Position numbers and translations under genes: made by a program | The notes under the pieces: generated by a model | Seen by the model: the letters and a program-made list of their open reading frames with translations, nothing else | What the model was told of the DNA's origin: nothing | The model's database searches: none | Source of the DNA: Vulgatibacter incomptus | GTDB taxonomy: Bacteria; Myxococcota; Myxococcia; Myxococcales; Vulgatibacteraceae | Direction of reading: 5' to 3' | Assembly: GCF_001263175.1 (NCBI RefSeq) | Contig: NZ_CP012332.1 | Span: 3,614,220 to 3,678,219 of the forward strand | DNA: 64,000 bases | Shown here: positions 1-64,000 of the stretch, piece after piece | Layout: the number at the start of each line of letters is the position of its first letter | Numbering within the stretch: position 1 is the first letter of the stretch

Positions 1-1
1 G

Positions 2-723
2 CCGAATGACTTCCTCGCCGGCCTCGCCATCGTGCTCGCCTCCATGGCGATCGGCGCGGCCGTCCGCTATCGGGCCCGTGTGCGCGAGCATGAGGTCGAG
101 CAGGCAAAGGCGAGCGAGCGCGAACGGATCGCCCGGGACCTCCACGACTCGGTGGCCCACCACGTCTCCGCGATCGCCATCCGAGCGCAGGCCGGCCTGG
201 CGTTGGCGCCGACGAACCACGAGGCCGCTGTCGACGCGCTTCGCGTCATCGCGACCGAGGCCTCGCGCAGCCTCGCCGAGATGCGGTCGATCGTTCGGTT
301 CCTGCGCGAAAGCGATTCGGCCGATCTCGCGCCTACCCCTCGCATCGCCGACCTGGAGCGTCATTTTGCCGATCGGTCGGCCGGCGCGCCATTGGTCGCC
401 ATCGACATCTCTGGCGACGTCGACGGCCTCTCGCCCACGGTCTCCGCGGCCGTCTTTCGGCTCGCTCAGGAGTCGATCACGAACGCCCGGCGGCACGCGC
501 GGAACGCGACCCGGATCCAGGTCGAGGTCGCCGCCGACGAGGCGTCGGTGCGCCTTCGAATCTGCGACGATGGCGATCCGTCCACCTCCGCGACGGGGGG
601 CTACGGGCTGACCGGCATGAGCGAGCGAACGGCGCTCCTGGGCGGCTCCTTCCGAGCGGGGCCGAACCCCGAGCGCGGCTGGACGGTGGCCGCCGAGCTG
701 CCCCGGCGAGGAACGAACGCGTG
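2..723 (+). CDS. Sensor histidine kinase, C-terminal part (HisKA_3 dimerisation/phosphoacceptor plus HATPase_c). The 5' end is truncated by the window edge.
   Basis: The frame is open from nt 2 and the hydrophobic helix continues upstream. It has an H-box 'LHDSVAHHVSAIAIRAQAG' typical of NarL-type kinases and a C-terminal ATPase G-box-like 'GGYGLTGMSERTALLGG'. The stop overlaps the start of the downstream LuxR-type regulator. Confidence 0.8.
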
Positions 724-1365
724 AACATTCGAGTGATCGTCGCCGACGACCAGGAGATCGTCCGCACCGGACTCCAGCTGATCCTCGACGCCCAGCCCGG
801 CATCGAGGTGGTGGGCGTCGCCGCAGACGGCGAGCGGGCCGTGGAGCTGGCCCTCGAGCTTCGCCCCGACGTGTGCCTCGTCGACATCCGGATGCCCGGC
901 GTCGACGGAATCGAGGCGACCCGACGCCTCGCGGGCTCGAACATCGCGGTCGTCGTGATCACCACCTTCGACCACGACGACTACGTGTACGCCGCACTGA
1001 AGGCAGGCGCCCGCGGCTTCCTGCTGAAGGACGCCGGCCCCGAGCTGCTGGCCCAGGCAATCCGCGCCGCCGCGAGAGGCGACGCCCTGATCGCCCCGAA
1101 CATCACCGCACGGCTCCTCTCCTCGTTCGCCGCCGCTCGGCCCGACGCGCCGCGACCGAAGCCGAGCGACGACCTCACCGACCGGGAGGAAGAGGTCCTT
1201 CTCTGCGTGGCCCGGGGGCTGACCAACGACGAGATCGCAGGCGAGCTCCGCATCAGCCTCAGCACCGCCAAGAGCCACATCGCCAGCCTCATGAACAAGC
1301 TCGGCGGCCGCAACCGGGTCGAGCTCGCGATCTGGGCCTACGAGAGCGGTCGCATCCGGGTCTGA
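721..1365 (+). CDS. NarL/LuxR-family response regulator (REC plus LuxR HTH)
   Basis: The N-terminus 'IRVIVADDQEIVRTGL...VCLVDIRMPGVDGIEA' is a receiver domain. The C-terminus 'LTDREEEVLLCVARGLTNDEIAGELRISLSTAKSHIASLMNKLG' is a LuxR HTH. There is a 4-nt overlap with the upstream kinase. Confidence 0.9.
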   Translation: MNIRVIVADDQEIVRTGLQLILDAQPGIEVVGVAADGERAVELALELRPDVCLVDIRMPGVDGIEATRRLAGSNIAVVVITTFDHDDYVYAALKAGARGFLLKDAGPELLAQAIRAAARGDALIAPNITARLLSSFAAARPDAPRPKPSDDLTDREEEVLLCVARGLTNDEIAGELRISLSTAKSHIASLMNKLGGRNRVELAIWAYESGRIRV

Positions 1366-1464
1366 CTGGCCGAAAGTACGACGCCGCCGTCCACCTTCCG
1401 GCCCAGTCGGATTTGACCGTTGGGCCAATGGGTTCGCGGCCGCGCGCTCGATATCTCGTCGGCC

Positions 1465-2139
1465 ATGACTCGAACGGCCGGCAAGCGAAGCAAATCTCCC
1501 TCACCGTGGCGCGTGCCCGCGCTCCTGATCGCGCTGAGCGTGATCCCGATCGTCGGCGGCGCCGCGCGCGTGGGCGAGCTGGCTGGCAATCCGGCCGTCA
1601 CGGAGGAGAACGCGCGGTTCGTCGCGGCCCCCATCCCCGTGGTGCTCCACATCGTCGGCGCTAGCCTCTGGTCCCTGCTCGGCGCGTTCCAGACCTCCCC
1701 TGCCGTTCGCCGCCGCAACCCTGGCTGGCACCGCAAGACGGGCCGCGTGCTGGCTCCCCTCGGGCTCATCGTCGCCTTTACGGGCCTATGGATGACCTGC
1801 TTCTATCCGCGAGCCGCCTTCGACGGCCCGCTGGTCGATCTCTTCCGGTTCGCGGCGGGCTCGGCGATGGCCATCTCGATCGGCCTCGGCATCTCGGCGA
1901 TCCGACGGCGTGACGTCTTCGCGCACGGCGCCTGGATGATTCGCGGATACGCGATCGGCCTCGGCGCCGGCACGCAGGTCCTCACCCACATTCCCTGGTT
2001 CCTGTTCCCCGGCATCCAGGGCGAGCTCAGCCGAGCGCTCTGCATGGGCGCCGGCTGGGCGATCAACGTCGCGGTGGCCGAGTGGATCATCCACAGGCGG
2101 TCCTTCCTTCGGGCGCCCTCCCCCCTCGCGATCCGATGA
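1465..2139 (+). CDS. Integral membrane protein (DUF2306-like, several TM helices)
   Basis: ORF with multiple hydrophobic helices (LLIALSVIPIVGG..., LAPLGLIVAFTGLWMTCFY..., GAGWAINVAVAEWII). The ATG at 1465 is preferred over the upstream in-frame start at 1420. Confidence 0.6.
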   Translation: MTRTAGKRSKSPSPWRVPALLIALSVIPIVGGAARVGELAGNPAVTEENARFVAAPIPVVLHIVGASLWSLLGAFQTSPAVRRRNPGWHRKTGRVLAPLGLIVAFTGLWMTCFYPRAAFDGPLVDLFRFAAGSAMAISIGLGISAIRRRDVFAHGAWMIRGYAIGLGAGTQVLTHIPWFLFPGIQGELSRALCMGAGWAINVAVAEWIIHRRSFLRAPSPLAIR

Positions 2140-2161
2140 CCGAAGCACGAAAGGAACACAT

Positions 2162-2527
2162 ATGTACCGCCGTCTGGCCGCTATTGCCGTGCTCGCCTCC
2201 ACGCTTCTCTCCACCGGTTGCGCCCTGCGCCTGACCAATTTCTCTATTCTCTCCACGAAGAACAAAATGCTCGACGCCGACTCGGAGCGAGGTGAAATGG
2301 TCAAGGGATTGGACTGCGTTCCGGTCGTCCTGGTCCATTGGGGCGAGCCCAGCCTGGAGGCGGCCATCAACAAGGCGATCGAGAGCGCGGGGCCGGGCTA
2401 TGACGCCCTGATCGATGGCGCGGTCTACCACCGCTACGAGTACGTCTTCTTCGGGCGCGACTGTTGGGAGGTCGAAGGAATCGCCGTATCCCGCGCGACC
2501 ACCACCAAGACGACTTCGGGGCTCTAG
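2162..2527 (+). CDS. Small lipoprotein
   Basis: The RBS 'aaaggaacacatATG' is strong. The signal peptide has a lipobox, 'MYRRLAAIAVLASTLLSTGC'. Length 121 aa. Confidence 0.6.
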   Translation: MYRRLAAIAVLASTLLSTGCALRLTNFSILSTKNKMLDADSERGEMVKGLDCVPVVLVHWGEPSLEAAINKAIESAGPGYDALIDGAVYHRYEYVFFGRDCWEVEGIAVSRATTTKTTSGL

Positions 2528-2539
2528 CAGGCCCCGAAG
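2514..2539 (+). terminator. Stem-loop overlapping the lipoprotein stop codon (9-bp stem CTTCGGGGC / GCCCCGAAG, 8-nt loop). It has no U-tract.
   Basis: A perfect inverted repeat seen directly in the sequence at the gene end. There is no T-run, which is usual for intrinsic terminators in high-GC genomes. Confidence 0.25.
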
Positions 2540-2542
2540 CCC

Positions 2543-3598
2543 TTGCGTAGACCGAGCTCGTCGAAGGACAACAGAGGCATGTACCTCGTCGCTCACGCCT
2601 CGCGCCGAGCGCGGCTGGCGCTCTGCTCTTTGGACGCGCACATGATCCCTGAAAACGAGCTTCACGCCTCCCTTCGCTACCTGGAGTCCGACGAGGCCCT
2701 CGAGAGCCTCGCCGCCGACGCCTACTGGCCAAAATGGGACTCGCCGTGGTGGCAGATGCGGCTCCTCCACGAGCTGGGCGAGACGAAGCTCATCCCGAAG
2801 GCCGCGATCCGTGCCCACGTCGAAGCGCTCGACCGCATGCCGGTGAAGTTCTTTCCGATCGAGCCGGGCGAGCTGCCTGACGGCGTCGACCCGTTTCGCG
2901 GCACCCCTTGCCACTGCCAGCTCGGCACCGTGTACCAGGTGCTCTCTGCATGGGGAGTCGACGTCGACCGCGAGCTTCCGTGGATACGGAGCTGGCTGCT
3001 GCGCTACCAGATGCCCGACGGTGGCCTCAACTGCGACAGCGACGCATACCTCGTGAAGAACGAAGTTCCGAGCTCGATGGTCGGCACGATCTCCGCCTTC
3101 GAAGCGATCTTGCTCCACACCCCGAGGCAGTGGACGGCGGAGGAGCGAGCCTTTCTCGAACGGGGCGCCCAGTTCTTGATCGAGAGACGCCTCGTGCTGG
3201 GTTCCTCCACGCGCCGCAACGCCGCAGAGCGCGCGAGCGCCGAGCTATGGCCGCAGCTCTGCTTCCCACGCTTCTACTTCTACGACGTGCTTCGCGGGCT
3301 GTCCGCGCTCCTCGCCTGGTCCGAGAAGGTCGGCCAGCCACCGCCTGAAGCCGCCCTCGAGGTCGCCTCCACTCTGCGCGCGCGTTTTCCCGACGGCGAC
3401 GTTCGCATCGGGCGCCAACCTTTCGTCGGCAACACGCGGGGTCGAGACGCGAACGGGGTATGGGAGCGCCGTCCAGCGGCGCAGTTCCCACTTTTGGTGA
3501 GCGTCAGCGAAGCGGGTCGGGTGTCACCGTTCCTCTCCCGCGAGTGGGCCCAGGCGGAGGCGCGAATCGCAGCCCTGTCCGCAAAACACGGCCCCTGA
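2543..3598 (+). CDS. Hypothetical protein, possibly a prenyltransferase / terpene-cyclase-like alpha-alpha toroid repeat protein
   Basis: Long ORF with coding-like codon usage. It has 'QMPDGGLN' and several W-rich repeats that recall QxxDGGW motifs. The alternative start is the ATG at 2579. The function is not secure. Confidence 0.45.
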   Translation: MRRPSSSKDNRGMYLVAHASRRARLALCSLDAHMIPENELHASLRYLESDEALESLAADAYWPKWDSPWWQMRLLHELGETKLIPKAAIRAHVEALDRMPVKFFPIEPGELPDGVDPFRGTPCHCQLGTVYQVLSAWGVDVDRELPWIRSWLLRYQMPDGGLNCDSDAYLVKNEVPSSMVGTISAFEAILLHTPRQWTAEERAFLERGAQFLIERRLVLGSSTRRNAAERASAELWPQLCFPRFYFYDVLRGLSALLAWSEKVGQPPPEAALEVASTLRARFPDGDVRIGRQPFVGNTRGRDANGVWERRPAAQFPLLVSVSEAGRVSPFLSREWAQAEARIAALSAKHGP

Positions 3599-3620
3599 CC
3601 GGCCCGAAGGATCGACAGCC

Positions 3621-3720
3621 AGCCCAACGGATCTCGCCCTGAGGCCCAGCTTCGCCCCAGGGGAAGCGTGCGCGGCCACCGCCTAGGGCGCCTGGGCCTG
3701 AGGCGTGCATCCGTCGAGGT
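3621..3720 (+). pseudogene. Remnant of a lysR-family gene (3' fragment)
   Basis: About 32 nt are identical and about 50 nt diverged relative to nt 5918-6000 inside the intact LysR gene (acggatctcgccctgaggcccagcttcgcccc...). There is no intact ORF here. Confidence 0.4.
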
Positions 3721-3782
3721 CGGCCGGGCGTGACCGAGGCCACGTGCCACGCTAGCGGTAACGACGACGAAGGACCCATGGT

Positions 3783-4514
3783 ATGAGGAGTGCGATGACC
3801 TTCAACGTTAACGTCTCGACCGGTGGGCGGCGCTCGGCTCGACCCGGTGCACGGCCGACACTTCGTGCGCTTCTCTTGACCATCCTCGCAGGCACGATCG
3901 CATCGGGATGTTCGGGCTGCTCGAGGAAACTGCAGGAGAAGGGGTTGCACCAGCACGCACTCAACATGTGCGATGCGCTGACCCACGAGAGTCCGAGCTC
4001 TTGTCGAGCGGAGGTCGAGCGCAGATTCCCCGAGTGCGGCCGGCCGTTTCTCGACATGGAGACCAACTTCGAAGCCTACGCAGAGTGCTTGGGGTTCGTT
4101 CTCCCAAAGGCCGACTCGACGCCCGCTCTATTCCTGGGCGAATGCGGGGCGCCTTTCATTTTGGCGAAGGTCTCGATTTCGCTGGCGACGACCGCTCGAA
4201 CGGACGGGAGCGAACCCCGCGAGTTGGGTGGCCGGACGCAGTATGTCTCCAAAACGCCCCTGCTCAGCAAACCAGATCTAACCCATCTTCGCCTCGAAGA
4301 GCACGGAGGAGTGCGCTTCGTCCTACTAGAGGTCTCCGAGGAAGCGGCCCAAAGGCTCGAAGCAACCACCCGGGCCAACATTGGGGAATCCTTGCTGATT
4401 GCGGTGAACGGATTCGAGATTGCGCCGGAAATTACTTCGGCCATCTCCTTCGGACCGGGGCTCTTCCTGGCTGCACCGGACGCAGAGATTCAGGAATTGT
4501 GTCGAGACCCCTGA
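3783..4514 (+). CDS. Hypothetical lipoprotein sitting in a lower-GC patch
   Basis: The signal peptide has a Cys lipobox (LTILAGTIASGCSGC). It is 243 aa. Its GC is visibly lower than its surroundings (many AAC/TTC/AAA codons). Confidence 0.55.
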   Translation: MRSAMTFNVNVSTGGRRSARPGARPTLRALLLTILAGTIASGCSGCSRKLQEKGLHQHALNMCDALTHESPSSCRAEVERRFPECGRPFLDMETNFEAYAECLGFVLPKADSTPALFLGECGAPFILAKVSISLATTARTDGSEPRELGGRTQYVSKTPLLSKPDLTHLRLEEHGGVRFVLLEVSEEAAQRLEATTRANIGESLLIAVNGFEIAPEITSAISFGPGLFLAAPDAEIQELCRDP

Positions 4515-4634
4515 GTCGCTCCTATGGCGAAGGCAAAGGGCATTCGACGACGGCTGCCCCCCGGTTCCGACCTCAGGCCTGTCCGCAGACACCGTCCCTG
4601 ATTGGCCCGAAGAATTCTCGGAAACGTGGAGCCG

Positions 4635-5447
4635 TCACGCGTCGGCCGAAACCTCGATCCATAGCGCAGCAGCCGCCTCGGTAGCCGCGGCCACGGCGAC
4701 GCTTCCGGCGTGGACCTCCGCGCCCTCCCCCTTCTCGAGCCGCAGGCCGCTCGTCAGCGCAACGGGCGCGTCCATCGCGAGCAGATAGCCCGCGCGCCTC
4801 GGGGCGACGTCCAGTCGCTCCTCGCGCCCGGCGACGAGGTCGAGCCACCAGACCTTCGCCGGTGAGCGCATCGGCATGCCGTCGTCGCCAGCGACGAGGT
4901 GCCGCCCGCCGGCGGGAGCGAACGGGATCTCCCGGTGGAAGTACCGGGCCTCTCCGCCGTGCTCGTTCGGCCGGAACCAAATCTGCAGCATGTGCGTCTC
5001 GCCGTCCGTGTCGTTCCCTTCGGCGTGAACCATTCCGTTCCGCGCCGAGATGAGCTGCGCCTGGCGCGCACGAAGCGTCGCGCCGTGCTCCTGATCGCCA
5101 TGGTGGCTGAGCTCGCCCCGGACGACGAGGCTGAGGATCTCCATCTCGCGGTGCGGATGGAGGGGGAAGCGGGAGCTCGGAGCGAAGGTCGCGTCCGCCA
5201 GGACGAGGAGCGGCCCGAAGGGGCGCCCGGCGCCGGCGTTCGGGCCGACCGTGGCGACGAAGTGGTCGCGCAGGTGAAGCCACGAGAGCTTGGTAGTGGG
5301 GAGAGACGACAACGGACGATGCTTCGGATCGGCCACGGGAGGGACTCCGGGAGAAGGGTTGCAGCCCAGGGCGGTCAAGGCGAGCCAACCGCTCGCCGCC
5401 TTGACGAAGGCTCTGCGCGAGATGCGCTCGTCGAGTTCTTCGCTCAT
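4635..5447 (-). CDS. Pirin-family (cupin) protein with a Tat signal
   Basis: 'RRAFVKAASGWLALTALG' is a twin-arginine signal. The pirin/cupin core reads 'FPLHPHREMEILSLVVRGELSHHGDQEHG...HAEGND'. It is divergent from a LysR gene. Confidence 0.8.
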   Translation of the reverse strand: MSEELDERISRRAFVKAASGWLALTALGCNPSPGVPPVADPKHRPLSSLPTTKLSWLHLRDHFVATVGPNAGAGRPFGPLLVLADATFAPSSRFPLHPHREMEILSLVVRGELSHHGDQEHGATLRARQAQLISARNGMVHAEGNDTDGETHMLQIWFRPNEHGGEARYFHREIPFAPAGGRHLVAGDDGMPMRSPAKVWWLDLVAGREERLDVAPRRAGYLLAMDAPVALTSGLRLEKGEGAEVHAGSVAVAAATEAAAALWIEVSADA

Positions 5448-5490
5448 GTCCTCTCGAATATCGCCGGCAGGTCGCGTTGAACATGCGCGC

Positions 5491-5513
5491 GGACGCACAT
5501 AGGATGTGCGTCC
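5491..5513. promoter_or_regulatory. Perfect 10-bp inverted repeat (GGACGCACAT-agg-ATGTGCGTCC) abutting the LysR start codon, in the pirin/lysR divergent intergenic region
   Basis: Seen directly in the sequence. Both its position and its palindromic form fit a LysR autoregulatory or operator site. Confidence 0.4.
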
Positions 5514-6329
5514 ATGCACGCATCGTGGGACGACATCCGGACGATCGAGGCGCTGGTCCGAACCGGAAGCCTGGCCGCCGCCGCACGTGAGCTCTCGCTA
5601 CGGCACACGACCGTCTCCCGCCGCGTCGAGGCGCTCGAGCGATCGCTCGGGATGCAGCTCTTCCTCCGTGGAGCGCGCCTGCGACCCACGCCCATGGCGC
5701 TCTCGATCGCGGAGCGCGCCAGCGAAATGCGGAGCCGCGCGCACGAGATCGAAGGGCTCGTCGAGAGGGAGCGCCGGCGGGGCGAGGGCAGGCTCGTCGT
5801 CACGACCAACGAGGTCCTCTCCCCGCTGCTGTTTGGCGCGCTCCGCGCGGCAGCGCTCGACGTCCAGGTCGACGTCGTCGTCACGGACATCGAGAGGGAG
5901 CTCGAGCCCGGCGTGACGGATCTCGCCCTGAGGCCCAGCTTCGCCCCGGGCGGAAGCCTGCGCGGCCAAAGCCTCGGACGCCTGCGCCTCGGCATCTACC
6001 GGACCCGCCACGCGCGGGAGGAGTGGATCCTGCCGTCGGAGAGCCTTCGCTCTCGAGCGTCGATGAGGTGGTGGAGCGCCATCCCCGACGACGCGTCGTC
6101 GCGCCTCACCTGCGACTCACTCTTCGCCATGCGCGAGGCCTGCGTCGCCGGGCTCGGCCGCTGCGTCATCCCTTCGTTCCTGGCCGAGGGCGACTCGCGC
6201 CTCGAGCGGGTGCGGGAGGTAGAGGGGGGCACGCCGGTGTGGCTGCTCTCTCCGCCCGCCAGAGGATCGAGTCCGTCGATGCGAGCCCTCGCCGCGGCGC
6301 TACGCGCGATCCCCGGCGCCTGGGCCTGA
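5514..6329 (+). CDS. LysR-family transcriptional regulator
   Basis: The N-terminal wHTH 'IRTIEALVRTGSLAAAARELSLRHTTVSRRVEALERSLGMQLF' is classic LysR. It is divergent from the pirin gene. Confidence 0.85.
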   Translation: MHASWDDIRTIEALVRTGSLAAAARELSLRHTTVSRRVEALERSLGMQLFLRGARLRPTPMALSIAERASEMRSRAHEIEGLVERERRRGEGRLVVTTNEVLSPLLFGALRAAALDVQVDVVVTDIERELEPGVTDLALRPSFAPGGSLRGQSLGRLRLGIYRTRHAREEWILPSESLRSRASMRWWSAIPDDASSRLTCDSLFAMREACVAGLGRCVIPSFLAEGDSRLERVREVEGGTPVWLLSPPARGSSPSMRALAAALRAIPGAWA

Positions 6330-6478
6330 GGATTGATCGAAGCGCCCGATCGGAGTCGGTCCTGACGGAATTCAGGGAGGTGCGAAACGGGGCCGTGTCC
6401 ACGAGCCGATCGTTCCGGCCTCGAGCTTGACACGTCGATCACCGCGTGAGACTGGCGCGCACTTCGAACCTGGGATCG

Positions 6479-8583
6479 ACATGCACGTACACCTCCGTAT
6501 CGCCGTACCGCTCTGGCTCCTTGCCCTCTCGACCACTGGCTTCCTCGGATGCGGCAGCGCCGACGATACGTCGCACCAGGGAGGCAGCGGCGGCGAGTCA
6601 GGCACCTGCTCGGTGGGTGAAATCAGGTGCGCCGGACAGATCCCGCTGACGTGCAACGCCGAGGGCGCCTGGGTCGCCGGAGAGGCCTGCGAATTCGCCT
6701 GCGTCGAAGGCGACTGCACCGGCGAGTGCGTGGCCGGAAGCGAGCGGTGCGACGGACTCGTCCCGCAGCGCTGCAACGCCGAAGGCGCCTGGGTGACCGG
6801 AGAGGCCTGCCAATTCGCCTGTAGCGGGGGAGCCTGCGCCGGCGGGTGCGCGGCGGGAAGCGAGCGGTGCGACGGACTCGTCCCGCAGCGCTGCGATTCG
6901 GAGGGCGCCTGGGTCGCCGGCGAGGCCTGCGAGTACGCCTGCAGCGCGGGCGCCTGCATCGGCGCGTGCGTGCCTGGGAGCACGCAGTGCGACGGCCTCA
7001 TCCCCGAGACCTGTAACGCCGAGGGCGTCTGGGTAGCCGGCGATGCTTGCGAGTACGCCTGCAGCGCGGGCGCCTGCATCGGCGCGTGCGTGCCTGGGAG
7101 CACGCAGTGCGACGGCCTCATCCCCGAGACCTGTAACGCCGAGGGCGCCTGGGTCGCAGGGGATGCCTGCGAATTCGTCTGCACCGAGGGCGGCTGCACC
7201 GGCGAATGTGTGCCCGGGACCGGGCGGTGCGAGGACCTGATCCCCGAGACCTGCAGCGCAGAGGGCGCCTGGGTCGCCGGGGATGCCTGCGAGTTCGTCT
7301 GCGCCGAGGGCGACTGTGCCGGCGAGTGCGTGCCCGGGACCGGGCGGTGCGAGGACCAGATTCCCGAGACCTGCAGCGCCGAGGGCGCCTGGGTCGCCGG
7401 GGACGCCTGCGAGTTCCTGTGCACCGCAGGCATTTGCACCGGCGAATGCGCGCCTGGCGATCAACGGTGCAGAGACGCTTCGACGGTTGAGACGTGTGAC
7501 GCCACCGGGAGCTGGGCCGCGACCACCTGCCCGTATTCCTGCTCCGCTCGGCTGAACCAGTGCGCGTGCGACCCCGGCTATGTCGGCGACGGCTTTGCCT
7601 GTACGCCGATCGACTTCTGCAATGCTCTTAACGGCGGATGCTCGCCGCAGGCGACGTGCTCGCAGGTCGGCGCCACGCCGACCTGTTCCTGCAACCCGGG
7701 GTTCTACGGCGACGGGTTCTCGTGCACCGTCCCCGTGACGCTCATCGACGAAGGTTTCGACGACATCTCACAGCTCCCAGCGCGGGGCTGGTCGTTCGAG
7801 AACCTGAGCGCTCCGCCCGGAATCGTCTCCTGGTTCCAGGGCAACAACGTTTCCAACGGAGGCCCGTTCGATGCCTTCGACGGGAATGCGAACGGCTACA
7901 TCGGCGTGAACTTCAACAGCACCGCGGGCTCCGGAACCATCAGCAACTGGCTCGTCTCGGAGCCGGTGAATTTCGGAGGACAGGCAGCGCTCTCGTTCTA
8001 CACACGTGCGGCGGATGGCCCGACCCGCTACGCCGACCGCATCGAGGTTCGGGCCTGCCCGCAGCTACCCTGCGCCCTGCCAGAGGACAGCGGCTCCGTC
8101 GGCGACTACTCGATCCTCCTCGGCGCGGTGAACCCGACGCTCGTCTCCAACGGCTACCCCTCCGCCTGGACGCGCTTCGAGTACACCAACGCCGCCGGCA
8201 TTCCCTGGTCGGGCAGCGGCCGCTTCGCGATCCGATATTTCGTCACGAACGGTGGCCCCACCGGGGCCAACAGTGACTACATCGGCATTGATCGGCTCGT
8301 CATGTCGGCAGGTGCCCCCGCGTATGCGGTGGGCGGCGTCGTGAGCGGCCTGAACGCGGGCACCGTCGTCCTTTGGCTGAACGGGAGCGAGCTGCTGACG
8401 GTCACCGGGGACGGGGCATTCTCGTTCTCCCACAGGCTCGACAGCGGCACGCCCTGGTCTGTCCGCGTCCATCAGCAGCCCCCGGGCCATTTCTGCACCA
8501 TCACGACCTACGCGGGAACGATCGCGGCGGCGGACGAAGGCAGCGTCCACGTCGCATGCGTGCCGGAATCTCCCGTGCGGTGA
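6479..8583 (+). CDS. Secreted/lipo Cys-rich repeat protein. It has about eight 40-aa 'C..G..RC.G..P..CNAEGAWV.GEAC.F.C..G.C.G.C' repeats, EGF-like modules and a C-terminal choice-of-anchor-J-like beta domain.
   Basis: The signal peptide with Cys ('LALSTTGFLGCGS') follows the GTG/ATG at 6479; the ORF track starts earlier at 6427. The repeats are near-identical at DNA level. 'CACDPGYVGDGFACTPIDFCNALNGGCSP...CSCNPGFYGDGFSCT' is EGF-like. There is an inverted paralog at 50743-52572. Confidence 0.8.
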
Positions 8584-8636
8584 TCGCCCTGCGGGCCTCG
8601 CTGATGCAGCCCGCGAGGCCGATGGTGGGTACAACG

Positions 8637-9818
8637 CTATCGGGGCAGCGCAGCGGCTGGGACTCCGGTCGAAACGACCGGCCGCTGCTCGCCCGTCTCC
8701 CACGGAATTGCCGGCCACCAGCGCTCGACCGCCGGCAGGGTGTCCGGCTCGAAGGACTGGCCCGGCCGCGGCGTCACCACGGTCGACTCCGATCGCGCGG
8801 CGGCCGTCAGCGTGCGCTCCACCGGCTCGGTCCAACCGTGGTACGCGAGCTCGAGCAAGCCCCAGTGGATGGGGAGCAGGACACGACCGCGAACCATGCG
8901 GTGGGCCATCACCGCTTGCTCGGGCCCGAGATGCCAGTCCGGCCACGTGGGGTGATACTGGCCCGCTTCGATCATGGTGAGGTCGAACGGACCGAGCTTC
9001 GCGCCGATCTCGTTCATCGCCGGAAAGAGGCCGGTGTCGCCAGAGAAGTAGACGCGATGCTTGCTGCCGACGAAGGCGTAGCCTGCCCAGAGCGTCGCGT
9101 CTTTGTCGAGGACGGTGCGACCCGACGCGTGGCGCGCCGGTGTGGCCACGATCGAGAGGTCGCCGATCGGCGTCGACTCCCACCAATCGAGCTCAACGAT
9201 CCGAGCTTCGGGGATGCCCCAATAGGCGAGGTGCGCACCGACGCCCAGCGGCACGATGAACGTCGTGTCCCAGCTCTTCATCGCGGCGAGCGTGGGGTAG
9301 TCGCAATGATCGTAGTGGTCGTGCGAGATCACGACCGCATCGATGTGCGGAAGGTCCGCGAGCGGCACGAGCGGCTCGAACCACCGCGTGGGTCCGATGC
9401 CGTCGATGGGTCCTACCCTCTCGCTCCAGACCGGATCGGTCAACACGCGATACCCGTCGATCTCGACGAGCGTGGTCGAGTGCCCGAGCCACGTGACGCG
9501 CAACCCCGAGGGCGGCGCCTGGGCGAAGGTCTTGGGATCGACGGGGCTCGTCGGCATCGGTTCCGCGGGGCGGCGCGGCGGACTCGGATCGCGCATGGCC
9601 GCGAGCGATCTCCAGAGATCGTTCACGAGCGGCTCGGGATTCTCGAAGTGGCCGTCCTTCCACTGCGGCGAGTGCACCATGCGCTCGCGCCGAGCGCCGG
9701 TGGCCCGATGACCGAACGCGGTCCAGCCGTCGATCACAGCGAGCACGATGGCCAAGAGAAGTGCGGCGCCCGTCCAAACGAGGACCATGCGAACCACGCG
9801 ACCGATCTTCGCCATCAC
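8637..9818 (-). CDS. MBL-fold metallo-hydrolase (NAPE-PLD / beta-lactamase_3-like) with an N-terminal TM anchor
   Basis: 'TWLGHSTTLVEIDGYRVLTDPVW' and 'VVISHDHYDHCDY' (HxHxDH metal motif). There is an N-terminal hydrophobic segment. Confidence 0.8.
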   Translation of the reverse strand: MMAKIGRVVRMVLVWTGAALLLAIVLAVIDGWTAFGHRATGARRERMVHSPQWKDGHFENPEPLVNDLWRSLAAMRDPSPPRRPAEPMPTSPVDPKTFAQAPPSGLRVTWLGHSTTLVEIDGYRVLTDPVWSERVGPIDGIGPTRWFEPLVPLADLPHIDAVVISHDHYDHCDYPTLAAMKSWDTTFIVPLGVGAHLAYWGIPEARIVELDWWESTPIGDLSIVATPARHASGRTVLDKDATLWAGYAFVGSKHRVYFSGDTGLFPAMNEIGAKLGPFDLTMIEAGQYHPTWPDWHLGPEQAVMAHRMVRGRVLLPIHWGLLELAYHGWTEPVERTLTAAARSESTVVTPRPGQSFEPDTLPAVERWWPAIPWETGEQRPVVSTGVPAAALPR

Positions 9819-10408
9819 GACTTGCCTGCGAGCGGCGCGCAGATCGCACGCGCGGCCACGCCGAAGCGTTCGCAGAAATCCTGGCGCGATGCGGCGAGAT
9901 ACTTGAGGCCGCGCGCTGTCGCGTGGAGCACGTCGGCGAGCTGACGCGCCGAGAGGCCCGCGCCCTTGTAGCCTGCGACGAGTCCGCTCGAACGAATGGC
10001 CTTGGTGACGGCTTCTACGAAGCGTTCATCGTAGTCGGCGACGATTGTTCCGACGACCTCTTTGCTCGCCTCCACGAGATCCGAAGCGCCTGCGCCAAAG
10101 AGCCCGACGTACCTGCCGGTCCACGCGTCGAAAGCCCCGACAAGCCGAGCTTCGAACGGCTGATCGGATCTCGCGAGCGCCTCGGTCACCCCTTCGAGCG
10201 CGTCGCTCAGAATGGTCTGCAGAGCCTCGCGAAAGAGATCTTCCTTCGTCGCGAAGTGGAGGTAGAGCCCTTGCCTCGACACGCCGGCCGCCCGCGCGAC
10301 CTCGTCCATCGACGTCTTTCGGAAGCCGTAGCGTGCGAAGACGCCGAATGCTGCCTCGAGAAGCTTCCGCTTCCTCGCCTGATCCCCTGCGTTGGACTCG
10401 GTTGTCAT
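9815..10408 (-). CDS. TetR-family transcriptional regulator
   Basis: N-terminal HTH 'LLEAAFGVFARYGFRKTSMDEVARAAGVSRQGLYLHF'. There is a 4-nt overlap with the downstream MBL gene. Confidence 0.85.
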   Translation of the reverse strand: MTTESNAGDQARKRKLLEAAFGVFARYGFRKTSMDEVARAAGVSRQGLYLHFATKEDLFREALQTILSDALEGVTEALARSDQPFEARLVGAFDAWTGRYVGLFGAGASDLVEASKEVVGTIVADYDERFVEAVTKAIRSSGLVAGYKGAGLSARQLADVLHATARGLKYLAASRQDFCERFGVAARAICAPLAGKS

Positions 10409-10414
10409 AGTGGA

Positions 10415-10450
10415 CCAACTTGACAGTAAGTGACCACCTTGTCAAGTTGG
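10415..10450. promoter_or_regulatory. Candidate TetR operator: perfect 11-bp inverted repeat CCAACTTGACA-N14-TGTCAAGTTGG in the tetR / nmrA-like divergent intergenic region
   Basis: Seen directly in the sequence, between the two divergent start codons. Confidence 0.45.
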
Positions 10451-10476
10451 CCCCAGATAGGCGAAAGGACGACGAG

Positions 10477-11172
10477 ATGAAGGTCATTGTTTTCGGGGCC
10501 ACTGGCATGGTCGGCCAGGGCGTACTGCGTGAGTGCTTGCTCGATCCGGGTATCACCGAGGTCGTCGTGGTTGCTCGGAGCTCGACGGGTCAGACGGATC
10601 CGAAGCTCCGCGAGATCATCGTGCCCAACGTCGGCGACCTCTCGGCGATCGAGCGAAATCTCACCGATCTCGACGCTTGCTTCTTCTGCCTCGGCGTCTC
10701 CTCGGCCGGCATGAACGAAGAGGCCTACCTGCGCGTCACCTACGACATCGCCGTCTCGGTGGCCAAGACGCTCGCGAAGACGAGCCCGCAGATGACGTTC
10801 GTGTTCGTGTCCGGCGCCGGCACGGACAGCACGGAGAAGGGTCGCGTCATGTGGGCGCGCGTGAAGGGAGCGACGGAGAACGCCATCCTCGCCCTTCCCT
10901 TCGCCGCTTCCTACGCCGTGCGTCCCGCGTTCATCCAGCCGCTCCACGGCATCAAGTCGAAGACGAAGCTCTACCGAGCCATCTATGCCGTCCTCGCCCC
11001 GCTCACTCCGGTCTTCGACGCCCTCATCCCTGGCTCGGTGACGACCACGGAGCGCGTAGGCCGCGCGATGATCCGCCTTGCTCGCGAGGGCGCCCCGAAG
11101 CGCGTGCTCGAGCGCAAGGAGCTCGACGCGCTCGGACGAGTCGGCGCCCAGAAGGCCGCGAAGGTGACCTAA
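10477..11172 (+). CDS. NAD(P)H-binding NmrA/SDR-like (atypical SDR) protein
   Basis: 'MKVIVFGATGMVGQGVL' is a Rossmann GxxGxxG. It is divergent from tetR. Confidence 0.8.
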   Translation: MKVIVFGATGMVGQGVLRECLLDPGITEVVVVARSSTGQTDPKLREIIVPNVGDLSAIERNLTDLDACFFCLGVSSAGMNEEAYLRVTYDIAVSVAKTLAKTSPQMTFVFVSGAGTDSTEKGRVMWARVKGATENAILALPFAASYAVRPAFIQPLHGIKSKTKLYRAIYAVLAPLTPVFDALIPGSVTTTERVGRAMIRLAREGAPKRVLERKELDALGRVGAQKAAKVT

Positions 11173-11194
11173 GGGAGCACGCCCGCCCGACGGT

Positions 11195-11617
11195 TCAGCT
11201 CGAGACGTCGCGGAAGCCCTCGAGCATGGACTGGATCGTGTCCCGGGCTGTGCGAAAGCGCGTGAGCATCTCCTCCCGCGAGAACGACGGGTCCTTGCTC
11301 GCCGGGTCGGGGATCGGCCAGTGCAGCCTCCGAGCCTTGCCGAGGAACATCGGGCAGACTTCCTCGGCGCAGAGCGTGATGACCGTGCCCACGTCGGCGG
11401 CGTCGATCGTTTGAACCGACTTCGAGTGGTGCGTCGTCAGGTCCACGCCGACCTCGCGCATCACCTCGATGGCGTACGGGTTCACGCTGGACGGCTCGCT
11501 GCCGGCGCTCTGCACGCCGATGCGCGAACCGAACAGCTTGCGTGCGAGTCCCTCGGCCATCTGGCTGCGCGCGGAGTTGGCGACGCAAAGGAAGAGGATC
11601 GTCTTATCGGCGTTCAT
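11195..11617 (-). CDS. arsC: Arsenate reductase, LMW-PTPase family (thioredoxin-coupled ArsC)
   Basis: '[18 protein letters not shown]' is the CX5R P-loop. It is last in the arsR-acr3-arsC operon. Confidence 0.85.
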
Positions 11618-11620
11618 CGT

Positions 11621-12736
11621 TCAGGCCCTGCTCTCGGGAGCGCCCGGTACAGCACATGCGGGTGCCGCGACCTCGAGCGAGGTGCTGGGAAAGAAGCGAC
11701 GCTGCGCCCAGAGGGCGACGTTCACGAGGCCGATGAGGACGGGCACTTCGACGAGCGGCCCGATCACGGCGGCGAAGGCTGCCCCGCTGTGGATGCCGAA
11801 GCTCGCGATGGCGACGGCGATGGCGAGCTCGAAGTTGTTGGACGCTGCGGTGAACGAGAGCGTGGCGGTTTGCTTGTAGTCGGCGCCAACGCGCTTGCTC
11901 ATGAAGAACGACACCGCGAACATGACCACGAAGTAGATGAGCAGCGGGACCGCGATCCGCAGGACGTCGAGCGGCAACTGGACGATGGCCTCGCCCTTGA
12001 GCGAGAACATCACGACAATCGTGAAGAGCAGGGACACCAGCGTGACCGGCCCGATCCGCGGCACGAAGCGCGTCTCGTACCACTCGCGGCCCTTCGCGCC
12101 GACCAGCGCGCGCCGGGTGAGGAAGCCCCCGGCGAAGGGGATGCCGAGGTAGATGGCGACGCTCTTGGCAATGTCCACGATGGTGATGTCGATCACCGTG
12201 GCCTCGAGCCCGAGCCAGGTCGGCACGAGCGTAGCGAAGACGTACGCGTACACCGAGAAGAAGAGCACCTGGAAGATGGAGTTGAACGCGACGAGTCCGG
12301 CGCAGTACTCGGTGTCGCCCTTGGCGAGGTCGTTCCACACGATCACCATCGCGATGCAGCGCGCGAGGCCGATGAGGATGAGGCCGAGCATGTACTCGGG
12401 CTTGTCGCGCAGGAACACGACCGCGAGCCCGAACATCAAGAGCGGGCCGATGAGCCAGTTCTGCACCAGGGACAGCGTGAGCACCCGCTTGTTGCGGAAG
12501 ACCTTCCCCAGCTCCTCGTAGCGAACCTTCGCGAGCGGCGGGTACATCATCAGGACGAGCCCGATCGCGATAGGAATCGAGGTCGTCCCTACGCTCATCC
12601 CGTTCAGGGCGGTCGTAAAGCCCGGAGCTACGAAGCCGAGCGCGATCCCGAGCGCCATCGCCGCGAAGATCCAAAACGTCAGGTAGCGATCGAGGAACGA
12701 GAGCTTGCCGAGTAGTCCGGCATTCGTGTTGGTCAT
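11621..12736 (-). CDS. acr3: Arsenite efflux transporter, ACR3 family
   Basis: Ten-TM bile/arsenite/riboflavin fold, '[28 protein letters not shown]...'. It lies between arsR and arsC. Confidence 0.9.
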
Positions 12737-12798
12737 TGGGTGTCAGTCTATTTCGCCTATCGGCGATGAACGATTAAACAGGCGAACGAAACCCGGCA

Positions 12799-13146
12799 TC
12801 ACAGGCCCCCGACGAGGGCCCGCAAGCGCCGGAGCGCGCTGGGCTCGATGCAGTAGCAGACACGTGGCCCATCCACCTCGCCGCGGATGAGGCCGGCCCC
12901 CTTCAGCACCTTGAGGTGCTGCGAGACCGTGGACTGCGCCAGGGGCAGCTCCTCCACGATGTCGCCGCAGATGCAGGCGTCCTTGCGGATCAGGATTCGG
13001 AGGATCTTCACGCGCGCCGGGTGGCCGAGCGCTTTGGCGAGGCCGGCGAGCTCTTCGTCGGCCTCGTCCCCTTCGACGGGCCTGAGGTCCGACTGGTCAT
13101 TGGCTGGCGGGCAGCAAGGCTCGGTAGCCTGGTCGGCGCTTCTCAT
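12799..13146 (-). CDS. arsR: ArsR/SmtB-family metalloregulator
   Basis: '[52 protein letters not shown]' is the HTH, with an 'ACICGD'-like metal site. Confidence 0.8.
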
Positions 13147-13236
13147 CGTAGTTCTACGATAAACGGATAGCCTAGGTCCGTCAACCCTGCGCCAGGGTCG
13201 ACCGGCGGAGAATCGAAGACCAACCTTCGAGCGAGG

Positions 13237-14097
13237 ATGACCCAGCGCCGATCAGCCCACGATGGAATCGCGCCGACGAGCGATCGCGCTACGGTCGCCT
13301 TTCTCCAGTGGGCGCTCCCGCGGATCGGGCTCCGGTGGGGAGGTTACCGCAAGGTGCGGGGCACCGTTCGGAAGCGGCTCGTGCGCCGCCTTCGGGCGCT
13401 CGGCCTACCAAATCTAAGCGCGTACCGCGCGCACCTGGACGCCCACCCCGACGAGTGGGGCATCTTCGAGACGATGTGCCGGATCCCGATCTCGCGCTTC
13501 TATCGCGATCGGGCCGTGTTCGAGCGGCTTCTGCACGAGGTCCTGCCTGCGCTGGCGAGCGCCGCGGCCCGCGAAAAGAGATCCTCCGTGCGCATCTGGA
13601 GCGCCGGTTGCGCATCCGGCGAAGAGCCGTACACGATCGCGATTCTCTGGCACCTCGCGATGGAGCCGGCGCGTCCGGCGCTCGACCTCCTCGCTACCGA
13701 TGTGAGCGAGGAGATGATCGCGCGGGCCGAGCGCGGCATCTACCGCGAGAGCAGTCTCCGAGAGCTGCCCATGCGGCTCCGCGAACGCGCATTCGTTCGC
13801 GAGCCCAGCGGTCAGATGCGTGTCCGCGAAGAGCTGCGCCGAGGGATTGTGTTTCGGCGAGAAGACCTCCGAGCTTCGATGCCCGAGGGGCCGTTCGATC
13901 TCATCCTCTGCCGAAACCTCGCCTTCACATACTTCGACGAGCCAACGCAGCTCCGGATCGCCAAAGATCTCGTCGCGCGCCTCCGGAGCGGCGCCGCCCT
14001 CGTAGTGGGTAGTCACGAAGCGCTGCCCGCCGACCTGCCGGAAGTCGTGAGGCGCGCTCCGAGCATCTACGAGCGCCGACCCCTCGGCGCTCCCTAG
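13237..14097 (+). CDS. CheR-type SAM-dependent methyltransferase (stand-alone)
   Basis: '[19 protein letters not shown]' is the CheR SAM-binding motif. It is divergent from arsR. No che genes are nearby. Confidence 0.75.
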
Positions 14098-14188
14098 GGT
14101 CGAGGCCCCTTCCCAAAAAAGGGCTCGCTCGCCGCTTGGCTGGCGCGGAAGCACGATCATCGTGTGCTCAAGGACGCCCCTGCGACTC

Positions 14189-14848
14189 TCAGTCGGGTGC
14201 GGGATCCACTCGGTCCGCGGCGGCCCCCGGGGGCTCGCCGAGGAACTCGACCCACTCGCGCTTGATGCAGGGATAGTGCTTCGCCGCCTCGGCGAGCGAG
14301 AGGAACGCCTTCAGGCTCTTCTCGAAGCGGGCGTGCAGCGCCGGGTCGGCGAGCTCGTCTCCTTCGAACGCCTTGTGTGCCATCGAGAGGGAGAACATGT
14401 CGGGGTAGATCCGCGCTCCCTGGTGCTCGAGCGGAACGCGCAGCGCCCATAGGCCTCGATTCCCGCCGACGAGCGAGGGGGACGCCGAGAGGAGCATTCC
14501 GTGGCGCCCGTCGAAGGGCTGGGGACGGAATCGCGAGGTCCAGTCGATCAGATTCTTGATCGTGCCCGGCATCGAGGCGTTGTACTCCGGTGACGAGATG
14601 ACGAACGCGTCGCTCTCGAGGAGCCTGCGCTGCAGCTCGCGTGCGCCGGGGGGGATGCCGTCGCGGGCCTCCCCATCGCCGTCGTAGAGCGGGACGTCGA
14701 AGTCGTGCATCGACGCAAGGTCCACCGAGGCGCCCGCACGCTCCGCGACGCGGGCCGCGAGCGCGGCGAGCTTTCCGTTGAGCGACTCGCGCCGAAGAGA
14801 CGCCGAGAACACGAGCACCTTGAGGCCGGGCGAAGGTCGATTTTCCAT
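14189..14848 (-). CDS. NAD(P)H-dependent FMN reductase (flavodoxin-like; ArsH-like cannot be excluded)
   Basis: 'LKVLVFSASLRRESLNGKLAA...SPEYNASMPGTIKNLIDW' is an FMN_red fold. Confidence 0.75.
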   Translation of the reverse strand: MENRPSPGLKVLVFSASLRRESLNGKLAALAARVAERAGASVDLASMHDFDVPLYDGDGEARDGIPPGARELQRRLLESDAFVISSPEYNASMPGTIKNLIDWTSRFRPQPFDGRHGMLLSASPSLVGGNRGLWALRVPLEHQGARIYPDMFSLSMAHKAFEGDELADPALHARFEKSLKAFLSLAEAAKHYPCIKREWVEFLGEPPGAAADRVDPAPD

Positions 14849-14863
14849 GGCTGCTCCCTTGGC

Positions 14864-15559
14864 TTACGCGAGGTCGAAGAGTAGCGCCTCTGCGGGCTCC
14901 CGTGCGGCGATCACGAGACGTTCCTCTTCCGACACGGCGGCGCCATCGCCAGCCCGCAGCTCCACGCCGTTCAGCTCCACGATCCCGCGCGCGACCTGGA
15001 GCCAGGCATGCCTGCCGGGAGCGATCTCGTGGGCCACGCTCTCGCCCTCGGAGAGGAGCGTGCCGAAGATCTTCACGTCCTGGTGGATCCGGAGCGAGCC
15101 CTGCTCGCCCGTCGGCGAGACCAACACGCGGAGCACGCCTCGCCGCTCCTCCTCGGAGAACGCCTTCTGCTCGTAGCCTGGAGGGAGGCCGCCCTTCTCC
15201 GGGAGGATCCAGATCTGGAGGAAATGGACCTCCTCGTCAGAGGGATTCGTTTCGCTGTGCATCACGCCGGTGCCGGCAGTCATCCGCTGCACCTCACCCG
15301 GTCGCAGCACGCCCGCGGAGCCCGTGCTGTCGCGGTGCTCCAGCGCCCCGGACAGGACATAGGAGATGATCTCCATGTCGCGGTGGCCGTGGCGTCCGAA
15401 GCCGTTGCGGGCCTCGACCCGATCCTCGTTGATCACGCGAAGCGCCCGGAAGCCCATGTGCTTCGGGTCATGGTAGTCCGCGAACGAGAAGGTGTGGCTG
15501 CTCCGCAGCCAACCGTGATCGGCGTGTCCGCGGTCCGTGGCTCTCCGAATCGTCAGCAT
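14864..15559 (-). CDS. Pirin-family protein
   Basis: 'FSFADYHDPKHMGFRALRVINEDRV...HGHRDMEIISYVLSGALEHRDS' is a canonical pirin N-terminal cupin. Confidence 0.85.
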   Translation of the reverse strand: MLTIRRATDRGHADHGWLRSSHTFSFADYHDPKHMGFRALRVINEDRVEARNGFGRHGHRDMEIISYVLSGALEHRDSTGSAGVLRPGEVQRMTAGTGVMHSETNPSDEEVHFLQIWILPEKGGLPPGYEQKAFSEEERRGVLRVLVSPTGEQGSLRIHQDVKIFGTLLSEGESVAHEIAPGRHAWLQVARGIVELNGVELRAGDGAAVSEEERLVIAAREPAEALLFDLA

Positions 15560-15714
15560 GTTCTCTCCTTGGATCTGCGACGCAGCTCGCGCCGCAGCGC
15601 TTTCGTCGTCTCAGGCACCAACCTGGTCGAAACTAGCTTCGTTCTCTCATCTGCACTAGTCTTCGACTTGGCAACCGACTGTTGCCATGGCAGCAACAAA
15701 ACCAGAGGCACGCC

Positions 15715-16629
15715 ATGGACCTCAACGACGTCCTCACCTTCGCCCAGGTCGTACAGTCCGGCAGCTTCACCGCCGCCGCCCGCAAGCTGGGCATCCAGAA
15801 ATCGGGCGCGAGCCGGCGGGTGGCGGCCCTGGAAGAGAGCCTCGGAACGAGGCTCCTGCAGCGTACCACCCGCGCGCTACGGCTCACGGACGAGGGCCGC
15901 GTCTTCTACGACCACTGCTTGCGGGCGCTCGCCGAGCTGGAGGATGGGAAGCTGGCGCTCGGCGGGATGGTGGCCAACCCGCGCGGCGTGCTCCGGGTTA
16001 CCGCCCCGCTCTCCTTCGGGTTCGTCGGCCCGATCGTCGCGGAGTTCCTCCAGCGCTGGCCCGAGATGGAGGTCGAGCTGGTCTGTACCGACCGCGTGGT
16101 CGATCTCGTCGAGGAGGGATTCGACGTCGCGATCCGCGCGGGAACGCTTCCCGATTCGTCCCTCATCGCCAGGCGAATCGGCTCACTGCCCCGCTTCCTG
16201 GTCGCGAGCCCGTCCTACCTGCGGCGGAGGCGGCCGCCGCGCCAGCCGGCCGATCTCGCCACGCACGACTGTGTGTCGTTCGGAACGCGGCGGTCCCCCT
16301 GGCTCCTGCAATCGGAAGGAGAATCGATCGAGGTCTCCGTCTCCTCACGTCTTTTGGTCAACGACTTCGATCTCCTGCGCCAAGCGGTCGTCGCTGGCCT
16401 CGGCATCGGCCTCCTCCCGGAACCCGACTGCGTGCTCCCCCTCACCGAAGGCCGGCTGAAACAGCTCCTCCCGGCGTGGACCAGCGTCGACACGCCGATT
16501 CACGCGGTCTATCCGAGCTTGCGACACCTATCGTCCAAGACGAAGGTCTTCGTCGATCACCTCCAAGCTCGGATGGGCCAGCCGCTCGAGCGATCCATCA
16601 ACCGGACGCAGGATCCCGCGTCCGGTTGA
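15715..16629 (+). CDS. LysR-family transcriptional regulator
   Basis: 'LNDVLTFAQVVQSGSFTAAARKLGIQKSGASRRVAALEESLGTRLL'. It is divergent from pirin. This is the second LysR-pirin pair in the window. Confidence 0.85.
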   Translation: MDLNDVLTFAQVVQSGSFTAAARKLGIQKSGASRRVAALEESLGTRLLQRTTRALRLTDEGRVFYDHCLRALAELEDGKLALGGMVANPRGVLRVTAPLSFGFVGPIVAEFLQRWPEMEVELVCTDRVVDLVEEGFDVAIRAGTLPDSSLIARRIGSLPRFLVASPSYLRRRRPPRQPADLATHDCVSFGTRRSPWLLQSEGESIEVSVSSRLLVNDFDLLRQAVVAGLGIGLLPEPDCVLPLTEGRLKQLLPAWTSVDTPIHAVYPSLRHLSSKTKVFVDHLQARMGQPLERSINRTQDPASG

Positions 16630-16688
16630 GGCGGAAAGAAGCGGCGCCCGCCCGTAACCTTCACGTTGGCGTGAGCGCGAAGAAGCGC

Positions 16689-18182
16689 TCAGAAGACCGT
16701 GCCGTGTTCCACGCGCAGCGACCGCGTCGTGACGTGAGCAGCGAAGGTGTCGTCGTGGGTGACCAGCACGACGGCGCCTGGATACCCCTCGAGCGCCGCC
16801 TCCAAGCGCTCGACGCTCGGCAGGTCCATGTGGTTCGTTGGCTCGTCCATCACCAACGCCCAGACCTGCCCAGCGAGTGCCTCAGCGAGCACCAGTTTCC
16901 TCGCTTCTCCCGGCGAGAGGTGAGCGGCCTGGGCTCGGAGCACGCGCTCGGGCTCACTGCCCAGCGCGGCGAAGATCGACAGGACGCGACCGCGCTCTTC
17001 GGGTTTGAGCCCGTGAAGGCGCGCCAGGGCTTCGGCCTTCGCTGCGTCCGAGAGCTCTTGGGGCAGGTACAGCATGCGCTCGCGTCGGGCGTAGGACGCG
17101 ACCAGCGCTTCGAGCAGGGTGGTCTTCCCCGCTCCGTTGGGCCCCTCGATGCGCACGCGGTCCTCGCGACCGATCGTGATGCGAACATCGTAGAGCACGG
17201 GATGTTCGCCACGCAGCACGACGTCCTCGCCCACGTGGAAGAGGATTGGGCTCGGGGCACGTTCGAAGGTCGCGAAGATCTTCCCTCCGAGCGTCGGATC
17301 TCGCTCCACGGTGGGGACGTCCCGCTGGGCGCGATCCAGCTCCGTGCGAGCGGCCGACGCGACACGCCCCGCTTTCGACGCAGCCCACTGTGCCTTCGTG
17401 GTCGCGAGGATTCCGCGAGCGTCGCTGTCGTGCCGATTCTTCATGCGCGCTCGCGTACTCGCGCCCTTCGACGCGGCGGCCTGCGTCCGACGTGCCGCGT
17501 CGAGTTGGGCCTCCGCAGCGCGCACCCGATCCTGCGCAGCCGCGTGCGCCGCGTATTGCTCGGCTTGCGCCTGCTCCCAGAGCGCCTTGGCGTCGGAGAA
17601 GCGCCCTGGCCACAGCGTCACGGTGTTGCGGTGGATGCGGAGCGTTGCGGTGGTGAGCGCGTCGAGGACGGCGCGGTCGTGGGAGACGACTACGCCCAGC
17701 CCCGTGAATCGCCGCAGGGCTCCAAGCAATCGCTTTCGCGCGTCGACGTCGAGATGGTTGGTCGGCTCGTCGAGGAGCAGAACGTCGGGTTCGCGGGCGA
17801 GCGCGGCGCCGATCTGCCATCGCTTCCGCTCGCCGGGCGAGAGCGTCGCCCAGCGATCGAGCTCGCCGGGGTCGAGCGAAAGGCGTCCCCGCAGCTCGGC
17901 CGCGACGCCGTCATCCCGTGCAGCGAGGGCGTCGATGTCTTCATCTCGGCCCTCCACTTCTTGCCGGCAGTACGCGACGACGGCGTTCTTCGGTGTGAGG
18001 ACGACGGTGCCTTCGTGTGGGGCCCGCTGGCCAGCGAGGATAGAGAGCAGCGTGGTCTTGCCAGCGCCGTTGGCGCCGACGAGCCCATAGAAGCCGCCGT
18101 CGAGCGTGAGGGAAACTGATTCGAAGATGGGAGCAGACGCCGCCCAAGCGACGCTGACTCCGTGCAATCGAAGCACGGACAT
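16689..18182 (-). CDS. ABC-F family ATPase (two ABC ATPase domains, no TMD)
   Basis: There are two Walker A sites, 'GANGAGKTT' and 'GPNGAGKTT'. The signature/linker region is charged ('AQAEQYAAHAAAQDRVRAAEAQLDAARR'). Confidence 0.85.
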   Translation of the reverse strand: MSVLRLHGVSVAWAASAPIFESVSLTLDGGFYGLVGANGAGKTTLLSILAGQRAPHEGTVVLTPKNAVVAYCRQEVEGRDEDIDALAARDDGVAAELRGRLSLDPGELDRWATLSPGERKRWQIGAALAREPDVLLLDEPTNHLDVDARKRLLGALRRFTGLGVVVSHDRAVLDALTTATLRIHRNTVTLWPGRFSDAKALWEQAQAEQYAAHAAAQDRVRAAEAQLDAARRTQAAASKGASTRARMKNRHDSDARGILATTKAQWAASKAGRVASAARTELDRAQRDVPTVERDPTLGGKIFATFERAPSPILFHVGEDVVLRGEHPVLYDVRITIGREDRVRIEGPNGAGKTTLLEALVASYARRERMLYLPQELSDAAKAEALARLHGLKPEERGRVLSIFAALGSEPERVLRAQAAHLSPGEARKLVLAEALAGQVWALVMDEPTNHMDLPSVERLEAALEGYPGAVVLVTHDDTFAAHVTTRSLRVEHGTVF

Positions 18183-18363
18183 GAATCACTCCAAAACCCA
18201 GGCGCACAGCTACCGTGCGCGGTTCGTTCGAGAGGACGACGTTCGTCCTCGAAGCGGATGGGGATCGGGTGACTCAGGCCATAATAGCGCTGGCCGGACC
18301 AGCGCGCGCCGTATGTAACACGCGCTCTACTGGATTGCAGCCCGTTCTCGGGGCCAGGCGGCC

Positions 18364-18921
18364 TCATCGTCGAGGTGCTCCGCGAGGCCGCGGTCCCTTC
18401 GGTCCCGTACGGGGAGCGGCGCTGCCCATCTTGCGAAACCCGGGGTGGACGCCGGGCGTGAGCCCTTGTTCGTCCGCGATGCGCGAGAGAAGATCGGCGA
18501 GTGTCCGGCGCTCGTCGTCGCTCAGAGCGGCGCAGAGCGCAACCTGGTGGGCTCGCGCGACCCGTCCGATTGCCTCGAGCGACTCCTGCCCCTTGTCGGT
18601 GACGAAGAGCCGATAGGTGCGCCGATCGTCCGGGTCGTCGCGGCGCTCGAGCAGACCGCGCTCATCGAGCTCGTCGAGGAGGATCACGAGGCGGCTCGGG
18701 AGGATGCCGAGCATCGTGCCAAGCGCCCTCTGGCTGATGCCCGGCGCTCCTGAGAGGGCGCGGAGAATCCCAGCGTGCGGCGGCGAAAGGCCCAATGCGG
18801 CCAGGCGCTCTGCGAACATCGACGCAGCGTGAGCGCCGACCTGTGCAACGAGGAAAGCGGCGCCACTACCCCCGCGTGGGGGGCCGGCGCTCGGACCAGA
18901 GCTCTTCACCCCAAAGATCAT
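18364..18921 (-). CDS. MarR-family transcriptional regulator
   Basis: 'GILRALSGAPGISQRALGTMLGILPSRLVILLDELDERGLLERRDDPDDRRTYRLFVTDKG' is a winged HTH. Confidence 0.75.
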   Translation of the reverse strand: MIFGVKSSGPSAGPPRGGSGAAFLVAQVGAHAASMFAERLAALGLSPPHAGILRALSGAPGISQRALGTMLGILPSRLVILLDELDERGLLERRDDPDDRRTYRLFVTDKGQESLEAIGRVARAHQVALCAALSDDERRTLADLLSRIADEQGLTPGVHPGFRKMGSAAPRTGPKGPRPRGAPRR

Positions 18922-18987
18922 AGCGCGACCAAACGATGTGATCTACGATTCGTTCATCGCATGAACGATTCTATAGGAGCACTACTG

Positions 18988-19727
18988 ATGACCGAGCCGC
19001 ATCCGAAATCCCTGCCGGACGCGCGTCACCGCGGACCACCGCTCGCTGCGGTTGCAGGCATTCATGTCGTTCTCTTCGTCGCAAGCCTCGTCGTGGCCAC
19101 GGCGCTGGCGGGCGGCGCTCATTTCCCATCGCCGTTTCAACCGCCGTTGCTCTCGAAGGCCTATTTCGCCGAGCAGGCGCAGGCGGTCGGCGTTGGCGCC
19201 TTCCTGCAGTTCGGCGCCGCCGTGCCGCTCGGGATCTTCACCGGGAGCATCGTCAGCAGGCTTCGCTTTCTGGGCGTGGAGGTGGCGGGCGTGTTCATCG
19301 CGCTCTTCGGAGGATTTGCCGCCGCCCTTCTGCTCGCGTCGTCGGCGCTCGTTCAGTGGGTGCTTTCGCAGCCCGCGGCTTCCGTGAACGACGACGTCGT
19401 GCGAGCACTCCACTTGCTCGCGTTCGCGCTCGGGGGCCGGGCTACGTGGTGCCGATGGGGCTTCTCCTCGCCGGCATCGCGATCACCGGCGGGCTTCACC
19501 GGCTAATCCCGAAGTGGCTCATGTGGTCTGGCATCGCGCTCGCGGCGATCGCCGAGCTCTCGACGCTCAGCCTGGTGCTCCCCGTCTTCGCGTACCTGCT
19601 CCCGCTCGCGCGCTTTCCGAGCTTCGCCTGGTTGATCGTCGCCGCGTTGCTCCTTCCGAGTACGCGAAAGCGCTCAATCTCACGGCCTGCGGCGGCAAGC
19701 GCGGCACTCGAAATCTACGGAGGTTGA
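18988..19727 (+). pseudogene. Multi-TM membrane protein with a frame shift at a G-run (about nt 19436-19446)
   Basis: The hydrophobic protein continues from frame 1 (ending '...LAFALGG') into frame 0 ('GPGYVVPMGLLLAGIAITGG...'). The switch is at 'cgggggccggg'. It is either a genuine frameshift or a sequencing indel. Confidence 0.45.
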
Positions 19728-19729
19728 CG

Positions 19730-20509
19730 ATGACTCTTTCTATCAGCGGGTCTCGGAATGGCGTCCTCGCGAACAAGGTGGCCCTCGTCCTCGGAGCGAG
19801 CCGCGGCATCGGAGCCGCCACGGCGCGAGCGCTTGGCCGCGCGGGTGCCGACGTGGTCGTGGCAGCACGTGATGCCGTCGCGCTCGAGGCGGTTGCGTCG
19901 AGCATCCGAGAGGAGGGCGCTAGAGCCATGGCCATCCCGACGGACATCCTCGACGACACTCAGGTTGCCCGCGTCGTCGCGCGGACGGTCGAAGCCTTCG
20001 GTGGACTCGACGTCGCCTTCAACAACGCTGGCTCGGGTCATCTACCCGCCCCGTTGGCCGACCTCACCGTGCAAGACTTCGACGACGCCATCGGGATCAA
20101 CCTGCGCGGCATCCTCGTCGCGATGAAGTTCGAGCTCGGCGCAATGCTCGCTCGCGGCGGCGGGTCGATCGTCAACATGTCCTCGACCGCCGGTCTTCAG
20201 GGCGTCCGAGGCATGAGCGCCTACTCCGCCACCAAACACGCGATCATCGGAGCGACGAAGAGCGCGGCGCTCGACTATGCCGCGAAGAACATTCGACTGA
20301 ACGTCGTCGCGCCTGGGCCCATTCTGACGGATCGACTGCGCGCCTTGCCGGTCGAGCGCCGTGCCCCTATCGAACGCGCCGTACCCATGGGTCGTGTCGG
20401 CCTCGTCGAAGAAGTCGCGAGCACGGTCGTCTACCTCGCTTCCGACGCCGCCGCCTTCGTGACCGGCGCGGTGCTCCCGGTCGACGGCGGTCGCGCCGCC
20501 GGCGCTTGA
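19730..20509 (+). CDS. SDR-family oxidoreductase
   Basis: The RBS 'ggaggttgacgATG' is strong. It has 'VALVLGASRGIGAATARAL', 'NNAG' and an 'YSATKHA' catalytic Y-x3-K. Confidence 0.85.
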   Translation: MTLSISGSRNGVLANKVALVLGASRGIGAATARALGRAGADVVVAARDAVALEAVASSIREEGARAMAIPTDILDDTQVARVVARTVEAFGGLDVAFNNAGSGHLPAPLADLTVQDFDDAIGINLRGILVAMKFELGAMLARGGGSIVNMSSTAGLQGVRGMSAYSATKHAIIGATKSAALDYAAKNIRLNVVAPGPILTDRLRALPVERRAPIERAVPMGRVGLVEEVASTVVYLASDAAAFVTGAVLPVDGGRAAGA

Positions 20510-20625
20510 GGGGTGGAGGGTGACGTCCGTCGCGGCATAGCGTGCGCTGACGAAGAACTAGCCAGCCGCAACGGGCGCGCCTCACCAACAAGGAACGGAG
20601 TAGAGTCCCTCGCAGAAGGAGTTAC

Positions 20626-21420
20626 ATGACGACCTGGAGCAGCGCCGTCTGCAAAGCGAGCGGTATCGACATCCACTACCTCCGAACCGGAGGCGCCAAG
20701 CCTCCTGTCGTCATGCTTCACGGCTTGATGGGTAGCGGCGCCTGCTGGACTCCCGTGGCGCGCGCACTCGAGGGTGAGTTCGATGTCGTCATGCCCGATG
20801 CCAGAGGACACGGCGATTCGAGCGCGCCGAATCTGGGTTATCGATACGGCGATCTCGCGAGCGACGTCGTGGACCTGATCCGCGGGCTGGAGCTCTCGTA
20901 TCCGGTCCTAGTCGGCCACTCCATGGGCGGCATGACCGCTGCCGTTGCGGCGAGTCGGGGAGAGGGGCAGCTCCGCGCCCTCGTCCTGGTCGACCCGACG
21001 TTCTTGAGCCCCGAGCGCCAACGCGAGGTCCATGCGAGCGACGTCGCCGAACAACACCGCCAAGCCCTCGGATTCCAGAAGTCTGAGCTCGTCGCGCAGG
21101 CGCGGGCCCGGAGCCCGCGGCGTTCGCCCGAGCTCATCGAGCTCCAAGCCGAGGCCAGACTAAAAACCTGCCTGAGCGCCTTCGACGTGCTCACGCCGCC
21201 AAACCCCGACTATCGCGAGGTAGTGCGCGCGATCGACGTCCCGACCCTGCTCGTCATCGGCGACAGCCCCGTCGTCACGCTCGAGATGGCAACGGAGCTG
21301 TGCGGCATCAACCCATGCGTACGCATCGAGCAGGTGCGAGACGCCGGCCACGGCCTTCCGTTCGATCAGCCCGAGCGCCTCGGTGAGCTGCTCGCGTCGT
21401 TCTTGGCTGACCTGACGTAG
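20626..21420 (+). CDS. Alpha/beta-hydrolase fold protein
   Basis: 'VVMLHGLMGSGACW' and a 'GHSMGG' nucleophile elbow. Confidence 0.8.
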   Translation: MTTWSSAVCKASGIDIHYLRTGGAKPPVVMLHGLMGSGACWTPVARALEGEFDVVMPDARGHGDSSAPNLGYRYGDLASDVVDLIRGLELSYPVLVGHSMGGMTAAVAASRGEGQLRALVLVDPTFLSPERQREVHASDVAEQHRQALGFQKSELVAQARARSPRRSPELIELQAEARLKTCLSAFDVLTPPNPDYREVVRAIDVPTLLVIGDSPVVTLEMATELCGINPCVRIEQVRDAGHGLPFDQPERLGELLASFLADLT

Positions 21421-21632
21421 GCACTGTCCCCGTCTTCGCTCTATGGGATGCTCAAGGACAGATTCGGAGTGACTTGGGTGCTCGACGTCACTATCCCCTA
21501 CAAGGACTCCTGAACCGCAAAGCTCCTTCAACAGGAGGCAGACATGCCGCGCCCGCTCGCGTACAGCCTGATCAGCGCCCCTTCGTCTTTCTCACGAGCA
21601 TCGTCACTCATCCTCGTGAAAGTGCGGCAGCG

Positions 21633-22199
21633 ATGACGGACGGTGCACTCACGTTTGCGTCGCCCCGCGAGTTGGAGACGTGGCTCGAGGCGAACCACGA
21701 CAAGGAGCGCGAGCTCTGGGTGCGCATCTTCAAGAAAGACACGGGAACGCCGTCGGTGACTTGGCAGGACTGCGTCGTCGCCTGCCTCGCGTGGGGATGG
21801 ATCGACGGTGCGAAGCGGTCGCTCGACGAGATATCGTTCCTACAGCGAATCACGCCGCGTCGTTCGAAGTCGAGCTGGTCAAAGAAGAACTGGGAGCACG
21901 CCGAGCGCCTCATCGCCGAGGGCCGAATGCAGCCCTCAGGCTTGGTCCACGTCGAGGCTGCCCGCGCCGATGGGCGCTGGGAGCAGGCCTACGCGGGCTC
22001 GGCCGAGATCGAGCTACCCGACGACTTCCTTCGCGCGCTCGACGAGAGCCCCGCCGCCAAGAAGTTCTTCGCGACGCTCAAGCGCCAGGAGGTCTACAGC
22101 ATTTACCATCGCCTCCAGACCGCGAAGCGCCCCGAGACGCGCGCGAAGCGAATGGCGGCGATCCTCGCGACGCTGGCCGAGGGGCAGTCCCTTCCCTGA
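21633..22199 (+). CDS. YdeI/OmpD-associated family protein (DUF1801-like)
   Basis: 'WLEANHDKERELWVRIFKKDTGTPSVTWQDCVVACLAWGWIDGAKRSLDE...RITPRRSKSSWS' matches the YdeI bacteriocin-protection family architecture. Confidence 0.65.
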   Translation: MTDGALTFASPRELETWLEANHDKERELWVRIFKKDTGTPSVTWQDCVVACLAWGWIDGAKRSLDEISFLQRITPRRSKSSWSKKNWEHAERLIAEGRMQPSGLVHVEAARADGRWEQAYAGSAEIELPDDFLRALDESPAAKKFFATLKRQEVYSIYHRLQTAKRPETRAKRMAAILATLAEGQSLP

Positions 22200-22257
22200 C
22201 GATCGAAGAGTGAGGAACGTCGCGCTCCGGCAACAACGAGCAAATCGACCGTAAGAC

Positions 22258-22400
22258 TTACACAGCGAGTGCGCGCACCGGAGCGCGAGCTCCGCGGGAC
22301 ACCGTGGGTTGTGAAAGCTGCGGGCGCTCGGCCAGCTCGCCCGCCGTGAGCGGGCCGTGCAGGCGGATCCTCAGCAGCAGCGACACTCTTCGTGACGAGT
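22258..22400 (-). pseudogene. About 100-bp fragment of a MarR-type HTH gene (homologous to nt 39020-39125 of the HTH-GNAT gene)
   Basis: The minus-strand translation '...LLLRIRLHGPLTAGELAERPQLSQPTVSRGA' compares with 'LLMTIRLHGPITVGELAERLQLAQPTVSRAL' at 39.1 kb. The DNA is also similar. There is no full ORF. Confidence 0.4.
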
Positions 22401-22512
22401 CGTCTCTCGCGGGAGACGTGCGAGCGCGCGGCTCCGGGACCAAAGGTTCCAGGGGCCGTCGTCCTACTGCGCGAGTCGAGGGCGCGAAACGGAGAACGCC
22501 GGCCTGGTTAGA

Positions 22513-23748
22513 ATGGAGAGAATGCGACCCGGACCAACGAAGAACGACAAGCGATCCCTCCCGCCCGGCGGCACCCCTGACCTCCAGGACGCCACTTCGG
22601 ATCCTCGCGGCAAGGCCAGGAGCGCGCGCTCCGACAGGCCCAAACGTCGGAGGCGCAGGGTGCGCCTGCCAGGCCCGACCTTCCCCGGGTCCCCCGCTGG
22701 GATCGAGAGCACGCCGCTCGTCGACGTACCCCCTGAGCCAGGTGCCGTCTCGATCAGCTGCGTCGACTATGGGCCCGACCGCGCGAGCGCCTTCGACGTT
22801 CCGGACCTGGAGGCCTTCCTCTCGCGGCCCAGGCCCGAGTGGTCGGCGGTGCGGTGGGTGAACGTGGCTGGCCTCCATCCCCAGGTCATCAACCGATTTC
22901 GCCAAGCCTACGGCTTCCACACGCTCGCGGCCGAGGACGCACTGAAGGTCCCGCAACGCCCCAGGGTCGAGCCATATCCCGACTTTCAGTTCATCGTCGC
23001 CAGCATGTTCCGGCAGGTGGACGGCAAGTTCACCTCGGGTCAGGTCAGCGTCTTCTTCTATGGGAACATGCTCCTCACCTTCCAGGAGGAACCGGACGGC
23101 GCCGAGGCGTGGTCGACGATCCGGCAGCGTATCCAAGCATCAGGCTCCACCCTGCGACAGGGTGACGCCGGCTTTCTCCTCTATTCGATCCTCGACGCCC
23201 TGATCGATCACATCTTCCCGGTGGTCGAGCACTACGGTGACCTCTTGGAGACGCTGGAGGATCGGATCATCGAAGAGCCAACCACCGCACTCTCGGGGGA
23301 GCTCCACTCCGTCAGGCGAAAGCTGCTGGAGCTTCGGCGGATGATCTGGCCGATTCGGTTGATGATCCACGACCTGCAATCCAGCGATTCCCCGAACCTC
23401 TCGTCGACGGTGCGCACCTATCTTCGGGATGTGCACGAGCACTCGGTCCAGCTGATCGACGTGATCGAGACCTACCGTGACATGGCCTCCGGCATGATCG
23501 AGCTCTACCTGTCCGCAGTCTCGTACCGGATGAACGAAGTGATGAAGGTCCTCACAATCATCGCCACGATCTTCATCCCGATCACCTTCCTCGCGGGCGT
23601 GTTTGGCATGAACTTCAAGGTGATGCCCGAGCTGAACTGGGAGTGGGGCTACGCGCTCTTCTGGCTGATCTGCATCGTCACCGTCGTCGGGCTGATCCGG
23701 TTTTTCCGCCGCAAGGGCTGGATCGGGGAGGGCCAGGTGTCGAAGTAG
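22513..23748 (+). CDS. corA: CorA-family magnesium/cobalt transporter (with an Arg/Pro-rich N-terminal extension)
   Basis: The C-terminus reads 'IIATIFIPITFLAGVFGMNFKVMPELNWEWGYALFWLICIVTVVGLIRFFRRKGWI', which includes the GMN motif and two TM helices. The start codon is uncertain. Confidence 0.75.
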   Translation: MERMRPGPTKNDKRSLPPGGTPDLQDATSDPRGKARSARSDRPKRRRRRVRLPGPTFPGSPAGIESTPLVDVPPEPGAVSISCVDYGPDRASAFDVPDLEAFLSRPRPEWSAVRWVNVAGLHPQVINRFRQAYGFHTLAAEDALKVPQRPRVEPYPDFQFIVASMFRQVDGKFTSGQVSVFFYGNMLLTFQEEPDGAEAWSTIRQRIQASGSTLRQGDAGFLLYSILDALIDHIFPVVEHYGDLLETLEDRIIEEPTTALSGELHSVRRKLLELRRMIWPIRLMIHDLQSSDSPNLSSTVRTYLRDVHEHSVQLIDVIETYRDMASGMIELYLSAVSYRMNEVMKVLTIIATIFIPITFLAGVFGMNFKVMPELNWEWGYALFWLICIVTVVGLIRFFRRKGWIGEGQVSK

Positions 23749-24084
23749 CTGCGCTCGACACGACCGGGGAGCAGCTCCATACGATCGGTCCCTCCACATC
23801 CGTCGGCGCTCGAGCTCGGCGTCGCTCGGCCGGCATCACGGCGGTATTCTGGCGGCGTGTCCTGCGATCGCTGGTGGCACCAGCGGACGACAAGACCGTC
23901 TTCCTCGAACCGCGAGTGCCGCAGATCGTCGGCACCCGCTTGCTTGCCGGGAGCCCCGATGCAGCTCGGACTCGACCTCGCGCACCCCGGGACCACCGAA
24001 GATCAGCTCTCTTGCAGTGGCTTTGGATCGACGGCCGTCTTACGACTCGATGGATCGCTGGATTTCCATATGATGTTCGCCGCT

Positions 24085-24250
24085 AGGTCCACGAACGCGC
24101 CGCCCTGCTCGCTTCTTCGGCTGGGAGAGGAGCGAACGAAGGAGAGCTGCTTTTTCGTGGATGAAGTGCGCGCGGAGGCTCGCCGGTTCCCCTTGCCAGG
24201 GAGATTGCCGCCTGCTCGCTCCTCGGGGCGCCTGCGCACGCGCTGGCAGT
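24085..24250 (+). repeat. Copy A of a roughly 150-bp non-coding repeat (about 85% identical to 30275-30440)
   Basis: Manual alignment of the conserved core: gccctgctcgct(t)cttcggctgggag.g.agcgaacga.ggag.gtgcttt..gtggatgaagtgcgcgcggagg.tcg.cggtt.c...gccaggg...ttg.cgcctgctcgctcc.cgggg.gcctgcg.acgcgc. Confidence 0.5.
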
Positions 24251-24339
24251 AGGTCCGATGAGGGAGTTCCTGCGTGGGTAAGGGCCGAAGTGGGCTTGAT
24301 CCGCCCTCGTGGACCTCCTGTGGGAGGGTGCGGTGAGTG

Positions 24340-27300
24340 TCACGGGTGCCGTGCAACCACCGCGGAGTCGAGCAGCACGAAGAGATCGGAGAGATCCTGT
24401 CGAGCCTGCGCGGGCGCCGAGCCGAACACGACGGCGACGTAGCGGAGGAGTTTTCCGCCGACCGTACGTTCGATGATCGCGCAGTCGTGACTGAAGCTGT
24501 CGTCGCCGAAGCCGATCTTCGAGGCGAGCGTGTCCGGCGCTCGCCCCACAGCGGTGAGGGCGGTTCGTGCGTAACTGCCGATGCCACCACCCATCTGATT
24601 CATGAGCGCACGCATCTCGGTCGACGAGGAGCTACTCAGGAGCTTCCCATTCGCCATCGCGGTAAGAAGTCGCGACACCTGCAACGCGTTGCCGACGAAG
24701 TTGCTCTTGCTGCGCCCTTGCGCCGTGGCCCACCGAGGTGTGAGGGCGATCCCCGCTGCGTTCGAGGCCTTCTCCGCTGCGTTCCTTACCCAGTCGTGAC
24801 CGTCGTAGTCTCCGGAGATCCACAGGCCTTTGCTCGTCGCCGCATCGAAGTATCCGGACCGGGCGAGCACTCCGTTGAGATAGAAGTAGCCAAGCGCGAG
24901 GATGCAATTGCTCGCTGCTTGATTGTTCGACCAGCGCATCATCGTGCGCATCCATTCGTGGAACAGGCCGGTCGGAGCTCCGTTCTCGCCGACGGCATCG
25001 ATGCTCGCGTCGGAGACCATGGGTGAGGTGATTGAGAAGTCGACCACTCCCGTCGGAGAGACCGTGAAGATCCGGTCGAATTTGGGAACGGTCACGTCCT
25101 GGTTGTTCCCAAAGCTCGTCGTCGACTTCGTGGGGAACATCGCCTTGAGCTTCGGTCGCCACGCGTTCTCGATGACCCCGAAGATCGCGGGCGCCGCGAA
25201 GGGCTCACCGTTCGCCTTCGCCGCATCGACGAACGCCTGCACTCGTTCTCGCAGCGCGAACGCCGCGTACATCACGCAGAGTTTCATGAGACTGCCGACG
25301 AAGACCATCTCCTCCTCGTGAAGGCCGGCGAACGCCGCGCTCGCCGGAGCGCCTGTGACGTCGGCCAGTCCCGCGCAGAGATGGTTCGCCGTGCTGACGG
25401 TGACAGGCGCGAACGCCGTGGTCATCGAAGGGTCGTTGCGCACGAGATTGACGACCCCAGGGGGAGGGAACGGATCGATCGCGTCGGCCCACGCCGGAAC
25501 GGGGACCGGTGCCGCGCCGCCGCCCATCGCGGCGCCACCACCACCACCACCTCCTCCCCCGCCATCGGCCGCGCCGCCCTTGAGGGCCGTCTTGACCAGG
25601 TCGCCCGCGGGCATGCCGAGCGGACCGTAGAGGGCCTTGTTGAACGCCGCGGCGCCGTCACCCCCAATCGCGCCCGCTATCGGCGCCGACGTCCCCGCCC
25701 CGCTCTCCCCGCCTCCGCTCCCGCCGCCGCCGCCGCCGATCGGAACGCTGCCGTCGGCCCCCGCGGCAGCGCTCGCCGCAGCCGCGTCGCGTTTTTCGCC
25801 GTGTGCGACCCGCGCGGCTTCCGCAGTGACGCTCTGATTGGCGCCCCCGCTCGACGGCGCACCGAGCGCCGCCTTCACGATGTCCGCCGCGATCTGACCC
25901 ATCGCTACCGACTTCTGCATCTCGGCGCGCATGTTCGAGCTCGCGACCTCGGCGGCCGCAGTCGCAGCGTCGATCGTGCCCTGCGCCACTTGACCCGCGA
26001 GATTCTGCGTGCCGGCCAAGCCGCTCATGTCGCGGAACATGTTTCCGTTCGACACGGCCGTGAGCACCGCTCCGAGCCCGGCCGGATCGGGCAACGACGT
26101 CGGCGTGACGATGTTGAGCACGGGCTGACCGAGCTGTCCCGGTCGGAGGTCCTCCGAGGTGGCGCGCGAGCCGGTCGAGACCGGCGCGATCTCTGGCAGT
26201 GTGAGCGGGATCGGAGAGTCCTGCCAGTTCCAGAAGCGCGTGTACTCGAGCTTCTCGGCGCTGTTGGATCGACCCAGCACCGCCTCGGCGAACACTCCAT
26301 TCGTGGGAATGGGGATGACGCGCGAATCCGGCTCGACTCCAAAGTCGAAGCCTCGGTTCTTCAACAGGTCGCTCCACGTCGCCTGGCGCCCGTCTTCCGT
26401 CACCCCCGAAGGCTCATCGGGATCGACGGGGGCGCGCAGGACGAGGAAGTTGCCGGCCACAGTGAGCACCTTGGGCTCGACCTGATCGATCACGGGGCGA
26501 CCGTTCCAAGTGAATTCGCTGAGCAGGAGCACGAGCGTCGCACTGTCGAGGGACCGGGCGATGGCCTGCGCATAATGCGCGTTGTTGGCCTGCAGATGGG
26601 CCAAGAGCTCGCGTCTACGATCAGCCTGGTCGGTGCGGAACTTCGCGACCTGAGTGACGGCCGTGCCGAGCTCCACTGGCACGGAGGGCAGCGTGAAACG
26701 GCGGCCGAGATAGGCGCACAACAAGGTCATCTGGCCCGATCCCTGACTCCCTTCGCTACGCGACGCGTAGATCCCATCGAGCTCACCCATGCGCACGCCC
26801 GCTGGGAGATCGACGCGGCCATTCACGACCGTGAGATCGACGTCCGCGGCAGCCGAGTCGACGCGATCGAGGCGCAGATTGGTCACCGTGACGCCCTCGA
26901 AGCTGATCGCGAGGAGCTCGGTTTCATCCGGCACGAACAACGAGTCGGAGCCGGGTCGCACGATAGGGCGCGCGACGAAGCGCGAAGCGCTGGCGAGCTC
27001 GGCTCGGTCCCAGGCACGCACACGAATCCCTACAGTTTCGGGCGGGACCTCGGTAGCCGTGGCAGGCGCGACCGTCGCCGCGGCCGTCGGCTCGCTCTTC
27101 GCGATCATGCTTGCACGAAGAACGGCACTCATCTTCACCAGATCGGGACGTCCAGAGGGCACGACGATGCGCGAGCTCGTTGCGCTGATTTCGACGGCAG
27201 ACGTGTCGTCGAGCAAGAGCTCGAGCGCGCGGCGGTTCAGCGCCGCGCGCCCGAGAGCACCGCGGAAGCGCTCGACGTATTGCGCACCCAAGGGGCCGGC

Positions 27301-28611
27301 GAAGTCGAGGCGCTCCATCGGAATGAAGAGACAGCGCTCGGCTCGATGCAAGCGCGTCGCCACCCGATACACCTGAACGATCTCGTAGTATTGAATCGTC
27401 AGCGCGTGCATGTGGTTGTAGTTCGCCACGATGCGGGTGCTGACCTGCTCGTGTTCGCTCTGTGAGACCTCGCGCACCGCGGTCGCGCGGCGATTGCGGA
27501 CCGACGTGCTGTGCTGCTCCGTGCGGTCGTTGATGTTCTGCTGCATGGAAGCCGCCACCGAGCGATTGCCCACCGACCACGAGGAGGAGCTCGCCGTCGT
27601 GTCCGTCGTGGCCCCCTGCAACGACCCCGAGGCGTCCCCGCTCGCCCAGAGACTGGTCAGAAAGCCCGTTCCGACGGAAGCTTGCGCGCTGTAGCTCGTG
27701 GAATCCGCATGGGAGGAGGAGGTCGATCCGCCTTCTTGCATTTCGCTCGCTACAGCGTCCTGGACTTCGCTGAGCGCACGCGTGTGAAGCGCCGCGGAGG
27801 CGAGCTCCTCGGTCTCGCTGATGGTTTCCGACGATGTCGCGCTCGTTCGACGAGCCCAGTCGACGATCGCGATGCGGGTCGCCTCTCCTGGAGCGAGGGC
27901 GAGCGAATGCAGGAGGTGACCGAACGTGATTCCCTGCGCGTACCACGACTGTGAGTACGTCATCAGCGCGCCGATGGCGGGCTTCGTGAAGCCGTTCCGA
28001 TCGGCGAGCACCGCGTCGAGCGAGACGCCACCGTCGAGTGGCCTCGTTCCCTGCCCCGTCGTCTCGTTCATCTGCAGCATGACGAGTGTCGTGTAGTAGA
28101 CGCGCTCCGTCGGAAACTCGCCAAAGGTCGGGCGCAGCTTCTCGGTCAGGATCGCGTCCCGGTCGTCCATGCTGCCGCCAATTGAGCCGCTCACGAGTCG
28201 CTTGGCGAATAGATAGGGAGGCCACTGCGCGAAGTCGCGAAGGGTCGTGACGTTCAACGCCTGGCTGATCGCCGCGGCTTGAGCCGGGTCGAGCATGCGG
28301 AGCGCAGCGAGAGGCAGCGTGCCCATCGCCTCCACCGACTCGATCGCGATCGCATCGTCCAACAGGTCGCCGGGCGCCATTCCGTACTGGGCGGCAGCCC
28401 CCATCTCGTCCTTCGCGAACGCGGCGACGCGCGCGGCGGCGAAGAGCCGCGAGCAGCCGAGATCGAAGATCGTCTTGATGCCGAGAGGTGCCAAAGCCGT
28501 GGCGGCATCCGGCGACACGGAAAGCAGTTCGGTGAAAGGCTGTTTGAGCAACTCGGACGCATCGAGATGCGCGCTCGTCGAGCGCACGAATTCGCCAGTA
28601 CCGTTCATCGC
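24340..28611 (-). CDS. Giant multidomain protein (about 1420-1449 aa). It has an N-terminal roughly 1050-aa region of unknown function with a Ser/Thr-rich alternating segment, then a poly-Gly linker, then a C-terminal serine-hydrolase domain of the beta-lactamase/transpeptidase superfamily.
   Basis: The ORF is continuous, with no signal peptide. The Gly-rich linkers are 'GGGGGSGGGESGAG' and 'GGGGGGGGGGAAMGGG'. The C-terminal domain has 'GSLMKL' (SxxK), a downstream 'YLN' (YxN) and 'KIGFG' (KxG), spaced like class C/PF00144 enzymes. An alternative start is at 28689. Confidence 0.7.
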   Translation of the reverse strand, partial: AMNGTGEFVRSTSAHLDASELLKQPFTELLSVSPDAATALAPLGIKTIFDLGCSRLFAAARVAAFAKDEMGAAAQYGMAPGDLLDDAIAIESVEAMGTLPLAALRMLDPAQAAAISQALNVTTLRDFAQWPPYLFAKRLVSGSIGGSMDDRDAILTEKLRPTFGEFPTERVYYTTLVMLQMNETTGQGTRPLDGGVSLDAVLADRNGFTKPAIGALMTYSQSWYAQGITFGHLLHSLALAPGEATRIAIVDWARRTSATSSETISETEELASAALHTRALSEVQDAVASEMQEGGSTSSSHADSTSYSAQASVGTGFLTSLWASGDASGSLQGATTDTTASSSSWSVGNRSVAASMQQNINDRTEQHSTSVRNRRATAVREVSQSEHEQVSTRIVANYNHMHALTIQYYEIVQVYRVATRLHRAERCLFIPMERLDFAGPLGAQYVERFRGALGRAALNRRALELLLDDTSAVEISATSSRIVVPSGRPDLVKMSAVLRASMIAKSEPTAAATVAPATATEVPPETVGIRVRAWDRAELASASRFVARPIVRPGSDSLFVPDETELLAISFEGVTVTNLRLDRVDSAAADVDLTVVNGRVDLPAGVRMGELDGIYASRSEGSQGSGQMTLLCAYLGRRFTLPSVPVELGTAVTQVAKFRTDQADRRRELLAHLQANNAHYAQAIARSLDSATLVLLLSEFTWNGRPVIDQVEPKVLTVAGNFLVLRAPVDPDEPSGVTEDGRQATWSDLLKNRGFDFGVEPDSRVIPIPTNGVFAEAVLGRSNSAEKLEYTRFWNWQDSPIPLTLPEIAPVSTGSRATSEDLRPGQLGQPVLNIVTPTSLPDPAGLGAVLTAVSNGNMFRDMSGLAGTQNLAGQVAQGTIDAATAAAEVASSNMRAEMQKSVAMGQIAADIVKAALGAPSSGGANQSVTAEAARVAHGEKRDAAAASAAAGADGSVPIGGGGGGSGGGESGAGTSAPIAGAIGGDGAAAFNKALYGPLGMPAGDLVKTALKGGAADGGGGGGGGGGAAMGGGAAPVPVPAWADAIDPFPPPGVVNLVRNDPSMTTAFAPVTVSTANHLCAGLADVTGAPASAAFAGLHEEEMVFVGSLMKLCVMYAAFALRERVQAFVDAAKANGEPFAAPAIFGVIENAWRPKLKAMFPTKSTTSFGNNQDVTVPKFDRIFTVSPTGVVDFSITSPMVSDASIDAVGENGAPTGLFHEWMRTMMRWSNNQAASNCILALGYFYLNGVLARSGYFDAATSKGLWISGDYDGHDWVRNAAEKASNAAGIALTPRWATAQGRSKSNFVGNALQVSRLLTAMANGKLLSSSSSTEMRALMNQMGGGIGSYARTALTAVGRAPDTLASKIGFGDDSFSHDCAIIERTVGGKLLRYVAVVFGSAPAQARQDLSDLFVLLDSAVVARHP

Positions 28612-28910
28612 CATCCCCCGGGCGAGTCTACCGATTCGCCGCGCATGCCAGTCAGATCGAGCTTGGCAGCGCCGCCGCATCGTACCCACGGCACGCGTCG
28701 CTCACCAAGCGACCGGCGCGTCGTGACGAGCGGGCTCGTCGAGAGCACGACGCTCGACGCTCGAGGGTGTTGGGAACGGTACAATGGCAGACGCACCCGG
28801 AACGTCGAGCTCGGACCGCCGGGTCTCGATCCGGCTGACGTCGGGGAGATCGTCCACAAGCCGATTCAGGCGGCGCTCGAGATCGAGCGCATCTTCCTCT
28901 CTGCGCGCGA

Positions 28911-29540
28911 CTACTTCGAGCTCGGAGTACGAGGCGTGGGCCGCTCGAACGCCTCTCGCGCTCGCTCGACTTGGGGCCAGATCACGCACTCCGGGATGTG
29001 GTCGTTGAGAAGCCCCATCGCCTGCATGAAGGCGTAGACGGTCGTCGGGCCCACGAACTTCCACCCGAGCTTCTTCAGCGCATCGGAGAGCGCGTTCGAC
29101 TCCTGCGAGGTCGACTGGGTCTGCGCGTGCTCTGGGCGATGTGACGTTGGCTCGTACGCCCAGACGAAGGCTGCCAACGAGCCTTCCTTCTTCACGAGCT
29201 CCTTGGCCTTCTGCGCGTTGTTGATGACGGCTTCGATCTTGCCACGATGTCGAACGATGCCTTCGTCGCCGAGGAGCCGCTCGACGTCGCGCTCGGTGAA
29301 CCGAGCGATTCGATCGAAGTCGAAGCCGTGAAACGCGCGTCGAAAAGCTTCGCGCTTTGAGAGGATCGTCCGCCAGCTCAACCCAGACTGAAAGCCCTCG
29401 AGGCTCAGCTTCTCGAAGAGCCGGCGATCGTCTGCAACGGGGAATCCCCACTCGTGGTCGTGGTACTCGAGGAACTCCGGGGCGGCCGCGCTCCATCGGC
29501 AACGCGCCAATCCGTCGGGGCCGATGAAGGTGCTGGTCAT
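28911..29540 (-). CDS. tag: DNA-3-methyladenine glycosylase I
   Basis: The hallmark 'EYHDHEWGFPV' is present, with 'LSLEGFQSGLSWRTILSKREAFRRAF' and Zn-binding Cys/His positions. Confidence 0.85.
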   Translation of the reverse strand: MTSTFIGPDGLARCRWSAAAPEFLEYHDHEWGFPVADDRRLFEKLSLEGFQSGLSWRTILSKREAFRRAFHGFDFDRIARFTERDVERLLGDEGIVRHRGKIEAVINNAQKAKELVKKEGSLAAFVWAYEPTSHRPEHAQTQSTSQESNALSDALKKLGWKFVGPTTVYAFMQAMGLLNDHIPECVIWPQVERAREAFERPTPRTPSSK

Positions 29541-29669
29541 GCAGCCCCCACGAGGAAGTACAGGTAGCGTTCGGGCAACTCGAGGTGCGGGCCTCGTCGC
29601 CAAGCTCTCCCGCTGCACCGCTCGCCTTCCTCGCGATGCTCCACCGCCTCTCGCCACTCGAGCTTTCGG

Positions 29670-30173
29670 TTAGCCATACTGGAAGCCGGGTTTGCTCTGC
29701 CCGATTTCTATGATGTAACCGTCGGGATCGCGGATGTAGCATCGCGTCTCGCCGTACTTCTCTATTGGTTCTGTAAGAAACGTCGCTCCCCTACTCCGCC
29801 AGAGTCTATAGCACGCATGAATATCTGCGACGCGGATATTCATGAAGCTACTGACCTCATCAGGGTCGGGAGGGGGTCGGAGCGTCACGGTCGGCTTGTC
29901 GGGTGTTGGACCGCCCCCGACGTTGAGAATAAGCCAAGTGTTTGCGATCTTGATGTACGGCGGCGCGCCTTCCTTGTCGCCTCTGCTCACGACTTTGCCG
30001 CCGAACACCTTTTCGTAGAACTGAACGGATCGATCGAGGTCGGACACGGTGAGAAAGTGCGTGACGGTGAACCCCTCGTGCGGCGGCATCTGAAAGCTCG
30101 ACTGCTCGACTCGTACTTCATCCATTTCTGGCTCCAATCCATCCACGACGCGAGCTTGACGTTTGACGGCCAT
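29670..30173 (-). CDS. VOC (glyoxalase/bleomycin-resistance/dioxygenase) family protein, in a lower-GC patch
   Basis: 'FTVTHFLTVSDLDRSVQFYEKVFGG...YIRDPDGYIIEIGQ' is the VOC fold. Codon usage is noticeably AT-richer than its neighbours. Confidence 0.75.
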   Translation of the reverse strand: MAVKRQARVVDGLEPEMDEVRVEQSSFQMPPHEGFTVTHFLTVSDLDRSVQFYEKVFGGKVVSRGDKEGAPPYIKIANTWLILNVGGGPTPDKPTVTLRPPPDPDEVSSFMNIRVADIHACYRLWRSRGATFLTEPIEKYGETRCYIRDPDGYIIEIGQSKPGFQYG

Positions 30174-30274
30174 GCGGGGTCAGTGGAATTGCCGAGTCAT
30201 CAATCTATCCATCTGCACGCAGCCGCCAGCTTGCTTCAAAGTATTCATGGGGCAATTTTCGCGCACCACTTGAC

Positions 30275-30440
30275 CATCATGCGGCCCTGCTCGCTCTTTC
30301 GGCTGGGAGCAAAGCGAACGACGGAGGGTGCTTTTGAGTGGATGAAGTGCGCGCGGAGGATCGGCGGTTTCCGTAGGCCAGGGTGGTTGTCGCCTGCTCG
30401 CTCCACGGGGGGCCTGCGAACGCGCGGCAACCTCCGCGGG
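30275..30440 (+). repeat. Copy B of the roughly 150-bp non-coding repeat (see 24085-24250)
   Basis: Same orientation as copy A. Together they bracket the giant-protein / tag / VOC segment. Confidence 0.5.
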
Positions 30441-30520
30441 ATCGCAAGGCCGTCGTAGTGGACGCCAGGCGACACGTGGTATCGGGCTACGTGCGCTCCT
30501 CAAATGCCCGCGAGGAAACG

Positions 30521-31138
30521 ATGACGAAGCTCGACTACAAGAAGACGCTCAAAGACCTGTACGCGCCGCCATCCAAGAATGTGGTTCGGGTCGTCGTGCC
30601 TCCGCTCCGGTACCTGATGATCGACGGCCACGGAGACCCGAACACGGCTCCCGCCTACCAGCGCGCCGTCGAGTGCCTGTACAGCGTCTCGTACACGATC
30701 AAGTTCGCCGTCAAGCGTGGATCGGAAGGCACCGACTACGGCGTCATGCCGCTCGAGGGGCTCTGGTGGGCCGACGACATGGCGTCGTTCTCAGTCGAGA
30801 GGAAGGCCGACTGGAAGTGGACGATGATGATCTTGCAGCCCGACCTGGTCGACCGAGAGACGGTCGAGACCGCTATCGGGGACGTTCGGCGCAAGAAGCC
30901 GCTCGCCGATCTCGACCTGCTGCGCTTCGAGACGTTCGACGAAGGCGTGTGCGCACAGACTATGCACCTCGGGCCGTTCTCCGAGGAAGGCCCGACGATC
31001 GCACGCGTGCACGAGTACATTGCCGCGAACGGCAGCTTGCGGGGCAAGCACCACGAGATCTACCTGTCCGACATCCGAAAAGCCGACCCGAGCCGCTGGA
31101 AAACGGTGATTCGTCAACCCATGAAGGAATCACGGTAG
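30521..31138 (+). CDS. GyrI-like small-molecule-binding domain protein
   Basis: The RBS is GAGGA. 'GPFSEEGPTIARVHEYIAANGSLRGKHHEIYLSDIRKADPSRWKTVIR' is a typical GyrI-like C-terminus. Confidence 0.75.
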   Translation: MTKLDYKKTLKDLYAPPSKNVVRVVVPPLRYLMIDGHGDPNTAPAYQRAVECLYSVSYTIKFAVKRGSEGTDYGVMPLEGLWWADDMASFSVERKADWKWTMMILQPDLVDRETVETAIGDVRRKKPLADLDLLRFETFDEGVCAQTMHLGPFSEEGPTIARVHEYIAANGSLRGKHHEIYLSDIRKADPSRWKTVIRQPMKESR

Positions 31139-31298
31139 CGCGCACGCGCTCATACGACCGCGAGCGTCCTGGTGCGGCAGAGGGGAGGAGGATGTCTCCA
31201 TCTGCTGGATACACCCCCACCAGAGAGTACGGACTCCCACGGTCCGTCGAACTCTCCCACCTGCGACTACCGTTCGACCCGCTTCACCATCCCCTGGC

Positions 31299-32704
31299 TC
31301 AGTCACGTACCTCGGGGAGGACGCTGTTGACTGCCGCCCGACCCTTGTCCGTCGCGGTGACCGTCTCGAGGAGCTGGACGATGTTCGAGCCGAGCTTGGC
31401 GCCGAAGGTGTCCATCAGCGACCGGGCCCCGCTCTGCACATCGGAACCGTTGGCGACGATGGTCATCTTCGCTGCGGACATCGCCTGGGCCAGCGCGATG
31501 CCCACGGCTTGGTCGGCCTTCACCTGCTCGATGGTCACCAGGTACTTCTGGTAGCCCTCGTCCTTGCCGATCTTCTCGGCCAAGGTGATCTGCGCGGTGA
31601 CTGGCGCCATCAGCATCTTTTCCTGGGCCTCGGCGTTTGCCTTGCCCTTGGCCGCGATGCCTTCCGCTTCCCTCATCGTCGCCGCCAGCGCGCCCTCCGC
31701 CTTGGCCGCGATTCCTTCCGCTTCCCTCATCGTCGCCGCCAGCTCGCCCTCCGCCTTGAGCTCGACGACCTTGCGCGCTGCCTCCGCGTCGACCACCTGC
31801 ATCTCAGCGGCCCTCCGCGCGGCGATGATGGCGGTCTCCTTCTGGATCTCGGCCTTCTTAACCTCCTGGACCTTCATGACCTCCATCTCCCGCTCGGCGG
31901 TGGTCTTGGCGGAGGCCTGGACCTCCTGCTTGGCCTTCTCCCGCTCGATACCGACGATGCGCTCCTGCTCCGCGGTACGGATGCCGATCTGCTGCTTCTT
32001 CTCCTGCTGACGAAGCTCGATCTCCCGGGAAGCCTCGATCTCGGCTGCTTCCGCGGCCCGGTTGTTCTCCGCCACCGCTACACGGGACTCCTTGTCGATA
32101 CGGGATTTGTCCTTCTCCATGATCTTGGAGATGACCTCGGAGCCCCTCGCATCCCGGATGTCCATGAACTCGATGGTCTTCACGGTCGTCACGCCCCACT
32201 CCCTGAGCTGAGAATCCACCTCTCCGGTGAACGCTTGCCCAAGGGATCCGCGGGCTTCCATGATCTCCTCGAGGGTGTGGGTTGCCAGGATGCGTCGCAC
32301 GGAACCCTGAAGGATGGCCTTCAACTGATTGGCGAGCTCCTGGTAATGGTCGATCCGCGTAGCTGCCATCGACGAATCGCTGATGCGGAAGAACGACGTT
32401 ACGTCCACCACGAAGGGCAGACGGCGGGAATCGTACGCCTCGTAGTCCGTGAGGCTGACGCTGAAGTTGGCTTCAGGCAGGCGGCTGACGACGACACCGA
32501 TGATCGGGAGCCAACTCGGCCAGGCGTAGTAGACGTTGCCAGACTTGCTGCTGCGGCCGTAGGAGACGGCTCCCGCCTTCGACTGGACGATGTGCACCAT
32601 GTTGGTGGGTACCACCGTACGCAGCTTGAGGATGGTGATGGTGAGGACCGCGAAGGCGAACAGAGGGACTACGATCACACCAACCGCAACAACTGGAAAC
32701 ATAC
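31299..32704 (-). CDS. Flotillin / SPFH (band-7) family protein
   Basis: N-terminal membrane hairpin 'MFPVVAVGVIVVPLFAFAVLTITILKL', an SPFH core, a long Glu/Ala-rich coiled coil with a 48-bp tandem duplication (EAEGIAAK.AEGALAATMR x2), and a flotillin C-terminus. No NfeD partner was found upstream. Confidence 0.8.
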
Positions 32705-32994
32705 CGTCTTCTCCGACGTGAATTTCAACTTCATGTACTTGTTCTACCCGTGGATCGAACGGCCTTCGTCGAGATCCGCCCGCACCGTAGGTCGGATCGC
32801 CAACGCCCTCGGTTGCTTCGGGGCCATGGCCGATCTGACCACTATTCAACCATGGAGATCCATACGCCGGGGAAACTTCTCCATCACTGAGCGTCCTATC
32901 GGCCGGACGGGGACGCTCAAGCCCGCGAGAAGCCTCATCTCGGCACGCGGCGAAACGGCTTGCCCCGCTGGGGCGCTCGGGCAAGGCTGGTGAC

Positions 32995-34140
32995 ATGGCG
33001 CACGCCGCCCCTCCGAAGACGCGCCGTTGGGTGCCCCTGCTCGCCGTGGCGTCGCTGGCCATCCTCGCGACGACCGTCTTCGCCGTTGGTTTGAACCCCT
33101 CCACCACGGAGCACCTCTCGGTCATGGGCGATGACGATGCAGTCCAGGTGCACATCGGCGAGCAGAATCGACGAGGCACCACCAAGGCTGACCACATCCC
33201 CGCGTACCGCGCGCGGTTCGACCGCGACCCGACGCCCGAGAACGGCTTCCTCCTTGCCCGCCTCCTCCCGGCAGCGGAGTCGGAGGCTCTGGTCCTCCGC
33301 CTCCTCGCCGATCACCCCTACAACCCGTGGTTGCTCCGCCTGGGCGCAAGGCACCACCTGCGCGCGAGGCGCTGGAGCGAGGCGGTGCGCGCCTACGAGA
33401 GGCTCGTCCAGGTCTCGCCCGCCGACATCGTCAAATCGTTCGAGCTGCGCGCCACCGCTCTCGCGGGCGCAGGCCGTGCGGAGGAAGCTCTGTGGCTTGC
33501 GGACCGGCTTCCTCTCGGTGGCGCTCACTTGAGGGTGGCGCTCACCTACGCCCGACTGGTCAAGCTCGTCGGCGCCGGGGACCCGAGCGGCTACGTAAAG
33601 CGTGTGTCCCAAAGCGAAACGCTGCCGCCTGGCTTCCTCGCGAGCTTCGAGACCCTCACCGGAGGCGACGCCCTAGCCGAGATCACCGCCATCGCAGGGG
33701 CGCCCGAGCGCAAGGCCCGTATGGTCGAGCGCGAGGCGCTGCGCAAGCCGTGGTCGGCTCTCGCGCTCCTCGCGCAGGCGCCCGAGGGGACCGCCGGCGA
33801 GCTCGACCTGGACGTCGCGGTCCTCCTCCTCGGCGCCGCTGAGGGCGCGAAGCTTTCCCGCGTACGCGACCAGCTGGTCTCCGCGCTCGAGGAACACGGC
33901 CCGCCGTTCCTCGACTACATCCGCACCGGAAGAGAAAACTCCGCCACCGACGAGCTTCCGCCCGCGGGCCTCGCCGCCATCCACGTTGCCCGCGCGTTGA
34001 CATTGGATGGGAGCGAGCGCGACGCCCTGCTCTCACTCGCGAGGCAGGAAGACCCGCTCCGCGGCGTGCCCAGTCTCGCGGCGGAGGAGCTCGAGGGAAA
34101 GGCTCCCAGGAGCACCCCTTCCAGCAGCAAAGGGAGCTGA
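32995..34140 (+). CDS. Membrane-anchored TPR-like / hypothetical protein
   Basis: Signal-anchor 'WVPLLAVASLAILATTVFAV'. It is Ala/Leu-rich and helical-repeat-like. It is divergent from flotillin. Confidence 0.55.
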   Translation: MAHAAPPKTRRWVPLLAVASLAILATTVFAVGLNPSTTEHLSVMGDDDAVQVHIGEQNRRGTTKADHIPAYRARFDRDPTPENGFLLARLLPAAESEALVLRLLADHPYNPWLLRLGARHHLRARRWSEAVRAYERLVQVSPADIVKSFELRATALAGAGRAEEALWLADRLPLGGAHLRVALTYARLVKLVGAGDPSGYVKRVSQSETLPPGFLASFETLTGGDALAEITAIAGAPERKARMVEREALRKPWSALALLAQAPEGTAGELDLDVAVLLLGAAEGAKLSRVRDQLVSALEEHGPPFLDYIRTGRENSATDELPPAGLAAIHVARALTLDGSERDALLSLARQEDPLRGVPSLAAEELEGKAPRSTPSSSKGS

Positions 34141-34141
34141 C

Positions 34142-34936
34142 GTGCCGTTCACGCTCGCTGAGGCGGTAGAGGAAGTCGAGAATGCGACCGTCGCCGCCAT
34201 CTGGCGCCAGCCCGATACGGTCATCGTCGAGCGTCCGGGTTGGTACCAGTTCACGACGGCGTCCTCGCGGCTGTACTGGATGAACGGCGTCGCACGCTCC
34301 GTCCTGAGCTCCGAGGAGGCAGCGGAGGTCGTCGGAAGGACGGTCGCCGCGTATCGTTCCGCGGAACTTGGATTCCGGTGGACGCTTGGCCCCGGCGCCG
34401 CACCCGCCCATCTCGCCGAGCTGCTCGAGCGAGAGGGCATGCGGTTGATGTTCGTCGCGAGGGGCATGGTCGCCGACGTGCCGACTCTCGAGGTGAACGC
34501 TGGTCCCGGCGTGATCGTGGAGCGCGCGACGTTGGCCAACGTCGACGATTACGTCCGCGCAAGCGCCGCTGGATGGGGAAACACGACCGAGGCGGCACGC
34601 GAGATCCGCGCGAACATGATCCGGAGTCTCCGGGATCCGTCGAATCGAACGCTCTACTACATCGCCCGTGTCGACGGCGTGCCGGCAGGTTCCGGTGGCT
34701 TGCTCCCACTCGCCAGCTCCGGCTACCTGCTCGGGAGCAGCGTCGACCCGGAATACCGCGGCCGCGGCGTCTACCGCGCGCTCGTCGCGGCACGCGTGGC
34801 GACCCTGCGGGAGATGGGGCTCCCGCTCGTGACCATCCTGGCGAGCTCCGAGACGTCGGCTCCGATCTGTTCGAGGCTCGGCTTCGAGACCGTGTGCGAA
34901 GCTCGGATCTACGCCTGGGAGCCGAGCCAGGACTGA
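34142..34936 (+). CDS. GNAT-family N-acetyltransferase
   Basis: 'AGGGAG' RBS followed by GTG. 'VDPEYRGRGVYRALVAARVATLREMGLPLVTI' is the acetyl-CoA binding motif A. Confidence 0.75.
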   Translation: MPFTLAEAVEEVENATVAAIWRQPDTVIVERPGWYQFTTASSRLYWMNGVARSVLSSEEAAEVVGRTVAAYRSAELGFRWTLGPGAAPAHLAELLEREGMRLMFVARGMVADVPTLEVNAGPGVIVERATLANVDDYVRASAAGWGNTTEAAREIRANMIRSLRDPSNRTLYYIARVDGVPAGSGGLLPLASSGYLLGSSVDPEYRGRGVYRALVAARVATLREMGLPLVTILASSETSAPICSRLGFETVCEARIYAWEPSQD

Positions 34937-34985
34937 CTCGCGACCTCGAGGCCGATCGGCCAGCGATCGAGAGTACGCTAGCGCC

Positions 34986-36137
34986 GTGAGCGAACATCCT
35001 TTCGATCTCGTGACCGAAGCCGACCTCCGTAGGCGACAGAGCGCGAAGTGGCGCGTGTACCCTTCGGATGTCCTCCCCGCGTGGGTGGCGGAGATGGACT
35101 ATCCGATCGCTGGGCCGATCCAGCGGGCCCTCGGCGAGGCGCTGGCGAACGACGACGCCGGCTATGCCGATCCTCGCGGCCTCGGCGATTCGTTCGCACC
35201 GTGGGCGCGCTCGACGTGGGGCTGGGACGTCGCTCCAGGAGACGTCAGGGTCGCGCCGGACGTGGTCACTGCGATGGCGGAGATCCTCGGCGTCGCGACG
35301 AGACCTGGCGACGGCGTCGTCGTCGACCCGCCGGTGTACGCGCCATTCGCAGAGACCATCCGGCGCTTGCACCGGCGCGTCATCGAGACTCCGCTCGCGC
35401 GGGTCGAGGGCGGCTATCGCCTCGACCTCGACGCGATCGAACATGCCTATGCCGACGGAGCGCGCGCGCACCTACTCTGCTCGCCGCACAACCCGGTCGG
35501 CCTCGTGCACGAGCGCGAGACGCTGGCGGCGGTCGCCGAGCTCGCTGCGCGCCACGGGGTCCTCGTCGTGAGCGACGAGATCCATGCGCCGATGACCTAC
35601 GGCCCAGCGAGGCACATCCCTTTCCCGAGCATCTCCGAGGATGCCGCGCGTACCTCGGTGGTGCTCTCCTCCGCGTCCAAGACCTGGAACATCGCCGGCC
35701 TCAAGTCGTCGGTGATGGTCGCGTGCCATGACGACACCCGCCGCCTGCTCGCGAAGCTGCCGGCGGAGCTGGCGTACCACGCGGGTCACCTGGGCGTGCT
35801 CGGGGCCCGCGCCGCGTTCGAGGACGGTGCAGACTGGCTCGCGGAGACGATGCGGATCCTGGATCGGAACCGTCGTCTTGTCGCCGATCTGTTGCGCGCG
35901 CACCTTCCGCGAGCGCGCTACGTCGAGCCCCAGGCGGGCTACCTCGCCTGGATCGACTGCACCGGTCTCGGCCTCGGGCCCGATCCGGCGAAGGTCTTCC
36001 TCGAGCGGGGTCGCGTCGCTCTTTCTTCAGGCCTCTCCTTCGGTGCCGGGGGCGAGGGCTTCGTTCGCGTCAACTTCGCGACGACGCGCACGTTGCTCGA
36101 GGAGGCCATCCGGCGGATGGCCGTCGCCTTGGCCTGA
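34986..36137 (+). CDS. PLP-dependent C-S lyase / aminotransferase (MalY/PatB-type cystathionine beta-lyase)
   Basis: 'QSAKWRVYPSDVLPAWVAEMDYPIAGPI' and the Lys region 'VLSSASKTWNIAGLKSS'. Confidence 0.8.
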   Translation: MSEHPFDLVTEADLRRRQSAKWRVYPSDVLPAWVAEMDYPIAGPIQRALGEALANDDAGYADPRGLGDSFAPWARSTWGWDVAPGDVRVAPDVVTAMAEILGVATRPGDGVVVDPPVYAPFAETIRRLHRRVIETPLARVEGGYRLDLDAIEHAYADGARAHLLCSPHNPVGLVHERETLAAVAELAARHGVLVVSDEIHAPMTYGPARHIPFPSISEDAARTSVVLSSASKTWNIAGLKSSVMVACHDDTRRLLAKLPAELAYHAGHLGVLGARAAFEDGADWLAETMRILDRNRRLVADLLRAHLPRARYVEPQAGYLAWIDCTGLGLGPDPAKVFLERGRVALSSGLSFGAGGEGFVRVNFATTRTLLEEAIRRMAVALA

Positions 36138-36254
36138 ACTCGTCAGCCGGCGACCGCGTCCTTCTCGGACGTCGGAGTGATTACACTGGCGGGCGTCGAC
36201 GACGGCACGCACGGCTGATCGGCCATCGGCGATCTCCTACGAGGAGCACGGCAC

Positions 36255-36902
36255 GTGCACGATCGTCCCGGTACCCGCCTCTTTGCACGAATTCCAGCGC
36301 TCGAGCGGCTCGAGGCACGCCTCCTGGCCCACGGCCATGCGCCCTATGAGCGGGCGGTGGAGCCCTGGAAGCAGGAGCTGTTCGGCCAGCTCTCCGGCGA
36401 CGTCCTCGAGATCGGCGCGGGAGCCGGCGCCAACCTGGAGCTCCTGCCCGCCGCGATCCGCTACTCCGCCCTTGAGCCCAACGCCTTCTCCCGCGAGCTC
36501 CTCACGCGCAAGGCGGCCGAGCTGGGGCGCGCTGCGACCGTGGTCGGGGGAAACGCGGAGCGCCTCCCGTTCGCCGACGAATCCTTCGACGCGGTCATCT
36601 GCTCGCTGGTCCTCTGCACCATCCACCACGTCCCCCGCGCCCTCGCCGAGGTGAGGCGGGTTTTGCGCCCGGAGGGTCGCTTCGTCTTCGTCGAGCACGT
36701 GATCGCGCCGCAGCGCAGATGGCTCCGGGCCGTGCAGCACGCGGTGAAGCCGCTCTGGTACGTGGTTGGAAACGGATGCCGGCCGGACCGCGACACCGCT
36801 GCCGCCATCGCCGCCGCCGGCTTCTCCCGGACCGAGCTGCAGCACGTGCGGATGCCGGTGCCGGTGGTCGGGCCCCACCTCGTGGGCTACGCGATCCGTT
36901 GA
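36255..36902 (+). CDS. Class I SAM-dependent methyltransferase (Methyltransf_11-like)
   Basis: GAGGAG RBS followed by GTG. 'VLEIGAGAGANLELL' is motif I and 'FDAVICSLVLCTIHHVPRALAEVRRVLRPEGRFVFVEH' is motif post-II. Confidence 0.75.
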   Translation: MHDRPGTRLFARIPALERLEARLLAHGHAPYERAVEPWKQELFGQLSGDVLEIGAGAGANLELLPAAIRYSALEPNAFSRELLTRKAAELGRAATVVGGNAERLPFADESFDAVICSLVLCTIHHVPRALAEVRRVLRPEGRFVFVEHVIAPQRRWLRAVQHAVKPLWYVVGNGCRPDRDTAAAIAAAGFSRTELQHVRMPVPVVGPHLVGYAIR

Positions 36903-36958
36903 TCGCCCGATGGGCGAGGCCGGTAGCTTGACCAGCGGCGGGCTCTAGTAAAGAATTC

Positions 36959-36984
36959 GTGACTAGCCGACCGAGTTAGTCACG
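36959..36984. promoter_or_regulatory. Inverted repeat GTGACTA-N12-TAGTCAC in the AT-richer leader of the fic gene
   Basis: Seen in the sequence. It lies in a locally AT-rich stretch (taaagaattcgtgactag...) just upstream of the Fic ORF. Confidence 0.3.
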
Positions 36985-37037
36985 TGGCCGTTACTAGCGA
37001 CGCGGCTGGTCAAACAGACGTCACGAGCGAGGCCGAG

Positions 37038-38228
37038 ATGCCGAAGCGAGCCACCGGGCGATACGAGCGGACCACGGTCGGCGGAGAGGAGGTCGCGGCG
37101 TTCATCCCGCTCGCGCTTCCACCCGCAGACCCACCGCTCGCGATCGGCTCGGCGTTGGCGGATCGCCTGCGCGCTGCCGAGCAGGCGCTCGTCCGACTCG
37201 AGCTCGCGGGTGAGATGGTGCCGTCCCTCGACTGGTTCATCTACGCGTTCGTCCGCAAGGAGGCAGTCGTCTCGTCGCAGATCGAGGGCACCCAGGCCAC
37301 TCTCGTCGACCTGCTCGCGTTCGAGGCGCAGGCGAGCACGGACCAGGCAGCCCCGCCGAACGCAGATGTGGAGGAGATCTGCAACTACCTCGACGCCCTC
37401 ACGTACGCGCGCGAACAGCTCGCCGATCCGACCGGCCTTCCGCTCTCGATGCGTCTCTTGAACGGAGCTCATGATCGGCTCATGCGTGGCGTGCGCGGCG
37501 CCGAGAAGCAGCCCGGCGACGTCCGCCGAAGCCAGAACTGGATCGGCGGCAGCCGCCCCGGAAACGCCGCCTACGTCCCGCCGCCGCCCCACGTACTTGG
37601 CGAGGTCCTGAGCGCGTTCGAGAACTACCTCCACACCGAAGACACGCTGCACCCGCTCGTGCGCGCGGGCCTGCTCCATGTGCAATTCGAGACCATTCAC
37701 CCGTACCTCGATGGCAACGGCCGGATCGGGCGCCTGCTCGTCACCCTGCTGCTCGAGCACTGGAAGTTTTTGACGAAGCCACTGCTCTACCTGAGCCTGT
37801 TCTTCAAGCGGCACCGCGACGAGTACTACCGGCGGCTGAACGCGGTCCGCGTCGAAGGCGATTGGGAGGGCTGGCTGGCCTTCTTCCTCGACGGTGTCGC
37901 GACGATCGCCGACGAGGCCGTCGCCTCCGCACGTGAGCTCTTCGCGTTGATTGCCGACGATCGCGCCCGCGTGCTCGCGCTCGATGGAGTGTCGATCGGC
38001 GCGCTGCGCCTCTTCGAACTGCTTCCGCGCCACCCGATCGTGAGCGTCGCCTCCGTTACGAAGTTCGTCGAGACGAGCAAGCCGACGGCGATCCGCGCGA
38101 TCGAATTCCTCGTCGCCACCGGAGTGCTCGTCGAGTCGACGGGCAAGAAACGAGACCGCTCCTTTGCCTACCGCGCCTACCTGGATCGGCTCAAGGTCGG
38201 CACGGAGTTAGCGCGCCCCTCGCGGTAG
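37038..38228 (+). CDS. Fic/DOC-family protein (Fic_N plus Fic core plus C-terminal wHTH)
   Basis: The Fic motif 'IHPYLDGNGRIGRLLVTLLL' (HPFx[DE]GNGR) is present. The Fic_N region reads 'VRKEAVVSSQIEGTQATLVDLL'. The ATG at 37038 with a GAGG RBS is preferred over the GTG at 36984. Confidence 0.8.
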   Translation: MPKRATGRYERTTVGGEEVAAFIPLALPPADPPLAIGSALADRLRAAEQALVRLELAGEMVPSLDWFIYAFVRKEAVVSSQIEGTQATLVDLLAFEAQASTDQAAPPNADVEEICNYLDALTYAREQLADPTGLPLSMRLLNGAHDRLMRGVRGAEKQPGDVRRSQNWIGGSRPGNAAYVPPPPHVLGEVLSAFENYLHTEDTLHPLVRAGLLHVQFETIHPYLDGNGRIGRLLVTLLLEHWKFLTKPLLYLSLFFKRHRDEYYRRLNAVRVEGDWEGWLAFFLDGVATIADEAVASARELFALIADDRARVLALDGVSIGALRLFELLPRHPIVSVASVTKFVETSKPTAIRAIEFLVATGVLVESTGKKRDRSFAYRAYLDRLKVGTELARPSR

Positions 38229-38280
38229 GAGCGCCGATCGCGTTCCCCCAGCGTCCGCCTCATCCACGCGTCGAGCCGTT

Positions 38281-39243
38281 TCAGCGTGACGTGCTCGGCC
38301 GGTACGACATCGCCACGTCGCACCGCTCGTAGCGCGCCCCGAACTGGCGCATGATCTCGGCGTCGTGCACGAAGCCGACCTTCTCGTAGAGATGGATGGC
38401 CGCCGCGCACTTCTCGTTGGTCAGCAGATAGACCTTGGCGAAACCCAGGCTGGAGGCCCGCTCCAGGGTCTTGGCGAGCAGGAACTCGCCGATCTTCAGG
38501 CCCCGGGCGCTCTTCAGGACGCCCATCTTGGTCAGCTCGACCCAGCCGTCCTTGGACACCATCAGGGCGCAGGTCCCGACCACGCCCAGCTCCGGCGTCT
38601 CGGCGAATAGGACCATCCCGCCCTTGTCGAGGATCAGCTCGCGCGGCTTCGACAGGAGCGCGATGTCGTTCTCCTCGAGGGCGAACATGTCCTCGATCCA
38701 CTCCGCGTTGATCCGATAAAACGCGTCGGCCAGGTCGTCGGAGAAGTCGCGCGCCCACATCGTGGGCGGACCGGCGGCCTCGATCCGGCTCAGCAGCGAG
38801 GCCTCGGCAAGCCGCGCCTCCACCCTGGCCAGGCTCTGCATGAAGTCACCCGATAGCCCCTCGATCAGCGAGGCGGCGGCGGGCTCGATGCGCGGCAATA
38901 GCTGCGTCTGGATGCGGGCCACCAGGGCCTCGCCGCTCTCCGTCAGCGCCAGGCGTTTCGAGCGCTGATCGCCCGGCGAGGGCCGCGCTTCGACGAAGTC
39001 CTTGAGTGTCCCGAGAGCGCGGGACACCGTGGGCTGGGCAAGCTGCAGGCGCTCGGCCAGCTCGCCCACCGTGATCGGGCCGTGCAGGCGGATCGTCATC
39101 AGCAGCGACATCTGGGCCGGCTGGACCGGAAGGTCCAGCGATCGGGCCACATCGGCGGCGTCGGCCTGCATCCGCTCGGCCAGGCGCTTGAGCCTGCTGC
39201 CCAGGAAGCCCACGCCAAGCCCTGCCAGAAGATCGACTTCCAT
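38281..39243 (-). CDS. Bifunctional MarR-type HTH regulator / GNAT N-acetyltransferase
   Basis: GGAGG RBS. The N-terminus 'MSLLMTIRLHGPITVGELAERLQLAQPTVSRALGTL' is an HTH. The C-terminus 'LGVVGTCALMVSKDGWVELTKMGVLKSARGLKIGEFLLAKTLERASSLGFAKVYLLTNE' is GNAT. Confidence 0.75.
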   Translation of the reverse strand: MEVDLLAGLGVGFLGSRLKRLAERMQADAADVARSLDLPVQPAQMSLLMTIRLHGPITVGELAERLQLAQPTVSRALGTLKDFVEARPSPGDQRSKRLALTESGEALVARIQTQLLPRIEPAAASLIEGLSGDFMQSLARVEARLAEASLLSRIEAAGPPTMWARDFSDDLADAFYRINAEWIEDMFALEENDIALLSKPRELILDKGGMVLFAETPELGVVGTCALMVSKDGWVELTKMGVLKSARGLKIGEFLLAKTLERASSLGFAKVYLLTNEKCAAAIHLYEKVGFVHDAEIMRQFGARYERCDVAMSYRPSTSR

Positions 39244-39408
39244 GCCCGCCTCCAATCCATAGCGCGCTATATAACTGAGGGGGAGCAACTGCAAGAGGGC
39301 CGAGCATCTGAACTGCGCGCCTCACCCACAGGTGGGCAAGGCCTCGGGCGGCGGGCGGTGGAGACAAACCGTCTTCAATTCAAAACATGTTGCAGGCAAC
39401 ATGTCCCC

Positions 39409-39822
39409 GTGCGTGCCAGAGCCTTCGAGCGCGAAGTTGAGCTGTTCCGCCAGCATGGCGGCAGCCTCCGCATGTCCGAAGCACTGCGCCTCGGCATCAA
39501 CCCGAAGACGCTCTACGCCATGAGAGACGCGAGCGTCATCGAGCCCGTCGCCCGAGGGCAGTACCGGCTCGCGTCCCTCGAACCGCTCGCGCGTCCCGAC
39601 CTGGTCACCGTCGCGGCGCGCGTTCCAAAAACCATGCGCGCGCGACGAAGCGGCCGCTTCAGGAGCTGCCTAACCGAAGCTAGGCCGGACGGGCCCGCGG
39701 CGGCTCTATTGGGCAACTGGCCACGCCATCGGAGAGGGCCAATAGAAAACCGTTGCAACTTTACGACCTTGCGCGCGCGTTCGCAGCTCCCCATCGGCCA
39801 TCGCCGCGTCCGTGGCCATTAG
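39409..39822 (+). pseudogene. AbiEi-like (type IV TA antitoxin N-terminal domain) gene fragment
   Basis: 'FEREVELFRQHGGSLRMSEALRLGINPKTLYAMRDASVIEPVARGQYRLAS' matches the AbiEi_4 N-domain pattern. The rest is degenerate and short. No AbiEii partner is present. Confidence 0.4.
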
Positions 39823-40265
39823 AGCCCTTGCGCCGGGAACCTACCTCTCCTCTAACCTCTGCCGAATCAACTTGGACGCCCGAGCGGTGATCGCGGGCGC
39901 CTTTCGCTGTTCTTGACCCGCGCCACCGTCTCCGAAAGGTTCAACGGAGCTCGGAATCCAAAAAACGAATCACTCACGGCGTTAGGCGACAGTTGGATTT
40001 GGCCGGTCGATTACCGCGAGGTTCAACGGCGAGAGCCTCGTTCAGGTTCTCGCCGGGGCGCTCGCGTAGGCGCGTCCTCGGTTACGTCCCACTGTGCACG
40101 AGAGGTGCACGCCCCGGCAATCGGGTTCGCTTGTGGCCTGGTGGATCGGCCTTCCCCTGTGATGACTTCACGTGGCATGTGTAGAGGGCCGATGCCCTTC
40201 GACCAACCCACCGACGCGATGCCCCTTCAAGGCTCCGCGCACCCGCGTGCTGTGGAGGATTCGCC

Positions 40266-42058
40266 ATGAACCGCGAGGAGTGGGAGATCCTTCGCGAGGG
40301 GTGGGCCTTCGAGGCGAAGCTCGCGCAGGGCCGTGATGGTCGCGGCGAGTTGCCGGCGTCGTTCTGGGAGACCTACAGCGCGTTCGCGAATACCGACGGC
40401 GGCGTCATCGTGCTCGGCGCTGCCGAGCGCAACGACGGCTCGCTCGAGGTGCGCGGCATCGCCGACCTCGACAAGGTCGAGCGCGAGCTGTGGAACAACC
40501 TTCAAAATCCGCAGAAGGTGAGCGCCAACCTGCTCACTTCGTCGAGCGTTACGCGCGAGGAGTTGGACGGGCATCAGCTCCTCGTCGTTCGAGTCCCGAA
40601 GACCACGCGCACCGCGCGTCCCGTGCACCTGAACGGATCGCTTGAGCGATCGTACCAGCGCGTTCACGAGGGTGATCGCCGCATGCGACCCGAAGTGGCG
40701 CGTCGCAGGTCGCCGACTCGATCGTCGATCGAGACTCGACCGTCGTCGAGCACTTCACAGAAGCTGACTTCGATCGTGAAAGCGTGCGTCGCTACCGCAG
40801 CCTCTTCGCGTCGAAGCGCCCCGAGCACCCGTTCGTCACCGAGGACGACACCGGCTTTCTCCGGCAGATCGGGGCGCTCAAGGCGGTACGCGGTCGGACC
40901 GATTTGGGCCTGACGCTCGGCGGGCTGCTGGTACTCGGCCGCGAACTTTCTATCCGCGAACGCTTTCCGCATTGGCACCTCAGCTACCGCGAGCTGCCGG
41001 CCGAGGTGGGCACGGATCTGCGGTGGGTAGATCGCGTCTCGTCGGACGGCTCGTGGACCGCCAACCTCTTCGAGTTCTACACGCGCGCGGTGCTCAAGCT
41101 CTACGAGGGGCTCAAGGTTCCCTTCGCGCTCGAGGGCGGGCAGTTCCGCGTCGACGAGACGCCTGCACACAAGGCGGTGCGCGAGGCATTGGTCAACACG
41201 CTGATTCACGCCGACTACGAAGGGCGCTCGGGCATCCGAGTGTTGCGCGATCCCGCTGGCTTCGAGTTCATCAACCCGGGCCTCCTGCTCGTGACGCCCG
41301 ACCAGGTTTGGAAGGGCGGCGTGAGCGAGCCACGCAACCCGCTCGTGCAACGCCTTTTCGGCTTCTTGCAGCTCGGCGAGCGCGAGGGCTCGGGTGGCCC
41401 TGCGATCCTGCGCGCGTGGTCGGAGCAGCACTGGCGCACGCCAGAGCTCGTCGAGGACGTCGAGAACTCCGAGCTTCACCTGAAGCTGCGGCTCGTGAGT
41501 CTCCTTCCGGAGGCGTCGATCGACGCCGTGCGCGCTGCGGTAGGAGCCGCCTTCGAGGCGCAGGATGAACTCGGCCGGGTCGCGCTCGTCACCGCTCACG
41601 CCGAGAACGGCGTGATGCACGCGCGCATCGCCGGGCTCACGACGGCGCATCCGCGCGACATCACGATCAAGCTCCAGGAACTGGTCCGCAAGGGGCTACT
41701 CGTCGCCAGCGGGCCTGCCCGGACGAGGCGCTACGCCCTCCCGGTAGGCACCGTGGAAAGCTCCGAGGAAAGTTCGCAGGGCTCCGAGGAAACCTCCGAG
41801 GAAAGCTCGGCAGGCACCGAGGAAACCCGTGGCTGGAGGGCCATGTCCGACCAGCTCGACGCGGTAGTGGTGTTCTGCACCCCAGCTTGGAGGACGCTCC
41901 CCGAGATCGCCACTGAGCTCGGCCGTCAGCCTAGCACCGTCCGCACGATGTACTTGAGGCCGCTGCTCGGACGCGGCGCGCTGGTCCGCAAGTACCCTGA
42001 CAACCCGCGTCACCCGCATCAGGCCTACCGAGCTGCGAACGCGAATGAGCCGACGTGA
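40266..42058 (+). pseudogene. AlbA_2 (Schlafen-like) plus HATPase_c_4 plus C-terminal HTH putative regulator (RecG-like 'ATP-binding protein'), frameshifted near nt 40700
   Basis: The N-part in frame 0 reads 'FWETYSAFANTDGGVIVLG'. After about 40700 the protein continues in frame 2 ('...ADSIVDRDSTVVEHFTEADFDRESVRRY... ALVNTLIHADYEGRSGIRV'). The C-terminus has a wHTH. Confidence 0.6.
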
Positions 42059-42444
42059 CGGCCGCACCTCCAGGACCGCGCTTGCCGCGTCTCGTGATTG
42101 GATGCCGACGGAGGCGACCAAGCGGTTGCTCGGGAGAACTGCGGCGGCGCTCGTGGTGAAGATGACCGCGTCCGCGTGCCCGATTTCGATCGCTCTTCGC
42201 TGGGCGCGATCCTCGACGGCTGGCTGAGCGGCCCGCCTAGTCGAGCCGCTGATCCCGCGGACGGGAGATCTTTGAGGACCTAGAACATCAACCTCGAAGC
42301 CTACATGGGCGACGCTCTCCGCGTCCTCGAAGGATCGGTACCTCGAGCTTGCTCCGAAATACTGGCGCGACCGCCTGCCGCCCTTTGGGATCTTGTCCCC
42401 GCCGGGTAATCTGTGCCCGCCCCAACCGCCCGGAGGCCGTCCGC

Positions 42445-43962
42445 TTGAACCCCGCCTCGCCCCCCTTGCGCCTGTTCGATCAGGTTCAGGCCTTTCAGTA
42501 CGTCGTGGCGGAGAAGGCCCCGATTTACCGGGCGATCGTCCAGGTCTTCTCCGAGGCCCGGCACCACTACGTCATCGAACTGCGACCGGCCGAGGTGCTC
42601 GACCGGATTCGCGCCGCCGGGATCTTCGTCGCGCTCGGGCCGGACGAGACGCTCGACTACTACCTCGACATGCTCGTGAAATGGGGCAACCTCGCCTCGG
42701 CGCAAGACTCAGCGACCGTGACGAGGCTCGAGGACTTCTATCGCAAGCGACTCCTCTATCGGCTGACGCCAGCGGGAGAGGCGGCACATCGAGCGGTCGC
42801 AGAGGTCGAAGATGCGATCGGCCGCTCGGGTAGGCTCCAGGCTTCGATGCTCGTCAAGATCCGCGACGAGCTCCGCGAGCTCACAGGTGACCGTGAGCCA
42901 TCGGAGCTGGTCGTCGGCCTCCACGACCTGAACGCGGCGTTCGAATCGCTCACGGAGGAGGCAAACCGATTCATCGGTGACCTCGATCGGCCAACTGGGG
43001 CCAAGCGGATGGACGAAGAGCGCTTCACCTTCTACAAGCGGGCGCTCCTCGCGTACATCCACCGCTTCGTTGGCCAGCTCCGACTCCTGGGAGACGAAAT
43101 CCGCGCGTTGATCGATGGGATCGACGCTGAGGCGCTGATCGATCGCGCGCTGCCCGGTGCCGAGCTCCCGCCGGCACGGGACGACGCGGATCCACGGGCG
43201 GACTGGCGCGCGGAGTGGCTGGCGCGGTGGACGGGGATCCGCGCATGGTTCGTGGGCACCGCCAGCTCGATGCCGACCGTGGAGCGGCTCGCGGCCGTCG
43301 CGGTCGAGGCGGTCCTGGGCCTCACGCGCTCGCTGGGTCGGCTGAGCGGCGCGAGCGCCCGCTCGATGGATCGCGCCGCGGACTTCCGCGTCCTTGCGCA
43401 CTGGTTCGGCCGTTGCCCTGACGATCGCGCGGCGCACGGCCTCTGGCACGCGGCGTTCGGCCTCTCGACGGGGCGACACTTCCACCTCGAGTCCAACGTC
43501 GAAGGCGCGCCATCCTGGTGGGATGCGGCCCCAGTTGAGGTCCCGGTGCGGCTGCGCGAGCGGGGCCAGGTCGCCGTCGCCACCGGCCGGGCGGGCGCGA
43601 TCCCGGACTACAGCGCGGCGCGGCAGTGGCTGGAGCAGAAGCGCAGGCAGGAGCGGGCGCAGCTCGACGCGGCGATCCGCCGGCTCTCGGGCGAGTTCGA
43701 GCTGCGGGACGTCGGGCGCCTCGACCCCGCCGAGTTCGATCTCTTCCTCGCCCTCCTCGATCAGGCGCTCGCCGCCCCGAAGGAGGGCGACGGCTCGCAG
43801 TCGGCCCGCACGATCGACGGGCGCGTCAGGATCCGCCTGACGCCGCCAAAGGATGACGAGCTCGTGGTCCTCGAGGCGCCGGGAGGCCGACTATGGTGCC
43901 GCAACCACCACCTCGAGGTGTCCGCCGTCGAGGGCGCGGCCTGGCGCTCGGAGGCCCGATGA
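42445..43962 (+). CDS. jetA: Wadjet type II JetA-like protein (TIGR02677/DUF2397-type), first gene of a four-gene operon
   Basis: GGAGG RBS plus TTG start. It is about 505 aa. Its stop overlaps the next start (ATGA). Position and size fit the conserved TIGR02677-78-80-79 neighbourhood. Family assignment is by context and was not verified by search. Confidence 0.6.
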   Translation: MNPASPPLRLFDQVQAFQYVVAEKAPIYRAIVQVFSEARHHYVIELRPAEVLDRIRAAGIFVALGPDETLDYYLDMLVKWGNLASAQDSATVTRLEDFYRKRLLYRLTPAGEAAHRAVAEVEDAIGRSGRLQASMLVKIRDELRELTGDREPSELVVGLHDLNAAFESLTEEANRFIGDLDRPTGAKRMDEERFTFYKRALLAYIHRFVGQLRLLGDEIRALIDGIDAEALIDRALPGAELPPARDDADPRADWRAEWLARWTGIRAWFVGTASSMPTVERLAAVAVEAVLGLTRSLGRLSGASARSMDRAADFRVLAHWFGRCPDDRAAHGLWHAAFGLSTGRHFHLESNVEGAPSWWDAAPVEVPVRLRERGQVAVATGRAGAIPDYSAARQWLEQKRRQERAQLDAAIRRLSGEFELRDVGRLDPAEFDLFLALLDQALAAPKEGDGSQSARTIDGRVRIRLTPPKDDELVVLEAPGGRLWCRNHHLEVSAVEGAAWRSEAR

Positions 43963-45140
43963 GCCGCCTCGTCCAGGTGCTCGAGGACGACGAGCGCGCA
44001 CAGCGCGTCGCGGCGATCCGCGCCCTGCTCGCGTCGCCCCTCCTGTCGGCCTCGAGCGACCCGGAGATCTTCCGAACCGTCGTCCGGCAACGCGCGTACC
44101 TGACCGAATGGTTCGCGAGCCATCCGGGCTGGCGGCTGGTGATCGATCCCTCCGGCGGCTACGCGCGCCTCCACAAGGTCCCCGGGCGCAGCGACACGAC
44201 GAAGCCGGCCCGCCGGGCCGACGGTACGCCGTTCGATCGCCGGCGCTACGCGCTCCTGTGCCTCACGCTCGCGGCGCTCGACGACGCGCCGGTGCAGACC
44301 ACCGTCGGCCGTATCGCCGCCCTCGTCGAGGAAGCCAGCGCGGACGACGAGGAAGGGGTCGCCTTCGATCCTTCGCTCGCCGCTGAGCGGCGGGCCTTCG
44401 TCGACGCCCTGCGGCTGCTCGTCTCGCTGGGCGTCCTGCGCGTGCGGGACGGAGACGCCGATCGCTACGCGCATACGCGGGAGGGAGACGCTCTCCTCGA
44501 CGTAAACGAGCGCGTGCTCGGCCAACTCCTTGCGGCGCCGATCCCTCCGGTCTTCGCCGGGACCCCGGAGGGCATGCTGGACGAGCAGCTCCCGGACACG
44601 GACGAGGGCCAGCGGCTCTCGGCCCGCTACCGGGTGATCCGCCGCCTGCTCGAGGATCCCGTGCTCTACTACGACGACCTCGACGCGCGCGCGTTCGACT
44701 GGCTCGATCATTCCCGTGGCTTTCTCTACGCCCTCCTCGAGGACGACGTCGGGATGCCGATCGAGCGCCGCAGGGAGGGCCTCGCCGCCATCGATCCGGA
44801 GGGCCTCGTTACGGACGAGCGCTTCCCCGACGGCGGCTCCACCGTCCGGCACGCGGCGCTCCTCCTCGCGTCCCACTTGGCGAAGCAGGGGGAGCGGGAC
44901 GTGGCCGTGGAGCGCGGAGCGCTCGTCGAGGTCGTCACCGCGCTTCAGGCCGATCATTCCGAGCGCTGGAGCAAGCAGTACTCCGCCGACGAGCAGGGGG
45001 CGGCGCAGCTCTGCGAGGAGGCCGTCGCGTTGCTCGAGGCCTTCGGTCTGGTGCGGCACGAAGGCGATGGGCGCCTCCGCGTCCGGCCGGCCGTCGCGCG
45101 CTTCTCGCCCGGCGAGCCGAAGAAAAAGAGGGCACGATGA
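43959..45140 (+). CDS. jetB: Wadjet type II JetB-like protein (TIGR02678/DUF2398-type)
   Basis: 393 aa. There are ATGA overlaps at both ends. It is acidic, as kleisin/MukE-like subunits are. Confidence 0.6.
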   Translation: MSRLVQVLEDDERAQRVAAIRALLASPLLSASSDPEIFRTVVRQRAYLTEWFASHPGWRLVIDPSGGYARLHKVPGRSDTTKPARRADGTPFDRRRYALLCLTLAALDDAPVQTTVGRIAALVEEASADDEEGVAFDPSLAAERRAFVDALRLLVSLGVLRVRDGDADRYAHTREGDALLDVNERVLGQLLAAPIPPVFAGTPEGMLDEQLPDTDEGQRLSARYRVIRRLLEDPVLYYDDLDARAFDWLDHSRGFLYALLEDDVGMPIERRREGLAAIDPEGLVTDERFPDGGSTVRHAALLLASHLAKQGERDVAVERGALVEVVTALQADHSERWSKQYSADEQGAAQLCEEAVALLEAFGLVRHEGDGRLRVRPAVARFSPGEPKKKRAR

Positions 45141-48100
45141 AAGTCCCGCTCGACCTCCCCGTCGCAAGCACCGGACGCTGGCAGCTCCTGCGCGCCGGCA
45201 TCCAGAACCTCTGGGAGTACGACGACCAGCGCTTCGTCTTCCACCGGGGCCGGCTCCTCCTCCGCGGACAGAACGAGTCCGGCAAGACGAAGGCCCTCGA
45301 GGTCCTCCTCCCCTTCCTCCTCGACGCAAACCTGCAGCCGAGCCGCCTTGATCCCTTCGGCAGCACGTCCCGCTCCATGCGCTGGAACTTGATCGGCGAC
45401 TGGAACCCGGAGGCGAACACCTCGATCGGTTACGTCTGGCTGGAGCTGGGGCGGGTCGAGAACGGCGAGACCCGATACTGCACCGTCGGCGCCGGGCTGC
45501 GGGCCCGGCGGGCCTCCACCGACACCGACGCCTGGTACTTCCGAACCTCTCAGCGGATCGACGTGGACCTGCTCCTGGTGGAAGACCGGCTCCCCCTCGA
45601 GCGCCCCGCCCTCACCAAGGCGATCGACGCACGCGGCCAAGTCTACCAACAGGCTGCCGAGTACCGGCGCGCCGTGAACGACGAGATCTTCGGCATGGAG
45701 GAGGAGCAGTACGGGTCGTTGATCGACGCGCTCTTGCAGCTCCGGCGCCCGCAGCTCTCGAAGAAGCTGGATCCCGAGGAGCTCTCGCAGATCCTCTCGG
45801 CGAGCTTGCCACCCCTCGATCGCACCGTCGTCGCGTCCCTCGCCGAAGGCTTCGAGCGGCTCGATAAGCACCGACTGGAGCGGGACGACGTCTCCGCCAC
45901 CCTCCAGACGTTGCGCCGCTTCCGGAAGGTCTACGAACGCTACGTCGCCTCCGCGGTGAAGGCCGCGGCGAAGGATTTGACGACCGGCGAGAGCTCCTAT
46001 CACATAGCCCGGGAGTCCCTGCGCAAGGCCGAGGAGGAGCTGGAGGCGCTCTACGGCGAGAGGAAGGCACTCGCCGGGGAGATCGCCGCGCTCGACGCAG
46101 AGCGACAAGAGCTCGCCGCCCGGCTGGCGGCCCTGCGCTCTTCCGACGGGTTTCGCGCGGTCGAGCATCTCGCGGATGCGGAGAGGCTGGCCCAGCAGGA
46201 GGAGACGCGGGCCCAGCGCGAAGGGGTCCTCGCGGCGAAGGACCGCGAGGCGGAACGCGTCGCCACGGCGCGGCTGGGCGAGGCCGAGAAGGAGAGGGTG
46301 GACCAGGGGAAGCGGGCGGAGGCCGCGCGGCGGAGCACGGCCCGGGCTGCAGAGGATGCATCCCTCGGCCAGGATCACGCCGGGATCGACGAGCTGTTCG
46401 ATCGGGGCGAGCTCGAGGCGGCGGCGAGCGCGATTGAGAGCTTGCACGGACGGCGCGAGCAGCACCTCGCCCGTCTGCGCAAGCTCGAGGACGCGGCACT
46501 GGATGCGCGCAAGCGCCGTGACCGCGCAGCGCAGGCGTTTAGCGACGCAACGGATCGTGCGGCGGATTTCCGCGACAGGCTCGACCGGGCGGAGAAGCAG
46601 GCGCAGGCGGTTCGTTCCGAGCTGGAAGATTCGATCGGGCGCTGGTCGCGAGGGCTACGGGTGCTCCTCCTCGACCCCGACGACGTGCGCGAACTCGCGC
46701 CCCTCGAGACGCCGGAGCGGGTGAGGCGCGCCGAGGAGGCCACGCGCAAAGCCCTCGGCGACCACCTGACGGCCGCGAGGCTCGAGCTCGAGAAGGTGAA
46801 AGAGGAGCTCGAAGATCGACGACGCGAGCACGACGAGCTGGCGGCCCTCACCCACCGGCCTCCGTCGGCGCCCGCGTGGAGGGCCCCGCGCCCGACCGAC
46901 AGGCCCGGCGCGCCGCTGTACCTGCTCTGCGACTTCGACGACGGCGTCGACGAGACGGTCCGGGGCGCGATCGAAGGCGCGCTCGAGGCGGCCGGCCTCC
47001 TCGACGCCTGGGTCGAGCCTTCCGGAGGTCTGCTGGACGCCGACACCTTCGACCTCGTGCTCTCACCCGCGCCGCTCGAAGGCAGAACCCTTCTCGACGT
47101 CCTCCGTCCGATGGAGGGTCCCGTTCCGGCGCCGGTGGTGGAAACCCTCCTGAGCTCGATCGCGCTTACGGACGACGGGCCCGGCGGAGAAGAGAGCTGA
47201 GTCTCCACGAACGGCCGCTTCGCGCTCGGACCGCTCCACGGCACCAACCGCAAGGCAACTCCGGAGCTCATCGGCACTACGGCGCGCGAGCGGGCGCGAA
47301 AGCGGCGCCTCGCCGAGCTCAAAGCGGCCATCGGGGGACTGGAGGAGAGCCGCGCCTCCAGAGCGCTGATCGTCGACGGGATCGAGGGCAGGCAGCGGCT
47401 CCTCGGTGAGGAGCTGCGCTCGTTCCCCGAGCTGCAGCCGCTGCACACGGCCCTCGCGAAGGCGGCGGCCGAAGCGCAGAACCTGCAGCGGGAGCGGGCG
47501 CAGGTCGAACAGGCGGCGGTCGAGAGCAAACGTGCCGAGACCGCGGAGGACGCTGCGCGGGAGGCGCTGCGGGCCGAGGGCGCGAAGCTCGAGCTCCGCG
47601 ACTGGGTGGACCGGCTCGGAGATCTAGGGCGTCTGACCGGCACGTGGGCGGTCCGCGCCAGGGAGGCGCTCGAGGCGTCGAGGCGCCTCGCGGACAGGCT
47701 GGCCACACTCGAAGAGCGGGAGGCGACGCGGGCGGCAGCGGCAAGCCGGGCGGACGAGTCCGCGGCGCGAGCGGCCTCTTGCGCGGACGAGGCGCGAGCG
47801 CTCCGCGCGACAGCGAGCGCGCTCCGCGATGCGCTGGGTGCCACCAGAGACGAGCTCCTCGAAGAGATCCGGCGGTCGGAGCGGCGGTCGAAAGAGGCCC
47901 GCGAGGAGCGCGAAGACCGCGCGGCTCGCGAAAAGGAGCTCATCGAGCGGGTCGGAGCCGGCAGCGCGACGGTTCAAGAGCGAACCGGCCGCGTTTCGGA
48001 GCAAGACGCGAAAAGGCGAACGGCCGAGCTGGTTTTTCGTGGGGTCGCCGAGCGCGGGCTCCTCGCCTTCGTCGGCGTGGAACCGGAGCGAGCGGCCGAG

Positions 48101-49126
48101 GCGTGGAGCTACACCGACGTGCTTCAGCTTGCGCGCCGGGCCGACGAGGCGACCGGATCGATCGACTGCTCACCCGACGCGAGGGATCGGGCGCGGGACC
48201 GGGTGGGCGACGCGCAGACCGACCTGACCCGGGGGATGCGGGGCGAAATCCGGATCCAGGGCCGGCAGATCGCCGGGATCCTGGAGTACACGGCGATCTG
48301 GGCCGGCCGCACCCAGGGGGTGCTCGAGCTGGAGCGCAACCTGGACGCAGACGTGCGGAGCCGGGACGAGCTGCTCGGGAAAGAGGAGAACGAGATCTTC
48401 GAGGCCTTCCTCTCGGGGGAGACGCACACCCACCTGCGAAACAGGCTCCGCGAGGCGAGCGCGCTCGTGAAGCGGATGAACGACCAGCTCGCCGCGCGCC
48501 CCACCTCCTCGGGCATGCGCATGCGCCTCAAGTGGGAGCCCGGCGAGGAGTCGCCCACGGGGACGAGGGAGGCGATTGATTTGCTCCTCCGCGCAAATCA
48601 CCTCCTCTCCGAGGCCGACCGGACCGCGCTGCGCACTTTTCTCCAGCAGCGCCTCGCGGAGGCGCGGGAGAACGACGGCGCCGGATCCCTCGAGGAGCGA
48701 ATGATGCTCGTGCTCGACTACCGCGGGTGGTTTCAATTTCGAGCGGACTTCTGCGACGCGGTCGGGACCTGGACCCGGCTCAGTCGGAAGACGCACGGCG
48801 CCGGCTCCGGCGGGCAGAAGGCGGTGATGCTGCACCTGCCGCTCTTCGCCGCCGCGGCAGCCTTCTTCGAGTCAGCGGCGAAGACCTCCCTGCGGTTGAT
48901 CGCGCTCGACGAGGCCTTCGCCGGCATCGACCGCCCGACCCGCGGTCAGCTCATGGGCCTCCTGGCTGAGTTCGACCTCGACTTCGTGATGACGTCCTTC
49001 GAGGAGTGGGGCTTCTTCCCACAGCTCGATGGCATCGCCACCTATCACTTGGCGCGGGAGAGGGGAATGCGTGGCGTGTACGCGGAGCGGTTCGTCTGGG
49101 ACGGCACGGAGCCGAGGCGGGCTTGA
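45137..49126 (+). pseudogene. jetC: Wadjet JetC-like SMC-family ATPase (TIGR02680-type), 1329 codons, interrupted by an in-frame TGA at 47198-47200
   Basis: N-terminal Walker A 'LLLRGQNESGKTKALEVLLPFLLD'. The middle is very long Arg/Glu/Ala coiled coil. The C-terminus has 'LRLIALDEAFAGID' (Walker B/D-loop). The same reading frame stays open on both sides of the TGA. Confidence 0.65.
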
Positions 49127-50373
49127 GCGCAGACAGGGAGAAGATCCGGACCCTCCTCGGAGGGCCGCGCTACGAAACGCTTTTCCGAGAGGCCCGCAAG
49201 CGCCGCGAGGAGGACGGCCGCGAGGCGCGGGCGTTCACGCTCCGGCGCGCGAACGTTGACGAGCGGAGGGCCGCCGCCGATCTCTTCGGGTGGCCCCTCG
49301 TGCCTAACGGGACCATCCGGATCTCCCTCGATGAGCTCGATCGGCAGCTTCGCGCGAGTGCCGTCGAAGCCGGGCTCGACGAGGTGCTCGAGGCCCTTGG
49401 AGGCCCGCTCGTCAATCGGCGCGCGCTGCGGGCCGCGACCGCGATCGAGCGGGAGCTGCTCTGGGAGGGAGCCGCGCGAGCGGTCGGGGAGCGGCCGGAG
49501 CTACGGGCGTGGCTCGACGACCTTCGGAGACACGGTCTCGTGTCGCGAGCGGCGCACGCCTTGAGCGTGGGCGAAGAGGTTGTGCTCGAGCGAGCGATCG
49601 CCGCCGCATCTCGGCTACCCGCGTCGGGCCTCGCCCTTGCTGTGCTCGCGGCGGAGACCACGGGGGACGCTCACGCGCTCGACGCCGGAAGCCCTCTTGG
49701 CGGACTCGTTCTGCGAGCCGCGGCCCGCATCGCCGGCTGGCACGAGCCGCCGTCCACTGCAGCGCCCAGACGTGCCCTCTGGGGCGAGGTCGGCATCGTC
49801 TGCGATCCCCTCTCGGCGCAGGTTCTCGTCCTCGGCCTGTGCCTGCAGGGCGAGGGGAGGCTCTCGCGCCGGTTGCGGGACGCCGCGCTCGACGGGGAGC
49901 CCCAGCGTCTCACGCTCCGCGAGATTGGCGGTCGGGATCTTCGGCCGGATCCGGCGGGCGAGATTTTCGTCTGCGAGAACCCGAGCGTCGTCGCCGCGGC
50001 GGCCGATCGTCTGGGCGCTCGCAGTGGGCCCCTCGTGTGCACCGAAGGCGTCCCCTCCACCGCCGCCCTGGGCCTGTTGCGCGAGCTCGCCCGCGGCGGC
50101 GCAAGGCTGCGGGTCCGGGGAGACTTCGACTGGGCCGGCCTTCGAATCGGCGGGCAGGTACTCCGGGAGGCGGGAGGCCAGCCCTGGCGCTTCTGCGCCG
50201 ACGATTACCTGGCCAGCCTCGGCACCGGCGCCGGCCGCGAGCTCGAGGGCGCTGCGGGCGCCTCGCCCTGGGACCCGGCCCTGGCGAGCGCTATGGCGCG
50301 GCACGGCACGGCAGTGTACGAGGAGCAGCTCCTCGACCTCCTGCTCCGGGATTTAGAGGTCGGCTCGTCGTAA
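49123..50373 (+). CDS. jetD: Wadjet JetD-like protein (TIGR02679/DUF2399) with a C-terminal Toprim-like domain
   Basis: A TTGA overlap with the jetC stop. 'IFVCENPSVV' (Toprim Glu) and 'VRGDFDWAGLRIGGQV' (DxD) fit a topo-VI-like Toprim. Confidence 0.6.
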   Translation: MSADREKIRTLLGGPRYETLFREARKRREEDGREARAFTLRRANVDERRAAADLFGWPLVPNGTIRISLDELDRQLRASAVEAGLDEVLEALGGPLVNRRALRAATAIERELLWEGAARAVGERPELRAWLDDLRRHGLVSRAAHALSVGEEVVLERAIAAASRLPASGLALAVLAAETTGDAHALDAGSPLGGLVLRAAARIAGWHEPPSTAAPRRALWGEVGIVCDPLSAQVLVLGLCLQGEGRLSRRLRDAALDGEPQRLTLREIGGRDLRPDPAGEIFVCENPSVVAAAADRLGARSGPLVCTEGVPSTAALGLLRELARGGARLRVRGDFDWAGLRIGGQVLREAGGQPWRFCADDYLASLGTGAGRELEGAAGASPWDPALASAMARHGTAVYEEQLLDLLLRDLEVGSS

Positions 50374-50440
50374 CTAATGCACGAGCCCGGCTGCCCGGGC
50401 GCGACTCGCCGTGCCGCGGAGGCCGTCGGTGCGCTAGTAG

Positions 50441-52572
<2,132 letters not shown>

Positions 52573-52681
52573 AGTGACCTCGACTGAACGTTTGCATCAA
52601 AGGCTCAACCACGAGCGTCGTCATTGTCAAGGGCTGGAGCGTCAGGATGATCGAGAGGGCTCCCGGTGAGCGATAAGCCGA

Positions 52682-53329
52682 TCAAATGGGCTCCGCCCGA
52701 TGCCCACCCACGAGGTAGAGGCGCTCCCGCATGTCGATGCCGCTCGCGCGGGACTGTGGCCCCTCCGTGCGGCGATCCTCGAGGCGCTCCACCGCGGGGA
52801 AGTAGCGACGCAACTCATCCTCGCCCACCGAAAAGGGCGGACCTGCCATCCGCTCCTGCGGGTACTCGAAGCAGATCACCAGGCCCGGCGCGTCCTCGCC
52901 CGCCAGCTCGCGCAGGTGCGCGGCGTAGCGCGGGCGAAGCTCAGGCGGGAGCGCGACGATCGCCGCTCGATCGTAGAAGGCGGTGATCGCTCCGACGTCC
53001 TCCGGGCGGGCGTCGAAGAAGTCGCCCTGGAGGATCGTGATCCCGCCCGCCGAGCGCTCCACCAACGCGCCGCGCGGCGACGGAGCGGCCTCGAGGCCGT
53101 GCTCCCGAAAGAACTCCTCCGCGGCGGCCTCGGCCAGCTCGATCCCCACGACCTCGTGGCCGAGCGAACGCAGGTACGCCATGTCCTCCGTCTTTCCGCT
53201 CAAGGGGACGAGCACGCGGCCGGGAGGGCCGAGTGCCCGGGCGTGAGAGACGAGGAGATCGTTCGGGCGCCCTTCGTGAAAGCCGATCCGTCCTTCGCGC
53301 CAGCGTGACAGCCAGAATTCCGCATCCAT
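52682..53329 (-). CDS. Thiopurine S-methyltransferase (TPMT) family protein
   Basis: 'MDAEFWLSRWREGRIGFHEGRPNDLLVSHARAL...VLVPLSGKTEDMAYL' is a TPMT N-terminus. The upstream 256 codons of the ORF are the antisense shadow of the patatin gene. Confidence 0.75.
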   Translation of the reverse strand: MDAEFWLSRWREGRIGFHEGRPNDLLVSHARALGPPGRVLVPLSGKTEDMAYLRSLGHEVVGIELAEAAAEEFFREHGLEAAPSPRGALVERSAGGITILQGDFFDARPEDVGAITAFYDRAAIVALPPELRPRYAAHLRELAGEDAPGLVICFEYPQERMAGPPFSVGEDELRRYFPAVERLEDRRTEGPQSRASGIDMRERLYLVGGHRAEPI

Positions 53330-53487
53330 CCCCACAGCATAACGATCGATGCGGGACAGAACGAGAGCGAACGGCGCCCAGGCGCAGTCGACGACCCCCT
53401 CGGCATTCTCGGTGGTTCGGGCGGTCTGGCCCGACCGTGGGCAAGGCCCTGTTGAATTCCAAATGCCAAACGTCGATCTTCGACAGG

Positions 53488-54255
53488 ATGACGATGTCCG
53501 CCCTTGGAACGAGAACTCTCGCCGAATGGCTCGCCGAGGAGCCATTCGCGCTGGCGATGTCCTCCGGATTCTTCTCCTTCTACGCCCACACCGGGTTCTT
53601 GGCGGCGCTCGAGGACGCCGGCCTGACGCCCGCGCGCGTCTCGGGATCGAGCGCAGGAGCGCTGGTCGGGGGCGCCTGGGCCGCGGGCGTCGACGCACCC
53701 GTGCTGGCTGCGGAGCTCGAGCGGCTCGAGCGGCGAGACTTCTGGGACCCGGGCTTCGGGCCCGGGCTCCTTCGCGGCCGCCTGTTTCGCGAGAGGATCG
53801 AAGGTCTCCTACCCGCCGAGACCTTCGACCGTTGCCGTGTGCCGGCGGCCGTCTCCGTCTTCGACGTACGCTCGCGCAAGACGCGCGTGATCGAGATGGG
53901 ACGACTCGGCCCGGCGATCTGCGCGTCGTGCGCCGTCCCGTTCCTTTTCCAGCCCGTGCGGATCGAAGGCCGGTCCTACTTCGATGGCGGGATCCTCGAT
54001 CGGCCCGGTCTCGCGGGGATGCCGCCCAGCACCCCTCGGGTGCTCCACCACCACATCGCCTCGCGCTCACCGTGGCGGATGAGCGCCGAGCCGCCATCGA
54101 GGCAGGGCATGCTCTCCTTCGTCATCGACGGGCTCCCGCGCTCCGGACCCTTTCGACTCGAGGAAGGGCGGCGCGCGTTCAGCCTCGCCCGAGAAGCGAC
54201 GAGGCGGGCCCTCGACCAGCCCGTGAGGGATGAAATCCTCCGTGTGCGGGCCTGA
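53488..54255 (+). CDS. Patatin-like phospholipase
   Basis: 'GTRTLAEWL...MSSGFFSFYAHTGFLAALEDAG' (oxyanion hole), 'GSSAG' (GxSxG) and 'DGG' (catalytic Asp). Confidence 0.8.
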   Translation: MTMSALGTRTLAEWLAEEPFALAMSSGFFSFYAHTGFLAALEDAGLTPARVSGSSAGALVGGAWAAGVDAPVLAAELERLERRDFWDPGFGPGLLRGRLFRERIEGLLPAETFDRCRVPAAVSVFDVRSRKTRVIEMGRLGPAICASCAVPFLFQPVRIEGRSYFDGGILDRPGLAGMPPSTPRVLHHHIASRSPWRMSAEPPSRQGMLSFVIDGLPRSGPFRLEEGRRAFSLAREATRRALDQPVRDEILRVRA

Positions 54256-54397
54256 CGCCCTGTCCACGACGCGTGTCGTGCGCATGGCGGCTTGCCGTCA
54301 GCCGTACTCTCGCACTTCCAATTAGCTACCTTCTCGGCTCATAAGGCATCGCCACCGCCCCCGACGCGAACTCCAGCCGACTCCCCCGCCACGTTGG

Positions 54398-57300
54398 CTA
54401 TTGGACCTGCAACCCGCCGAGGAGCACCTGGTAGCCTGCCGCCCTCGCGTAGTGGGTCGCTGCGATGAACGAACCCCGTCGGGACGGATCGGTCGGCGGC
54501 CCGCCCACGGCGCCGACAGGCGCGCGGAGATCGACGCTGATGAATCCGGATGCGTATGCGGCGGCGAGCGACGGATCGGTGATCGCCACGCGCTGCGATA
54601 CGAGCGGGAAGGTACCGAGGTTCGTTGAGAGCGCCGTCACCTGCTCTTGCTCGTCGAACTCGAGGATCTCTCGGACCGGCAGCGGAAAGCCGGTCGGCAC
54701 GGAGCCGCAGGTGAACGCCGACAGCACCTCAGGCGATTCGCGCCAGACGACGAAGCTCGTCTTCCCGTCGGCGAACGCACCAAAGAGGCTACTAGGCGCG
54801 ACGTTGTTGATGAACCGCGCCTGCCACGCGGTGCCGAGCGGCTCACGGTTGTCGCTCGCGTCCCACGAGACGAACTTGCCGTAGAACGTGGGCCTGCCTG
54901 CAGTCGTCGTAGCCGAGTCGGTGGAGCTCGCCTGAACGTGCACCAACGTGTCGGCGACCGAGACCTTCTGGTTGCGGTCGATGATCGTGTACGTCCCGGA
55001 GAGGTAGTTCTGGTTGGTCGCGTCGCCGATGCCGCCGTTGCCGAAATAGCCGACGTCGCCGGGGACTCGCTGCGTGCAGTTGTTGACGGTGTCGAATGTG
55101 ACGTAGCCGCGCGCAGTCGCGTCCCCGTGCGGGGCGCCGGCGCACTTGCCGTCGAAGCGCAGAGGCGATGCTTTACCCGTGTGCGCGCTCACGAGATCCT
55201 CGATGGCGGCGGCAGAGAGACGCGCTGGGGGGAGCTGGCCAGTGCAGCTCGCGAAGTTCATGTCCTGCGAATAGTCACCTTTGGGCGAAATCCCGTCGTT
55301 CGGGTCCTGACCCGTGCTCGCCGTGAGGTCGACGAGCCCCTTCTGGAAGAGCCACCGCAGGTCGACGAGCGACGAATCATAGCCGGTCAAGTAGACGTTG
55401 AAGCGGTGCGTGGGGAGGCCGTAATCGGTCCACAGGGTCGCGTGGACGAGCACCGCCGACGCGAACAGGTTGACCAGACGAATCTGCGTGTTGACCCCGT
55501 TCGGGTCGACGGTGTCGACCTCGAAGTGCGGGACGAGCAAGGTCGCCGCCGGGGCCACGTCCGAGACCCCGATGGCCGGGGACTTGGTCGGCACAAAGGT
55601 ATTTGTGCCCACGTCGAACACCCCGTCCTGGGGCGGCATCGAGTGATGCGCTCGCGTCGCGCTGTCGACGGCGACCGCCGCGAGGTTCGTACCGAACCTG
55701 GAGAGCGTGCCGTTGCGCGAGCCGGGGTAGTGGATGGCCATCGCGTACGACTGCGCAGCGGCCGGATCGGACGAGGGCCCGCCCGGCGCCGGCGCCATGT
55801 TGCTCGAGAACACGAGGGTGCCGTTCTTGGACGTGACGGGGATCGTGCTGCCGCCGACACGCGTGCGCGTCACGTCGATCTTGAAGGGCTGCGTCGCCGA
55901 CAGCTCGGTCACGCCCTCTTGCATATCGAACGCCAGGAGGCCTTCGCTGCCGAGGGGATAGGTGCTTGGCGGCGTGCCGCACGTGAATGCTTCCTGGCTG
56001 ACGCGCGAGTCTCGCCACACGATCACGTCGGTCTCCTGCGTGGTGAAAGGGATCTCCCAGACCGTCGAGAGAGGCTCACGGTTGTCGGCGGCGTTCCAGC
56101 CCACGTAGCGCCCGTAGAAGGTGTAGCGCCCAGCGGTCGAGGTACGCGCGTCCGACGCGCTTGCCTCAATGTGAACGGCTGGCTGCGCCTGCACGTGAGG
56201 GGTGGCGGCGTCGATAAAGAAGAAGTCGCCGAGCAGGTAGTTCTGGTTCGTCGCGTCCCCGGTTTCGCCCGCACCGAAGTAGCCGGGCATCGACGGAACG
56301 CGCGGCGTGCAGTTGTTCACAGTGTCGATCGTGACGTAGCCGCGGGCGATCGTGTCGCCGTGGTCGGGGCCCGCGCATTTGTCGCCGAGCATCGCCGAGG
56401 ACTTCCCGGTGAGGGCCGACGTCAGGCCCGCGATGCCGTCTGCTGTGAGGTTCGCCGCCGGCAACACGCCGTGGCACGTTGCGTAGTTGATGTCTTGCGA
56501 GAAATCCCCCCGCGGGCTGATCGTGTCCGCCGGATCCTGACCGGCGGTGGCCGTCTGAGGGACTCTGCCGTTGACGAAGAGCTCGCGCAGGCTGATCGAC
56601 TCCACATCGTACCCGGTGAGGTAGACGTGGAAGTGATGGACGGGAACGCCCATCTCGCTCCAAATCGTGACGTTGGTCAGCACCGACGCCGAGTTGGAGT
56701 TCTGGACGGTGATGATCGTGTCGTTCTTGCCGGCGCCGGTATCCACCTCGAAATAGGGATAGAGCAGCGTGGCAGCGGGCACGTTGTCGAGCGTGCCGAT
56801 GGCCGCGTCGGCCGGAAGCGCCGTGAAGAGAACGCCTACACCGAATGGCAGCGCGAGAAGCTCGGACCAAGAGCTTTTGGTCATCTTCTGTCCTGCACGG
56901 CGGCGTCGGAGGGCCAGGTCTACGAACGCGAAGAGCGCGAACAAGCCTGCGGATCCATTCCCGCCGCGCGCATTGCAGCCGCAGCCGCTGTCGGCGGGTG
57001 GCTTGCTGGTGCCGGGGGCGCCTCCATCGTCCTTCTTTACGAGCGAACAGTCTTTGGCGCACTTGCCGCCAGCGGTCCCATTGCGTTCGCCCTCGTCGCA
57101 CTGCTCACCCGGGTCGACCTTTCCGTCGCCACACGGGTTGACAATGGTGACCGTGCCATCGCTGGGTGAGCCCGCCGCGTAGACAATGGTCGGCGCGATC
57201 GTCGCGATGACCGTGCTGTCGTTCGGCGCATCCCGGGTCGGCACCACGTCGACAGTGGCGGAGGCAGCTCCCTCCGGAATCGTGATGAGGCCGTCGAGTG

Positions 57301-58045
57301 GCGCATACGCGCTCGCTTCGGCAGTGCCGGAGACCGTGTACTTGACAACCAATGCATCGGTCATGTCACCAGTGCGAGCAAAGGTGAACTGGCCGGGCTT
57401 CCCCCCCACGACGGCTGTCGCCTGGCTTGCGGAGACGGTGACGAGCGGCAAGGGACAGGGCAAGTCGAGCGCCCAGCCGTCAATCGCCCCACTGCCGTAT
57501 CCGGCGCTGTCGGAGACGCGCAAGCTCCACGCTCCCTCGCGGCCCTTGCTGTTCAAGGTAGAGAGTGGATTGAGCGGCAAGAGGTTGCCGGAGATCGAGG
57601 GAAACGTCTCTTCGCACTCGCTGGTGCCGGGTGTAGTGGCGCCATCGCTGAAATGAACCTCGATGTCCTCGCCAGCACAGCCGTGGAGATTGCCGGCGGC
57701 GACGCCGGGCCTATCCATCAGCAAGACTTCCGTCCCGTCGGGATGAATTACGCTCAGGGTCAGATCCCCGACCCATTGATGCGAGAGTTTCACGCGCACT
57801 CCCGTCGCAGCGATGGGCGCTTGCGGGTCGCACTCGCGGGGCATCACGTTCAGCGATGATATGACGGTCTGGTTGTCCGGCACGAGTGCGTCGCAATTGG
57901 TCGAGGGCGGCGACTCGCCGCAGCTGTAGCGCTGCGCGGGCACGCGCGCAGGCGCGAACGCGGAGACGGCAGCGATGGCGACGGCCAGGGCGCTTCGAGC
58001 ACACGTGAACCACGACGAGCCGACCGATTCGATGAGTGGGTGCAT
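54398..58045 (-). CDS. One continuous ORF that appears to fuse two secreted proteins. Part (i), about 58045-56900, has a signal peptide, a P/proprotein-convertase-like beta domain, a Cys-rich myxo repeat and a MYXO-CTERM tail. Part (ii), about 56894-54398, has its own signal peptide and two tandem roughly 300-aa domains of unknown type.
   Basis: Part (i) has 'VKLSHQWVGDLTLSVIHPDGTEVLLMDRPG', 'CGDGKVDPGEQCDEGERNG' and 'SGCGCNARGGNGSAGLFALFAFVDLALRRRRAGQK'. It is followed, with no stop codon, by 'MTKSSWSELLALPFGVGVLFTALPADA' and then the repeats 'ATLLYPYFEVDT...' and 'ATLLVPHFEVDT...'. Confidence 0.6.
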   Translation of the reverse strand: MHPLIESVGSSWFTCARSALAVAIAAVSAFAPARVPAQRYSCGESPPSTNCDALVPDNQTVISSLNVMPRECDPQAPIAATGVRVKLSHQWVGDLTLSVIHPDGTEVLLMDRPGVAAGNLHGCAGEDIEVHFSDGATTPGTSECEETFPSISGNLLPLNPLSTLNSKGREGAWSLRVSDSAGYGSGAIDGWALDLPCPLPLVTVSASQATAVVGGKPGQFTFARTGDMTDALVVKYTVSGTAEASAYAPLDGLITIPEGAASATVDVVPTRDAPNDSTVIATIAPTIVYAAGSPSDGTVTIVNPCGDGKVDPGEQCDEGERNGTAGGKCAKDCSLVKKDDGGAPGTSKPPADSGCGCNARGGNGSAGLFALFAFVDLALRRRRAGQKMTKSSWSELLALPFGVGVLFTALPADAAIGTLDNVPAATLLYPYFEVDTGAGKNDTIITVQNSNSASVLTNVTIWSEMGVPVHHFHVYLTGYDVESISLRELFVNGRVPQTATAGQDPADTISPRGDFSQDINYATCHGVLPAANLTADGIAGLTSALTGKSSAMLGDKCAGPDHGDTIARGYVTIDTVNNCTPRVPSMPGYFGAGETGDATNQNYLLGDFFFIDAATPHVQAQPAVHIEASASDARTSTAGRYTFYGRYVGWNAADNREPLSTVWEIPFTTQETDVIVWRDSRVSQEAFTCGTPPSTYPLGSEGLLAFDMQEGVTELSATQPFKIDVTRTRVGGSTIPVTSKNGTLVFSSNMAPAPGGPSSDPAAAQSYAMAIHYPGSRNGTLSRFGTNLAAVAVDSATRAHHSMPPQDGVFDVGTNTFVPTKSPAIGVSDVAPAATLLVPHFEVDTVDPNGVNTQIRLVNLFASAVLVHATLWTDYGLPTHRFNVYLTGYDSSLVDLRWLFQKGLVDLTASTGQDPNDGISPKGDYSQDMNFASCTGQLPPARLSAAAIEDLVSAHTGKASPLRFDGKCAGAPHGDATARGYVTFDTVNNCTQRVPGDVGYFGNGGIGDATNQNYLSGTYTIIDRNQKVSVADTLVHVQASSTDSATTTAGRPTFYGKFVSWDASDNREPLGTAWQARFINNVAPSSLFGAFADGKTSFVVWRESPEVLSAFTCGSVPTGFPLPVREILEFDEQEQVTALSTNLGTFPLVSQRVAITDPSLAAAYASGFISVDLRAPVGAVGGPPTDPSRRGSFIAATHYARAAGYQVLLGGLQVQ

Positions 58046-58168
58046 TGATCGGTTACAGTACGCCTGAGCAATACCGCCCACAACCGAAATCAATGCGCTC
58101 TCTCGATTCGGTTCGAGGTCGCGTTCGACGGAGAGTCGGGCACCGGATGGAGCGCGAAGGCCGACGAA

Positions 58169-59602
58169 TCAGCGCGTCGCGCCGACCGTCCAGACCTTGA
58201 GCGCGCCTTGTGAGGCGCAGGCGTCGGTCTCGCTGAGGCCGTCGCTCTCGCCCGCGAACGAGGCAAGGAGCTCGTCCTTGCCGTCGTGATTCAGATCGAC
58301 GCAGCGCACTCGGTAGCCTCGGCAACCTTCGTGGCCGGCGTTCGGCACGCGGAGGTCCTGCGTCACGAAGCCACGACCGTCCGCGGCGAAGAGCGAGATG
58401 GTGCCGTCGTCGCGCGCGACCGCGAGGCTCCTGCCTGCGTTGACGCCGTCGAAGTTGCATACGGCGAGGGCCGTGTAGCCGTTGCGCGATTCCTCGCGCG
58501 CGATCTCACGGCGCTCGAAAGTTCCCATGCGATTGAAGAACACATCGACGCCGACGAACCAGGTTTCGCCTTCGCTTTGCGCGTACGCTACGACCAGATC
58601 GTCGCGTGAATCGCCGTCGAGGTCCGCGAGCGCCACCGAGCGGATGAGTCCGCGCTCGCGCAGGCCGTCGAGAGGCACCGGAACGAACGCTCCAGCGGCC
58701 CATCGAAAGAGCACACGCGTCTCACCAAGAGTATTCGATCCGACGGCCAGGTCTTTCATGCCGTCGCCGTCGATGTCTCCGAGCGCGAACGAGTCGCCGA
58801 ACAGACGGTCGAGGGCGGTCGTCGCGAGCGCATCGAGTTTCCAGTCGCGTTGCGCATTTCCGGGCCCGTTCCGGCCTGTCAACGTGAAGAGACGAACCCC
58901 GAGGGAAGTGGCGCCGCGATCCGATTTGGACGGAGGTCTCGGGCCGTCGCTCAGTGCGAGGATCGCTTGGCGGCCGTCGTCACCCAAGTCAGTCGTGAGG
59001 AGCGTGCGCGAACCGAAGGGAGCTCCGACCTCGAGATCGAGCCCGCGCCCGAGCGACGAGAAGTGCCCATGGCCATCATGACGAAACGCGGCGACGCCCT
59101 TCAAGTGCACCGCGAAGGCGAGGTCCAGCACCCCGTCGCCGTCGAGATCCGCCGCGCGCACGTCACCGTAGTCGAAGTCGACGGGCGGAAAGGTCGCCTC
59201 TTTCCACGCGCGCCAATTGCCATGACCGTCGCCGAGGTAGATTACCGGCCGCAACGGGAACGTCTTGCGCGCAGGGCCGTGCACGATGTCGAGCTCGCCG
59301 TCGCCGTTCAGATCGGCGACGTCGAAGCCGTTCCGCCACTGGCCGGCCGCGGGCAATCCTTGGTCGAACCCGGTTACCGTGAGCCGCTTCGTCGAAGGGA
59401 GGTCGACCAGCGACGGGCCCGGTGTCGACACCGACGCCGACACCATCGTCGGCGCTATGCCAGACGGGCACGGATGCGCCTCGTCGCACGAGCCGTCGAT
59501 CTGCGGAGACTGACGACCTTCGCTGCGAATGACGGCGAAGGTCGCGGCGAGACCGGCCATTGCAAGGGCCGCAACCAACGCGAGTCGAACAGGGGAGCTC
59601 AA
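58169..59602 (-). CDS. FG-GAP / VCBS-repeat protein (integrin-alpha-like beta-propeller), secreted
   Basis: Repeated 'DLNGDGELD', 'DLDGDGVLD', 'DIDGDGMKD', 'DLDGDSRDD' and 'DLNHDGKDE' Ca-binding FG-GAP motifs. A signal-like 'SSPVRLALVAALAMAGLAATFAV' follows a TTG start. The start is uncertain. Confidence 0.7.
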   Translation of the reverse strand: MSSPVRLALVAALAMAGLAATFAVIRSEGRQSPQIDGSCDEAHPCPSGIAPTMVSASVSTPGPSLVDLPSTKRLTVTGFDQGLPAAGQWRNGFDVADLNGDGELDIVHGPARKTFPLRPVIYLGDGHGNWRAWKEATFPPVDFDYGDVRAADLDGDGVLDLAFAVHLKGVAAFRHDGHGHFSSLGRGLDLEVGAPFGSRTLLTTDLGDDGRQAILALSDGPRPPSKSDRGATSLGVRLFTLTGRNGPGNAQRDWKLDALATTALDRLFGDSFALGDIDGDGMKDLAVGSNTLGETRVLFRWAAGAFVPVPLDGLRERGLIRSVALADLDGDSRDDLVVAYAQSEGETWFVGVDVFFNRMGTFERREIAREESRNGYTALAVCNFDGVNAGRSLAVARDDGTISLFAADGRGFVTQDLRVPNAGHEGCRGYRVRCVDLNHDGKDELLASFAGESDGLSETDACASQGALKVWTVGATR

Positions 59603-59836
59603 AGCGCGGGCATTGTACCACGCGCGGTCACAGGGCCCCGCGGAAAGCGCTGGCACGAGGCAGCCCGCACCTCCGACCGGCGATGGGTCTACGCGCCCGA
59701 CAACTTGTCCAAGGGAAGGAGACAGGCTGTCCGATTCGACGAGGTCCTCAAGCAGGCCAAGGCCGACCGCCGGACCGCCGGACCGCGTGGCTGGTCCCTC
59801 GCGTCCGCCGTCCACCATGTGTCGTCCGCCGTGCGC

Positions 59837-60457
59837 CTACCGCTTCCGGACGGCGTAGGTCAGGTGCGTCACCCTCGGGGAGGGTTCCGAGTGGACCGGC
59901 ACCAGGGCCACGCGACCCGCGTCCACGCCCTCGAACAGGCGGATTCCGGAGCCGAAGAGCACGGGCGACAGTGCGATCGAGAACTCGTCGATCAGGCCGG
60001 CGTTCACGTACTCCACGATCGTCGCGCCGCCGCCGGCGATGCGGACGTCGCGGTCGCCGGCGGCCTCGCGGGCCTGGCCGAGCGCGGACTCGATGCCGTC
60101 GTTGACGAAGTGGAAGGTGGTGCCGCCCGGCCGCTCCCAGGGATCACGCTTCTCGTGCGTCAACACGAAGACCGGCGTGTGGAACGGCGCCTCCTCCGGC
60201 CACGCGTGCTCGCCGGCGTCGAACATGCGCTTGCCCATGACGCTCGCGCCGGTGCGCTCGAACGTCTCCCGCACGATGTCGTTGTCGCGACCCTCCTCGC
60301 CGCCCTCACCGAGCTTCAGCCTCTCCCGGAGGTACCGCTGCGGGAAGAGCCACTGATGGAGCTCCATCCACTGCTGCCCCATCAAGTCCTCGGGGGACTC
60401 GGGCGCGATGAACCCGTCCAGCGACATCGAGACACTGAAGAACACCTTACCGGCCAT
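59837..60457 (-). CDS. Dihydrofolate-reductase-like (RibD_C) family protein
   Basis: 'KVFFSVSMSLDGFIAPE' and '...IAGGGATIVEYVNAGLIDEFSIALSPVLFGSG'. Confidence 0.75.
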   Translation of the reverse strand: MAGKVFFSVSMSLDGFIAPESPEDLMGQQWMELHQWLFPQRYLRERLKLGEGGEEGRDNDIVRETFERTGASVMGKRMFDAGEHAWPEEAPFHTPVFVLTHEKRDPWERPGGTTFHFVNDGIESALGQAREAAGDRDVRIAGGGATIVEYVNAGLIDEFSIALSPVLFGSGIRLFEGVDAGRVALVPVHSEPSPRVTHLTYAVRKR

Positions 60458-60963
60458 CAGCCCTCTCCTCCCTTCCGAACGCCTTCGGTGACATAGGCAG
60501 CGAGGTTGTTCAGGGTCTGCTGGCCGCCCTCGATCGCGTGGTATTTCTCGACCGCCACGTCGCGCAGCTCCTTGGTGGGGAACACCGTGCGCATCTCGAT
60601 CCGGGTCGCCGCGCCGTCGGGCTCGAGCGTCAAGACGGACACGAAGGCGTTCGGGTCGTCGCGGAACTCACCGTGGAGCAGCGCGATCCGCTCCGGAGGA
60701 ACGATCTCGGTCCAGGTGATCCATTCGCTGTAGTCCGTCCCGTCGGGACCGTGCATCACGAAGATCCACTCTGCGCCGACCCGGAACTCGAAGGACTGCG
60801 TGGTCGTGGTGAACCCCTCCGGCCCCCACCACCGCGACAGGTGCCGGACCTCGGTGAACGCCTCGAACACCAGCTCTCGTGGGGCGTCGATGATCCGGGA
60901 GATGACGATCTCGCGGTCGGCCGTCGCGGACTGCGCCGGCGCTCCTCTTCCTGTCGCGCTCAT
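60457..60963 (-). CDS. SRPBCC / AHSA1 (activator of Hsp90 ATPase)-like protein
   Basis: 'IVISRIIDAPRELVFEAFTEVRHLSRWWGPEGF' is an Aha1-like START fold. It is co-oriented with and overlaps an ArsR gene. Confidence 0.7.
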   Translation of the reverse strand: MSATGRGAPAQSATADREIVISRIIDAPRELVFEAFTEVRHLSRWWGPEGFTTTTQSFEFRVGAEWIFVMHGPDGTDYSEWITWTEIVPPERIALLHGEFRDDPNAFVSVLTLEPDGAATRIEMRTVFPTKELRDVAVEKYHAIEGGQQTLNNLAAYVTEGVRKGGEG

Positions 60964-61307
60964 TCGTGACTCCTCTTCCTGGCCTGCTTCAGGTCCTGCA
61001 CGTAGGCGTCCAGCCGGCCGAAGCTCTCGTTCCAGAACCGCTCGAACCCGCCGGTCCACTCGTGGATCGCCCGCAACCCTCGGGCGTCTAGGCCGTACAC
61101 GCGCTGCTTGCCTTCCTTGCGGTCCCGCACCAGCCCGACCTCTCGGAGAACCCGCAGGTGTTTGGACGCGCGCGGCTGGGTCATCCCCATCTCCCGCGCC
61201 AGCTCGGTCACCGGCCGCTCACCCGACCGCAGGAGCACCAGCATCTCCCGGCGCTGCGGTTCGGCGATCGCGTTGAAGACGTCCGACGTCGTCGCTGCTC
61301 GTGCCAT
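60960..61307 (-). CDS. ArsR/SmtB-family transcriptional regulator
   Basis: 'FNAIAEPQRREMLVLLRSGERPVTELAREMGMTQPRASKHLRVLREVGLV'. Confidence 0.75.
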   Translation of the reverse strand: MARAATTSDVFNAIAEPQRREMLVLLRSGERPVTELAREMGMTQPRASKHLRVLREVGLVRDRKEGKQRVYGLDARGLRAIHEWTGGFERFWNESFGRLDAYVQDLKQARKRSHE

Positions 61308-61463
61308 GACGACCATCATATGCCCATATAGGCACGCGTCAAGTCGAGATGGATCAGGGACGCGTACCGGCTCTGCTACATCCGGGGGCCCGAAGGACTC
61401 CTCATGGGGCTCGCGCCTCGCTTCCTCTTGCATTCCACCAATCTGCGCTCGATACTGAGCCAC

Positions 61464-61829
61464 ATGGTTCAGCATTGGAGTGACCGCCTCGATGCCTCGT
61501 TCGCCGCGCTCTCGGACGCGACCCGGCGCGGCGTTCTCGACCAGCTCGGACGTGCAGACGCTTCGATCTCGGACCTTGCCGAGAAGTTCCACATGACCCT
61601 CACGGGCATGAAGAAGCACGTCGGCGTTCTGGAGCAGGCCGGGCTCGTGACCACGGAGAAGGTCGGGCGCGTGCGGACTTGCAGGCTCGGCCCCCGCCGA
61701 CTCGAGGAAGAGACGGCATGGATCGAGAGGTACCGCAAGCTCTGGGCCTCACGTTTCGACGAGTTGGACAACGTTCTCGAGGAACTGACACGGAAGGAGA
61801 GAGTCGATGGACGCAAGAATGGAAAATGA
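61464..61829 (+). CDS. ArsR/SmtB-family transcriptional regulator
   Basis: 'FAALSDATRRGVLDQLGRADASISDLAEKFHMTLTGMKKHVGVLEQAGLV'. Confidence 0.75.
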   Translation: MVQHWSDRLDASFAALSDATRRGVLDQLGRADASISDLAEKFHMTLTGMKKHVGVLEQAGLVTTEKVGRVRTCRLGPRRLEEETAWIERYRKLWASRFDELDNVLEELTRKERVDGRKNGK

Positions 61830-62319
61830 GCCCACCTCCATGAAGAACCCCACGATGGTGGAACGGAAGTCCGAGCGTGAGCTCGTCGTCACGCGAACCT
61901 TCAACTGCCCGGCGCGCATCGTTTTCGAGGCGTGGACCAAGCCGGAGCTGTTCAAAAGGTGGTGGGTACCGAAGTCGTGTGGCCTAAACCTGGTTTCCTG
62001 CGAAATGGATGTTCGAGTCGGGGGCGGCTACCGCCTCGTTTTCCAGATCGATGCCTCGAATTCCATGCCGGTCTTCGGGAAGTACATCGAAGTGACGCCG
62101 TACTCGCGCCTCGCGTGGACCAACGAGGAAGGCGGTGAAGGCGGGGCCATCACCACGGTGACCTTCGAGGAAAGAGAAGGCAAGACGTTGATGGTCATGA
62201 GCGACCTCCATCCCTCGAAGGAGGCTCTCGACGCTGCCGGCACCGGGTCGGCCGATGCGACGGTCGAGACGTTCGAGCAGTTGGACGAGCTTCTCGTCAC
62301 TCTGGGCGCAAGCGCGTGA
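61807..62319 (+). CDS. SRPBCC / AHSA1-like protein
   Basis: 'RELVVTRTFNCPARIVFEAWTKPELFKRWWVP'. This is the second ArsR-SRPBCC pair, divergent from the first. Confidence 0.7.
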   Translation: MDARMENEPTSMKNPTMVERKSERELVVTRTFNCPARIVFEAWTKPELFKRWWVPKSCGLNLVSCEMDVRVGGGYRLVFQIDASNSMPVFGKYIEVTPYSRLAWTNEEGGEGGAITTVTFEEREGKTLMVMSDLHPSKEALDAAGTGSADATVETFEQLDELLVTLGASA

Positions 62320-62570
62320 CGCTCATGACGTAGGTAGGCGGCCGATCAAACGGCCGCCCTGCGTGCGCTGGTACGAGTCGTACATCGTACGGGTGGCCGG
62401 CGTCGTCCGCGACTACCGCTGGCCGTGGCTCGTCCCTGAGCGTGGTTCGTTCCCGCCAGAGCGCCTCTCCATCGGTCGAATACCCGTCGCCGTCGGCGGA
62501 AGGCGGGCATCCGAAAGGGCCGGCGTCGTGAGAAGCTCCCGGGACGATCGTCGCGAAGGGGGCATCCCTG

Positions 62571-63308
62571 GTGGACGGGACCAAGGGCAGCGGAGCGAGG
62601 GTCGACGGCGGTCGAGTTCCCTTCCTCAACATCGACCTCGGCGAGCTCCCCGAGGAGCCGATCGAGCTCTACGAGTACGCGCAGCTCGCCAACATCGCCT
62701 GCGGTGGACATGCCGGCGACGCAGCGTCGATGAATCGCGCGCTGCGGCGATGCATGCGCTCGAGAGTTCGCGCGGGCGCGCATCCCTCATACCCGGACCG
62801 CGAGCACTTCGGACGGCGCAGCCAGGCCGTCACGCCTGCAGCCCTGCGCTCGGAGGTCCGCACACAGTGTGAGGGCCTCGCGGTCGTCGCCCGCGACCTC
62901 GGGATCGTGATCGAGGCGGTGAAGCCCCACGGCGCGCTCTACCACGATGCAAACCGGGACTCCGAGCTGGCGGCCGCGTTGATCGCCGGCGCCGTGGACG
63001 TCCTCGGCGGGATCACGATCCTCGGCCCTCCAGGTGGTGCGCTCGCCTCGTCGGCTTTGGCGGCAGGGCTCGCCTTCGCACGAGAGGGATTCGCCGATCG
63101 AGGGATGCTGCCGAGCGGCGAGCTCGTCCCGCGCGACCAACCGCACGCCCTCGTCGGCGATCCCGCGCTCGCCGCCGCACAGGCGGTTCGACTCGCGGCG
63201 CTCGGACGATACGACACGCTCTGTGTCCACGGCGACTCGCCCGGCTCCGTCGCGATCGCGCGGGCCGTGCGGGAGGCGCTCGATGCATGGGCGAGCGCCA
63301 CGCCATGA
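62571..63308 (+). CDS. pxpA: 5-oxoprolinase subunit A (LamB/YcsF family)
   Basis: 'NIDLGELPEE...LANIACGGHAGD' and 'VKPHGALYHD' match the LamB/YcsF family. The start is not certain. Confidence 0.8.
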   Translation: MDGTKGSGARVDGGRVPFLNIDLGELPEEPIELYEYAQLANIACGGHAGDAASMNRALRRCMRSRVRAGAHPSYPDREHFGRRSQAVTPAALRSEVRTQCEGLAVVARDLGIVIEAVKPHGALYHDANRDSELAAALIAGAVDVLGGITILGPPGGALASSALAAGLAFAREGFADRGMLPSGELVPRDQPHALVGDPALAAAQAVRLAALGRYDTLCVHGDSPGSVAIARAVREALDAWASATP

Positions 63309-63901
63309 CGAACGTCACGCCATTCGGAGACGGAGCGTTTCGGGTCGCGCTTCCCGAACGTGTGGAGCCGCGCATTGCGCTCGAGTCTTTGCGCAAGGTC
63401 CCAGGCGTCGTCGACGTCGTGGTGAGCGAGACCCACGCCTGTGTGACCTTCGATCCCCGTGGCCCGATCCCCGACCTTTCGACCGCGCTGGATGTGGCGG
63501 CACGGCCGATGGCCCGAGAGCCGGGGAGGCTGGAGATCGTGCAGATCCGCTACGACGGTCCTGACCTGGACGCGGTCGCCACTTTCGCGGGCCTCTCGGT
63601 CGAGGAGGCGATCGCGCTCCACCTGTCCCGCACCTACGAGGTGCGGGCGGTGGGCTTCCTCCCCGGCTTTGCATACCTGGGCGACACGGATCCGAGGATC
63701 GCGGCACCGCGGCTGCCGAACCCCCGCCCGCGCGTCCCCGCCCGTTCCGTCGGGATCGCGGGCGATCGCACCGGGATCTACCCGTTCGCCTCGCCCGGCG
63801 GCTGGCAGCTCGTCGGCACCGCGATCGACTTCGAACCCTTCGACCCCGACTCGGGAGCGCGGCTCCGACTCGGAGATCGGGTCCGGTTCGTCCGTGTCTG
63901 A
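63305..63901 (+). CDS. pxpB: 5-oxoprolinase subunit B (KipI / allophanate hydrolase subunit 1-like)
   Basis: ATGA overlap with pxpA. 'YEVRAVGFLPGFAYLG' and 'GIAGDRTGIYPFASPGGWQLVGT'. Confidence 0.8.
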   Translation: MTNVTPFGDGAFRVALPERVEPRIALESLRKVPGVVDVVVSETHACVTFDPRGPIPDLSTALDVAARPMAREPGRLEIVQIRYDGPDLDAVATFAGLSVEEAIALHLSRTYEVRAVGFLPGFAYLGDTDPRIAAPRLPNPRPRVPARSVGIAGDRTGIYPFASPGGWQLVGTAIDFEPFDPDSGARLRLGDRVRFVRV

Positions 63902-64000
63902 GCAGGCGGGTCATCTCGAGATCGTCTCCGTGAGCGGACTCGCGACCGTGCAGGACGCCGGCAGGCTCGGCTTCATGGATCAGGGGGTTCCGCCCGGCGG
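63894..64000 (+). CDS. pxpC: 5-oxoprolinase subunit C (KipA-like), 5' end only (runs off the window)
   Basis: 'LEIVSVSGLATVQDAGRLGFMDQGVPPGG' is a typical PxpC N-terminus. A GTG start overlaps the pxpB stop. Confidence 0.6.
   Translation, partial: MSEQAGHLEIVSVSGLATVQDAGRLGFMDQGVPPG

What the first reader, a model, noticed from the sequence alone, without database searches (positions are those of the whole stretch)
24085..30440. Two about 85%-identical 150-bp non-coding direct repeats bracket the giant-protein / tag / VOC segment (about 6 kb)
Copies at 24085-24250 and 30275-30440 are in the same orientation. Both are intergenic and share a conserved core (gccctgctcgct..cttcggctgggag...agcgaacga..gtggatgaagtgcgcgcggagg...gcctgctcgctcc). 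The enclosed block includes a low-GC VOC gene. This suggests either an insertion delimited by att-like or recombination sites, or a dispersed structured repeat or sRNA family.
Basis: seen in the sequence. Interest (0 to 1): 0.6.

Follow-up and report, generated by a model that had tools for sequence, protein, structure and literature searches.

The report
Two diverged 150-bp non-coding repeats
Two copies of a 150-base non-coding sequence, 84% alike, really do flank a 6-kb patch of partly foreign genes in Vulgatibacter incomptus, but nothing shows they are attachment sites or a structured RNA, so they look most like an old local duplication drifting neutrally.

Summary
Copies at 24099-24248 (E_A) and 30281-30429 (E_B) lie in the same orientation. 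They are 84% identical over 151 columns (E 6e-37), with sharp edges and unrelated flanks. The window comes from Vulgatibacter incomptus (Myxococcota).

The element (E) is non-coding. It has three 1-nt indels, and its substitutions fall 8/8/6 over codon phases.

- Nothing supports an att site. I found no tRNA and no integrase or transposase in about 45 ORFs, and the longest identical run is only 22 nt.
- Nothing significant supports a structured RNA. There is no Rfam match, and the folds are no more stable than shuffles. The minus-strand covariation hint has P of about 0.07.

E is absent downstream of CorA and upstream of the GyrI-like gene in every relative I fetched. An exact 20-mer scan of genome, metagenome and viral collections gave only chance hits.

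The enclosed block is a mosaic, not a unit. The giant gene is 71-74% identical in DNA to homologues in Pseudomonas sp. and an unidentified assembly, and it sits in other contexts there. The VOC gene lies on a low-GC islet.

My best reading (about 0.4) is a local duplication relic linked to rearrangement. A genome-specific dispersed repeat (about 0.3) cannot be excluded, because the rest of the source genome could not be searched. Interest is low.

The parts
24099..24248 (.). Repeat copy E_A (150 nt, 68.7% GC). It lies in the 591-nt gap between the stop of CorA (+) and the stop of the 1422-aa gene (-).
   Evidence: blastn 84.1% over 151 columns, E 6e-37; nhmmer 156 bits; alignments.
30281..30429 (.). 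Repeat copy E_B (149 nt, 67.8% GC). It lies in the 347-nt gap between the divergent starts of the VOC gene (-) and the GyrI-like gene (+).
   Evidence: Its right edge meets the conserved GyrI-like leader. Its left edge meets the low-GC VOC islet.
24157..24178 (.). Longest stretch identical in both copies (22 nt, GTGGATGAAGTGCGCGCGGAGG). Its twin is at 30338-30359.
   Evidence: A run this long is expected by chance with 25 differences in 151 columns (P = 0.32).
24104..24116 (.). Internal direct repeat of the element, CCTGCTCGCT(Y)C, repeated 107 nt further on at 24211-24223. In E_B the two sites are 30286-30296 and 30393-30403. The first ~40 nt and last ~35 nt of E resemble each other.
   Evidence: Local alignment of the two halves against shuffles gives P = 0.014 and 0.019.
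24084..24090 (.). TAGGTCC, which recurs at 24250-24256, so a 7-nt direct repeat flanks E_A. E_B has no counterpart. It could be a junction duplication or chance.
   Evidence: My rough estimate is about 1-5% by chance (inference, chosen after seeing the data).
24340..28608 (-). Enclosed gene 1: a 1422-aa protein. It has an uncharacterised N-terminal part (about 65% of the query length), Gly-rich linkers and a C-terminal beta-lactamase-like serine hydrolase domain. It has been horizontally exchanged.
   Evidence: Pfam PF13354 matches the C-terminus only. There are 530 homologues carrying differing precomputed Pfam domains. DNA identity is 74% to Pseudomonas sp. and 71% to L035. No NCBIfam or PDB match.
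28911..29657 (-). Enclosed gene 2: DNA-3-methyladenine glycosylase I (Tag). The true start is probably downstream of the ORF's first GTG.
   Evidence: PF03352, E 6.5e-70; TIGR00624.
29670..30280 (-). Enclosed gene 3: a VOC/glyoxalase-family gene (29670-30173) plus its 107-nt upstream spacer. Together they form a low-GC islet (56% and 52% GC) that ends at the left edge of E_B.
   Evidence: PF00903; GC3 0.67 against 0.81-0.86; segment GC values.
22513..23748 (+). Left neighbour, the CorA Mg/Co transporter. In four relatives, homology to the window ends at the CorA stop codon and no E follows.
30430..31138 (+). Right neighbour, the GyrI-like gene (30521-31138) with a ~91-nt conserved leader or promoter region (30430-30520). 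Two other genomes carry the same module with the same left edge but without E.

Best explanation
E is a non-coding stretch of V. incomptus intergenic DNA that was duplicated once, locally and in direct orientation. The duplication accompanied the rearrangement or insertion events that built the mosaic between CorA and the GyrI-like gene. Possible routes are a single-crossover (Campbell-type) or template-switch insertion that used or copied E, or a tandem duplication later split by incoming genes. Since then the two copies have drifted apart neutrally. They now mark the edges of the 6.2-kb block but do no detectable work, and they are too diverged to recombine efficiently.

Shown: the repeat is real, non-coding, sharply bounded, restricted to this lineage, and evenly diverged. 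The block is mosaic and partly foreign. No recombinase or tRNA is present.

Inferred: that the duplication was a single local event tied to the insertion, and that the copies are neutral.
For: - The copies are real and sharply bounded, with unrelated flanks.
- They are non-coding: three 1-nt indels shift every reading frame, substitutions fall 8/8/6 by codon phase, and there is no GC3 signal.
- Divergence looks unconstrained. The differences are spread evenly, and the longest identical run of 22 nt has P = 0.32.
- Folding is not better than shuffles on either strand, with z from -0.14 to +2.4. From the energies, the ratio of consensus to single-sequence energy is about 0.64 on both strands. 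Covariation is not significant.
- The event looks young. K between the copies is 0.166. That is about half the 4-fold-site divergence (0.25-0.30) to the nearest sampled relatives. Those relatives lack E after CorA (L019-L022) and before the GyrI-like leader (L024-L034).
- The neighbourhood is rearranged and mosaic. Synteny with relatives stops at the gene ends of CorA and the GyrI-like gene. The giant gene sits in other contexts in two other genomes and has no flanking repeats there. The VOC gene lies on a low-GC islet that abuts E_B.
- A second short duplicate lies on the other side of CorA. It is a sharply bounded, direct copy of 93 nt (22293-22385), 91% identical to part of a MarR gene at 39018-39110. 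So short local ectopic duplications do happen in this region.
- A 7-nt TAGGTCC repeat flanks E_A, which would fit a junction scar.
Against: - No empty site was found, so insertion between single copies is not demonstrated.
- The block looks assembled from at least two acquisitions (VOC islet versus giant and tag). A single event therefore cannot explain everything between the copies.
- The copy number of E in the rest of the 4.35-Mb genome is unknown. More copies would favour a dispersed family.
- On the minus strand, an 11-bp long-range helix and a 5-bp helix keep pairing through 7 of the 22 substitutions, including two double changes. The simulation gives P = 0.07-0.085, which hints at constraint.
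- E has an internal direct repeat, an organised feature that a random piece of spacer need not have.
Confidence: 0.4

Rival explanations
1. E is one member of a dispersed intergenic repeat family specific to V. incomptus. Such a family could be a small non-autonomous mobile element or a repeat spread by recombination. On this view the two copies merely lie near each other, perhaps because such repeats gather in, or promote, rearranged regions.
For: - E is a discrete unit with sharp ends at both sites.
- Size (150 nt) and 84% identity are typical of bacterial interspersed repeats (general knowledge).
- E has an internal modular organisation with a 107-nt-spaced direct repeat.
- A 7-nt direct repeat flanks E_A and could be a target duplication.
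- E_B sits exactly between two independently bounded modules, the low-GC VOC islet and the GyrI-like module.
Against: - There is no third copy in the other ~58 kb of the window, nor in about 190 kb of loci fetched through protein homologues (L019-L036), of which about 110 kb come from CorA or GyrI-like relatives.
- Exact 20-mer scans of the genome, metagenome and viral collections gave only chance hits. This test is weak: under even divergence, a copy 85% identical would keep the 20-mer only about 4% of the time.
- There are no terminal inverted repeats, no stable palindrome, and no flanking duplication at E_B.
Confidence: 0.3
2. E is transcribed from the minus strand as a structured RNA. It would be either two paralogous small RNAs, or a 5' leader of the VOC-tag-giant transcript (E_B) with a relic copy at its 3' end (E_A). 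A central CGUUCGCU segment could pair with either of two AGCGAGCAGG segments, which would give alternative conformations.
For: - The minus-strand consensus fold keeps all 37 pairs in both copies.
- In the 11-bp helix, A-U changes to U.G and two G-C pairs change to G.U. In the 5-bp helix, G.U changes to C-G and G.U changes to A-U.
- The G.U changes pair only on the minus strand. The plus-strand fold shows no double change.
- E_B is correctly oriented and placed, 107 nt upstream, to be a leader of the VOC gene.
Against: - In the simulation with randomly placed substitutions, P = 0.07 for the covariation term and 0.085 for compensated pairs, so the signal is not significant.
- Minimum free energies are not below shuffles (z = +1.56 and -0.14 on the minus strand).
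- The two copies' own best folds differ.
- There is no Rfam family and no promoter-like or terminator-like site in or next to E.
- E_A follows the giant gene and is followed by no gene on that strand.
- E is not conserved in relatives.
Confidence: 0.12
3. E is a duplicated piece of regulatory DNA, carrying an operator or promoter. E_B would control the divergent VOC and GyrI-like genes through a protein that binds the repeated CCTGCTCGCT motifs. E_A would be a redundant or decaying copy.
For: - E_B lies in a divergent promoter region between two stress or xenobiotic-type genes.
- The 10-nt motif occurs twice per copy at a fixed 107-nt spacing and is identical in all four instances.
Against: - E_A lies between two convergent gene ends, with nothing to regulate.
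- GyrI-like relatives keep their own ~95-nt leader without E, so E is not needed for that gene.
- There is no sigma-70-like promoter match in the region.
- Motif conservation is explained by common descent.
Confidence: 0.1
4. E_A and E_B are attL and attR of an integrated element (genomic island) that entered by site-specific recombination.
For: Direct repeats bracket genes of foreign origin.
Against: - About 45 ORFs scanned across the 64-kb window include no integrase, recombinase or excisionase.
- There is no tRNA or tmRNA target.
- The copies are 84% identical, with no long identical core beyond 22 nt.
- The enclosed genes are not linked in other genomes.
- There is no match to phages or plasmids.
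Confidence: 0.03

Closest known systems
Direct repeats left by homologous (Campbell-type) integration or local segmental duplication
   Same: There are two same-orientation copies of a chromosomal non-coding segment flanking inserted or rearranged DNA. No dedicated recombinase is present. The copies diverge with time.
   Different: No donor, circular form or empty site was identified. 150 nt is short, 16% divergence is high, and the DNA between the copies seems to have more than one origin.
Bacterial interspersed intergenic repeats (REP/BIME, ERIC, BOX, MITE-like elements such as Correia)
   Same: Size class (about 100-200 nt), intergenic position, 80-90% identity between copies, sharp ends, and modular internal organisation.
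   Different: E has no terminal inverted repeats, no stable hairpin or palindrome, no consistent target duplication, and only two copies known. It was not found in any other genome.
attL/attR of integrative elements (for example the actinomycete elements pSAM2 and SLP1, which as I recall have att sites of about 58 and 112 bp in tRNA genes; not checked here)
   Same: Direct repeats bracket acquired genes.
   Different: There is no integrase, no tRNA and no identical core, and the cargo is not a coherent element.
Paralogous small RNA genes in neighbouring intergenic regions (for example PrrF1/PrrF2 and OmrA/OmrB; examples from memory)
   Same: Two similar ~150-nt non-coding sequences lie a few kb apart, with a weak strand-specific pairing signal.
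   Different: There is no promoter or terminator, no thermodynamic signal, no conservation outside this genome, and no Rfam match.

Membership tests
att sites of an integrase-driven integrative element | A tyrosine or serine recombinase gene lies inside or next to the bracketed DNA. | tested here: not met
   Pfam scans of about 45 ORFs over the whole window found none.
att sites of an integrase-driven integrative element | An identical core is shared by attL and attR, commonly the 3' end of a tRNA or tmRNA gene. | tested here: not met
   There is no tRNA or tmRNA in the window. The copies are 84% identical, and the longest identical run of 22 nt is no longer than chance predicts.
att sites of an integrative element | Related genomes have an empty site with a single copy. 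| tested here: inconclusive
   Relatives have neither E nor CorA-GyrI adjacency, so no empty site can be defined.
MITE-like non-autonomous transposable element | Terminal inverted repeats. | tested here: not met
   The inverted-repeat search on both copies with flanks found none at the ends.
MITE-like non-autonomous transposable element | Target-site duplication at each copy. | tested here: inconclusive
   A 7-nt TAGGTCC repeat flanks E_A only. E_B has nothing comparable.
MITE-like or other interspersed repeat family | Many copies dispersed in the genome. | not testable with these tools
   Look-ups of two proteins encoded in this window (the GyrI-like protein and P0001) found no gene on record, and I had no other way to reach the rest of the genome. 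Only exact 20-mer scans of public collections were possible, and they gave chance hits only. No third copy was found in the window or in 36 loci.
REP/BIME/ERIC-type palindromic repeats | A stable imperfect palindrome or hairpin. | tested here: not met
   Minimum free energies are equal to or weaker than dinucleotide shuffles on both strands (z from -0.14 to +2.4).
Known structured RNA family (Rfam) | A match to a covariance model at its gathering score. | tested here: not met
   There were 0 matches at gathering score for the whole window. Only chance-level hits appeared at E up to 10 around both copies.
Structured non-coding RNA in general | A conserved secondary structure supported by compensatory changes and by stability. 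| tested here: inconclusive
   The minus-strand consensus has 2 double and 3 single compensated pairs and no broken pair, but simulation gives P = 0.07-0.085. Stability is not above shuffles. Two sequences give little power.
Integron attC / gene-cassette site | An imperfect inverted repeat with GTTRRRY core sites, cassettes in one orientation, and intI nearby. | tested here: not met
   There is no such inverted repeat. The neighbouring genes are in mixed orientation. No integrase was found. I checked the core motif by eye only.

The most novel reading that the evidence does not exclude
E is a previously undescribed minus-strand RNA element of Vulgatibacter. Its central CGUUCGCU segment would switch between two AGCGAGCAGG partners. 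It would act as a leader that controls the VOC-tag-giant transcript (E_B), with a second copy at the transcript's 3' end (E_A), or as a pair of paralogous small RNAs.
Probability: 0.1. Interest if true: 0.45.

Novelty: new member of a known kind. Interest (0 to 1): 0.2.

Why it matters
As it stands, this matters little. It is a lineage-restricted, apparently neutral pair of short non-coding repeats at the edges of a rearranged, partly foreign gene patch.

It is useful as a marker of how this part of the V. incomptus chromosome was assembled. The same neighbourhood holds a second short ectopic duplicate, a horizontally exchanged giant gene and a low-GC VOC islet.

It would matter more if a whole-genome search showed a multi-copy family, which would be a new myxobacterial interspersed repeat. 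It would also matter more if transcript data confirmed the minus-strand RNA.

Tried and rejected
- **Rfam.** At gathering score on the whole window there was nothing. At E up to 10 around each copy there were only chance hits.
- **Single-sequence folding of both copies on both strands.** Neither strand folds better than shuffles.
- **Consensus folding and pair counts.** Plus strand: no compensatory change. Minus strand: a hint only. A 600-replicate simulation gave P = 0.07-0.085.
- **Exact 20-mer core scans.** GTDB genome representatives gave 4 loci, JGI metagenomes gave 14 loci and IMG/VR gave 0. Every hit stopped within 20-28 nt, so all are chance.
- **blastn of each copy in distant mode.** One copy against plasmids and the other against phages gave no match.
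- **Translated-frame trick.** A phmmer search of one minus-strand frame of E_A against 1.84 billion protein representatives, meant to catch spurious ORFs over other copies, gave 0 hits.
- **Coding hypothesis.** Six-frame translations, the indel pattern, codon-phase GC and the substitution phase all reject it.
- **Pseudogene of a neighbouring gene.** tblastn of the VOC, Tag and GyrI-like proteins found no second copy in the window and no VOC or Tag match in the fetched loci.
- **Extension of homology into the flanks.** Rejected. The equal 91-nt spacers to the right of both copies are a coincidence.
- **Orthologous loci through CorA** (L019-L022). No E.
- **Orthologous loci through the GyrI-like gene** (L024-L034). 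No E.
- **Loci of giant-gene homologues** (L023, L035, L036). No E, and no flanking repeats around the two homologues checked, L023 and L035.
- **Look-ups of the window's own proteins.** No gene with these products was on record, so the rest of the genome could not be reached.
- **Promoter and terminator scan.** Nothing in or beside E.
- **By-eye checks** for LexA-box, sigma-54 and ECF-type promoter motifs. Nothing convincing, and these were not formal tests.
- **Literature search for Vulgatibacter incomptus.** None of the 15 listed titles concerns repeats or small RNAs. I opened none of the papers.
Full report
**1. Observation**

The two copies are real. blastn of the two intergenic regions gives one alignment, 24099-24248 against 30281-30429. 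It is 84.1% identical over 151 columns with E 6e-37. There are 22 substitutions (8 transitions, 14 transversions) and three 1-nt indels.

The 22-nt core occurs exactly twice in the window even with 3 mismatches allowed, and never in shuffles. Similarity stops abruptly on both sides, and the flanks score no better than shuffled sequence. An nhmmer profile of the two copies, run without filters, finds no third copy in the 64-kb window. I call the element E, with copies E_A and E_B.

**2. Source and gene context**

Three window proteins have 100% hits named Vulgatibacter incomptus, on a 4,350,553-bp contig.

| Coordinates | Strand | Gene |
|---|---|---|
| 22513-23748 | + | CorA |
| 24099-24248 | | E_A |
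| 24340-28608 | - | 1422-aa protein |
| 28911-29657 | - | Tag glycosylase |
| 29670-30173 | - | VOC/glyoxalase |
| 30281-30429 | | E_B |
| 30521-31138 | + | GyrI-like |
| 31299-33197 | - | flotillin-like |

E_A therefore lies between two convergent gene ends, and E_B between two divergent gene starts. No single cis role (leader, terminator, operator) fits both copies on either strand.

**3. E is non-coding**

The indels shift every frame between the copies, so no frame gives a conserved peptide. Substitutions fall 8/8/6 over the three phases, and there is no GC3 pattern. A phmmer search of one translated frame against 1.84 billion protein representatives found nothing.

**4. RNA tests**

- No Rfam family matches at gathering score, and only chance-level hits appear at E up to 10.
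- Minimum free energies of both copies on both strands are equal to or weaker than dinucleotide shuffles, with z from -0.14 to +2.4.
- RNAalifold on the plus strand gives 45 pairs and no double change.
- On the minus strand it gives 37 pairs, none broken.
  - An 11-bp long-range helix absorbs four substitutions (A-U to U.G; two G-C to G.U).
  - A 5-bp helix absorbs three (G.U to C-G; G.U to A-U).
- The G.U changes would be C-A mismatches on the plus strand, so the hint is specific to the minus strand.
- I kept E_A fixed and placed the same 22 substitutions at random columns 600 times. The observed covariation term was reached in 7% of trials, and the number of compensated pairs in 8.5%.
- The two copies' own best folds also differ. 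The ratio of consensus to single-sequence energy, is about 0.64 on both strands.
- I rate the RNA reading as not excluded but unsupported.

**5. DNA-element tests**

- There is no tRNA or tmRNA.
- About 45 ORFs scanned across the window include no integrase, recombinase or transposase.
- There are no terminal inverted repeats.
- E does have an internal imperfect direct repeat. Its first ~40 nt resemble its last ~35 nt (CCTGCTCGCT...GCGAACG, spacing 107 nt; P about 0.015 against shuffles).
- A 7-nt TAGGTCC repeat flanks E_A but nothing similar flanks E_B.
- The differences between the copies are spread evenly. A longest identical run of 22 nt or more is expected 32% of the time, so nothing suggests conserved blocks.

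**6. Other genomes**

Exact scans for a 20-nt core word returned 4 loci in the GTDB species representatives, 14 in JGI metagenomes and 0 in IMG/VR. None extends beyond 20-28 nt, so all are chance. There was no blastn match of E_A in plasmids or of E_B in phages.

These scans are insensitive. Under even divergence, a copy 85% identical would keep the word only about 4% of the time. Look-ups of the window's own proteins found nothing on record. The copy number of E in the rest of V. incomptus therefore remains unknown, and this is the main gap.

**7. Orthologous sites**

CorA relatives at 72-89% DNA identity (L019-L022) match the window only across CorA. Homology ends at the stop codon, different genes follow, and no E is present.

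GyrI-like relatives (L024-L034) match across the gene. In L026 and L033 the match also covers about 95 nt upstream (window about 30430-30520). That stretch ends exactly at the right edge of E_B.

L026 and L033 share that same left edge with each other. So it is the edge of a 'leader + GyrI-like' module that sits in a different context in each genome. It is not evidence that E moves.

On the other side, the VOC gene and its 107-nt upstream spacer form a low-GC islet (56% and 52%, against 65-69% around it). This islet ends at the left edge of E_B.

**8. The block is not a unit**

The 1422-aa protein belongs to a large family (530 hits). Most hits cover only the N-terminal ~65% of the query, and their precomputed Pfam domains differ: PF13354 (as here), PF00264 (named tyrosinase by NCBI), PF10030 (named DUF2272), PF00691 (named OmpA-like), PF01510, PF07737, PF12385, PF11579 and PF12671.

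Its DNA is 74% identical over 2.9 kb to a Pseudomonas sp. gene and 71% identical to L035. Homology starts at the start codon. In those genomes the neighbours are different, there is no tag or VOC gene, and no repeats flank the gene.

**9. Age**

Jukes-Cantor distance between the copies is 0.166. Four-fold-site distances to the nearest sampled relatives are 0.30 (CorA, L022) and 0.25-0.29 (GyrI-like, L024 and L026). If E is neutral, the duplication post-dates those splits, which fits its absence there.

**10. A second short duplicate**

A 93-nt segment at 22293-22385, in the spacer upstream of CorA, is a sharply bounded copy of the helix-turn-helix part of the MarR-GNAT gene at 39018-39110. It is 91% identical and in the same orientation. 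Short ectopic direct duplications therefore occur on both sides of CorA.

**11. Verdict**

The repeat is real. It is a non-coding, lineage-restricted, evenly diverged pair.

| Reading | Probability |
|---|---|
| Relic of a local duplication tied to the rearrangements or insertions that built this mosaic | about 0.4 |
| Genome-specific dispersed repeat | about 0.3 |
| Minus-strand RNA | about 0.12 |
| Regulatory DNA | about 0.1 |
| att sites | about 0.03 |

One BLASTN of E against the complete V. incomptus chromosome would settle the first two.

Noticed in passing
window 24340-28608 (-); homologues P0002-P0120; loci L023, L035: The 1422-aa 'giant' protein has an N-terminal part (about 65% of its length) with no Pfam, NCBIfam or PDB match. 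It is followed by Gly-rich linkers and a beta-lactamase-like hydrolase domain. Homologues (530 at E <= 1e-5) carry differing precomputed Pfam domains (PF00264, PF10030, PF01510, PF07737, PF12385, PF00691, PF11579, PF12671). That looks like a polymorphic toxin or effector layout. The named hits come from scattered taxa (Pseudomonas, Thiobacillus, Sphingomonas, Variovorax, Mesorhizobium, Pseudarthrobacter, Lysobacter, Gemmatimonadota), with 71-74% DNA identity to two of them. The family seems uncharacterised.
   Followed up: partly
window 22293-22385 and 39018-39110: A sharply bounded 93-nt fragment in the spacer upstream of CorA is 91% identical, with no gaps and in the same orientation, to the helix-turn-helix region of the MarR-GNAT gene (38281-39321, -). 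It is a second short ectopic duplicate in the same neighbourhood as E.
   Followed up: partly
window 30430-31176; L026 2733-3450; L033 883-1602: The GyrI-like gene travels with a ~95-nt upstream leader or promoter region (conserved ...GCAARGYCGYCGTGG...CCAGG.GACACGTGGTATCG...). The left edge is identical in three genomes, while the DNA upstream of it is unrelated in each. It behaves as a discrete module.
   Followed up: partly
window 29670-30280: The VOC/glyoxalase gene plus its upstream spacer forms a 611-nt low-GC islet (56% and 52% GC; GC3 0.67 against 0.81-0.86 in neighbours). It is probably a recent, separate acquisition. It has weak NCBIfam similarity to glyoxalase I and fosfomycin-resistance thiol transferases, far below their cut-offs.
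   Followed up: partly
window 42253-50373 (+): A four-gene cluster carries DUF2397, DUF2398/DUF4194, an SbcC/RAD50-like ATPase and DUF3323+DUF2399. From memory, this domain set matches a type II Wadjet (JetABCD-like) anti-plasmid system; I did not check it against PADLOC. The long ATPase reading frame carries an in-frame TGA at 47198-47200 (...GPGGEES*VSTNG...). That could be a pseudogene, two genes or a sequencing error.
   Followed up: partly
window 6427-8583 (+) and 50743-52572 (-): Two paralogous EGF-domain proteins contain 120-nt (40-aa) tandem repeats. They lie in inverted orientation about 42 kb apart and are about 70-76% complementary over several hundred nt. The inverted pair brackets most of the window, including the region studied here.
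   Followed up: no
window 31646-31753 (inside the flotillin-like gene, -): A perfect-register tandem duplication of 54 nt (18 codons), 96% identical, lies inside the coding sequence. The translation shows the repeated ...MREAEGIAAK... segment.
   Followed up: no
L029 1-168 versus window 61446-61613: In a relative (Logan SRR12908354), a sequence 90% identical to the window's HTH-protein gene at about 61.4-61.6 kb lies only about 3.4 kb from the GyrI-like gene. In V. incomptus the two are 30 kb apart. This points to large rearrangement or insertion between these lineages.
   Followed up: no

What the first reader, a model, noticed from the sequence alone, without database searches (positions are those of the whole stretch)
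24340..28689. Orphan 1449-aa protein with a large unknown N-terminal module, poly-Gly linker and a C-terminal beta-lactamase-fold serine-hydrolase domain
There is no signal peptide. The N-terminal roughly 1050 aa include a long Ser/Thr-rich alternating stretch ('STSYSAQASVGTGFLTSLWASGDASGSLQGATTDTTASSSSW'), which recalls amphipathic beta-hairpins. After that come Gly10-type linkers. The C-terminal roughly 370 aa carry SxxK ('SLMK'), YxN ('YLN') and KxG ('KIG') at class-C/PF00144-like spacing. A delivery module plus linker plus enzymatic C-terminus is the grammar of polymorphic toxins or effectors. A PBP-like domain could act on peptidoglycan. I could not assign the N-terminal region to any family.
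Basis: partly seen in the sequence, partly recalled or inferred. Interest (0 to 1): 0.75.

Follow-up and report, generated by a model that had tools for sequence, protein, structure and literature searches.

The report
Widespread modular cell-wall toxin-like protein
This Vulgatibacter gene is not an orphan: it belongs to a large, unnamed family found in bacteria and some archaea, in which one conserved 940-residue front end of unknown fold is joined by a floppy linker to dozens of interchangeable enzyme "warheads" (here a penicillin-binding-protein-like serine hydrolase), most probably a self-contained antibacterial toxin.

Summary
The ORF is real (24340-28689, minus strand). Its true start is almost certainly M28 (window 28608), giving 1422 aa. 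It is not an orphan. The N-terminal 941 aa form a conserved module found in at least 3,113 protein clusters (50% identity) and at least 279 species, from many bacterial phyla to the haloarchaeon Haladaptatus. No Pfam, NCBIfam, PHROG, PADLOC, PDB or viral-structure match exists for this module. Homology breaks sharply at about aa 968. A Gly/Ala-rich linker follows, then a swappable tail; I counted 45 tail types among 191 members. Recognisable tails are mostly peptidoglycan-directed: Amidase_2, Amidase_6, DUF2272, Hedgehog/M15, OmpA and this beta-lactamase-like domain. The gene is always solitary, with no secretion system, phage genes or family-wide immunity gene nearby. One tail type does carry a conserved downstream partner. 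Best reading (about 0.45): a secretion-system-independent polymorphic cell-wall toxin. How it is delivered is unknown.

The parts
24340..28689 (-).
   Evidence: One search lists it. GC3 is 0.81.
24340..28608 (-). Most likely real coding sequence: ATG at M28, 1422 aa, with GGGGGA 6-11 nt upstream
   Evidence: The NCBI model P0001 is 1422 aa and nearly all homologs align from query residue 28.
28180..28608 (-). N-terminal helical domain with two helix-hairpin-helix-like motifs (LGIKTIFDLG, LNVTTLRDFA); optional in distant relatives
   Evidence: AF2 pLDDT is 84-92 and the domain is all-helical. The profile hits the HhH motif of DNA polymerase IV at E about 1. The Psychrobacter relative hits PF12836 HHH_3. 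Distant relatives start at about aa 151-211 of the N-module (module numbering, M28 = 1).
27190..28122 (-). Conserved core A (ORF aa 190-500): the most conserved part, rich in long beta-strands and invariant Arg/Glu/Gln/His
   Evidence: Invariant columns are. AF2 predicts strands of 15-18 residues but with pLDDT below 50. No PDB or viral match.
27574..27726 (-). Ser/Thr-rich alternating hairpin (ORF aa 322-372) with a hydrophobic tip GFLTSLW
   Evidence: The column-by-column profile across 48 homologs shows conserved S/T/A/G alternating with variable polar or charged residues. AF2 places two 17-residue strands here.
27406..27423 (-). Near-invariant NYNHMH motif (ORF aa 423-428), within ANYNHMHALTxQYYE
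   Evidence: N396, N398 and H401 (module numbering) are invariant even in the 28-sequence, 25%-identity alignment. The motif served as a scan pattern that recovered 279 loci.
26620..27189 (-). Fast-diverging beta-rich middle domain (ORF aa 501-690)
   Evidence: Many homologs match in two stretches, about 5-475 and about 660-940. Middle regions fall into 29 clusters, 274 of 339 in one. AF2 is confident here, pLDDT 80-90. The S. clavuligerus relative carries a Tectonin lectin hit at aa 363-464 of its 1023-aa protein; I estimate from BLAST offsets that this falls in the middle region.
25786..26619 (-). Conserved core B (ORF aa 691-968), including the invariant motif GVFAEAVLGRSNSAEKLxxTRFWNWQDSPIP (26200-26298) and a ~50-residue Ala-rich helix
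   Evidence: Invariant columns are. Motif coordinates were verified.
25483..25785 (-). Gly/Ala-rich linker (ORF aa 969-1069), containing Gly10 (25534-25563) and a short island AAAFNKALYGPLGMPAGDLV (25594-25662)
   Evidence: Homology with most relatives ends at q968. Composition is 35 G and 26 A of 101. Related short motifs recur in linkers of unrelated tails.
24343..25482 (-). C-terminal class A beta-lactamase / PBP-A-fold serine hydrolase cassette (ORF aa 1070-1449)
   Evidence: PF13354 at E 3.4e-6. AF2 pLDDT 96.6. Foldseek against PDB puts class A enzymes and PBP-A on top at E about 2e-8, probability 1.0. 55 homologs occur in other architectures.
25282..25293 (-). SLMK = SxxK motif (nucleophile Ser1133, Lys1136)
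   Evidence: S64 and K67 are invariant in 41 family members. Coordinates verified.
24922..24930 (-). SNN = SxN motif (Ser1254), equivalent of class A SDN
   Evidence: S185 is invariant. It aligns to S130-D-N of TEM-1.
24511..24519 (-). KIG = KxG motif (Lys1391), equivalent of class A KTG
   Evidence: K322 and G324 are nearly invariant. The motif aligns to KTG of LRA-5 and to KSG of TEM-1.
23749..24339 (.). Downstream intergenic region before the convergent CorA gene: no credible immunity ORF
   Evidence: The only ORF (23649-23996, minus strand) overlaps the CorA 3' end, has no Pfam hit and has no homolog downstream of related genes.
28609..28910 (.). About 300-bp upstream intergenic region after the Tag glycosylase gene; no sigma-70 or LexA-box match

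Best explanation
The gene encodes a member of a large, unnamed family of single-polypeptide polymorphic toxins or effectors aimed mainly at the bacterial cell wall.

Shown:
- A conserved ~940-aa N-module. It comprises an HhH-like helical head, a highly conserved beta-rich core with a Ser/Thr-rich hairpin and a hydrophobic tip, a fast-diverging beta-rich middle domain, and a second conserved core with a long helix.
- A low-complexity Gly/Ala linker joins this module to an exchangeable C-terminal cassette.
- In this protein the cassette is a class A beta-lactamase/PBP-A-fold serine hydrolase with intact SxxK/SxN/KxG motifs.

Inferred:
- The cassette acts as a DD-peptidase-type enzyme on peptidoglycan stem peptides, not as a beta-lactamase. 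It appears to lack the Glu166 deacylation base, as do PBP-A and LRA-5.
- The N-module supplies everything else: target binding (middle domain) and passage across a membrane by oligomerisation, with insertion of the hairpin or its hydrophobic tip.
- This would explain why no signal peptide, secretion system or partner gene is needed, and why the family works in Gram-negative, Gram-positive and archaeal producers.
- Release from the producer is probably by lysis or vesicles.
- The producer is safe because the substrate is outside its cytoplasm.
For: - Architecture: all homologs share aa 28-968 at 40-76% identity and then diverge. There are 31 tail clusters in 120 close homologs and 45 in 191.
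- Tail content: tails recognised by Pfam are Amidase_2, Amidase_6, DUF2272, OmpA, Peptidase_C70, ATLF, tyrosinase, DUF3238, beta-lactamase2 and Hedgehog-N/M15 at E 9e-52. Amidase_6 and DUF2272 are grouped with the T6SS amidase effectors Tae3 and Tse1 in PMC10318531. Several unassigned tails carry HExxH.
- Cassette mobility: the same C-domain occurs in 55 other proteins, either standalone or fused to hemopexin, M15_4, an S1-protease-like module or lectin-like modules. None of those I inspected has a signal peptide.
- Immunity-like partner: one tail type has a homologous ~144-aa ORF immediately downstream in 5 loci from different taxa, with pairwise E between 4e-5 and 4e-75, most at or below 5e-12.
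- Arrays and decay: tandem paralogs occur in L063, and an IS element splits the module from its tail in L098.
- Archaeal members: intact 1357-aa Haladaptatus proteins carry a DUF2272 tail although haloarchaea have no murein, which points to a foreign target. Archaeal PG hydrolases kill bacteria and most lack signal peptides (PMC12352652).
- Tail-less variants that end inside the linker exist in L026 and L085, suggesting the N-module has an activity of its own.
- C-domain: pLDDT 96.6, class A/PBP-A fold, invariant S/K/S/K. Val lies opposite Glu166. Among the closest PDB entries are LRA-5 and PBP-A, whose deposited mutants V166E and L158E imply the same natural gap.
Against: - No toxicity, secretion or activity data exist for any member; every source calls them hypothetical.
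- There is no signal peptide, TM segment or secretion-system neighbour, so export is unexplained.
- There is no immunity gene at this locus or at three other loci with the same tail.
- Neighbours in many loci are defence or MGE genes such as RM, TIR, SIR2, HEPN, PIN and Fic, which fits an immune role equally well.
- Legionella orthologs are conserved 82-95% across species with one fixed tail, which looks more like a stable function than an arms race.
- Tyrosinase and OmpA tails are not obvious toxins.
- The Glu166 assignment rests on a very low-probability hhalign alignment.
Confidence: 0.45

Rival explanations
1. Single-gene anti-phage (abortive-infection) or programmed-lysis protein. The cytoplasmic N-module senses infection, perhaps by binding DNA through its HhH head. 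It then oligomerises, breaches the inner membrane like a holin, and carries its tethered cell-wall hydrolase to the producer's own peptidoglycan, lysing the cell before phage release.
For: - The protein is cytoplasmic, with no signal peptide, and is always a solitary gene.
- Swappable effector domains on a conserved sensor are typical of defence proteins.
- No immunity gene is needed under this model.
- Neighbours are frequently defence or MGE genes: an RM system, nSTAND and MazE/PIN, ThsB_TIR and HEPN, SIR2, DUF262, TIR, PIN and type I RM.
- A Wadjet system lies 14 kb away in this window.
- The HhH head resembles DNA-binding motifs.
Against: - There is no PADLOC match.
- The Vulgatibacter locus itself is flanked by housekeeping Tag and CorA genes.
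- Haloarchaeal members carry a murein amidase-type tail that has no substrate in the producer.
- One tail type has an immunity-like downstream partner, which an autoinhibited suicide protein would not need.
- Tails such as Tae1/Tae3-like amidases are established offensive effectors.
- The family is well represented in Legionella and Coxiellaceae.
Confidence: 0.2
2. Domesticated or orphaned phage/MGE structural protein, for example an ejection or pilot protein or a virion-associated lysin that carries a wall-degrading domain to open the envelope for DNA passage.
For: - The lytic tail repertoire resembles endolysin and virion-lysin catalytic domains.
- The protein has an HhH DNA-binding-like head.
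- There is one weak hit in a phage-labelled fecal contig.
- Many copies sit on plasmids.
Against: - Only 1 of 50,697 phage records has a match, and that record is UNVERIFIED, at 26.6% identity.
- There is no PHROG hit and no BFVD structural match.
- No phage or conjugation genes are conserved next to it in about 95 loci.
Confidence: 0.05
3. Endogenous cell-envelope remodelling factor: a cytoplasmic or membrane-associated scaffold that positions a wall-modifying enzyme for the producer's own growth, division or development, not a weapon.
For: - Legionella-clade orthologs are conserved 82-95% with a fixed tail, which suggests vertical inheritance.
- The Vulgatibacter gene sits among housekeeping genes.
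- An OmpA-type peptidoglycan-binding tail exists.
Against: - The distribution is patchy: 279 of 185,579 species representatives matched the two exact peptide patterns, a lower bound.
- Copies are located on plasmids and near IS elements.
- Tail swapping is extreme.
- The family is present in murein-less haloarchaea.
- There is no export signal that would reach the wall.
Confidence: 0.1
4. The C-terminal domain is simply a beta-lactamase or resistance enzyme, and the fusion is incidental or an annotation artefact.
For: NCBI names the protein 'serine hydrolase'. There is a Pfam Beta-lactamase2 hit and class A enzymes are the top structural matches.
Against: - There is no signal peptide, so the domain cannot reach the periplasm by Sec or Tat.
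- Identity to class A enzymes is only 11-16%, with about 100 extra residues.
- Val apparently replaces Glu166.
- The fusion is conserved full-length in at least 20 homologs from different taxa.
Confidence: 0.03

Closest known systems
Polymorphic toxin systems (Rhs/YD, CdiA, LXG, MuF, TANFOR etc.; Zhang et al. 2012, PMC3482391)
   Same: Both have a conserved N-terminal module, a sharp recombination breakpoint and many unrelated C-terminal enzymatic cassettes. The cassettes are shared with other delivery architectures. There are tandem paralogs, and at least one cassette has an adjacent small immunity-like gene.
   Different: The N-module matches none of the known trafficking domains or any Pfam model. 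There is no signal peptide and no link to T2/T5/T6/T7SS, eCIS or phage heads. Most loci, including this one, lack an immunity gene. The cassettes are biased to cell-wall enzymes and peptidases; I saw no nuclease or deaminase Pfam hits. The family is not mentioned in that survey.
Colicin / S-pyocin / pesticin-type protein bacteriocins
   Same: These are single soluble polypeptides without a signal peptide. They have modular binding, translocation and killing domains, a killing domain at the C-terminus, a diverging middle domain, and periplasm- or wall-directed warheads (colicin M, pesticin).
Class A beta-lactamases and PBP-A-type low-molecular-weight DD-peptidases (PF13354; PDB 2j7v PBP-A, 8eo5 LRA-5, CTX-M, TEM-1)
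   Same: The fold matches at Foldseek probability 1.0, TM 0.60-0.65 normalised to the target. SxxK, SxN and KxG are in register. The Pfam score is above the gathering threshold.
   Different: Identity is 11-16%, with about 100 residues of insertions. The SxxK to SxN spacing is 121, against 60 in class A by my own knowledge of class A numbering. There is no export signal. The domain is fused behind a 940-aa module. Val probably replaces Glu166, as the PBP-A L158E and LRA-5 V166E entry titles imply for those proteins.
Beta-barrel pore-forming toxins and translocases (aerolysin/ETX-MTX2, anthrax protective antigen)
   Same: The protein is soluble, with a conserved Ser/Thr-rich alternating hairpin and a hydrophobic tip set in a beta-rich domain, and a cargo enzyme to move across a membrane.
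   Different: One face of the hairpin is small residues (S/T/A/G) rather than hydrophobic. There is no fold or sequence similarity. Oligomerisation has not been tested. The cargo is covalently tethered rather than a separate A component.
T6SS peptidoglycan amidase effectors Tae1/Tse1 and Tae3 (DUF2272- and Amidase_6-related)
   Same: Sister members of the family carry these same catalytic domains as their tails.
   Different: Those effectors are small proteins loaded on a T6SS and paired with Tai immunity proteins. Here the domains are fused to the 940-aa module, with no T6SS nearby.

Membership tests
Class A beta-lactamase / PBP-A-like serine hydrolases (Pfam PF13354) | Pfam model score above the curated gathering threshold | tested here: met
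   27.0 bits against a cut-off of 22, E 3.4e-6, aa 1247-1421. Most family members are also flagged PF13354.
Class A beta-lactamase / PBP-A-like serine hydrolases (Pfam PF13354) | Two-domain alpha/beta + all-alpha penicillin-binding fold | tested here: met
   AF2 pLDDT 96.6, pTM 0.95. In Foldseek against PDB, 500 hits have E <= 1e-3. The top hits are GNCA4, CTX-M-14, LRA-5, TEM-1 and PBP-A, at probability 1.0 and TM 0.60-0.65.
Class A beta-lactamase / PBP-A-like serine hydrolases (Pfam PF13354) | SxxK nucleophile motif, SxN motif and KxG motif conserved and in register | tested here: met
   S64, K67 and S185 are invariant and K322/G324 are >=90% conserved in 41 sequences. KIG aligns to KTG of LRA-5. 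SNN aligns to SDN and KIG to KSG of TEM-1.
Class A beta-lactamase / PBP-A-like serine hydrolases (Pfam PF13354) | Omega-loop Glu166 general base for deacylation (defines true class A beta-lactamases as opposed to PBPs) | tested here: inconclusive
   hhalign places the invariant D-W on R164-W165 and Val on Glu166, but the alignment probability is very low. This is consistent with the nearest PDB relatives LRA-5 (V166E mutant entry) and PBP-A (L158E mutant entry).
Class A beta-lactamase / PBP-A-like serine hydrolases (Pfam PF13354) | Sec/Tat signal peptide for export to the periplasm | tested here: not met
   There is no hydrophobic N-terminal segment in the full protein, nor in the standalone relatives whose N-termini I read. 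No dedicated signal-peptide predictor was available.
   There is no PF00144 hit at E <= 1. All of the top 50 structural hits listed are class A enzymes or PBP-A. The invariant motif-2 residue is Ser of SNN; YLN lies 16 residues later.
Polymorphic toxin systems | Conserved N-terminal region with diverse, recombining C-terminal domains shared with other architectures | tested here: met
   The breakpoint is at about aa 968. There are 45 tail clusters in 191 members. The C-domain is found in 55 other proteins with different N-termini.
Polymorphic toxin systems | Cognate immunity gene immediately downstream | tested here: not met
   This locus has none, and there is no shared downstream gene among 4 loci with the beta-lactamase-like tail. 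The feature is met for one other tail type, a ~144-aa ORF in 5 loci.
Polymorphic toxin systems | Recognised trafficking or secretion domain, or linkage to a secretion system | tested here: not met
   No Pfam or NCBIfam domain is found in the N-module. There is no conserved neighbour in 77 loci. No T6SS, eCIS or phage genes appear in inspected contexts.
Polymorphic toxin systems | Toxicity of the C-terminal domain to target cells | not testable with these tools
   This needs expression and competition assays.
Beta-barrel pore-forming toxins (aerolysin / PA type) | Amphipathic insertion hairpin with one hydrophobic face | tested here: inconclusive
   The alternation is conserved, but it is between small S/T/A/G residues and variable polar or charged residues. 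Only the tip is hydrophobic.
Beta-barrel pore-forming toxins (aerolysin / PA type) | Structural or sequence similarity to a known pore-former | tested here: not met
Colicin/pyocin-type bacteriocins | SOS (LexA-box) regulation, plus lysis and immunity genes | tested here: not met
   CTGT-N8-ACAG occurs upstream in 1 of 77 loci and not in this window. No conserved partner genes were found. Only the gamma/beta-proteobacterial LexA consensus was tested.
Phage structural / virion proteins | Homologs in phage genomes or match to viral protein families or structures | tested here: not met
   There is 1 weak hit in 50,697 phage records, no PHROG hit and no BFVD hit at E <= 1e-3.
Known anti-phage defence systems (PADLOC-DB v2) | Match to a defence-system protein model | tested here: not met
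   0 families at E <= 1. The library dates from 2023.

The most novel reading that the evidence does not exclude
The 940-aa N-module is a new, self-sufficient protein-delivery machine. It would be a soluble protein that assembles into an oligomeric conduit, built from its conserved small-residue hairpins and long helices, and moves its own tethered enzyme across a membrane. It would need no secretion system, receptor family or partner gene, and would work from bacterial and archaeal producers alike. If so, the family's 45 or more tail types, most with no Pfam match, would be a large untapped catalogue of cell-envelope-active enzymes.
Probability: 0.3. Interest if true: 0.85.

Novelty: new variant of a known kind. 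Interest (0 to 1): 0.7.

Why it matters
If the reading is right, a family with thousands of sequence clusters, spread across most bacterial phyla and into haloarchaea, has escaped all domain databases and the literature I could search. It would be a secretion-system-independent route for delivering cell-wall-degrading enzymes.

Three things would follow:
- It would add a new delivery module to the polymorphic-toxin repertoire.
- It would supply dozens of unannotated enzymatic cassettes, candidate lysins or enzybiotics, most of them unknown to Pfam.
- It would give a concrete, testable example of how wall-active proteins without signal peptides reach their substrate. The archaeal peptidoglycan-hydrolase study left this question open, since 68% of those enzymes have no signal peptide (PMC12352652).

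For annotation, the result corrects 'serine hydrolase' or 'beta-lactamase family' labels on proteins that are unlikely to be resistance enzymes.

Tried and rejected
- Paralog check: the other large ORF in the window (54398-58093) is unrelated.
- C-domain: single-sequence phmmer against PDB gave only spurious dehydrogenase hits.
- Conserved neighbours: clustering about 3,000 flanking ORFs from 77 loci found only generic response regulators (8 loci) and the one immunity-like ORF.
- Downstream genes of four beta-lactamase-tail loci are not homologous.
- LexA boxes are absent. The promoter/terminator scan was uninformative.
- No Rfam or tRNA features were found in the window.
- Upstream genes of standalone cassettes in L096 and L097 are unrelated to the N-module.
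- Literature searches by concept and by locus tags of named members found no description of the family.
- Linker-motif regexes were too strict, matching 43 of 191 tails, so that stays a qualitative observation.
- The first representative search was rejected because the profile exceeded 1,200 positions. It was rerun with the single N-module.


Full report
**Observation**

The ORF at 24340-28689 on the minus strand exists and encodes 1449 aa. It has the codon-position GC pattern of real genes in this 67% GC window, with GC3 of 0.81. It is 100% identical to an NCBI protein annotated 'serine hydrolase [Vulgatibacter incomptus]' of 1422 aa.

Essentially all homologs align from query residue 28. An ATG with a GGGGGA motif upstream sits there. 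So the real start is most likely M28 (window 28608).

- the Ser/Thr-rich stretch at aa 330-371
- Gly10 at aa 1043-1052
- SLMK at aa 1133-1136
- YLN at aa 1270-1272
- KIG at aa 1391-1393

There is no signal peptide or transmembrane segment. The most hydrophobic 19-residue window is the buried helix that carries SLMK.

**Not an orphan**

A word-indexed search found more than 530 homologs. An exhaustive phmmer search of 1.84 billion cluster representatives found 3,113 clusters at E <= 1e-3 and 1,546 at E <= 1e-30.

A scan of one genome per species with two exact peptide patterns confirmed 279 loci. They include:
- Myxococcota, Pseudomonadota, Acidobacteriota, Gemmatimonadota and Verrucomicrobiota
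- Planctomycetota, Nitrospira, Bacteroidota and Chloroflexota
- Actinomycetota (Microbacterium, Streptomyces) and Bacillota (Paenibacillus, Pelosinus)
- at least seven Legionella species, plus Coxiellaceae and Rickettsiales

Plasmid records add Bacillus tropicus, Nostoc, Ralstonia and two strains of the haloarchaeon Haladaptatus. Almost every source label is 'hypothetical protein'; the few other names reflect the tail or are generic, and none names the N-module.

**Architecture**

Homology runs from aa 28 to about aa 968 and then stops abruptly in most relatives. After that point, 120 close homologs fall into 31 unrelated tail clusters, and 191 members fall into 45.

Within the N-module I distinguish these parts:
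- A confidently predicted helical head (aa 28-170) with two helix-hairpin-helix-like motifs. Distant relatives lack it. It weakly resembles ComEA-type and Pol IV HhH motifs.
- Core A (aa about 190-500), the most conserved region, which includes the near-invariant ANYNHMHALTxQYYE.
- A faster-diverging beta-rich middle domain (aa about 501-690). Many homologs match only on either side of it. In Streptomyces clavuligerus a Tectonin lectin hit lies at aa 363-464 of the 1023-aa protein, which I estimate falls in this region.
- Core B (aa 691-968), with the invariant GVFAEAVLGRSNSAEK...TRFWNWQDSPIP motif and a ~50-residue Ala-rich helix.

A 101-residue linker follows (35 Gly, 26 Ala) and contains a short ordered island. 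Similar short motifs occur in the linkers of unrelated tails, about 50 residues after the module ends.

**The Ser/Thr stretch**

Across 48 homologs the segment shows strict two-residue periodicity. Conserved Ser/Thr/Ala/Gly positions alternate with variable, often charged positions, around a hydrophobic tip G-[LF]-[LI]-x-S-L-[GWF]. AlphaFold places two 17-residue strands there, but with pLDDT below 50.

This is a conserved long beta-hairpin. However, it lacks the hydrophobic face of classical membrane-spanning toxin hairpins. A tightly packed oligomeric barrel or stalk with a membrane-seeking tip fits better than a simple transmembrane hairpin. That is inference, not a result.

**What the N-module is**

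The model is poor precisely in the two most conserved cores. That weakens the fold searches, and it is what one expects if those regions fold only in an oligomer.

**The C-terminal domain**

Pfam assigns PF13354 (Beta-lactamase2) above threshold and does not assign PF00144. With an alignment of 41 relatives the domain folds at pLDDT 96.6. Its best structural matches are class A beta-lactamases and the cyanobacterial DD-peptidase PBP-A, at probability 1.0 and TM 0.60-0.65.

The invariant residues are:
- Ser1133 and Lys1136 (SLMK)
- Ser1254 (SNN)
- Lys1391 (KIG), which is nearly invariant

KIG aligns to KTG of LRA-5. SNN and KIG align to SDN and KSG of TEM-1.

The same alignment puts Val opposite Glu166, next to an invariant Asp-Trp. 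Its probability is very low, so this point is tentative. It does agree with the closest solved relatives: LRA-5 and PBP-A were deposited as V166E and L158E gain-of-function mutants. I therefore infer a PBP-like DD-peptidase or related amidase/esterase rather than a beta-lactamase.

**The cassette is mobile**

The same domain occurs in 55 other proteins. In some it stands alone behind short acidic or Gly-rich leaders. In others it is fused to hemopexin, Peptidase_M15_4, an S1-protease-like module or lectin-like repeats. The N-termini I inspected show no signal peptide. In a Chloroflexi genome an IS element separates a divergent N-module gene from this tail.

**What the sister tails say**

Tails recognised by Pfam include:
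- Amidase_2, Amidase_6, DUF2272, OmpA, Peptidase_C70, ATLF, tyrosinase and DUF3238
- a Hedgehog-N/M15-type peptidase at E 9e-52 in Bacillus

PMC10318531 groups Amidase_6 and DUF2272 with NlpC/P60-CHAP amidases and cites the T6SS effectors Tae3 and Tse1. Several unassigned tails carry HExxH. Most tails have no Pfam match at all. The recognisable repertoire is dominated by peptidoglycan-cleaving or peptidoglycan-binding domains.

**Genomic context**

In the window the gene lies between a Tag DNA glycosylase gene (same strand, 300 bp upstream) and a convergent CorA gene, with a 590-bp gap that holds no credible ORF.

In about 95 other loci the gene is always solitary. Clustering about 3,000 flanking ORFs from 77 loci found no family-wide partner. 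No T6SS, eCIS, phage or conjugation genes were conserved next to it.

Many loci sit among mobile or defence-type genes: RM, ThsB_TIR, HEPN, SIR2, PIN, Fic, DUF262, integrases and IS elements.

Downstream genes of four loci with the beta-lactamase-like tail are unrelated to each other. One other tail type, however, is followed immediately by a homologous ~144-aa ORF in five loci from different taxa. Pairwise E-values run from 4e-5 to 4e-75, most at or below 5e-12, and the tails themselves are related. One locus has two tandem paralogs.

Tail-less versions that end inside the linker also exist.

No LexA boxes precede the genes.

**Interpretation**

The comparative pattern is that of a polymorphic toxin:
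- one conserved module
- a recombination breakpoint
- many cassettes shared with other carriers
- an occasional immunity-like partner
- a patchy, plasmid-rich distribution

The cell-wall bias of the cassettes points to bacterial targets outside the producer. So does the presence of intact murein-amidase-tailed members in murein-less haloarchaea. Archaeal PG hydrolases have been shown to kill bacteria, and most lack signal peptides (PMC12352652).

Because nothing else is conserved around the gene, the N-module must supply binding and translocation itself. A producer without an immunity gene would be protected simply because the substrate is outside its cytoplasm. I give this 0.45.

The main rival (0.2) is a suicide-lysis immune protein. 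It explains the cytoplasmic location, the missing immunity genes and the defence-island neighbours. It does not explain the archaeal members or the immunity-like partner.

I rate the other readings lower:
- phage-derived structural protein, 0.05
- housekeeping wall-remodelling factor, 0.1
- plain beta-lactamase, 0.03

The remaining probability covers functions I have not thought of.

**Novelty and limits**

I found no description of the family in the searchable literature or in any domain library. The search covers only open-access papers and preprints.

The kind of system (polymorphic toxin) is known. The delivery module, its independence from secretion systems and its phyletic breadth are new. 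I therefore class it as a new variant of a known kind.

The mechanism is inferred from architecture only. No activity, localisation or toxicity has been measured for any member.

Noticed in passing
window 42349-50373 (+): There is a complete type II Wadjet anti-plasmid system: JetA2 42349-43962 (E 9e-135), JetB2 43893-45140 (3e-120) and JetD2 49006-50373 (1e-124). JetC2 is split into two ORFs, 45137-47200 (model 6-706 of 1361) and 47606-49126 (model 849-1352). The ~400-bp gap coincides with a GC 0.728 / AT-skew +0.229 spike. This could be a frameshift, a pseudogene or a middle segment read in another frame.
   Followed up: partly
L049, L063, L071, L073, L095 (immediately downstream of the family gene); also L094: A homologous ~144-aa ORF with no Pfam match follows one related group of tails (a beta-rich ~170-aa domain with the motif VR[IV][WF]xGRGxxxLW). 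It is a candidate toxin-immunity pair.
   Followed up: partly
L096 5844-11212 and L097 2681-11455: Standalone versions of the beta-lactamase-like cassette end runs of 3-5 genes with no Pfam annotation. Cassette leaders and at least one upstream protein share an acidic 'ESPFL/SPFL' motif, which may be a packaging or targeting signal of an unrecognised system.
   Followed up: no
L098 5280-11425 (Chloroflexi bacterium UTCFX4): A divergent family member (1187 aa, different N-terminal 385 aa) is separated from a beta-lactamase-like tail gene by an inserted DDE_3/HTH transposase. This looks like a snapshot of cassette capture or gene decay.
   Followed up: partly
Linker of family members, about 50 aa after the N-module end (window 25594-25662 in this gene): Short ordered motifs recur inside otherwise low-complexity linkers, upstream of unrelated tails. 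They are of two types: 'FSRExAYADxxALGYSPDA' and 'ExxAFxxALxGxxG'. They may be a processing or docking site. Strict regexes found them in 43 of 191 tails, across at least 9 tail clusters.
   Followed up: partly
L011 8001-11318 (Bacillus tropicus plasmid JMTpXO): This family member has a C-terminal Hedgehog amino-terminal signalling domain (PF01085, E 9e-52) that overlaps a Peptidase_M15_3 hit. It is a bacterial Hh/DD-peptidase domain used as a cassette.
   Followed up: no
L012 8004-12077 (Haladaptatus sp. YSMS36 plasmid) and hit H4: Intact archaeal members of the family (1357 aa) carry a DUF2272 amidase-type tail. They sit on haloarchaeal megaplasmids among PIN, Fic and HTH genes.
   Followed up: partly
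L026 5980-8856 and L085 5905-8937: These are tail-less family members that stop inside the Gly/Ser-rich linker. That suggests the N-module can function, or be toxic, on its own.
   Followed up: no
window 54398-58093 (-), 31299-33197 (-), 16689-18182 (-): There is a 1231-aa protein whose only recognisable domain is a proprotein-convertase P-domain, a 632-aa SPFH/Band_7 protein, and a double ABC/AAA_21 ATPase with a mad3-like PADLOC hit. None is related to the target gene.
   Followed up: no
L013 7911-10982 (Streptomyces clavuligerus megaplasmid): This family member lacks the HhH head and carries a Tectonin lectin domain, apparently in the variable middle region. It is found in about 16 S. clavuligerus plasmid records.
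   Followed up: no

What the first reader, a model, noticed from the sequence alone, without database searches (positions are those of the whole stretch)
42445..50373. Complete four-gene Wadjet type II-like (JetABCD / TIGR02677-78-80-79) anti-plasmid condensin operon
There are four co-directional genes with ATGA/TTGA start-stop overlaps. Their sizes are about 505, 393, 1329 and 416 aa. The third is an SMC/SbcC-like ATPase: N-terminal Walker A 'GQNESGKTK', roughly 900 aa of coiled coil, and a C-terminal 'LIALDEAFAGID'. The fourth ends in a Toprim-like E...DxD module ('IFVCENPSVV', 'VRGDFDWAGLRI'). This architecture is diagnostic of Wadjet/MksBEFG-type plasmid-restriction systems. It sits directly downstream of a patch of defense/mobile remnants.
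Basis: partly seen in the sequence, partly recalled or inferred. Interest (0 to 1): 0.7.

Follow-up and report, generated by a model that had tools for sequence, protein, structure and literature searches.

The report
Wadjet type II operon, jetC interrupted
This is an ordinary, already-annotated type II Wadjet (JetABCD) anti-plasmid system in the myxobacterium Vulgatibacter incomptus, but its motor gene jetC has a stop codon in place of a conserved tryptophan, so the system as sequenced is probably switched off.

Summary
The family call is right. The four co-directional genes at 42445-50373 (+) match TIGR02677/78/80/79 above NCBI's cut-offs, and match PADLOC JetA2/B2/C2/D2 (E from 1e-120 to 1e-193). 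JetA, JetB and JetC hit the solved Neobacillus vireti type II Wadjet complex (PDB 9QE0). A confident JetD model (pLDDT 94.8) is closest to MksG, JetD and topoisomerase VI-A. The Toprim residues E285, D334 and D336 are invariant.

"Complete" is not right. The "1329-aa" third gene is not one open reading frame. An in-frame TGA at 47198-47200 (codon 688, mid-protein, inferred hinge) replaces a Trp found in 57 of 60 full-length homologues. No ATG, GTG or TTG follows in frame for 135 codons.

The window is Vulgatibacter incomptus (4.35-Mb genome). The public record lists jetC as two proteins, AKU92736 (687 aa) and AKU92737 (506 aa).

Everything else in jetC is intact: only 4 conservative deviations at 203 highly conserved columns. 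The lesion is therefore a recent TGG>TGA nonsense mutation, or less likely a base-call error. The precedent is the split eptC of M. smegmatis mc2-155.

The gene just upstream (AlbA_2/HATPase_c_4) is frameshifted, and a SoFic gene lies nearby. This is a known kind of system and of low interest.

The parts
42431..42435 (+). Shine-Dalgarno-like GGAGG, 8 nt upstream of the jetA TTG start
   Evidence: Read directly from the sequence.
42445..43962 (+). jetA (type II kleisin; DUF2397/TIGR02677), 505 aa, TTG start, TGA stop. Identical to AKU92734.1.
   Evidence: TIGR02677 at 355 bits against a cut-off of 165.85, profile positions 2-492 of 494. PADLOC JetA2 4.9e-135. PF09660 5e-131. PDB 9QE0 chain E (JetA) 3.4e-32. 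Exact look-up.
43959..45140 (+). jetB (type II KITE subunit; DUF2398/TIGR02678), 393 aa, with an ATGA overlap onto jetA. Identical to AKU92735.1.
   Evidence: TIGR02678 at 264 bits against a cut-off of 124.65, profile 1-375 of 376. PADLOC JetB2 2.4e-120. PF09661 7.5e-111, plus a weaker DUF4194 match. PDB 9QE0 chain D (JetB, 389 aa) 6.1e-06. The size fits the single-chain tandem KITE described for type II.
45137..47200 (+). jetC N-terminal ORF, 687 aa: Walker A head half, ascending coiled coil, first part of the hinge. It ends at the premature TGA. Identical to AKU92736.1.
   Evidence: TIGR02680 at 496.5 bits, profile 1-705 of 1356. PADLOC JetC2 3.6e-193, profile 6-706 of 1361. PDB 9QE0 chain A (JetC) 3.5e-52, residues 4-697. 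Exact look-up.
47198..47200 (+). Premature in-frame TGA (codon 688 of the conceptual jetC). It aligns with a Trp present in 57 of 60 homologues, so one G>A change from TGG explains it.
   Evidence: Sequence GAGAGC TGA GTC. Alignment column, consensus C/A-W-V/I-S. The related locus L001 has Trp at this position. RNA folding downstream is no more stable than shuffled sequence, z +0.85.
47201..49126 (+). Remainder of jetC in the same frame, 641 codons: rest of the hinge, descending coiled coil, signature SGGQ, Walker B LIALDE, D-loop. The first in-frame ATG, GTG or TTG is GTG 47606, the start of the annotated 506-aa AKU92737.1.
   Evidence: TIGR02680 profile 711-1354 of 1356 continues directly from the N-terminal half. 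PADLOC JetC2 4.6e-160. PF13558 SbcC_Walker_B. The segment 47201-47605 keeps the coding signature (GC3 0.90) but has no canonical start, and there is no SD before GTG 47606.
49123..50373 (+). jetD (type II nuclease; DUF3323 + DUF2399 Toprim; TIGR02679), 416 aa, TTG start in a TTGA overlap with the jetC stop, TAA stop. Identical to AKU92738.1.
   Evidence: TIGR02679 at 299.8 bits against a cut-off of 196. PADLOC JetD2 3.6e-125. PF11796 and PF09664. E285, D334 and D336 are invariant in 59 sequences. AF2 model pLDDT 94.8. Best PDB matches are MksG 8B7F, JetD 7TIL and Topo VI-A 1D3Y.

Best explanation
The locus is a chromosomal type II Wadjet (JetABCD) anti-plasmid system of Vulgatibacter incomptus.

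How an intact system works (taken from the reconstituted N. vireti type II system and from type I systems, not shown here): the JetA kleisin, the JetB tandem KITE and a JetC SMC dimer form an ATP-driven loop-extruding motor. The motor scans DNA. When it has extruded a small circular molecule completely, it licenses the JetD Toprim nuclease to cut that DNA. The cut is not sequence-specific and destroys the plasmid.

In this genome jetC carries a TGG>TGA nonsense change at conserved Trp688, in the middle of the gene. By SMC architecture this is the hinge (inferred). The only product predicted from the sequence is a 687-aa fragment: half of the ATPase head plus one coiled-coil strand. It lacks the signature motif, Walker B and the D-loop, so it cannot form an ATPase head or a closed ring.

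Ribosomes would stop 1.9 kb before jetD, so the TTGA translational coupling to jetD is also lost (inferred).

The system is therefore most likely a very recent loss-of-function allele, and the strain is expected to be permissive for small circular plasmids. This parallels the split eptC/mksB gene of M. smegmatis mc2-155.
For: - Family identity: all four genes pass NCBIfam cut-offs, PADLOC JetA2/B2/C2/D2 and the Pfam DUF2397/DUF2398/SbcC_Walker_B/DUF3323+DUF2399 models. JetA, JetB and JetC hit PDB 9QE0 chains.
- JetD fold and catalytic residues.
- The stop codon: seen directly. It aligns with Trp in 57 of 60 homologues, which (apart from a few partial entries) are single chains of about 1260-1400 aa. 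A related Myxococcota locus has the same jetABCD order with one continuous jetC and Trp at this position.
- No in-frame canonical start for 135 codons, and no SD before GTG 47606.
- TGA is an ordinary stop in this genome: jetA, jetB, jetC and other genes end in it.
- Recency: the window's JetC departs from the consensus at only 4 of 203 columns that are at least 95% conserved. All four changes are conservative, and this is fewer than in many intact homologues.
- The stop is in the deposited genome. The two halves exist as separate public proteins, AKU92736.1 and AKU92737.1.
- The adjacent defence-type gene is also broken by a frameshift, which fits local decay.
- Mechanism and precedent from the literature: type II reconstitution (bioRxiv 10.1101/2025.03.10.642339); mc2-155 eptC mutation and split mksB (PMC10123090; PMC10586767); a jetC pseudogene example (PMC9252829).
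Against: - No reads and no second isolate are available, so a base-call or consensus error cannot be excluded.
- The complete absence of any other damage in jetC, and in jetA, jetB and jetD, is just what an error in an intact gene would look like.
- UGA is the leakiest stop, and near-cognate tRNA-Trp would insert exactly the wild-type residue, so some full-length JetC could still be made.
- No functional data exist for this organism.
Confidence: 0.6

Rival explanations
1. The TGA is a sequencing or consensus error in the deposited genome. The real gene reads TGG, and the operon is a complete, functional type II Wadjet system.
For: - Apart from this one base the gene is flawless: 4 conservative deviations at 203 conserved columns, all ATPase motifs present.
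- jetA, jetB and jetD cover their profiles from end to end.
- A second lesion only 6.5 kb upstream is a single-base frameshift, the kind of defect that long-read consensus errors produce. That could hint at imperfect polishing. The sequencing platform of this record is not known to me.
Against: - The lesion is a substitution, not an indel, and it does not lie in a homopolymer. My understanding is that substitutions are rare in high-coverage consensus.
- Other long genes in the window (1449 aa, 1231 aa) are uninterrupted.
- Spontaneous jetC or eptC inactivation is documented elsewhere.
Confidence: 0.28
2. The UGA is real but leaky. Near-cognate tRNA-Trp read-through restores the wild-type Trp, giving a low level of full-length JetC and a weakened but still active system.
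For: - The stop is UGA, which established knowledge holds to be the most read-through-prone stop and the one tRNA-Trp can misread.
- The codon sits exactly at a Trp position.
- The downstream reading frame is perfectly preserved.
Against: - There is no stimulatory or SECIS-like structure downstream (MFE no better than shuffles).
- The following base is G, not the leakiest context (my recollection, not tested here).
- None of the 60 homologues shows a stop at this position, so nothing suggests a programmed event.
- Preservation of the frame is equally explained by the mutation being recent.
- My understanding is that basal read-through is usually well below 1%.
Confidence: 0.07
3. The two annotated halves (687 aa and 506 aa) are both made and assemble into a working two-piece SMC.
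For: The public record annotates both as proteins.
Against: - The 506-aa ORF starts at GTG 47606 with no SD. It would omit 135 residues (689-823) that match the family profile and keep the coding signature.
- Every full-length homologue retrieved is a single chain.
- The break falls inside a conserved motif (CWVS.DGRF.LGP), not at a domain boundary.
Confidence: 0.02
4. The locus is a housekeeping MksBEF/MukBEF-like chromosome condensin rather than a defence system.
For: JetABC are homologous to MukFEB, and weak DUF4194/MksE matches are seen in JetB.
Against: - A JetD nuclease gene with an intact Toprim triad is translationally coupled to jetC.
- All four proteins match the type II Wadjet-specific models, not the Muk or Mks ones.
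- The neighbours are defence genes: SoFic and an AbiEi fragment.
Confidence: 0.02

Closest known systems
Neobacillus vireti type II Wadjet, nvJET-II (PDB 9QE0/9QE1; Roisne-Hamelin, Liu & Gruber, bioRxiv 10.1101/2025.03.10.642339)
   Same: - Same four families and the same gene order.
- JetA, JetB and JetC match its chains directly (E 3.4e-32, 6.1e-06, and 3.5e-52 / 7.1e-29).
- JetB is about 390 aa, the size of the single-chain tandem KITE.
- JetC is about 1330-1370 aa.
- JetD has a CAP-like part plus a Toprim domain.
   Different: - The sequences are distant, and a different phylum is involved (Myxococcota against Bacillota).
- Here jetC is interrupted by a TGA at Trp688.
- No biochemical data exist for this locus. 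Mn2+ dependence, the roughly 50-kb size limit and specificity for circular DNA are extrapolated from nvJET-II.
EptABCD / MksBEFG of Mycobacterium smegmatis mc2-155 (Panas et al. 2014, as cited in PMC10123090 and PMC10586767)
   Same: It is a JetABCD-homologous system whose SMC gene carries a spontaneous mutation and appears split in the sequenced laboratory strain. The result is a plasmid-permissive phenotype. That is the same gene with the same kind of lesion.
   Different: - I could not read the primary paper, so the exact mutation and the Wadjet type of EptABCD were not verified here.
- In V. incomptus no phenotype is known.
Type I Wadjet / MksBEFG (E. coli GF4-3 and P. aeruginosa PA14 JetABCD; C. 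glutamicum MksBEFG)
   Same: The overall logic is the same: an SMC, kleisin and KITE motor plus a Toprim nuclease. The JetD model's best structural matches are MksG 8B7F and PA14 JetD 7TIL.
   Different: - The Pfam/TIGR families differ: type I uses DUF3375, DUF4194 and DUF3322/DUF2220.
- PADLOC JetB1 and JetC1 models give only marginal scores here.
- JetD shares only 13-16% identity with type I nucleases, with TM-scores of 0.25-0.43. This agrees with the reported divergent aCAP of type II JetD.

Membership tests
Wadjet type II (JetABCD-II) | JetA-II kleisin of family DUF2397 / TIGR02677 | tested here: met
   355 bits against a cut-off of 165.85, full-length profile coverage. PADLOC JetA2 4.9e-135. 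PDB 9QE0_E 3.4e-32.
Wadjet type II (JetABCD-II) | JetB-II large (about 390 aa) KITE subunit of family DUF2398 / TIGR02678 | tested here: met
   264 bits against a cut-off of 124.65, profile 1-375 of 376. PADLOC JetB2 2.4e-120. 393 aa. PDB 9QE0_D match. The four-WHD tandem fold itself was not modelled.
Wadjet type II (JetABCD-II) | JetC-II: one SMC polypeptide of about 1350 aa (TIGR02680) with Walker A, signature, Walker B and hinge | tested here: not met
   The homology and all the motifs are present. But the reading frame is broken by TGA at 47198-47200, at a Trp conserved in 57 of 60 homologues. Only the N-terminal half passes the TIGR02680 cut-off on its own (496.5 against 462.85). The C-terminal half scores 399.1.
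Wadjet type II (JetABCD-II) | JetD-II nuclease: DUF3323 N-terminal part plus DUF2399 Toprim with the acidic E...DxD triad | tested here: met
   TIGR02679 at 299.8 bits against a cut-off of 196. PF11796 and PF09664. E285, D334 and D336 invariant. AF2 pLDDT 94.8. Best PDB matches are MksG, JetD and Topo VI-A.
Wadjet type II (JetABCD-II) | Co-directional jetA-jetB-jetC-jetD operon | tested here: met
   Overlapping ATGA, ATGA and TTGA junctions with SD-like motifs. The order is the same in the related locus L001. The downstream gene is convergent, so jetD ends the operon.
Wadjet type II (JetABCD-II) | ATP-dependent cleavage of small circular DNA / restriction of plasmids | not testable with these tools
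   Known for nvJET-II. No data exist for V. incomptus. The nonsense codon predicts loss of this activity.
MukBEF / MksBEF housekeeping condensin | A three-gene SMC, kleisin and KITE set without an associated Toprim nuclease | tested here: not met
   A jetD gene is present and translationally coupled.
   Both halves match TIGR02680 and JetC2 best. The Pfam SbcC_Walker_B match is only the shared C-terminal head motif. The neighbours are jetA, jetB and jetD.

The most novel reading that the evidence does not exclude
The UGA at the conserved Trp688 codon of jetC is not a dead end. It would be a maintained, leaky attenuator. Read-through by tRNA-Trp would yield a trickle of wild-type JetC. This would keep an autoimmunity-prone DNA-cutting SMC system at a very low, condition-dependent level, while the 687-aa fragment might act as a regulator.
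Probability: 0.04. Interest if true: 0.55.

Novelty: already known. Interest (0 to 1): 0.15.

Why it matters
There is little at stake. Type II Wadjet has been defined, shown to restrict plasmids and reconstituted structurally. These exact proteins are already in public databases under the TIGR02677-80 family names.

The only practical points are these:
- Automated or by-eye calls of a 'complete' defence system can miss a single nonsense codon. Inventories for this genome should flag jetC as disrupted.
- If the allele is real, the V. incomptus type strain may be naturally permissive for small circular plasmids. That would be useful for anyone trying to develop genetics in this small-genome myxobacterium.
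- It adds one more case of jetC being the subunit lost when Wadjet is inactivated.

Tried and rejected
- **Selenocysteine or programmed recoding at the TGA.** Rejected. Homologues have Trp, not Cys, at the site. The 81 nt around and after the stop fold no better than shuffles. No tRNA gene lies in the window. TGA ends ordinary genes here.
- **Alternative genetic code (TGA = Trp).** Rejected for the same reason. jetA, jetB and jetC all terminate at TGA exactly where the family profiles end.
- **A fifth operon gene after jetD** (ORF 50377-52587 +, 736 aa, starting 4 nt after the jetD stop). Rejected. It has no Pfam hit and GC3 of 0.61. The opposite-strand ORF 50743-52572 has GC3 of 0.90 and an EGF_3 domain.
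- **Island boundaries or mobile-element repeats around the operon.** Only short chance-level repeats were found. There were no Rfam hits, no tRNA and no GC dip.
- **Close orthologues, to test relaxed selection or compare the codon in sister strains.** None exist in the collections. The best JetC hit is 51% identical and the best genome locus is 43%.
- **Exact-gene context look-ups.** All four (jetB, the jetC N-terminal ORF, CorA and JetD/P0121) found nothing.
- **Promoter and terminator consensus scan.** Uninformative in this high-GC genome.
- **The primary M. smegmatis paper (PMC4169951).** Not held.


Full report
**1. What is in the sequence**

The ORF list for 38-54 kb and direct translations show four co-directional + strand reading frames.
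- jetA runs 42445-43962. It has a TTG start with GGAGG 8 nt upstream.
- jetB runs 43959-45140.
- A third frame runs 45137-49126.
- jetD runs 49123-50373.

The junctions are ATGA, ATGA and TTGA overlaps, each preceded by a GAGG-type motif.

The third frame, however, is not open. It contains TGA at 47198-47200. The mechanical ORF list therefore reports 45137-47200 (687 aa) and, in the same frame, 47606-49126 (506 aa). Between them there is no ATG, GTG or TTG for 135 codons. The "1329 aa" of the finding is obtained only by reading through this stop.

**2. Family identity**

- NCBIfam gives one family per gene, each covering the profile from end to end: TIGR02677 (355 bits), TIGR02678 (264 bits) and TIGR02679 (300 bits). 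All are far above their cut-offs.
- The two jetC pieces match TIGR02680 positions 1-705 and 711-1354 of 1356. They are consecutive halves of one protein.
- PADLOC gives JetA2, JetB2, JetC2 (twice) and JetD2 at E 1e-120 to 1e-193. Type I models score only marginally.
- Pfam gives DUF2397, DUF2398, SbcC_Walker_B and DUF3323+DUF2399.
- JetA, JetB and both JetC halves hit the chains of PDB 9QE0/9QE1. This is the cryo-EM structure of the Neobacillus vireti type II Wadjet complex (bioRxiv 10.1101/2025.03.10.642339).

JetD has no sequence-level PDB relative. I therefore aligned it with 58 homologues. C284-E285-N286 and D334-x-D336 are invariant. I then modelled it (pLDDT 94.8). Foldseek against the PDB returns C. 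glutamicum MksG (8B7F), P. aeruginosa JetD (7TIL) and topoisomerase VI-A (1D3Y), followed by isolated Toprim domains. The refuting alternative (RecN/SbcC in another context) is not met.

**3. Source and public status**

An exact-sequence look-up finds all five translated pieces in one 4,350,553-bp record of Vulgatibacter incomptus (Myxococcota). They carry consecutive accessions AKU92734-AKU92738 and are named TIGR02677/78/80/79 family proteins. A paper names this 4.35-Mb DSM 27710 genome CP012332.1 and calls it the smallest in the order (PMC4765838).

So the stop is in the deposited genome, and public annotation carries jetC as two CDS. The locus is not new to the databases.

**4. The nature of the stop**

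A search of 5.8 billion proteins returned JetC homologues (best 51% identity). Apart from a few partial entries they are single chains of about 1260-1400 aa. In an alignment with the best 60, the TGA falls on a Trp present in 57 of them, inside the conserved block C/A-W-V/I-S-x-D-G-R-F-x-L-G-P.

A related Myxococcota locus (L001) has jetABCD in the same order, with a continuous jetC and Trp at that place. A single G>A transition (TGG>TGA) explains the difference.

The position is codon 688 of 1329. It aligns with about residue 700 of nvJetC and with the middle of the TIGR02680 profile. By SMC architecture this is the hinge (inference).

The rest of the gene shows no decay.
- At 203 columns that are at least 95% conserved among homologues, the window's protein differs at 4, all conservatively (A>G, L>I, T>S, Y>F). 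That is fewer than in many intact homologues.
- The unannotated stretch 47201-47605 keeps the coding signature, with GC3 of 0.90.

The event is therefore very recent, or it is an artefact.

Recoding is unlikely.
- TGA terminates jetA, jetB, jetC and other genes just where their profiles end.
- The RNA after the stop folds no better than shuffles.
- There is no tRNA in the window.
- Homologues have Trp rather than Cys at the site.

The annotated 506-aa second piece starts at a GTG with no SD. It would lack 135 conserved residues.

**5. How it would work, and what the stop does**

*Shown elsewhere, inferred here.* nvJET-II needs JetABC, JetD and ATP. It cleaves circular but not linear DNA, at random positions, and requires Mn2+. 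It loses efficiency in vivo at about 50 kb. Its motor unit is JetA1-B1-C2, with a tandem-KITE JetB and a channel-less hinge.

*Inferred for this locus.* The 687-aa product has Walker A but not the signature, Walker B or D-loop (residues 1224-1265). No ATPase head or closed SMC ring can form. Termination 1.9 kb upstream also removes the translational coupling to jetD. The expected phenotype is loss of plasmid restriction.

*Precedents.*
- M. smegmatis mc2-155 owes its transformability to a spontaneous mutation in the homologous SMC gene eptC, which "seems to be split" in that strain (PMC10123090; PMC10586767).
- A spontaneous deletion that included jetABCD arose in a C. cellulovorans mutant with greatly improved plasmid uptake. 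The authors then made a targeted jetABCD deletion to isolate its contribution, and conclude from it that the system prevents plasmid transfer (PMC12287153).
- The PADLOC paper illustrates a jetC frameshift pseudogene (PMC9252829).

**6. Rivals**

- *Sequencing error, about 0.28.* It cannot be excluded without reads. It is favoured by the otherwise perfect gene. It is disfavoured by the lesion being a substitution outside a homopolymer, and by other long genes in the window being intact.
- *Leaky UGA read-through by tRNA-Trp, about 0.07.* It would restore the wild-type residue, but nothing suggests it is programmed.
- *A functional two-piece SMC, about 0.02.*
- *A housekeeping condensin, about 0.02.* Both of these last two are contradicted by the data above.

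**7. Surroundings**

Upstream lie:
- an intact SoFic-type Fic gene at 36984-38228 (PADLOC 1.2e-109; motif HPYLDGNGRIGR);
- a divergent MarR-GNAT fusion at 38281-39294 (-);
- an AbiEi-like N-terminal fragment with no AbiEii partner at 39082-39822;
- an AlbA_2 (Schlafen) + HATPase_c_4 + Fic-like_C gene at 40266-42058. It is broken by a -1 frameshift at about 40707. Homologues of about 620 aa align contiguously across two frames.

So the region is a small defence cluster with two freshly damaged genes. I found no integrase, transposase, tRNA, flanking repeats or GC anomaly.

Downstream, the long + ORF that starts 4 nt after jetD is a non-coding shadow (GC3 0.61). The real gene there is the convergent EGF_3-domain gene at 50743-52572 (-). 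jetD therefore ends the operon.

**8. Verdict**

The genes, coordinates and motifs are right, but the third gene is not one ORF.
Wadjet type II is right; "complete" is wrong.
- The kind of system is already known, and these proteins are already named in public records.
- The disrupted jetC is a small but useful correction, with a practical implication for plasmid work in this organism. Interest is low.

Noticed in passing
window 36984-38228 (+): An intact single-gene SoFic-type defence candidate. It has Fic_N and Fic domains, PADLOC SoFic 1.2e-109 over the whole profile, and the catalytic motif HPYLDGNGRIGR. It lies 4.2 kb upstream of jetA.
   Followed up: partly
window 40266-42058 (+), break at about 40707-40708: An AlbA_2 (Schlafen-like) + HATPase_c_4 + Fic-like_C gene is split by a -1 frameshift. 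Homologues of about 620 aa align to frame 1 (40266-40706) and then to frame 3 (40709-42043) with no residues lost. This is a second disrupted gene immediately upstream of the Wadjet operon.
   Followed up: yes
window 39082-39822 (+): An AbiEi-like antitoxin fragment. Only the N-terminal wHTH matches (profile positions 9-76 of about 200). No AbiEii toxin is nearby: the following ORF, 39913-40269, has no family hit. The 5' part of the ORF overlaps the MarR-GNAT gene on the other strand, so the real start is probably later.
   Followed up: partly
window 38281-39294 (-): A MarR-type wHTH fused to a GNAT acetyltransferase domain in one 337-aa ORF. It sits between the SoFic gene and the AbiEi fragment.
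   Followed up: no
window 50377-52587 (+) and 50743-52572 (-): The 736-aa + strand ORF that begins 4 nt after the jetD stop looks like a fifth operon gene. It is a non-coding shadow (GC3 0.61, no Pfam hit) of a convergent - strand gene with an EGF_3 domain (GC3 0.90).
   Followed up: yes
window 41747-41812 (+): An imperfect 33-nt tandem duplication (79% identity) inside the C-terminal part of the AlbA_2/HATPase_c_4 gene. It encodes a Ser/Glu-rich linker.
   Followed up: no
window 46001-48000: A strong AT skew (+0.229) and positive GC skew, confined to the jetC coiled-coil and hinge region. The likely cause is the purine-rich Glu/Arg/Ala codon usage of the coiled coil rather than any separate feature.
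   Followed up: no
window 24340-28689 (-) and 54398-58093 (-): Two very long uninterrupted genes: 1449 aa with a C-terminal Beta-lactamase2 domain, and 1231 aa with a P_proprotein domain. I used them only as evidence that long genes elsewhere in the window are not riddled with errors. Their functions were not examined.
   Followed up: no

What the first reader, a model, noticed from the sequence alone, without database searches (positions are those of the whole stretch)
47150..47260. In-frame TGA splits the jetC SMC-ATPase in an otherwise continuous 1329-codon reading frame
The frame beginning at 45137 reads '...LTDDGPGGEES' then TGA (47198-47200). It continues uninterrupted in the same frame ('VSTNGRFALGPLHG...') to the ABC signature and Walker B at 48.9-49.1 kb. 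Codon usage on both sides is typical coding. The system may therefore be inactivated by a single nonsense mutation, or this is a sequencing error.
Basis: seen in the sequence. Interest (0 to 1): 0.6.

Follow-up and report, generated by a model that had tools for sequence, protein, structure and literature searches.

The report
Premature stop codon in Wadjet jetC
A single-base change has turned a conserved tryptophan codon into a stop codon in the middle of the motor gene of an anti-plasmid defence operon, so as written the system is probably switched off; this is an ordinary broken gene, or a base-calling error, not a new kind of feature.

Summary
TGA at 47198-47200 interrupts a 1329-codon frame (45137-49126, +). 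This frame is jetC of a complete type II Wadjet operon (JetA2/B2/C2/D2; TIGR02677/78/80/79). The two halves match adjacent parts of the same family profile (1-705 and 711-1354 of 1356).

In the 60 closest full-length homologs the stop column is tryptophan in 56. The simplest origin is therefore TGG to TGA, a G-to-A transition.

The codon lies in the SMC hinge, in the first of the last three beta-strands, just before the descending coiled coil.

A natural split is not supported. There is no in-frame ATG/GTG/TTG until 47606, which has no Shine-Dalgarno sequence, and all 120 best homologs are single chains.

Programmed recoding is not supported either. There is no SECIS-like hairpin and no Rfam match, and TGA ends the neighbouring genes exactly where their family profiles end.

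The downstream half shows no decay: 42 of 42 invariant residues are kept and GC3 is 0.877 against 0.879. The change is therefore either very recent or a sequencing error. The sequence alone cannot tell these apart, and no close relative or source reads were found.

Interest is low.

The parts
42445..43962 (+). jetA (type II kleisin-like subunit; DUF2397/TIGR02677). The probable start is TTG 42445; the longest ORF starts at TTG 42349.
   Evidence: TIGR02677 E=7.9e-106; DUF2397 E=6e-131. (PADLOC JetA2 E=4.9e-135, residues 12-499 of the 505-aa version). One search shows GGAGG at 42432-42436 upstream of TTG 42445.
43959..45140 (+). jetB (type II tandem-KITE subunit; DUF2398/TIGR02678), 393 aa. Its start ATG overlaps the jetA stop (ATGA).
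   Evidence: One search shows GGAGG at 43950-43954 and ATGA at 43959-43962. One search shows PADLOC JetB2 E=2.4e-120 aligning residues 1-391 to profile 1-392 of 404, which supports this start.
45137..47197 (+). jetC, upstream part (codons 1-687): N-terminal half of the ATPase head, ascending coiled coil and about two thirds of the hinge. Its start ATG overlaps the jetB stop (ATGA).
   Evidence: TIGR02680 profile 1-705, E=1.8e-148; JetC2 6-706 of 1361, E=3.6e-193.
45266..45289 (+). Walker A / P-loop of JetC (GQNESGKT, residues 44-51)
   Evidence: G, N, G and K of this motif are invariant in alignment A1.
46907..47245 (+). Hinge (dimerisation) domain of JetC, about residues 591-703. It is interrupted by the stop.
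   Evidence: AlphaFold2 model of the homologous segment of P0001, pLDDT 88.2, globular part between the ascending helix and the descending helix; best structural matches are nvJetC 9QE0 (E=1.6e-11) and the SMC hinges 5H69, 4RSJ and 4RSI; alignment to 9QE0 chain A.
47198..47200 (+). In-frame TGA (codon 688) at the position of a conserved Trp. The inferred ancestral codon is TGG. The next base (+4) is G.
   Evidence: W in 56 of 60 close homologs. (W in 42 of 56 in a wider set). (the Trp lies in strand 147-150 of the model, the first of the last three hinge strands).
47201..49126 (+). jetC, downstream part (codons 689-1329 plus the stop): the last three hinge strands, the descending coiled coil and the C-terminal half of the ATPase head. 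It has no start codon of its own.
   Evidence: TIGR02680 profile 711-1354, E=4.5e-119; JetC2 711-1352, E=4.6e-160. Searches show the first in-frame ATG/GTG/TTG is GTG 47606, with no Shine-Dalgarno sequence. One search shows 42 of 42 invariant columns retained.
48803..48820 (+). ABC signature motif of JetC (GSGGQK, residues 1223-1228)
   Evidence: S, G and G are invariant in A1.
48890..48919 (+). Walker B and D-loop region of JetC (LRLIALDEAF, residues 1252-1261)
   Evidence: (PF13558 SbcC_Walker_B, E=2.7e-23).
49123..50373 (+). jetD (nuclease subunit; DUF3323 + DUF2399/TIGR02679), 416 aa. Its start TTG overlaps the jetC stop (TTGA).
   Evidence: One search shows PADLOC JetD2 E=3.6e-125 aligning residues 1-413 to profile 1-419 of 423, which supports this start.

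Best explanation
This is a genuine and evolutionarily very recent nonsense mutation, TGG (Trp688) to TGA by a G-to-A transition, in jetC of a type II Wadjet (JetABCD/EptABCD) anti-plasmid operon.

Shown here: the stop sits in the SMC hinge at a conserved Trp. Nothing in the sequence lets translation restart or recode. The rest of the operon is intact.

Inferred: release factor 2 ends translation at codon 688. The product is a 687-residue fragment carrying Walker A, the ascending coiled-coil strand and an incomplete hinge. It lacks the last three hinge strands, the descending coiled-coil strand and the C-terminal head lobe with the signature motif and Walker B. Such a fragment cannot form an ABC ATPase head or an antiparallel SMC arm. 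No JetABC loop-extruding motor would assemble, JetD would not be licensed to cut, and plasmid restriction would be lost.

All three gene junctions are 4-nt overlaps (ATGA, ATGA, TTGA). Stopping 1.9 kb early should therefore also uncouple jetD translation.

Rare misreading of UGA by Trp-tRNA(Trp) would regenerate the exact wild-type protein, so the allele may be a strong hypomorph rather than an absolute null.
For: The TGA is in frame.

Both halves match contiguous parts of one profile.

The stop column is W in 56 of 60 close homologs. TGG is one transition from TGA, and no homolog has Cys there.

All 120 best homologs are single chains of 1089-1537 aa. Four, of 1089-1261 aa, are shorter than full length, and two of these are labelled partial in their source records.

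The Trp maps to the first of the last three beta-strands of the hinge, directly before the descending helix.

There is no in-frame start for 135 codons and no Shine-Dalgarno sequence at 47606.

There is no SECIS-like fold (z=+0.85), no Rfam hit and no tRNA in the window.

TGA is the terminator of jetA, jetB and jetC exactly where their family profiles end.

About 30 other genes in the window were inspected and none is interrupted.

jetC is a large mutational target: 18 TGG, 16 CGA, 38 CAG and 6 CAA codons are each one transition from a stop.

There is precedent for loss of this system. A null mutation in EptABCD underlies the high transformability of the laboratory M. smegmatis strain (PMC10586767; PMC12287153). 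jetABCD was spontaneously deleted in C. cellulovorans. The only closer relative found, a Vulgatibacter MAG, keeps just a remnant of jetC and a damaged jetD.
Against: Nothing in the sequence separates a real mutation from a base-call error. The downstream half shows no relaxation: 42 of 42 invariant and 53 of 58 near-invariant residues are kept, against 42 of 42 and 66 of 70 upstream, and GC3 is equal. This is what an error would also look like.

No reads, no source record and no relative closer than 51% identity over the full length could be found.

Loss of function, polarity on jetD and readthrough level are inferred, not measured.

W is not universal in the family. It is W in 42 of 56 in the wider set and His in N. 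vireti JetC, so the ancestral codon is inferred rather than proven.
Confidence: 0.6

Rival explanations
1. This is a sequencing or assembly base error. The organism really has TGG (Trp) at codon 688 and an intact, functional jetC, and the A at 47200 is a consensus miscall.
For: The change is a single base. The downstream 641 codons are perfectly preserved: 42 of 42 invariant residues, all ATPase motifs and GC3 of 0.877. The whole operon is otherwise intact, with preserved 4-nt overlaps.
Against: The site is not in a homopolymer or a repeat (AGAGCTGAGTCTCC). From general knowledge, consensus errors concentrate in homopolymers and repeats, and substitution errors in finished consensus sequence are much rarer than indels. 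No other interrupted gene was seen among about 30 inspected in the window, so the assembly does not look error-prone. A very recent real mutation predicts exactly the same pattern.
Confidence: 0.3
2. The allele is leaky or tuned. The TGA is real, but near-cognate decoding by Trp-tRNA(Trp) yields a small, biologically meaningful amount of wild-type full-length JetC. The result would be an attenuated, or reversibly switchable, Wadjet rather than a dead one.
For: In E. coli the UGA readthrough level is set mainly by competition between the Trp-tRNA(Trp) ternary complex and RF2 (PMC10570021). UGA is the leakiest stop and +4U is the strongest context, whereas the +4 base here is G (PMC5289835). Because the ancestral residue is Trp, any readthrough product is wild type. 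The downstream half is undecayed.
Against: No readthrough-stimulating structure or known element follows the stop. No homolog among 120 has a stop here. Lack of decay is equally explained by recency or by error. From general knowledge, basal readthrough is usually well below a few percent, and JetC must act as a dimer in a dimer-of-motors, so low dosage would hit activity hard.
Confidence: 0.06
3. This is a natural gene fission. JetC is made as two polypeptides that assemble at the hinge, giving a two-chain SMC.
For: The stop is near the midpoint of the protein in the hinge, the one place where the two antiparallel halves of an SMC arm meet.
Against: There is no ATG/GTG/TTG in frame for 135 codons after the stop, and GTG 47606 has no Shine-Dalgarno sequence. 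A product starting at 47606 would lack the conserved motif (VSTNGRFALGPLHG here) and part of the descending coil. The cut falls inside a beta-sheet, not between domains. None of the 120 best homologs is split here. The stop replaces a conserved residue rather than sitting in an inserted linker.
Confidence: 0.02
4. This is programmed recoding of TGA, either as selenocysteine or through a genome-wide TGA=Trp code.
For: TGA is the codon used for both kinds of recoding, and the aligned residue is Trp.
Against: The 81 nt from the stop fold no better than shuffles (-21.5 kcal/mol, z=+0.85), and there is no Rfam match. Homologs have W at this position, not Cys. TGA ends jetA, jetB and jetC, and most other genes in the window, at the ends of their family profiles. 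No second in-frame TGA was seen in about 30 genes. From general knowledge, about 70% G+C is the opposite of the composition of known TGA=Trp lineages.
Confidence: 0.02

Closest known systems
Type II Wadjet JetABCD of Neobacillus vireti (PDB 9QE0/9QE1; bioRxiv 10.1101/2025.03.10.642339)
   Same: It has the same four-gene architecture and families (JetA2/B2/C2/D2). A JetC profile from this clade matches nvJetC end to end (E=8.9e-194). The hinge model matches the 9QE0 chains best (E=1.6e-11). JetB is the long tandem-KITE type (393 aa, DUF2398).
   Different: The hinge-segment model of homolog P0001 is only about 23-24% identical to nvJetC in the structural alignment. The stop column is His699 in nvJetC, not Trp. 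nvJetC is one uninterrupted 1371-aa chain with demonstrated plasmid cleavage, whereas jetC here carries an in-frame stop and has no functional data.
EptABCD null allele of the laboratory Mycobacterium smegmatis strain (Panas et al. 2014, as cited in PMC10586767 and PMC12287153)
   Same: It belongs to the same system family; those papers treat EptABCD as the homolog of, or another name for, JetABCD. A spontaneous null mutation in the operon abolishes plasmid restriction, which is the outcome proposed here.
   Different: I could not read the primary paper, so the nature and position of that mutation were not compared. That case has a demonstrated phenotype, and this one has none.
Spontaneous jetABCD deletion in Clostridium cellulovorans (PMC12287153)
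   Same: Wadjet was lost spontaneously in a natural host, and plasmid uptake increased.
   Different: That event was a 23-kb deletion removing the whole operon, not a point nonsense mutation, and it involved a different phylum.
Wadjet remnant in a Vulgatibacter incomptus MAG (locus L002, JBEBXK010000057.1)
   Same: It is the closest relative of this locus found: 81-85% aa identity over the last ~50 codons of jetC and about 60-67% over parts of JetD. It also carries a non-functional Wadjet.
   Different: It is much further decayed. jetA, jetB and all but the last ~50 codons of jetC are gone, and jetD has lost residues 78-245 and changes frame. Its flanks are not syntenic with the window.

Membership tests
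Type II Wadjet (JetABCD / EptABCD; TIGR02677-TIGR02680) | Four adjacent co-oriented genes in the order jetA-jetB-jetC-jetD, each matching the type II family models | tested here: met
   TIGR02677, 02678, 02680 and 02679 are all above their curated cut-offs, except that the C-terminal jetC half alone scores 399 against 463. DUF2397, DUF2398, SbcC_Walker_B and DUF3323+DUF2399. PADLOC JetA2, JetB2, JetC2 and JetD2, E from 1e-120 to 1e-193.
Type II Wadjet (JetABCD / EptABCD; TIGR02677-TIGR02680) | JetC carries the ABC/SMC ATPase motifs (Walker A, signature, Walker B) split between the N and C termini, with a central hinge | tested here: met
   GQNESGKT (residues 44-51), GSGGQK (1223-1228) and LRLIALDEAF (1252-1261); the central segment models as an SMC hinge, with 9QE0 the best match.
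Type II Wadjet (JetABCD / EptABCD; TIGR02677-TIGR02680) | JetC is encoded as one uninterrupted polypeptide of about 1330-1370 aa | tested here: not met
   there is an in-frame TGA at codon 688; all 120 best homologs are single chains. The locus therefore belongs to the family by descent, but as written it encodes a disrupted jetC.
Type II Wadjet (JetABCD / EptABCD; TIGR02677-TIGR02680) | Tandem-KITE JetB, about twice the length of type I JetB | tested here: met
   393 aa, aligned 1-391 to JetB2 profile 1-392 of 404. DUF2398 plus a weak DUF4194 match. The tandem-KITE feature is described in 10.1101/2025.03.10.642339.
Type II Wadjet (JetABCD / EptABCD; TIGR02677-TIGR02680) | ATP-dependent restriction of circular plasmid DNA | not testable with these tools
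   This requires transformation or conjugation assays or in vitro reconstitution.
Naturally split (two-gene) protein | The downstream part has its own start codon and ribosome-binding site close to the upstream stop | tested here: not met
   the first in-frame ATG/GTG/TTG is GTG 47606, 135 codons downstream, and no GGAGG-like sequence precedes it.
Naturally split (two-gene) protein | Orthologs show the same fission | tested here: not met
   none of the 120 best homologs is split; they read straight through the site with W.
Selenoprotein (UGA = Sec) | A SECIS stem-loop immediately 3' of the UGA | tested here: not met
   MFE -21.5 kcal/mol against a shuffle mean of -24.2, z=+0.85; no Rfam hit at E<=1.
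Selenoprotein (UGA = Sec) | Homologs carry Cys (or Sec) at the aligned position | tested here: not met
   W 56, G 1, V 1, A 1, S 1 and no Cys at the stop column. The Cys common in homologs is in the preceding column.
Genome-wide TGA=Trp code (tables 4/25) | TGA is not used as a terminator, and in-frame TGAs at Trp positions occur in many genes | tested here: not met
   jetA, jetB and jetC end at TGA where their profiles end; most genes in the window end at TGA, and no other in-frame TGA was seen in about 30 genes.

The most novel reading that the evidence does not exclude
The TGA is real and maintained. Because UGA is misread mainly by Trp-tRNA(Trp) and the ancestral residue is Trp, the codon would act as a dosage valve. 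It would let through a small amount of perfectly wild-type JetC, or act as a one-step reversible off switch (TGA back to TGG). Either way the host could tolerate or acquire plasmids while keeping the Wadjet operon ready for reactivation.
Probability: 0.06. Interest if true: 0.45.

Novelty: new member of a known kind. Interest (0 to 1): 0.15.

Why it matters
The finding matters little beyond annotation. If the stop is real, this genome carries a freshly inactivated type II Wadjet, and the strain should be more permissive to plasmids than a relative with intact jetC. That is a practical point for anyone trying to transform this organism, which is probably a myxobacterium. It would also be one more example of how readily defence systems are lost. 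If the stop is an error, jetC should be annotated as intact. Either way the gene should be annotated as one jetC with an internal stop, not as two genes.

Tried and rejected
1. Finding the source genome or a close relative, to read the codon in independent sequence, failed.
- A genome-contig scan returned only two distant loci.
- Exact-protein look-ups for the JetC N-terminal half, JetB and ArsC found nothing.
- Plasmid megablast found nothing.
- An exact 26-nt pattern with the third codon base left free found nothing in metagenomes.
- The best full-length protein homolog is only 51% identical.

2. Other 'in-frame stops' in the window were checked. Two same-frame, high-GC3 ORF pairs (11195-12742 and 14189-15610, minus strand) proved to be ordinary adjacent genes, each with its own ATG (ACR3/ArsC and pirin/FMN reductase).

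3. Selenocysteine or structured recoding was rejected.

4. Restart at GTG 47606 was rejected.

5. An unfiltered tblastx of the window against L002 gave only compositional noise. It was redone with a score filter.

6. I tried to read Panas et al. 2014 (PMC4169951) for the exact eptC lesion, but the paper is not held.

7. The promoter and terminator scan of the operon gave nothing informative: no promoter-like sites, and one terminator-like site within chance expectation.

Full report
**Observation.** The sequence reads ...GAA GAG AGC TGA GTC TCC ACG... with TGA at 47198-47200. Translation from ATG 45137 gives 687 residues ending ...LTDDGPGGEES. The stop follows, and then 641 residues from VSTNGRFALGPLHG... 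run to TGA 49124-49126. The mechanical ORF list shows 45137..47200 (687 aa). The next ORF in that frame starts only at GTG 47606.

**What the gene is.** The four co-oriented genes are a type II Wadjet operon.
- jetA: TIGR02677/DUF2397.
- jetB: TIGR02678/DUF2398.
- jetC: TIGR02680, with SbcC_Walker_B.
- jetD: TIGR02679, with DUF3323 and DUF2399.

PADLOC assigns JetA2, JetB2, JetC2 and JetD2, with E-values from 1e-120 to 1e-193. The two jetC halves match adjacent parts of a single profile: TIGR02680 positions 1-705 and 711-1354 of 1356, and JetC2 positions 6-706 and 711-1352 of 1361. This is therefore one gene with one interruption, not two genes and not chance. Walker A (45266-45289) lies upstream of the stop. 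The signature motif (48803-48820) and Walker B (48890-48919) lie downstream.

**Gene junctions.** jetA/jetB overlap as ATGA at 43959-43962, preceded by GGAGG. jetB/jetC overlap as ATGA at 45137-45140. jetC/jetD overlap as TTGA at 49123-49126. The PADLOC alignments start at residue 1 for JetB and JetD with these starts. This is the classic arrangement for translational coupling.

**What stood at the stop codon.** The database search returned 530 homologs. The best 120 are all single chains of 1089-1537 aa, and the closest is 51% identical. In an alignment with the 60 closest full-length homologs, the stop column is W in 56 (G, V, A and S once each). It sits in the conserved motif c-W-V-S-x-D-G-R-F-x-L-G-P-L-x-G. 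In a wider set of 56 sequences it is W in 42. TGG is one G-to-A transition from TGA. Cys never occurs in that column. The most parsimonious history is TGG to TGA.

**Where it is in the protein.** A profile of this clade matches the solved type II JetC of Neobacillus vireti (9QE0/9QE1) end to end, with E=8.9e-194. The stop column aligns to His699 in FHVDVDGSYSLGCLVG. An AlphaFold2 model of the homologous segment of P0001 (residues 545-800, pLDDT 88.2) has the following layout:
- an ascending helix;
- a globular alpha/beta domain;
- a three-strand meander, at model residues 147-150, 154-157 and 160-163;
- the long descending helix.

The Trp is model residue 148, in the first of those three strands. 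Foldseek ranks 9QE0 first (E=1.6e-11), followed by the SMC hinge crystal structures 5H69, 4RSJ and 4RSI. The stop therefore cuts inside the hinge fold, not between domains.

**Alternatives tested.**

- *Natural split.* No ATG, GTG or TTG lies in frame between 47201 and 47606. The sequence before 47606 (gagctccgcgactgg|gtg) has no Shine-Dalgarno sequence. A product starting there would lack the conserved hinge motif. No homolog is split. This is rejected.
- *Selenocysteine or structured readthrough.* The 81 nt from the stop fold at -21.5 kcal/mol, against -24.2 for shuffles (z=+0.85). There is no Rfam match at E<=1 and no tRNA gene in the window. Homologs have Trp, not Cys. This is rejected.
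- *TGA=Trp code.* TGA terminates jetA, jetB and jetC where their profiles end, and it terminates most other genes in the window. The two other same-frame ORF pairs that looked similar are normal neighbouring genes with their own ATG. About 20 further genes give full-length Pfam matches. This is rejected.

**Real mutation or error?** The downstream half keeps all 42 invariant and 53 of 58 near-invariant residues of the family, against 42 of 42 and 66 of 70 upstream. GC3 is 0.877 against 0.879. jetA, jetB and jetD are intact. This pattern fits a very recent mutation or a base-call error equally well.

Three points favour a real change. The site is not in a homopolymer or repeat. Nothing else in the window looks miscalled. 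And jetC is a large target, with 78 codons one transition from a stop.

There is also biological precedent for losing this system. A null mutation in EptABCD explains the high plasmid uptake of the laboratory M. smegmatis strain (PMC10586767; PMC12287153). C. cellulovorans lost jetABCD spontaneously and gained conjugation efficiency. The only closer relative of this locus that I found, in a Vulgatibacter MAG, is a remnant. It has the last ~50 codons of jetC at 81-85% identity, plus a jetD with an internal deletion and a frame change.

I put a real mutation at about 0.6 and an error at about 0.3. Reads or resequencing would settle it.

**Mechanism (inferred).** Termination at codon 688 leaves a fragment with half an ATPase head, one strand of the coiled coil and an incomplete hinge. 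Without the C-terminal lobe there is no signature motif or Walker B, and hence no ATP-driven head engagement. Without the descending strand there is no SMC arm. JetABC motors should not form, and JetD should not be activated. These roles for the parts are as described for types I and II in 10.1101/2025.03.10.642339.

Loss of translation over the last 1.9 kb of jetC should also uncouple the overlapping jetD start. UGA readthrough is set by competition between Trp-tRNA(Trp) and RF2 (PMC10570021). UGA is the leakiest stop, and non-U +4 bases are weaker contexts (PMC5289835); the +4 base here is G. Any readthrough product would be the wild-type protein, so a trace of activity cannot be excluded.

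**Verdict.** This is an ordinary premature stop, or a miscall, in a known type of defence gene. The locus is a new and fairly divergent member of type II Wadjet (51% identity to the nearest full-length JetC). Nothing about the interruption suggests a new mechanism. It should be annotated as a single jetC with an internal stop.

Noticed in passing
L002:6001-7223 (JBEBXK010000057.1, MAG labelled Vulgatibacter incomptus): A degraded Wadjet remnant. Only the last ~50 codons of jetC survive, at 81-85% aa identity to the window, preceded by unrelated sequence. The jetD has lost residues 78-245 and changes frame. The flanks are not syntenic with the window. It is the closest relative of this locus found and suggests the window comes from a Vulgatibacter-like myxobacterium.
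   Followed up: partly
window 36963-38228 (+): A Fic/DOC protein matches the PADLOC single-gene defence system SoFic (E=1.2e-109) about 4 kb upstream of jetA. Wadjet therefore sits in a small defence island.
   Followed up: partly
window 40784-42058 (+): The gene immediately upstream of jetA has HATPase_c_4 and Fic-like_C domains and no PADLOC match. It could be a regulator or another defence-island gene. Its function is unclear.
   Followed up: no
window 43959-43962, 45137-45140, 49123-49126: All three junctions of the jet operon are 4-nt start/stop overlaps (ATGA, ATGA, TTGA). This implies tight translational coupling of jetA, jetB, jetC and jetD.
   Followed up: partly
PADLOC model PDLC00554 (hit to window 45137-47197, residues 11-397): PADLOC contains a JetC2 model only 390 positions long that covers just the N-terminal head region. 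Some database JetC2 entries may therefore be fragments, or split at a different point near residue 390. This was not examined.
   Followed up: no
window 6337-8583 (+) and 50743-52572 (-): Two large proteins each carry a single EGF_3 domain. Bacterial EGF-domain proteins are unusual outside Myxococcota. The minus-strand ORF immediately downstream of jetD is the better gene candidate there (stop-to-stop ORF 50743-52596, GC3 0.89). The 736-aa plus-strand ORF 50377-52587 has no family hit.
   Followed up: no
window 11195-12742 (-) and 14189-15610 (-): Two gene pairs lie in the same reading frame only 1-5 codons apart: an ACR3 arsenite transporter followed by ArsC, and a pirin followed by an FMN reductase. 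They mimic an in-frame stop but are normal pairs, each with its own ATG.
   Followed up: yes
window 43000-50800: The jet operon has higher G+C (0.70-0.745) than the sequence just upstream of it (about 0.66-0.68). The high G+C continues to about 51.1 kb and recurs around 51.4-52.6 kb. This is compatible with horizontal acquisition but was not tested.
   Followed up: no
window 52682-54097 (-): A 471-aa ORF carries a thiopurine S-methyltransferase (TPMT) domain only in its C-terminal 200 residues. The N-terminal 250 residues have no family match, so either the start is downstream or there is an uncharacterised N-terminal domain.
   Followed up: no
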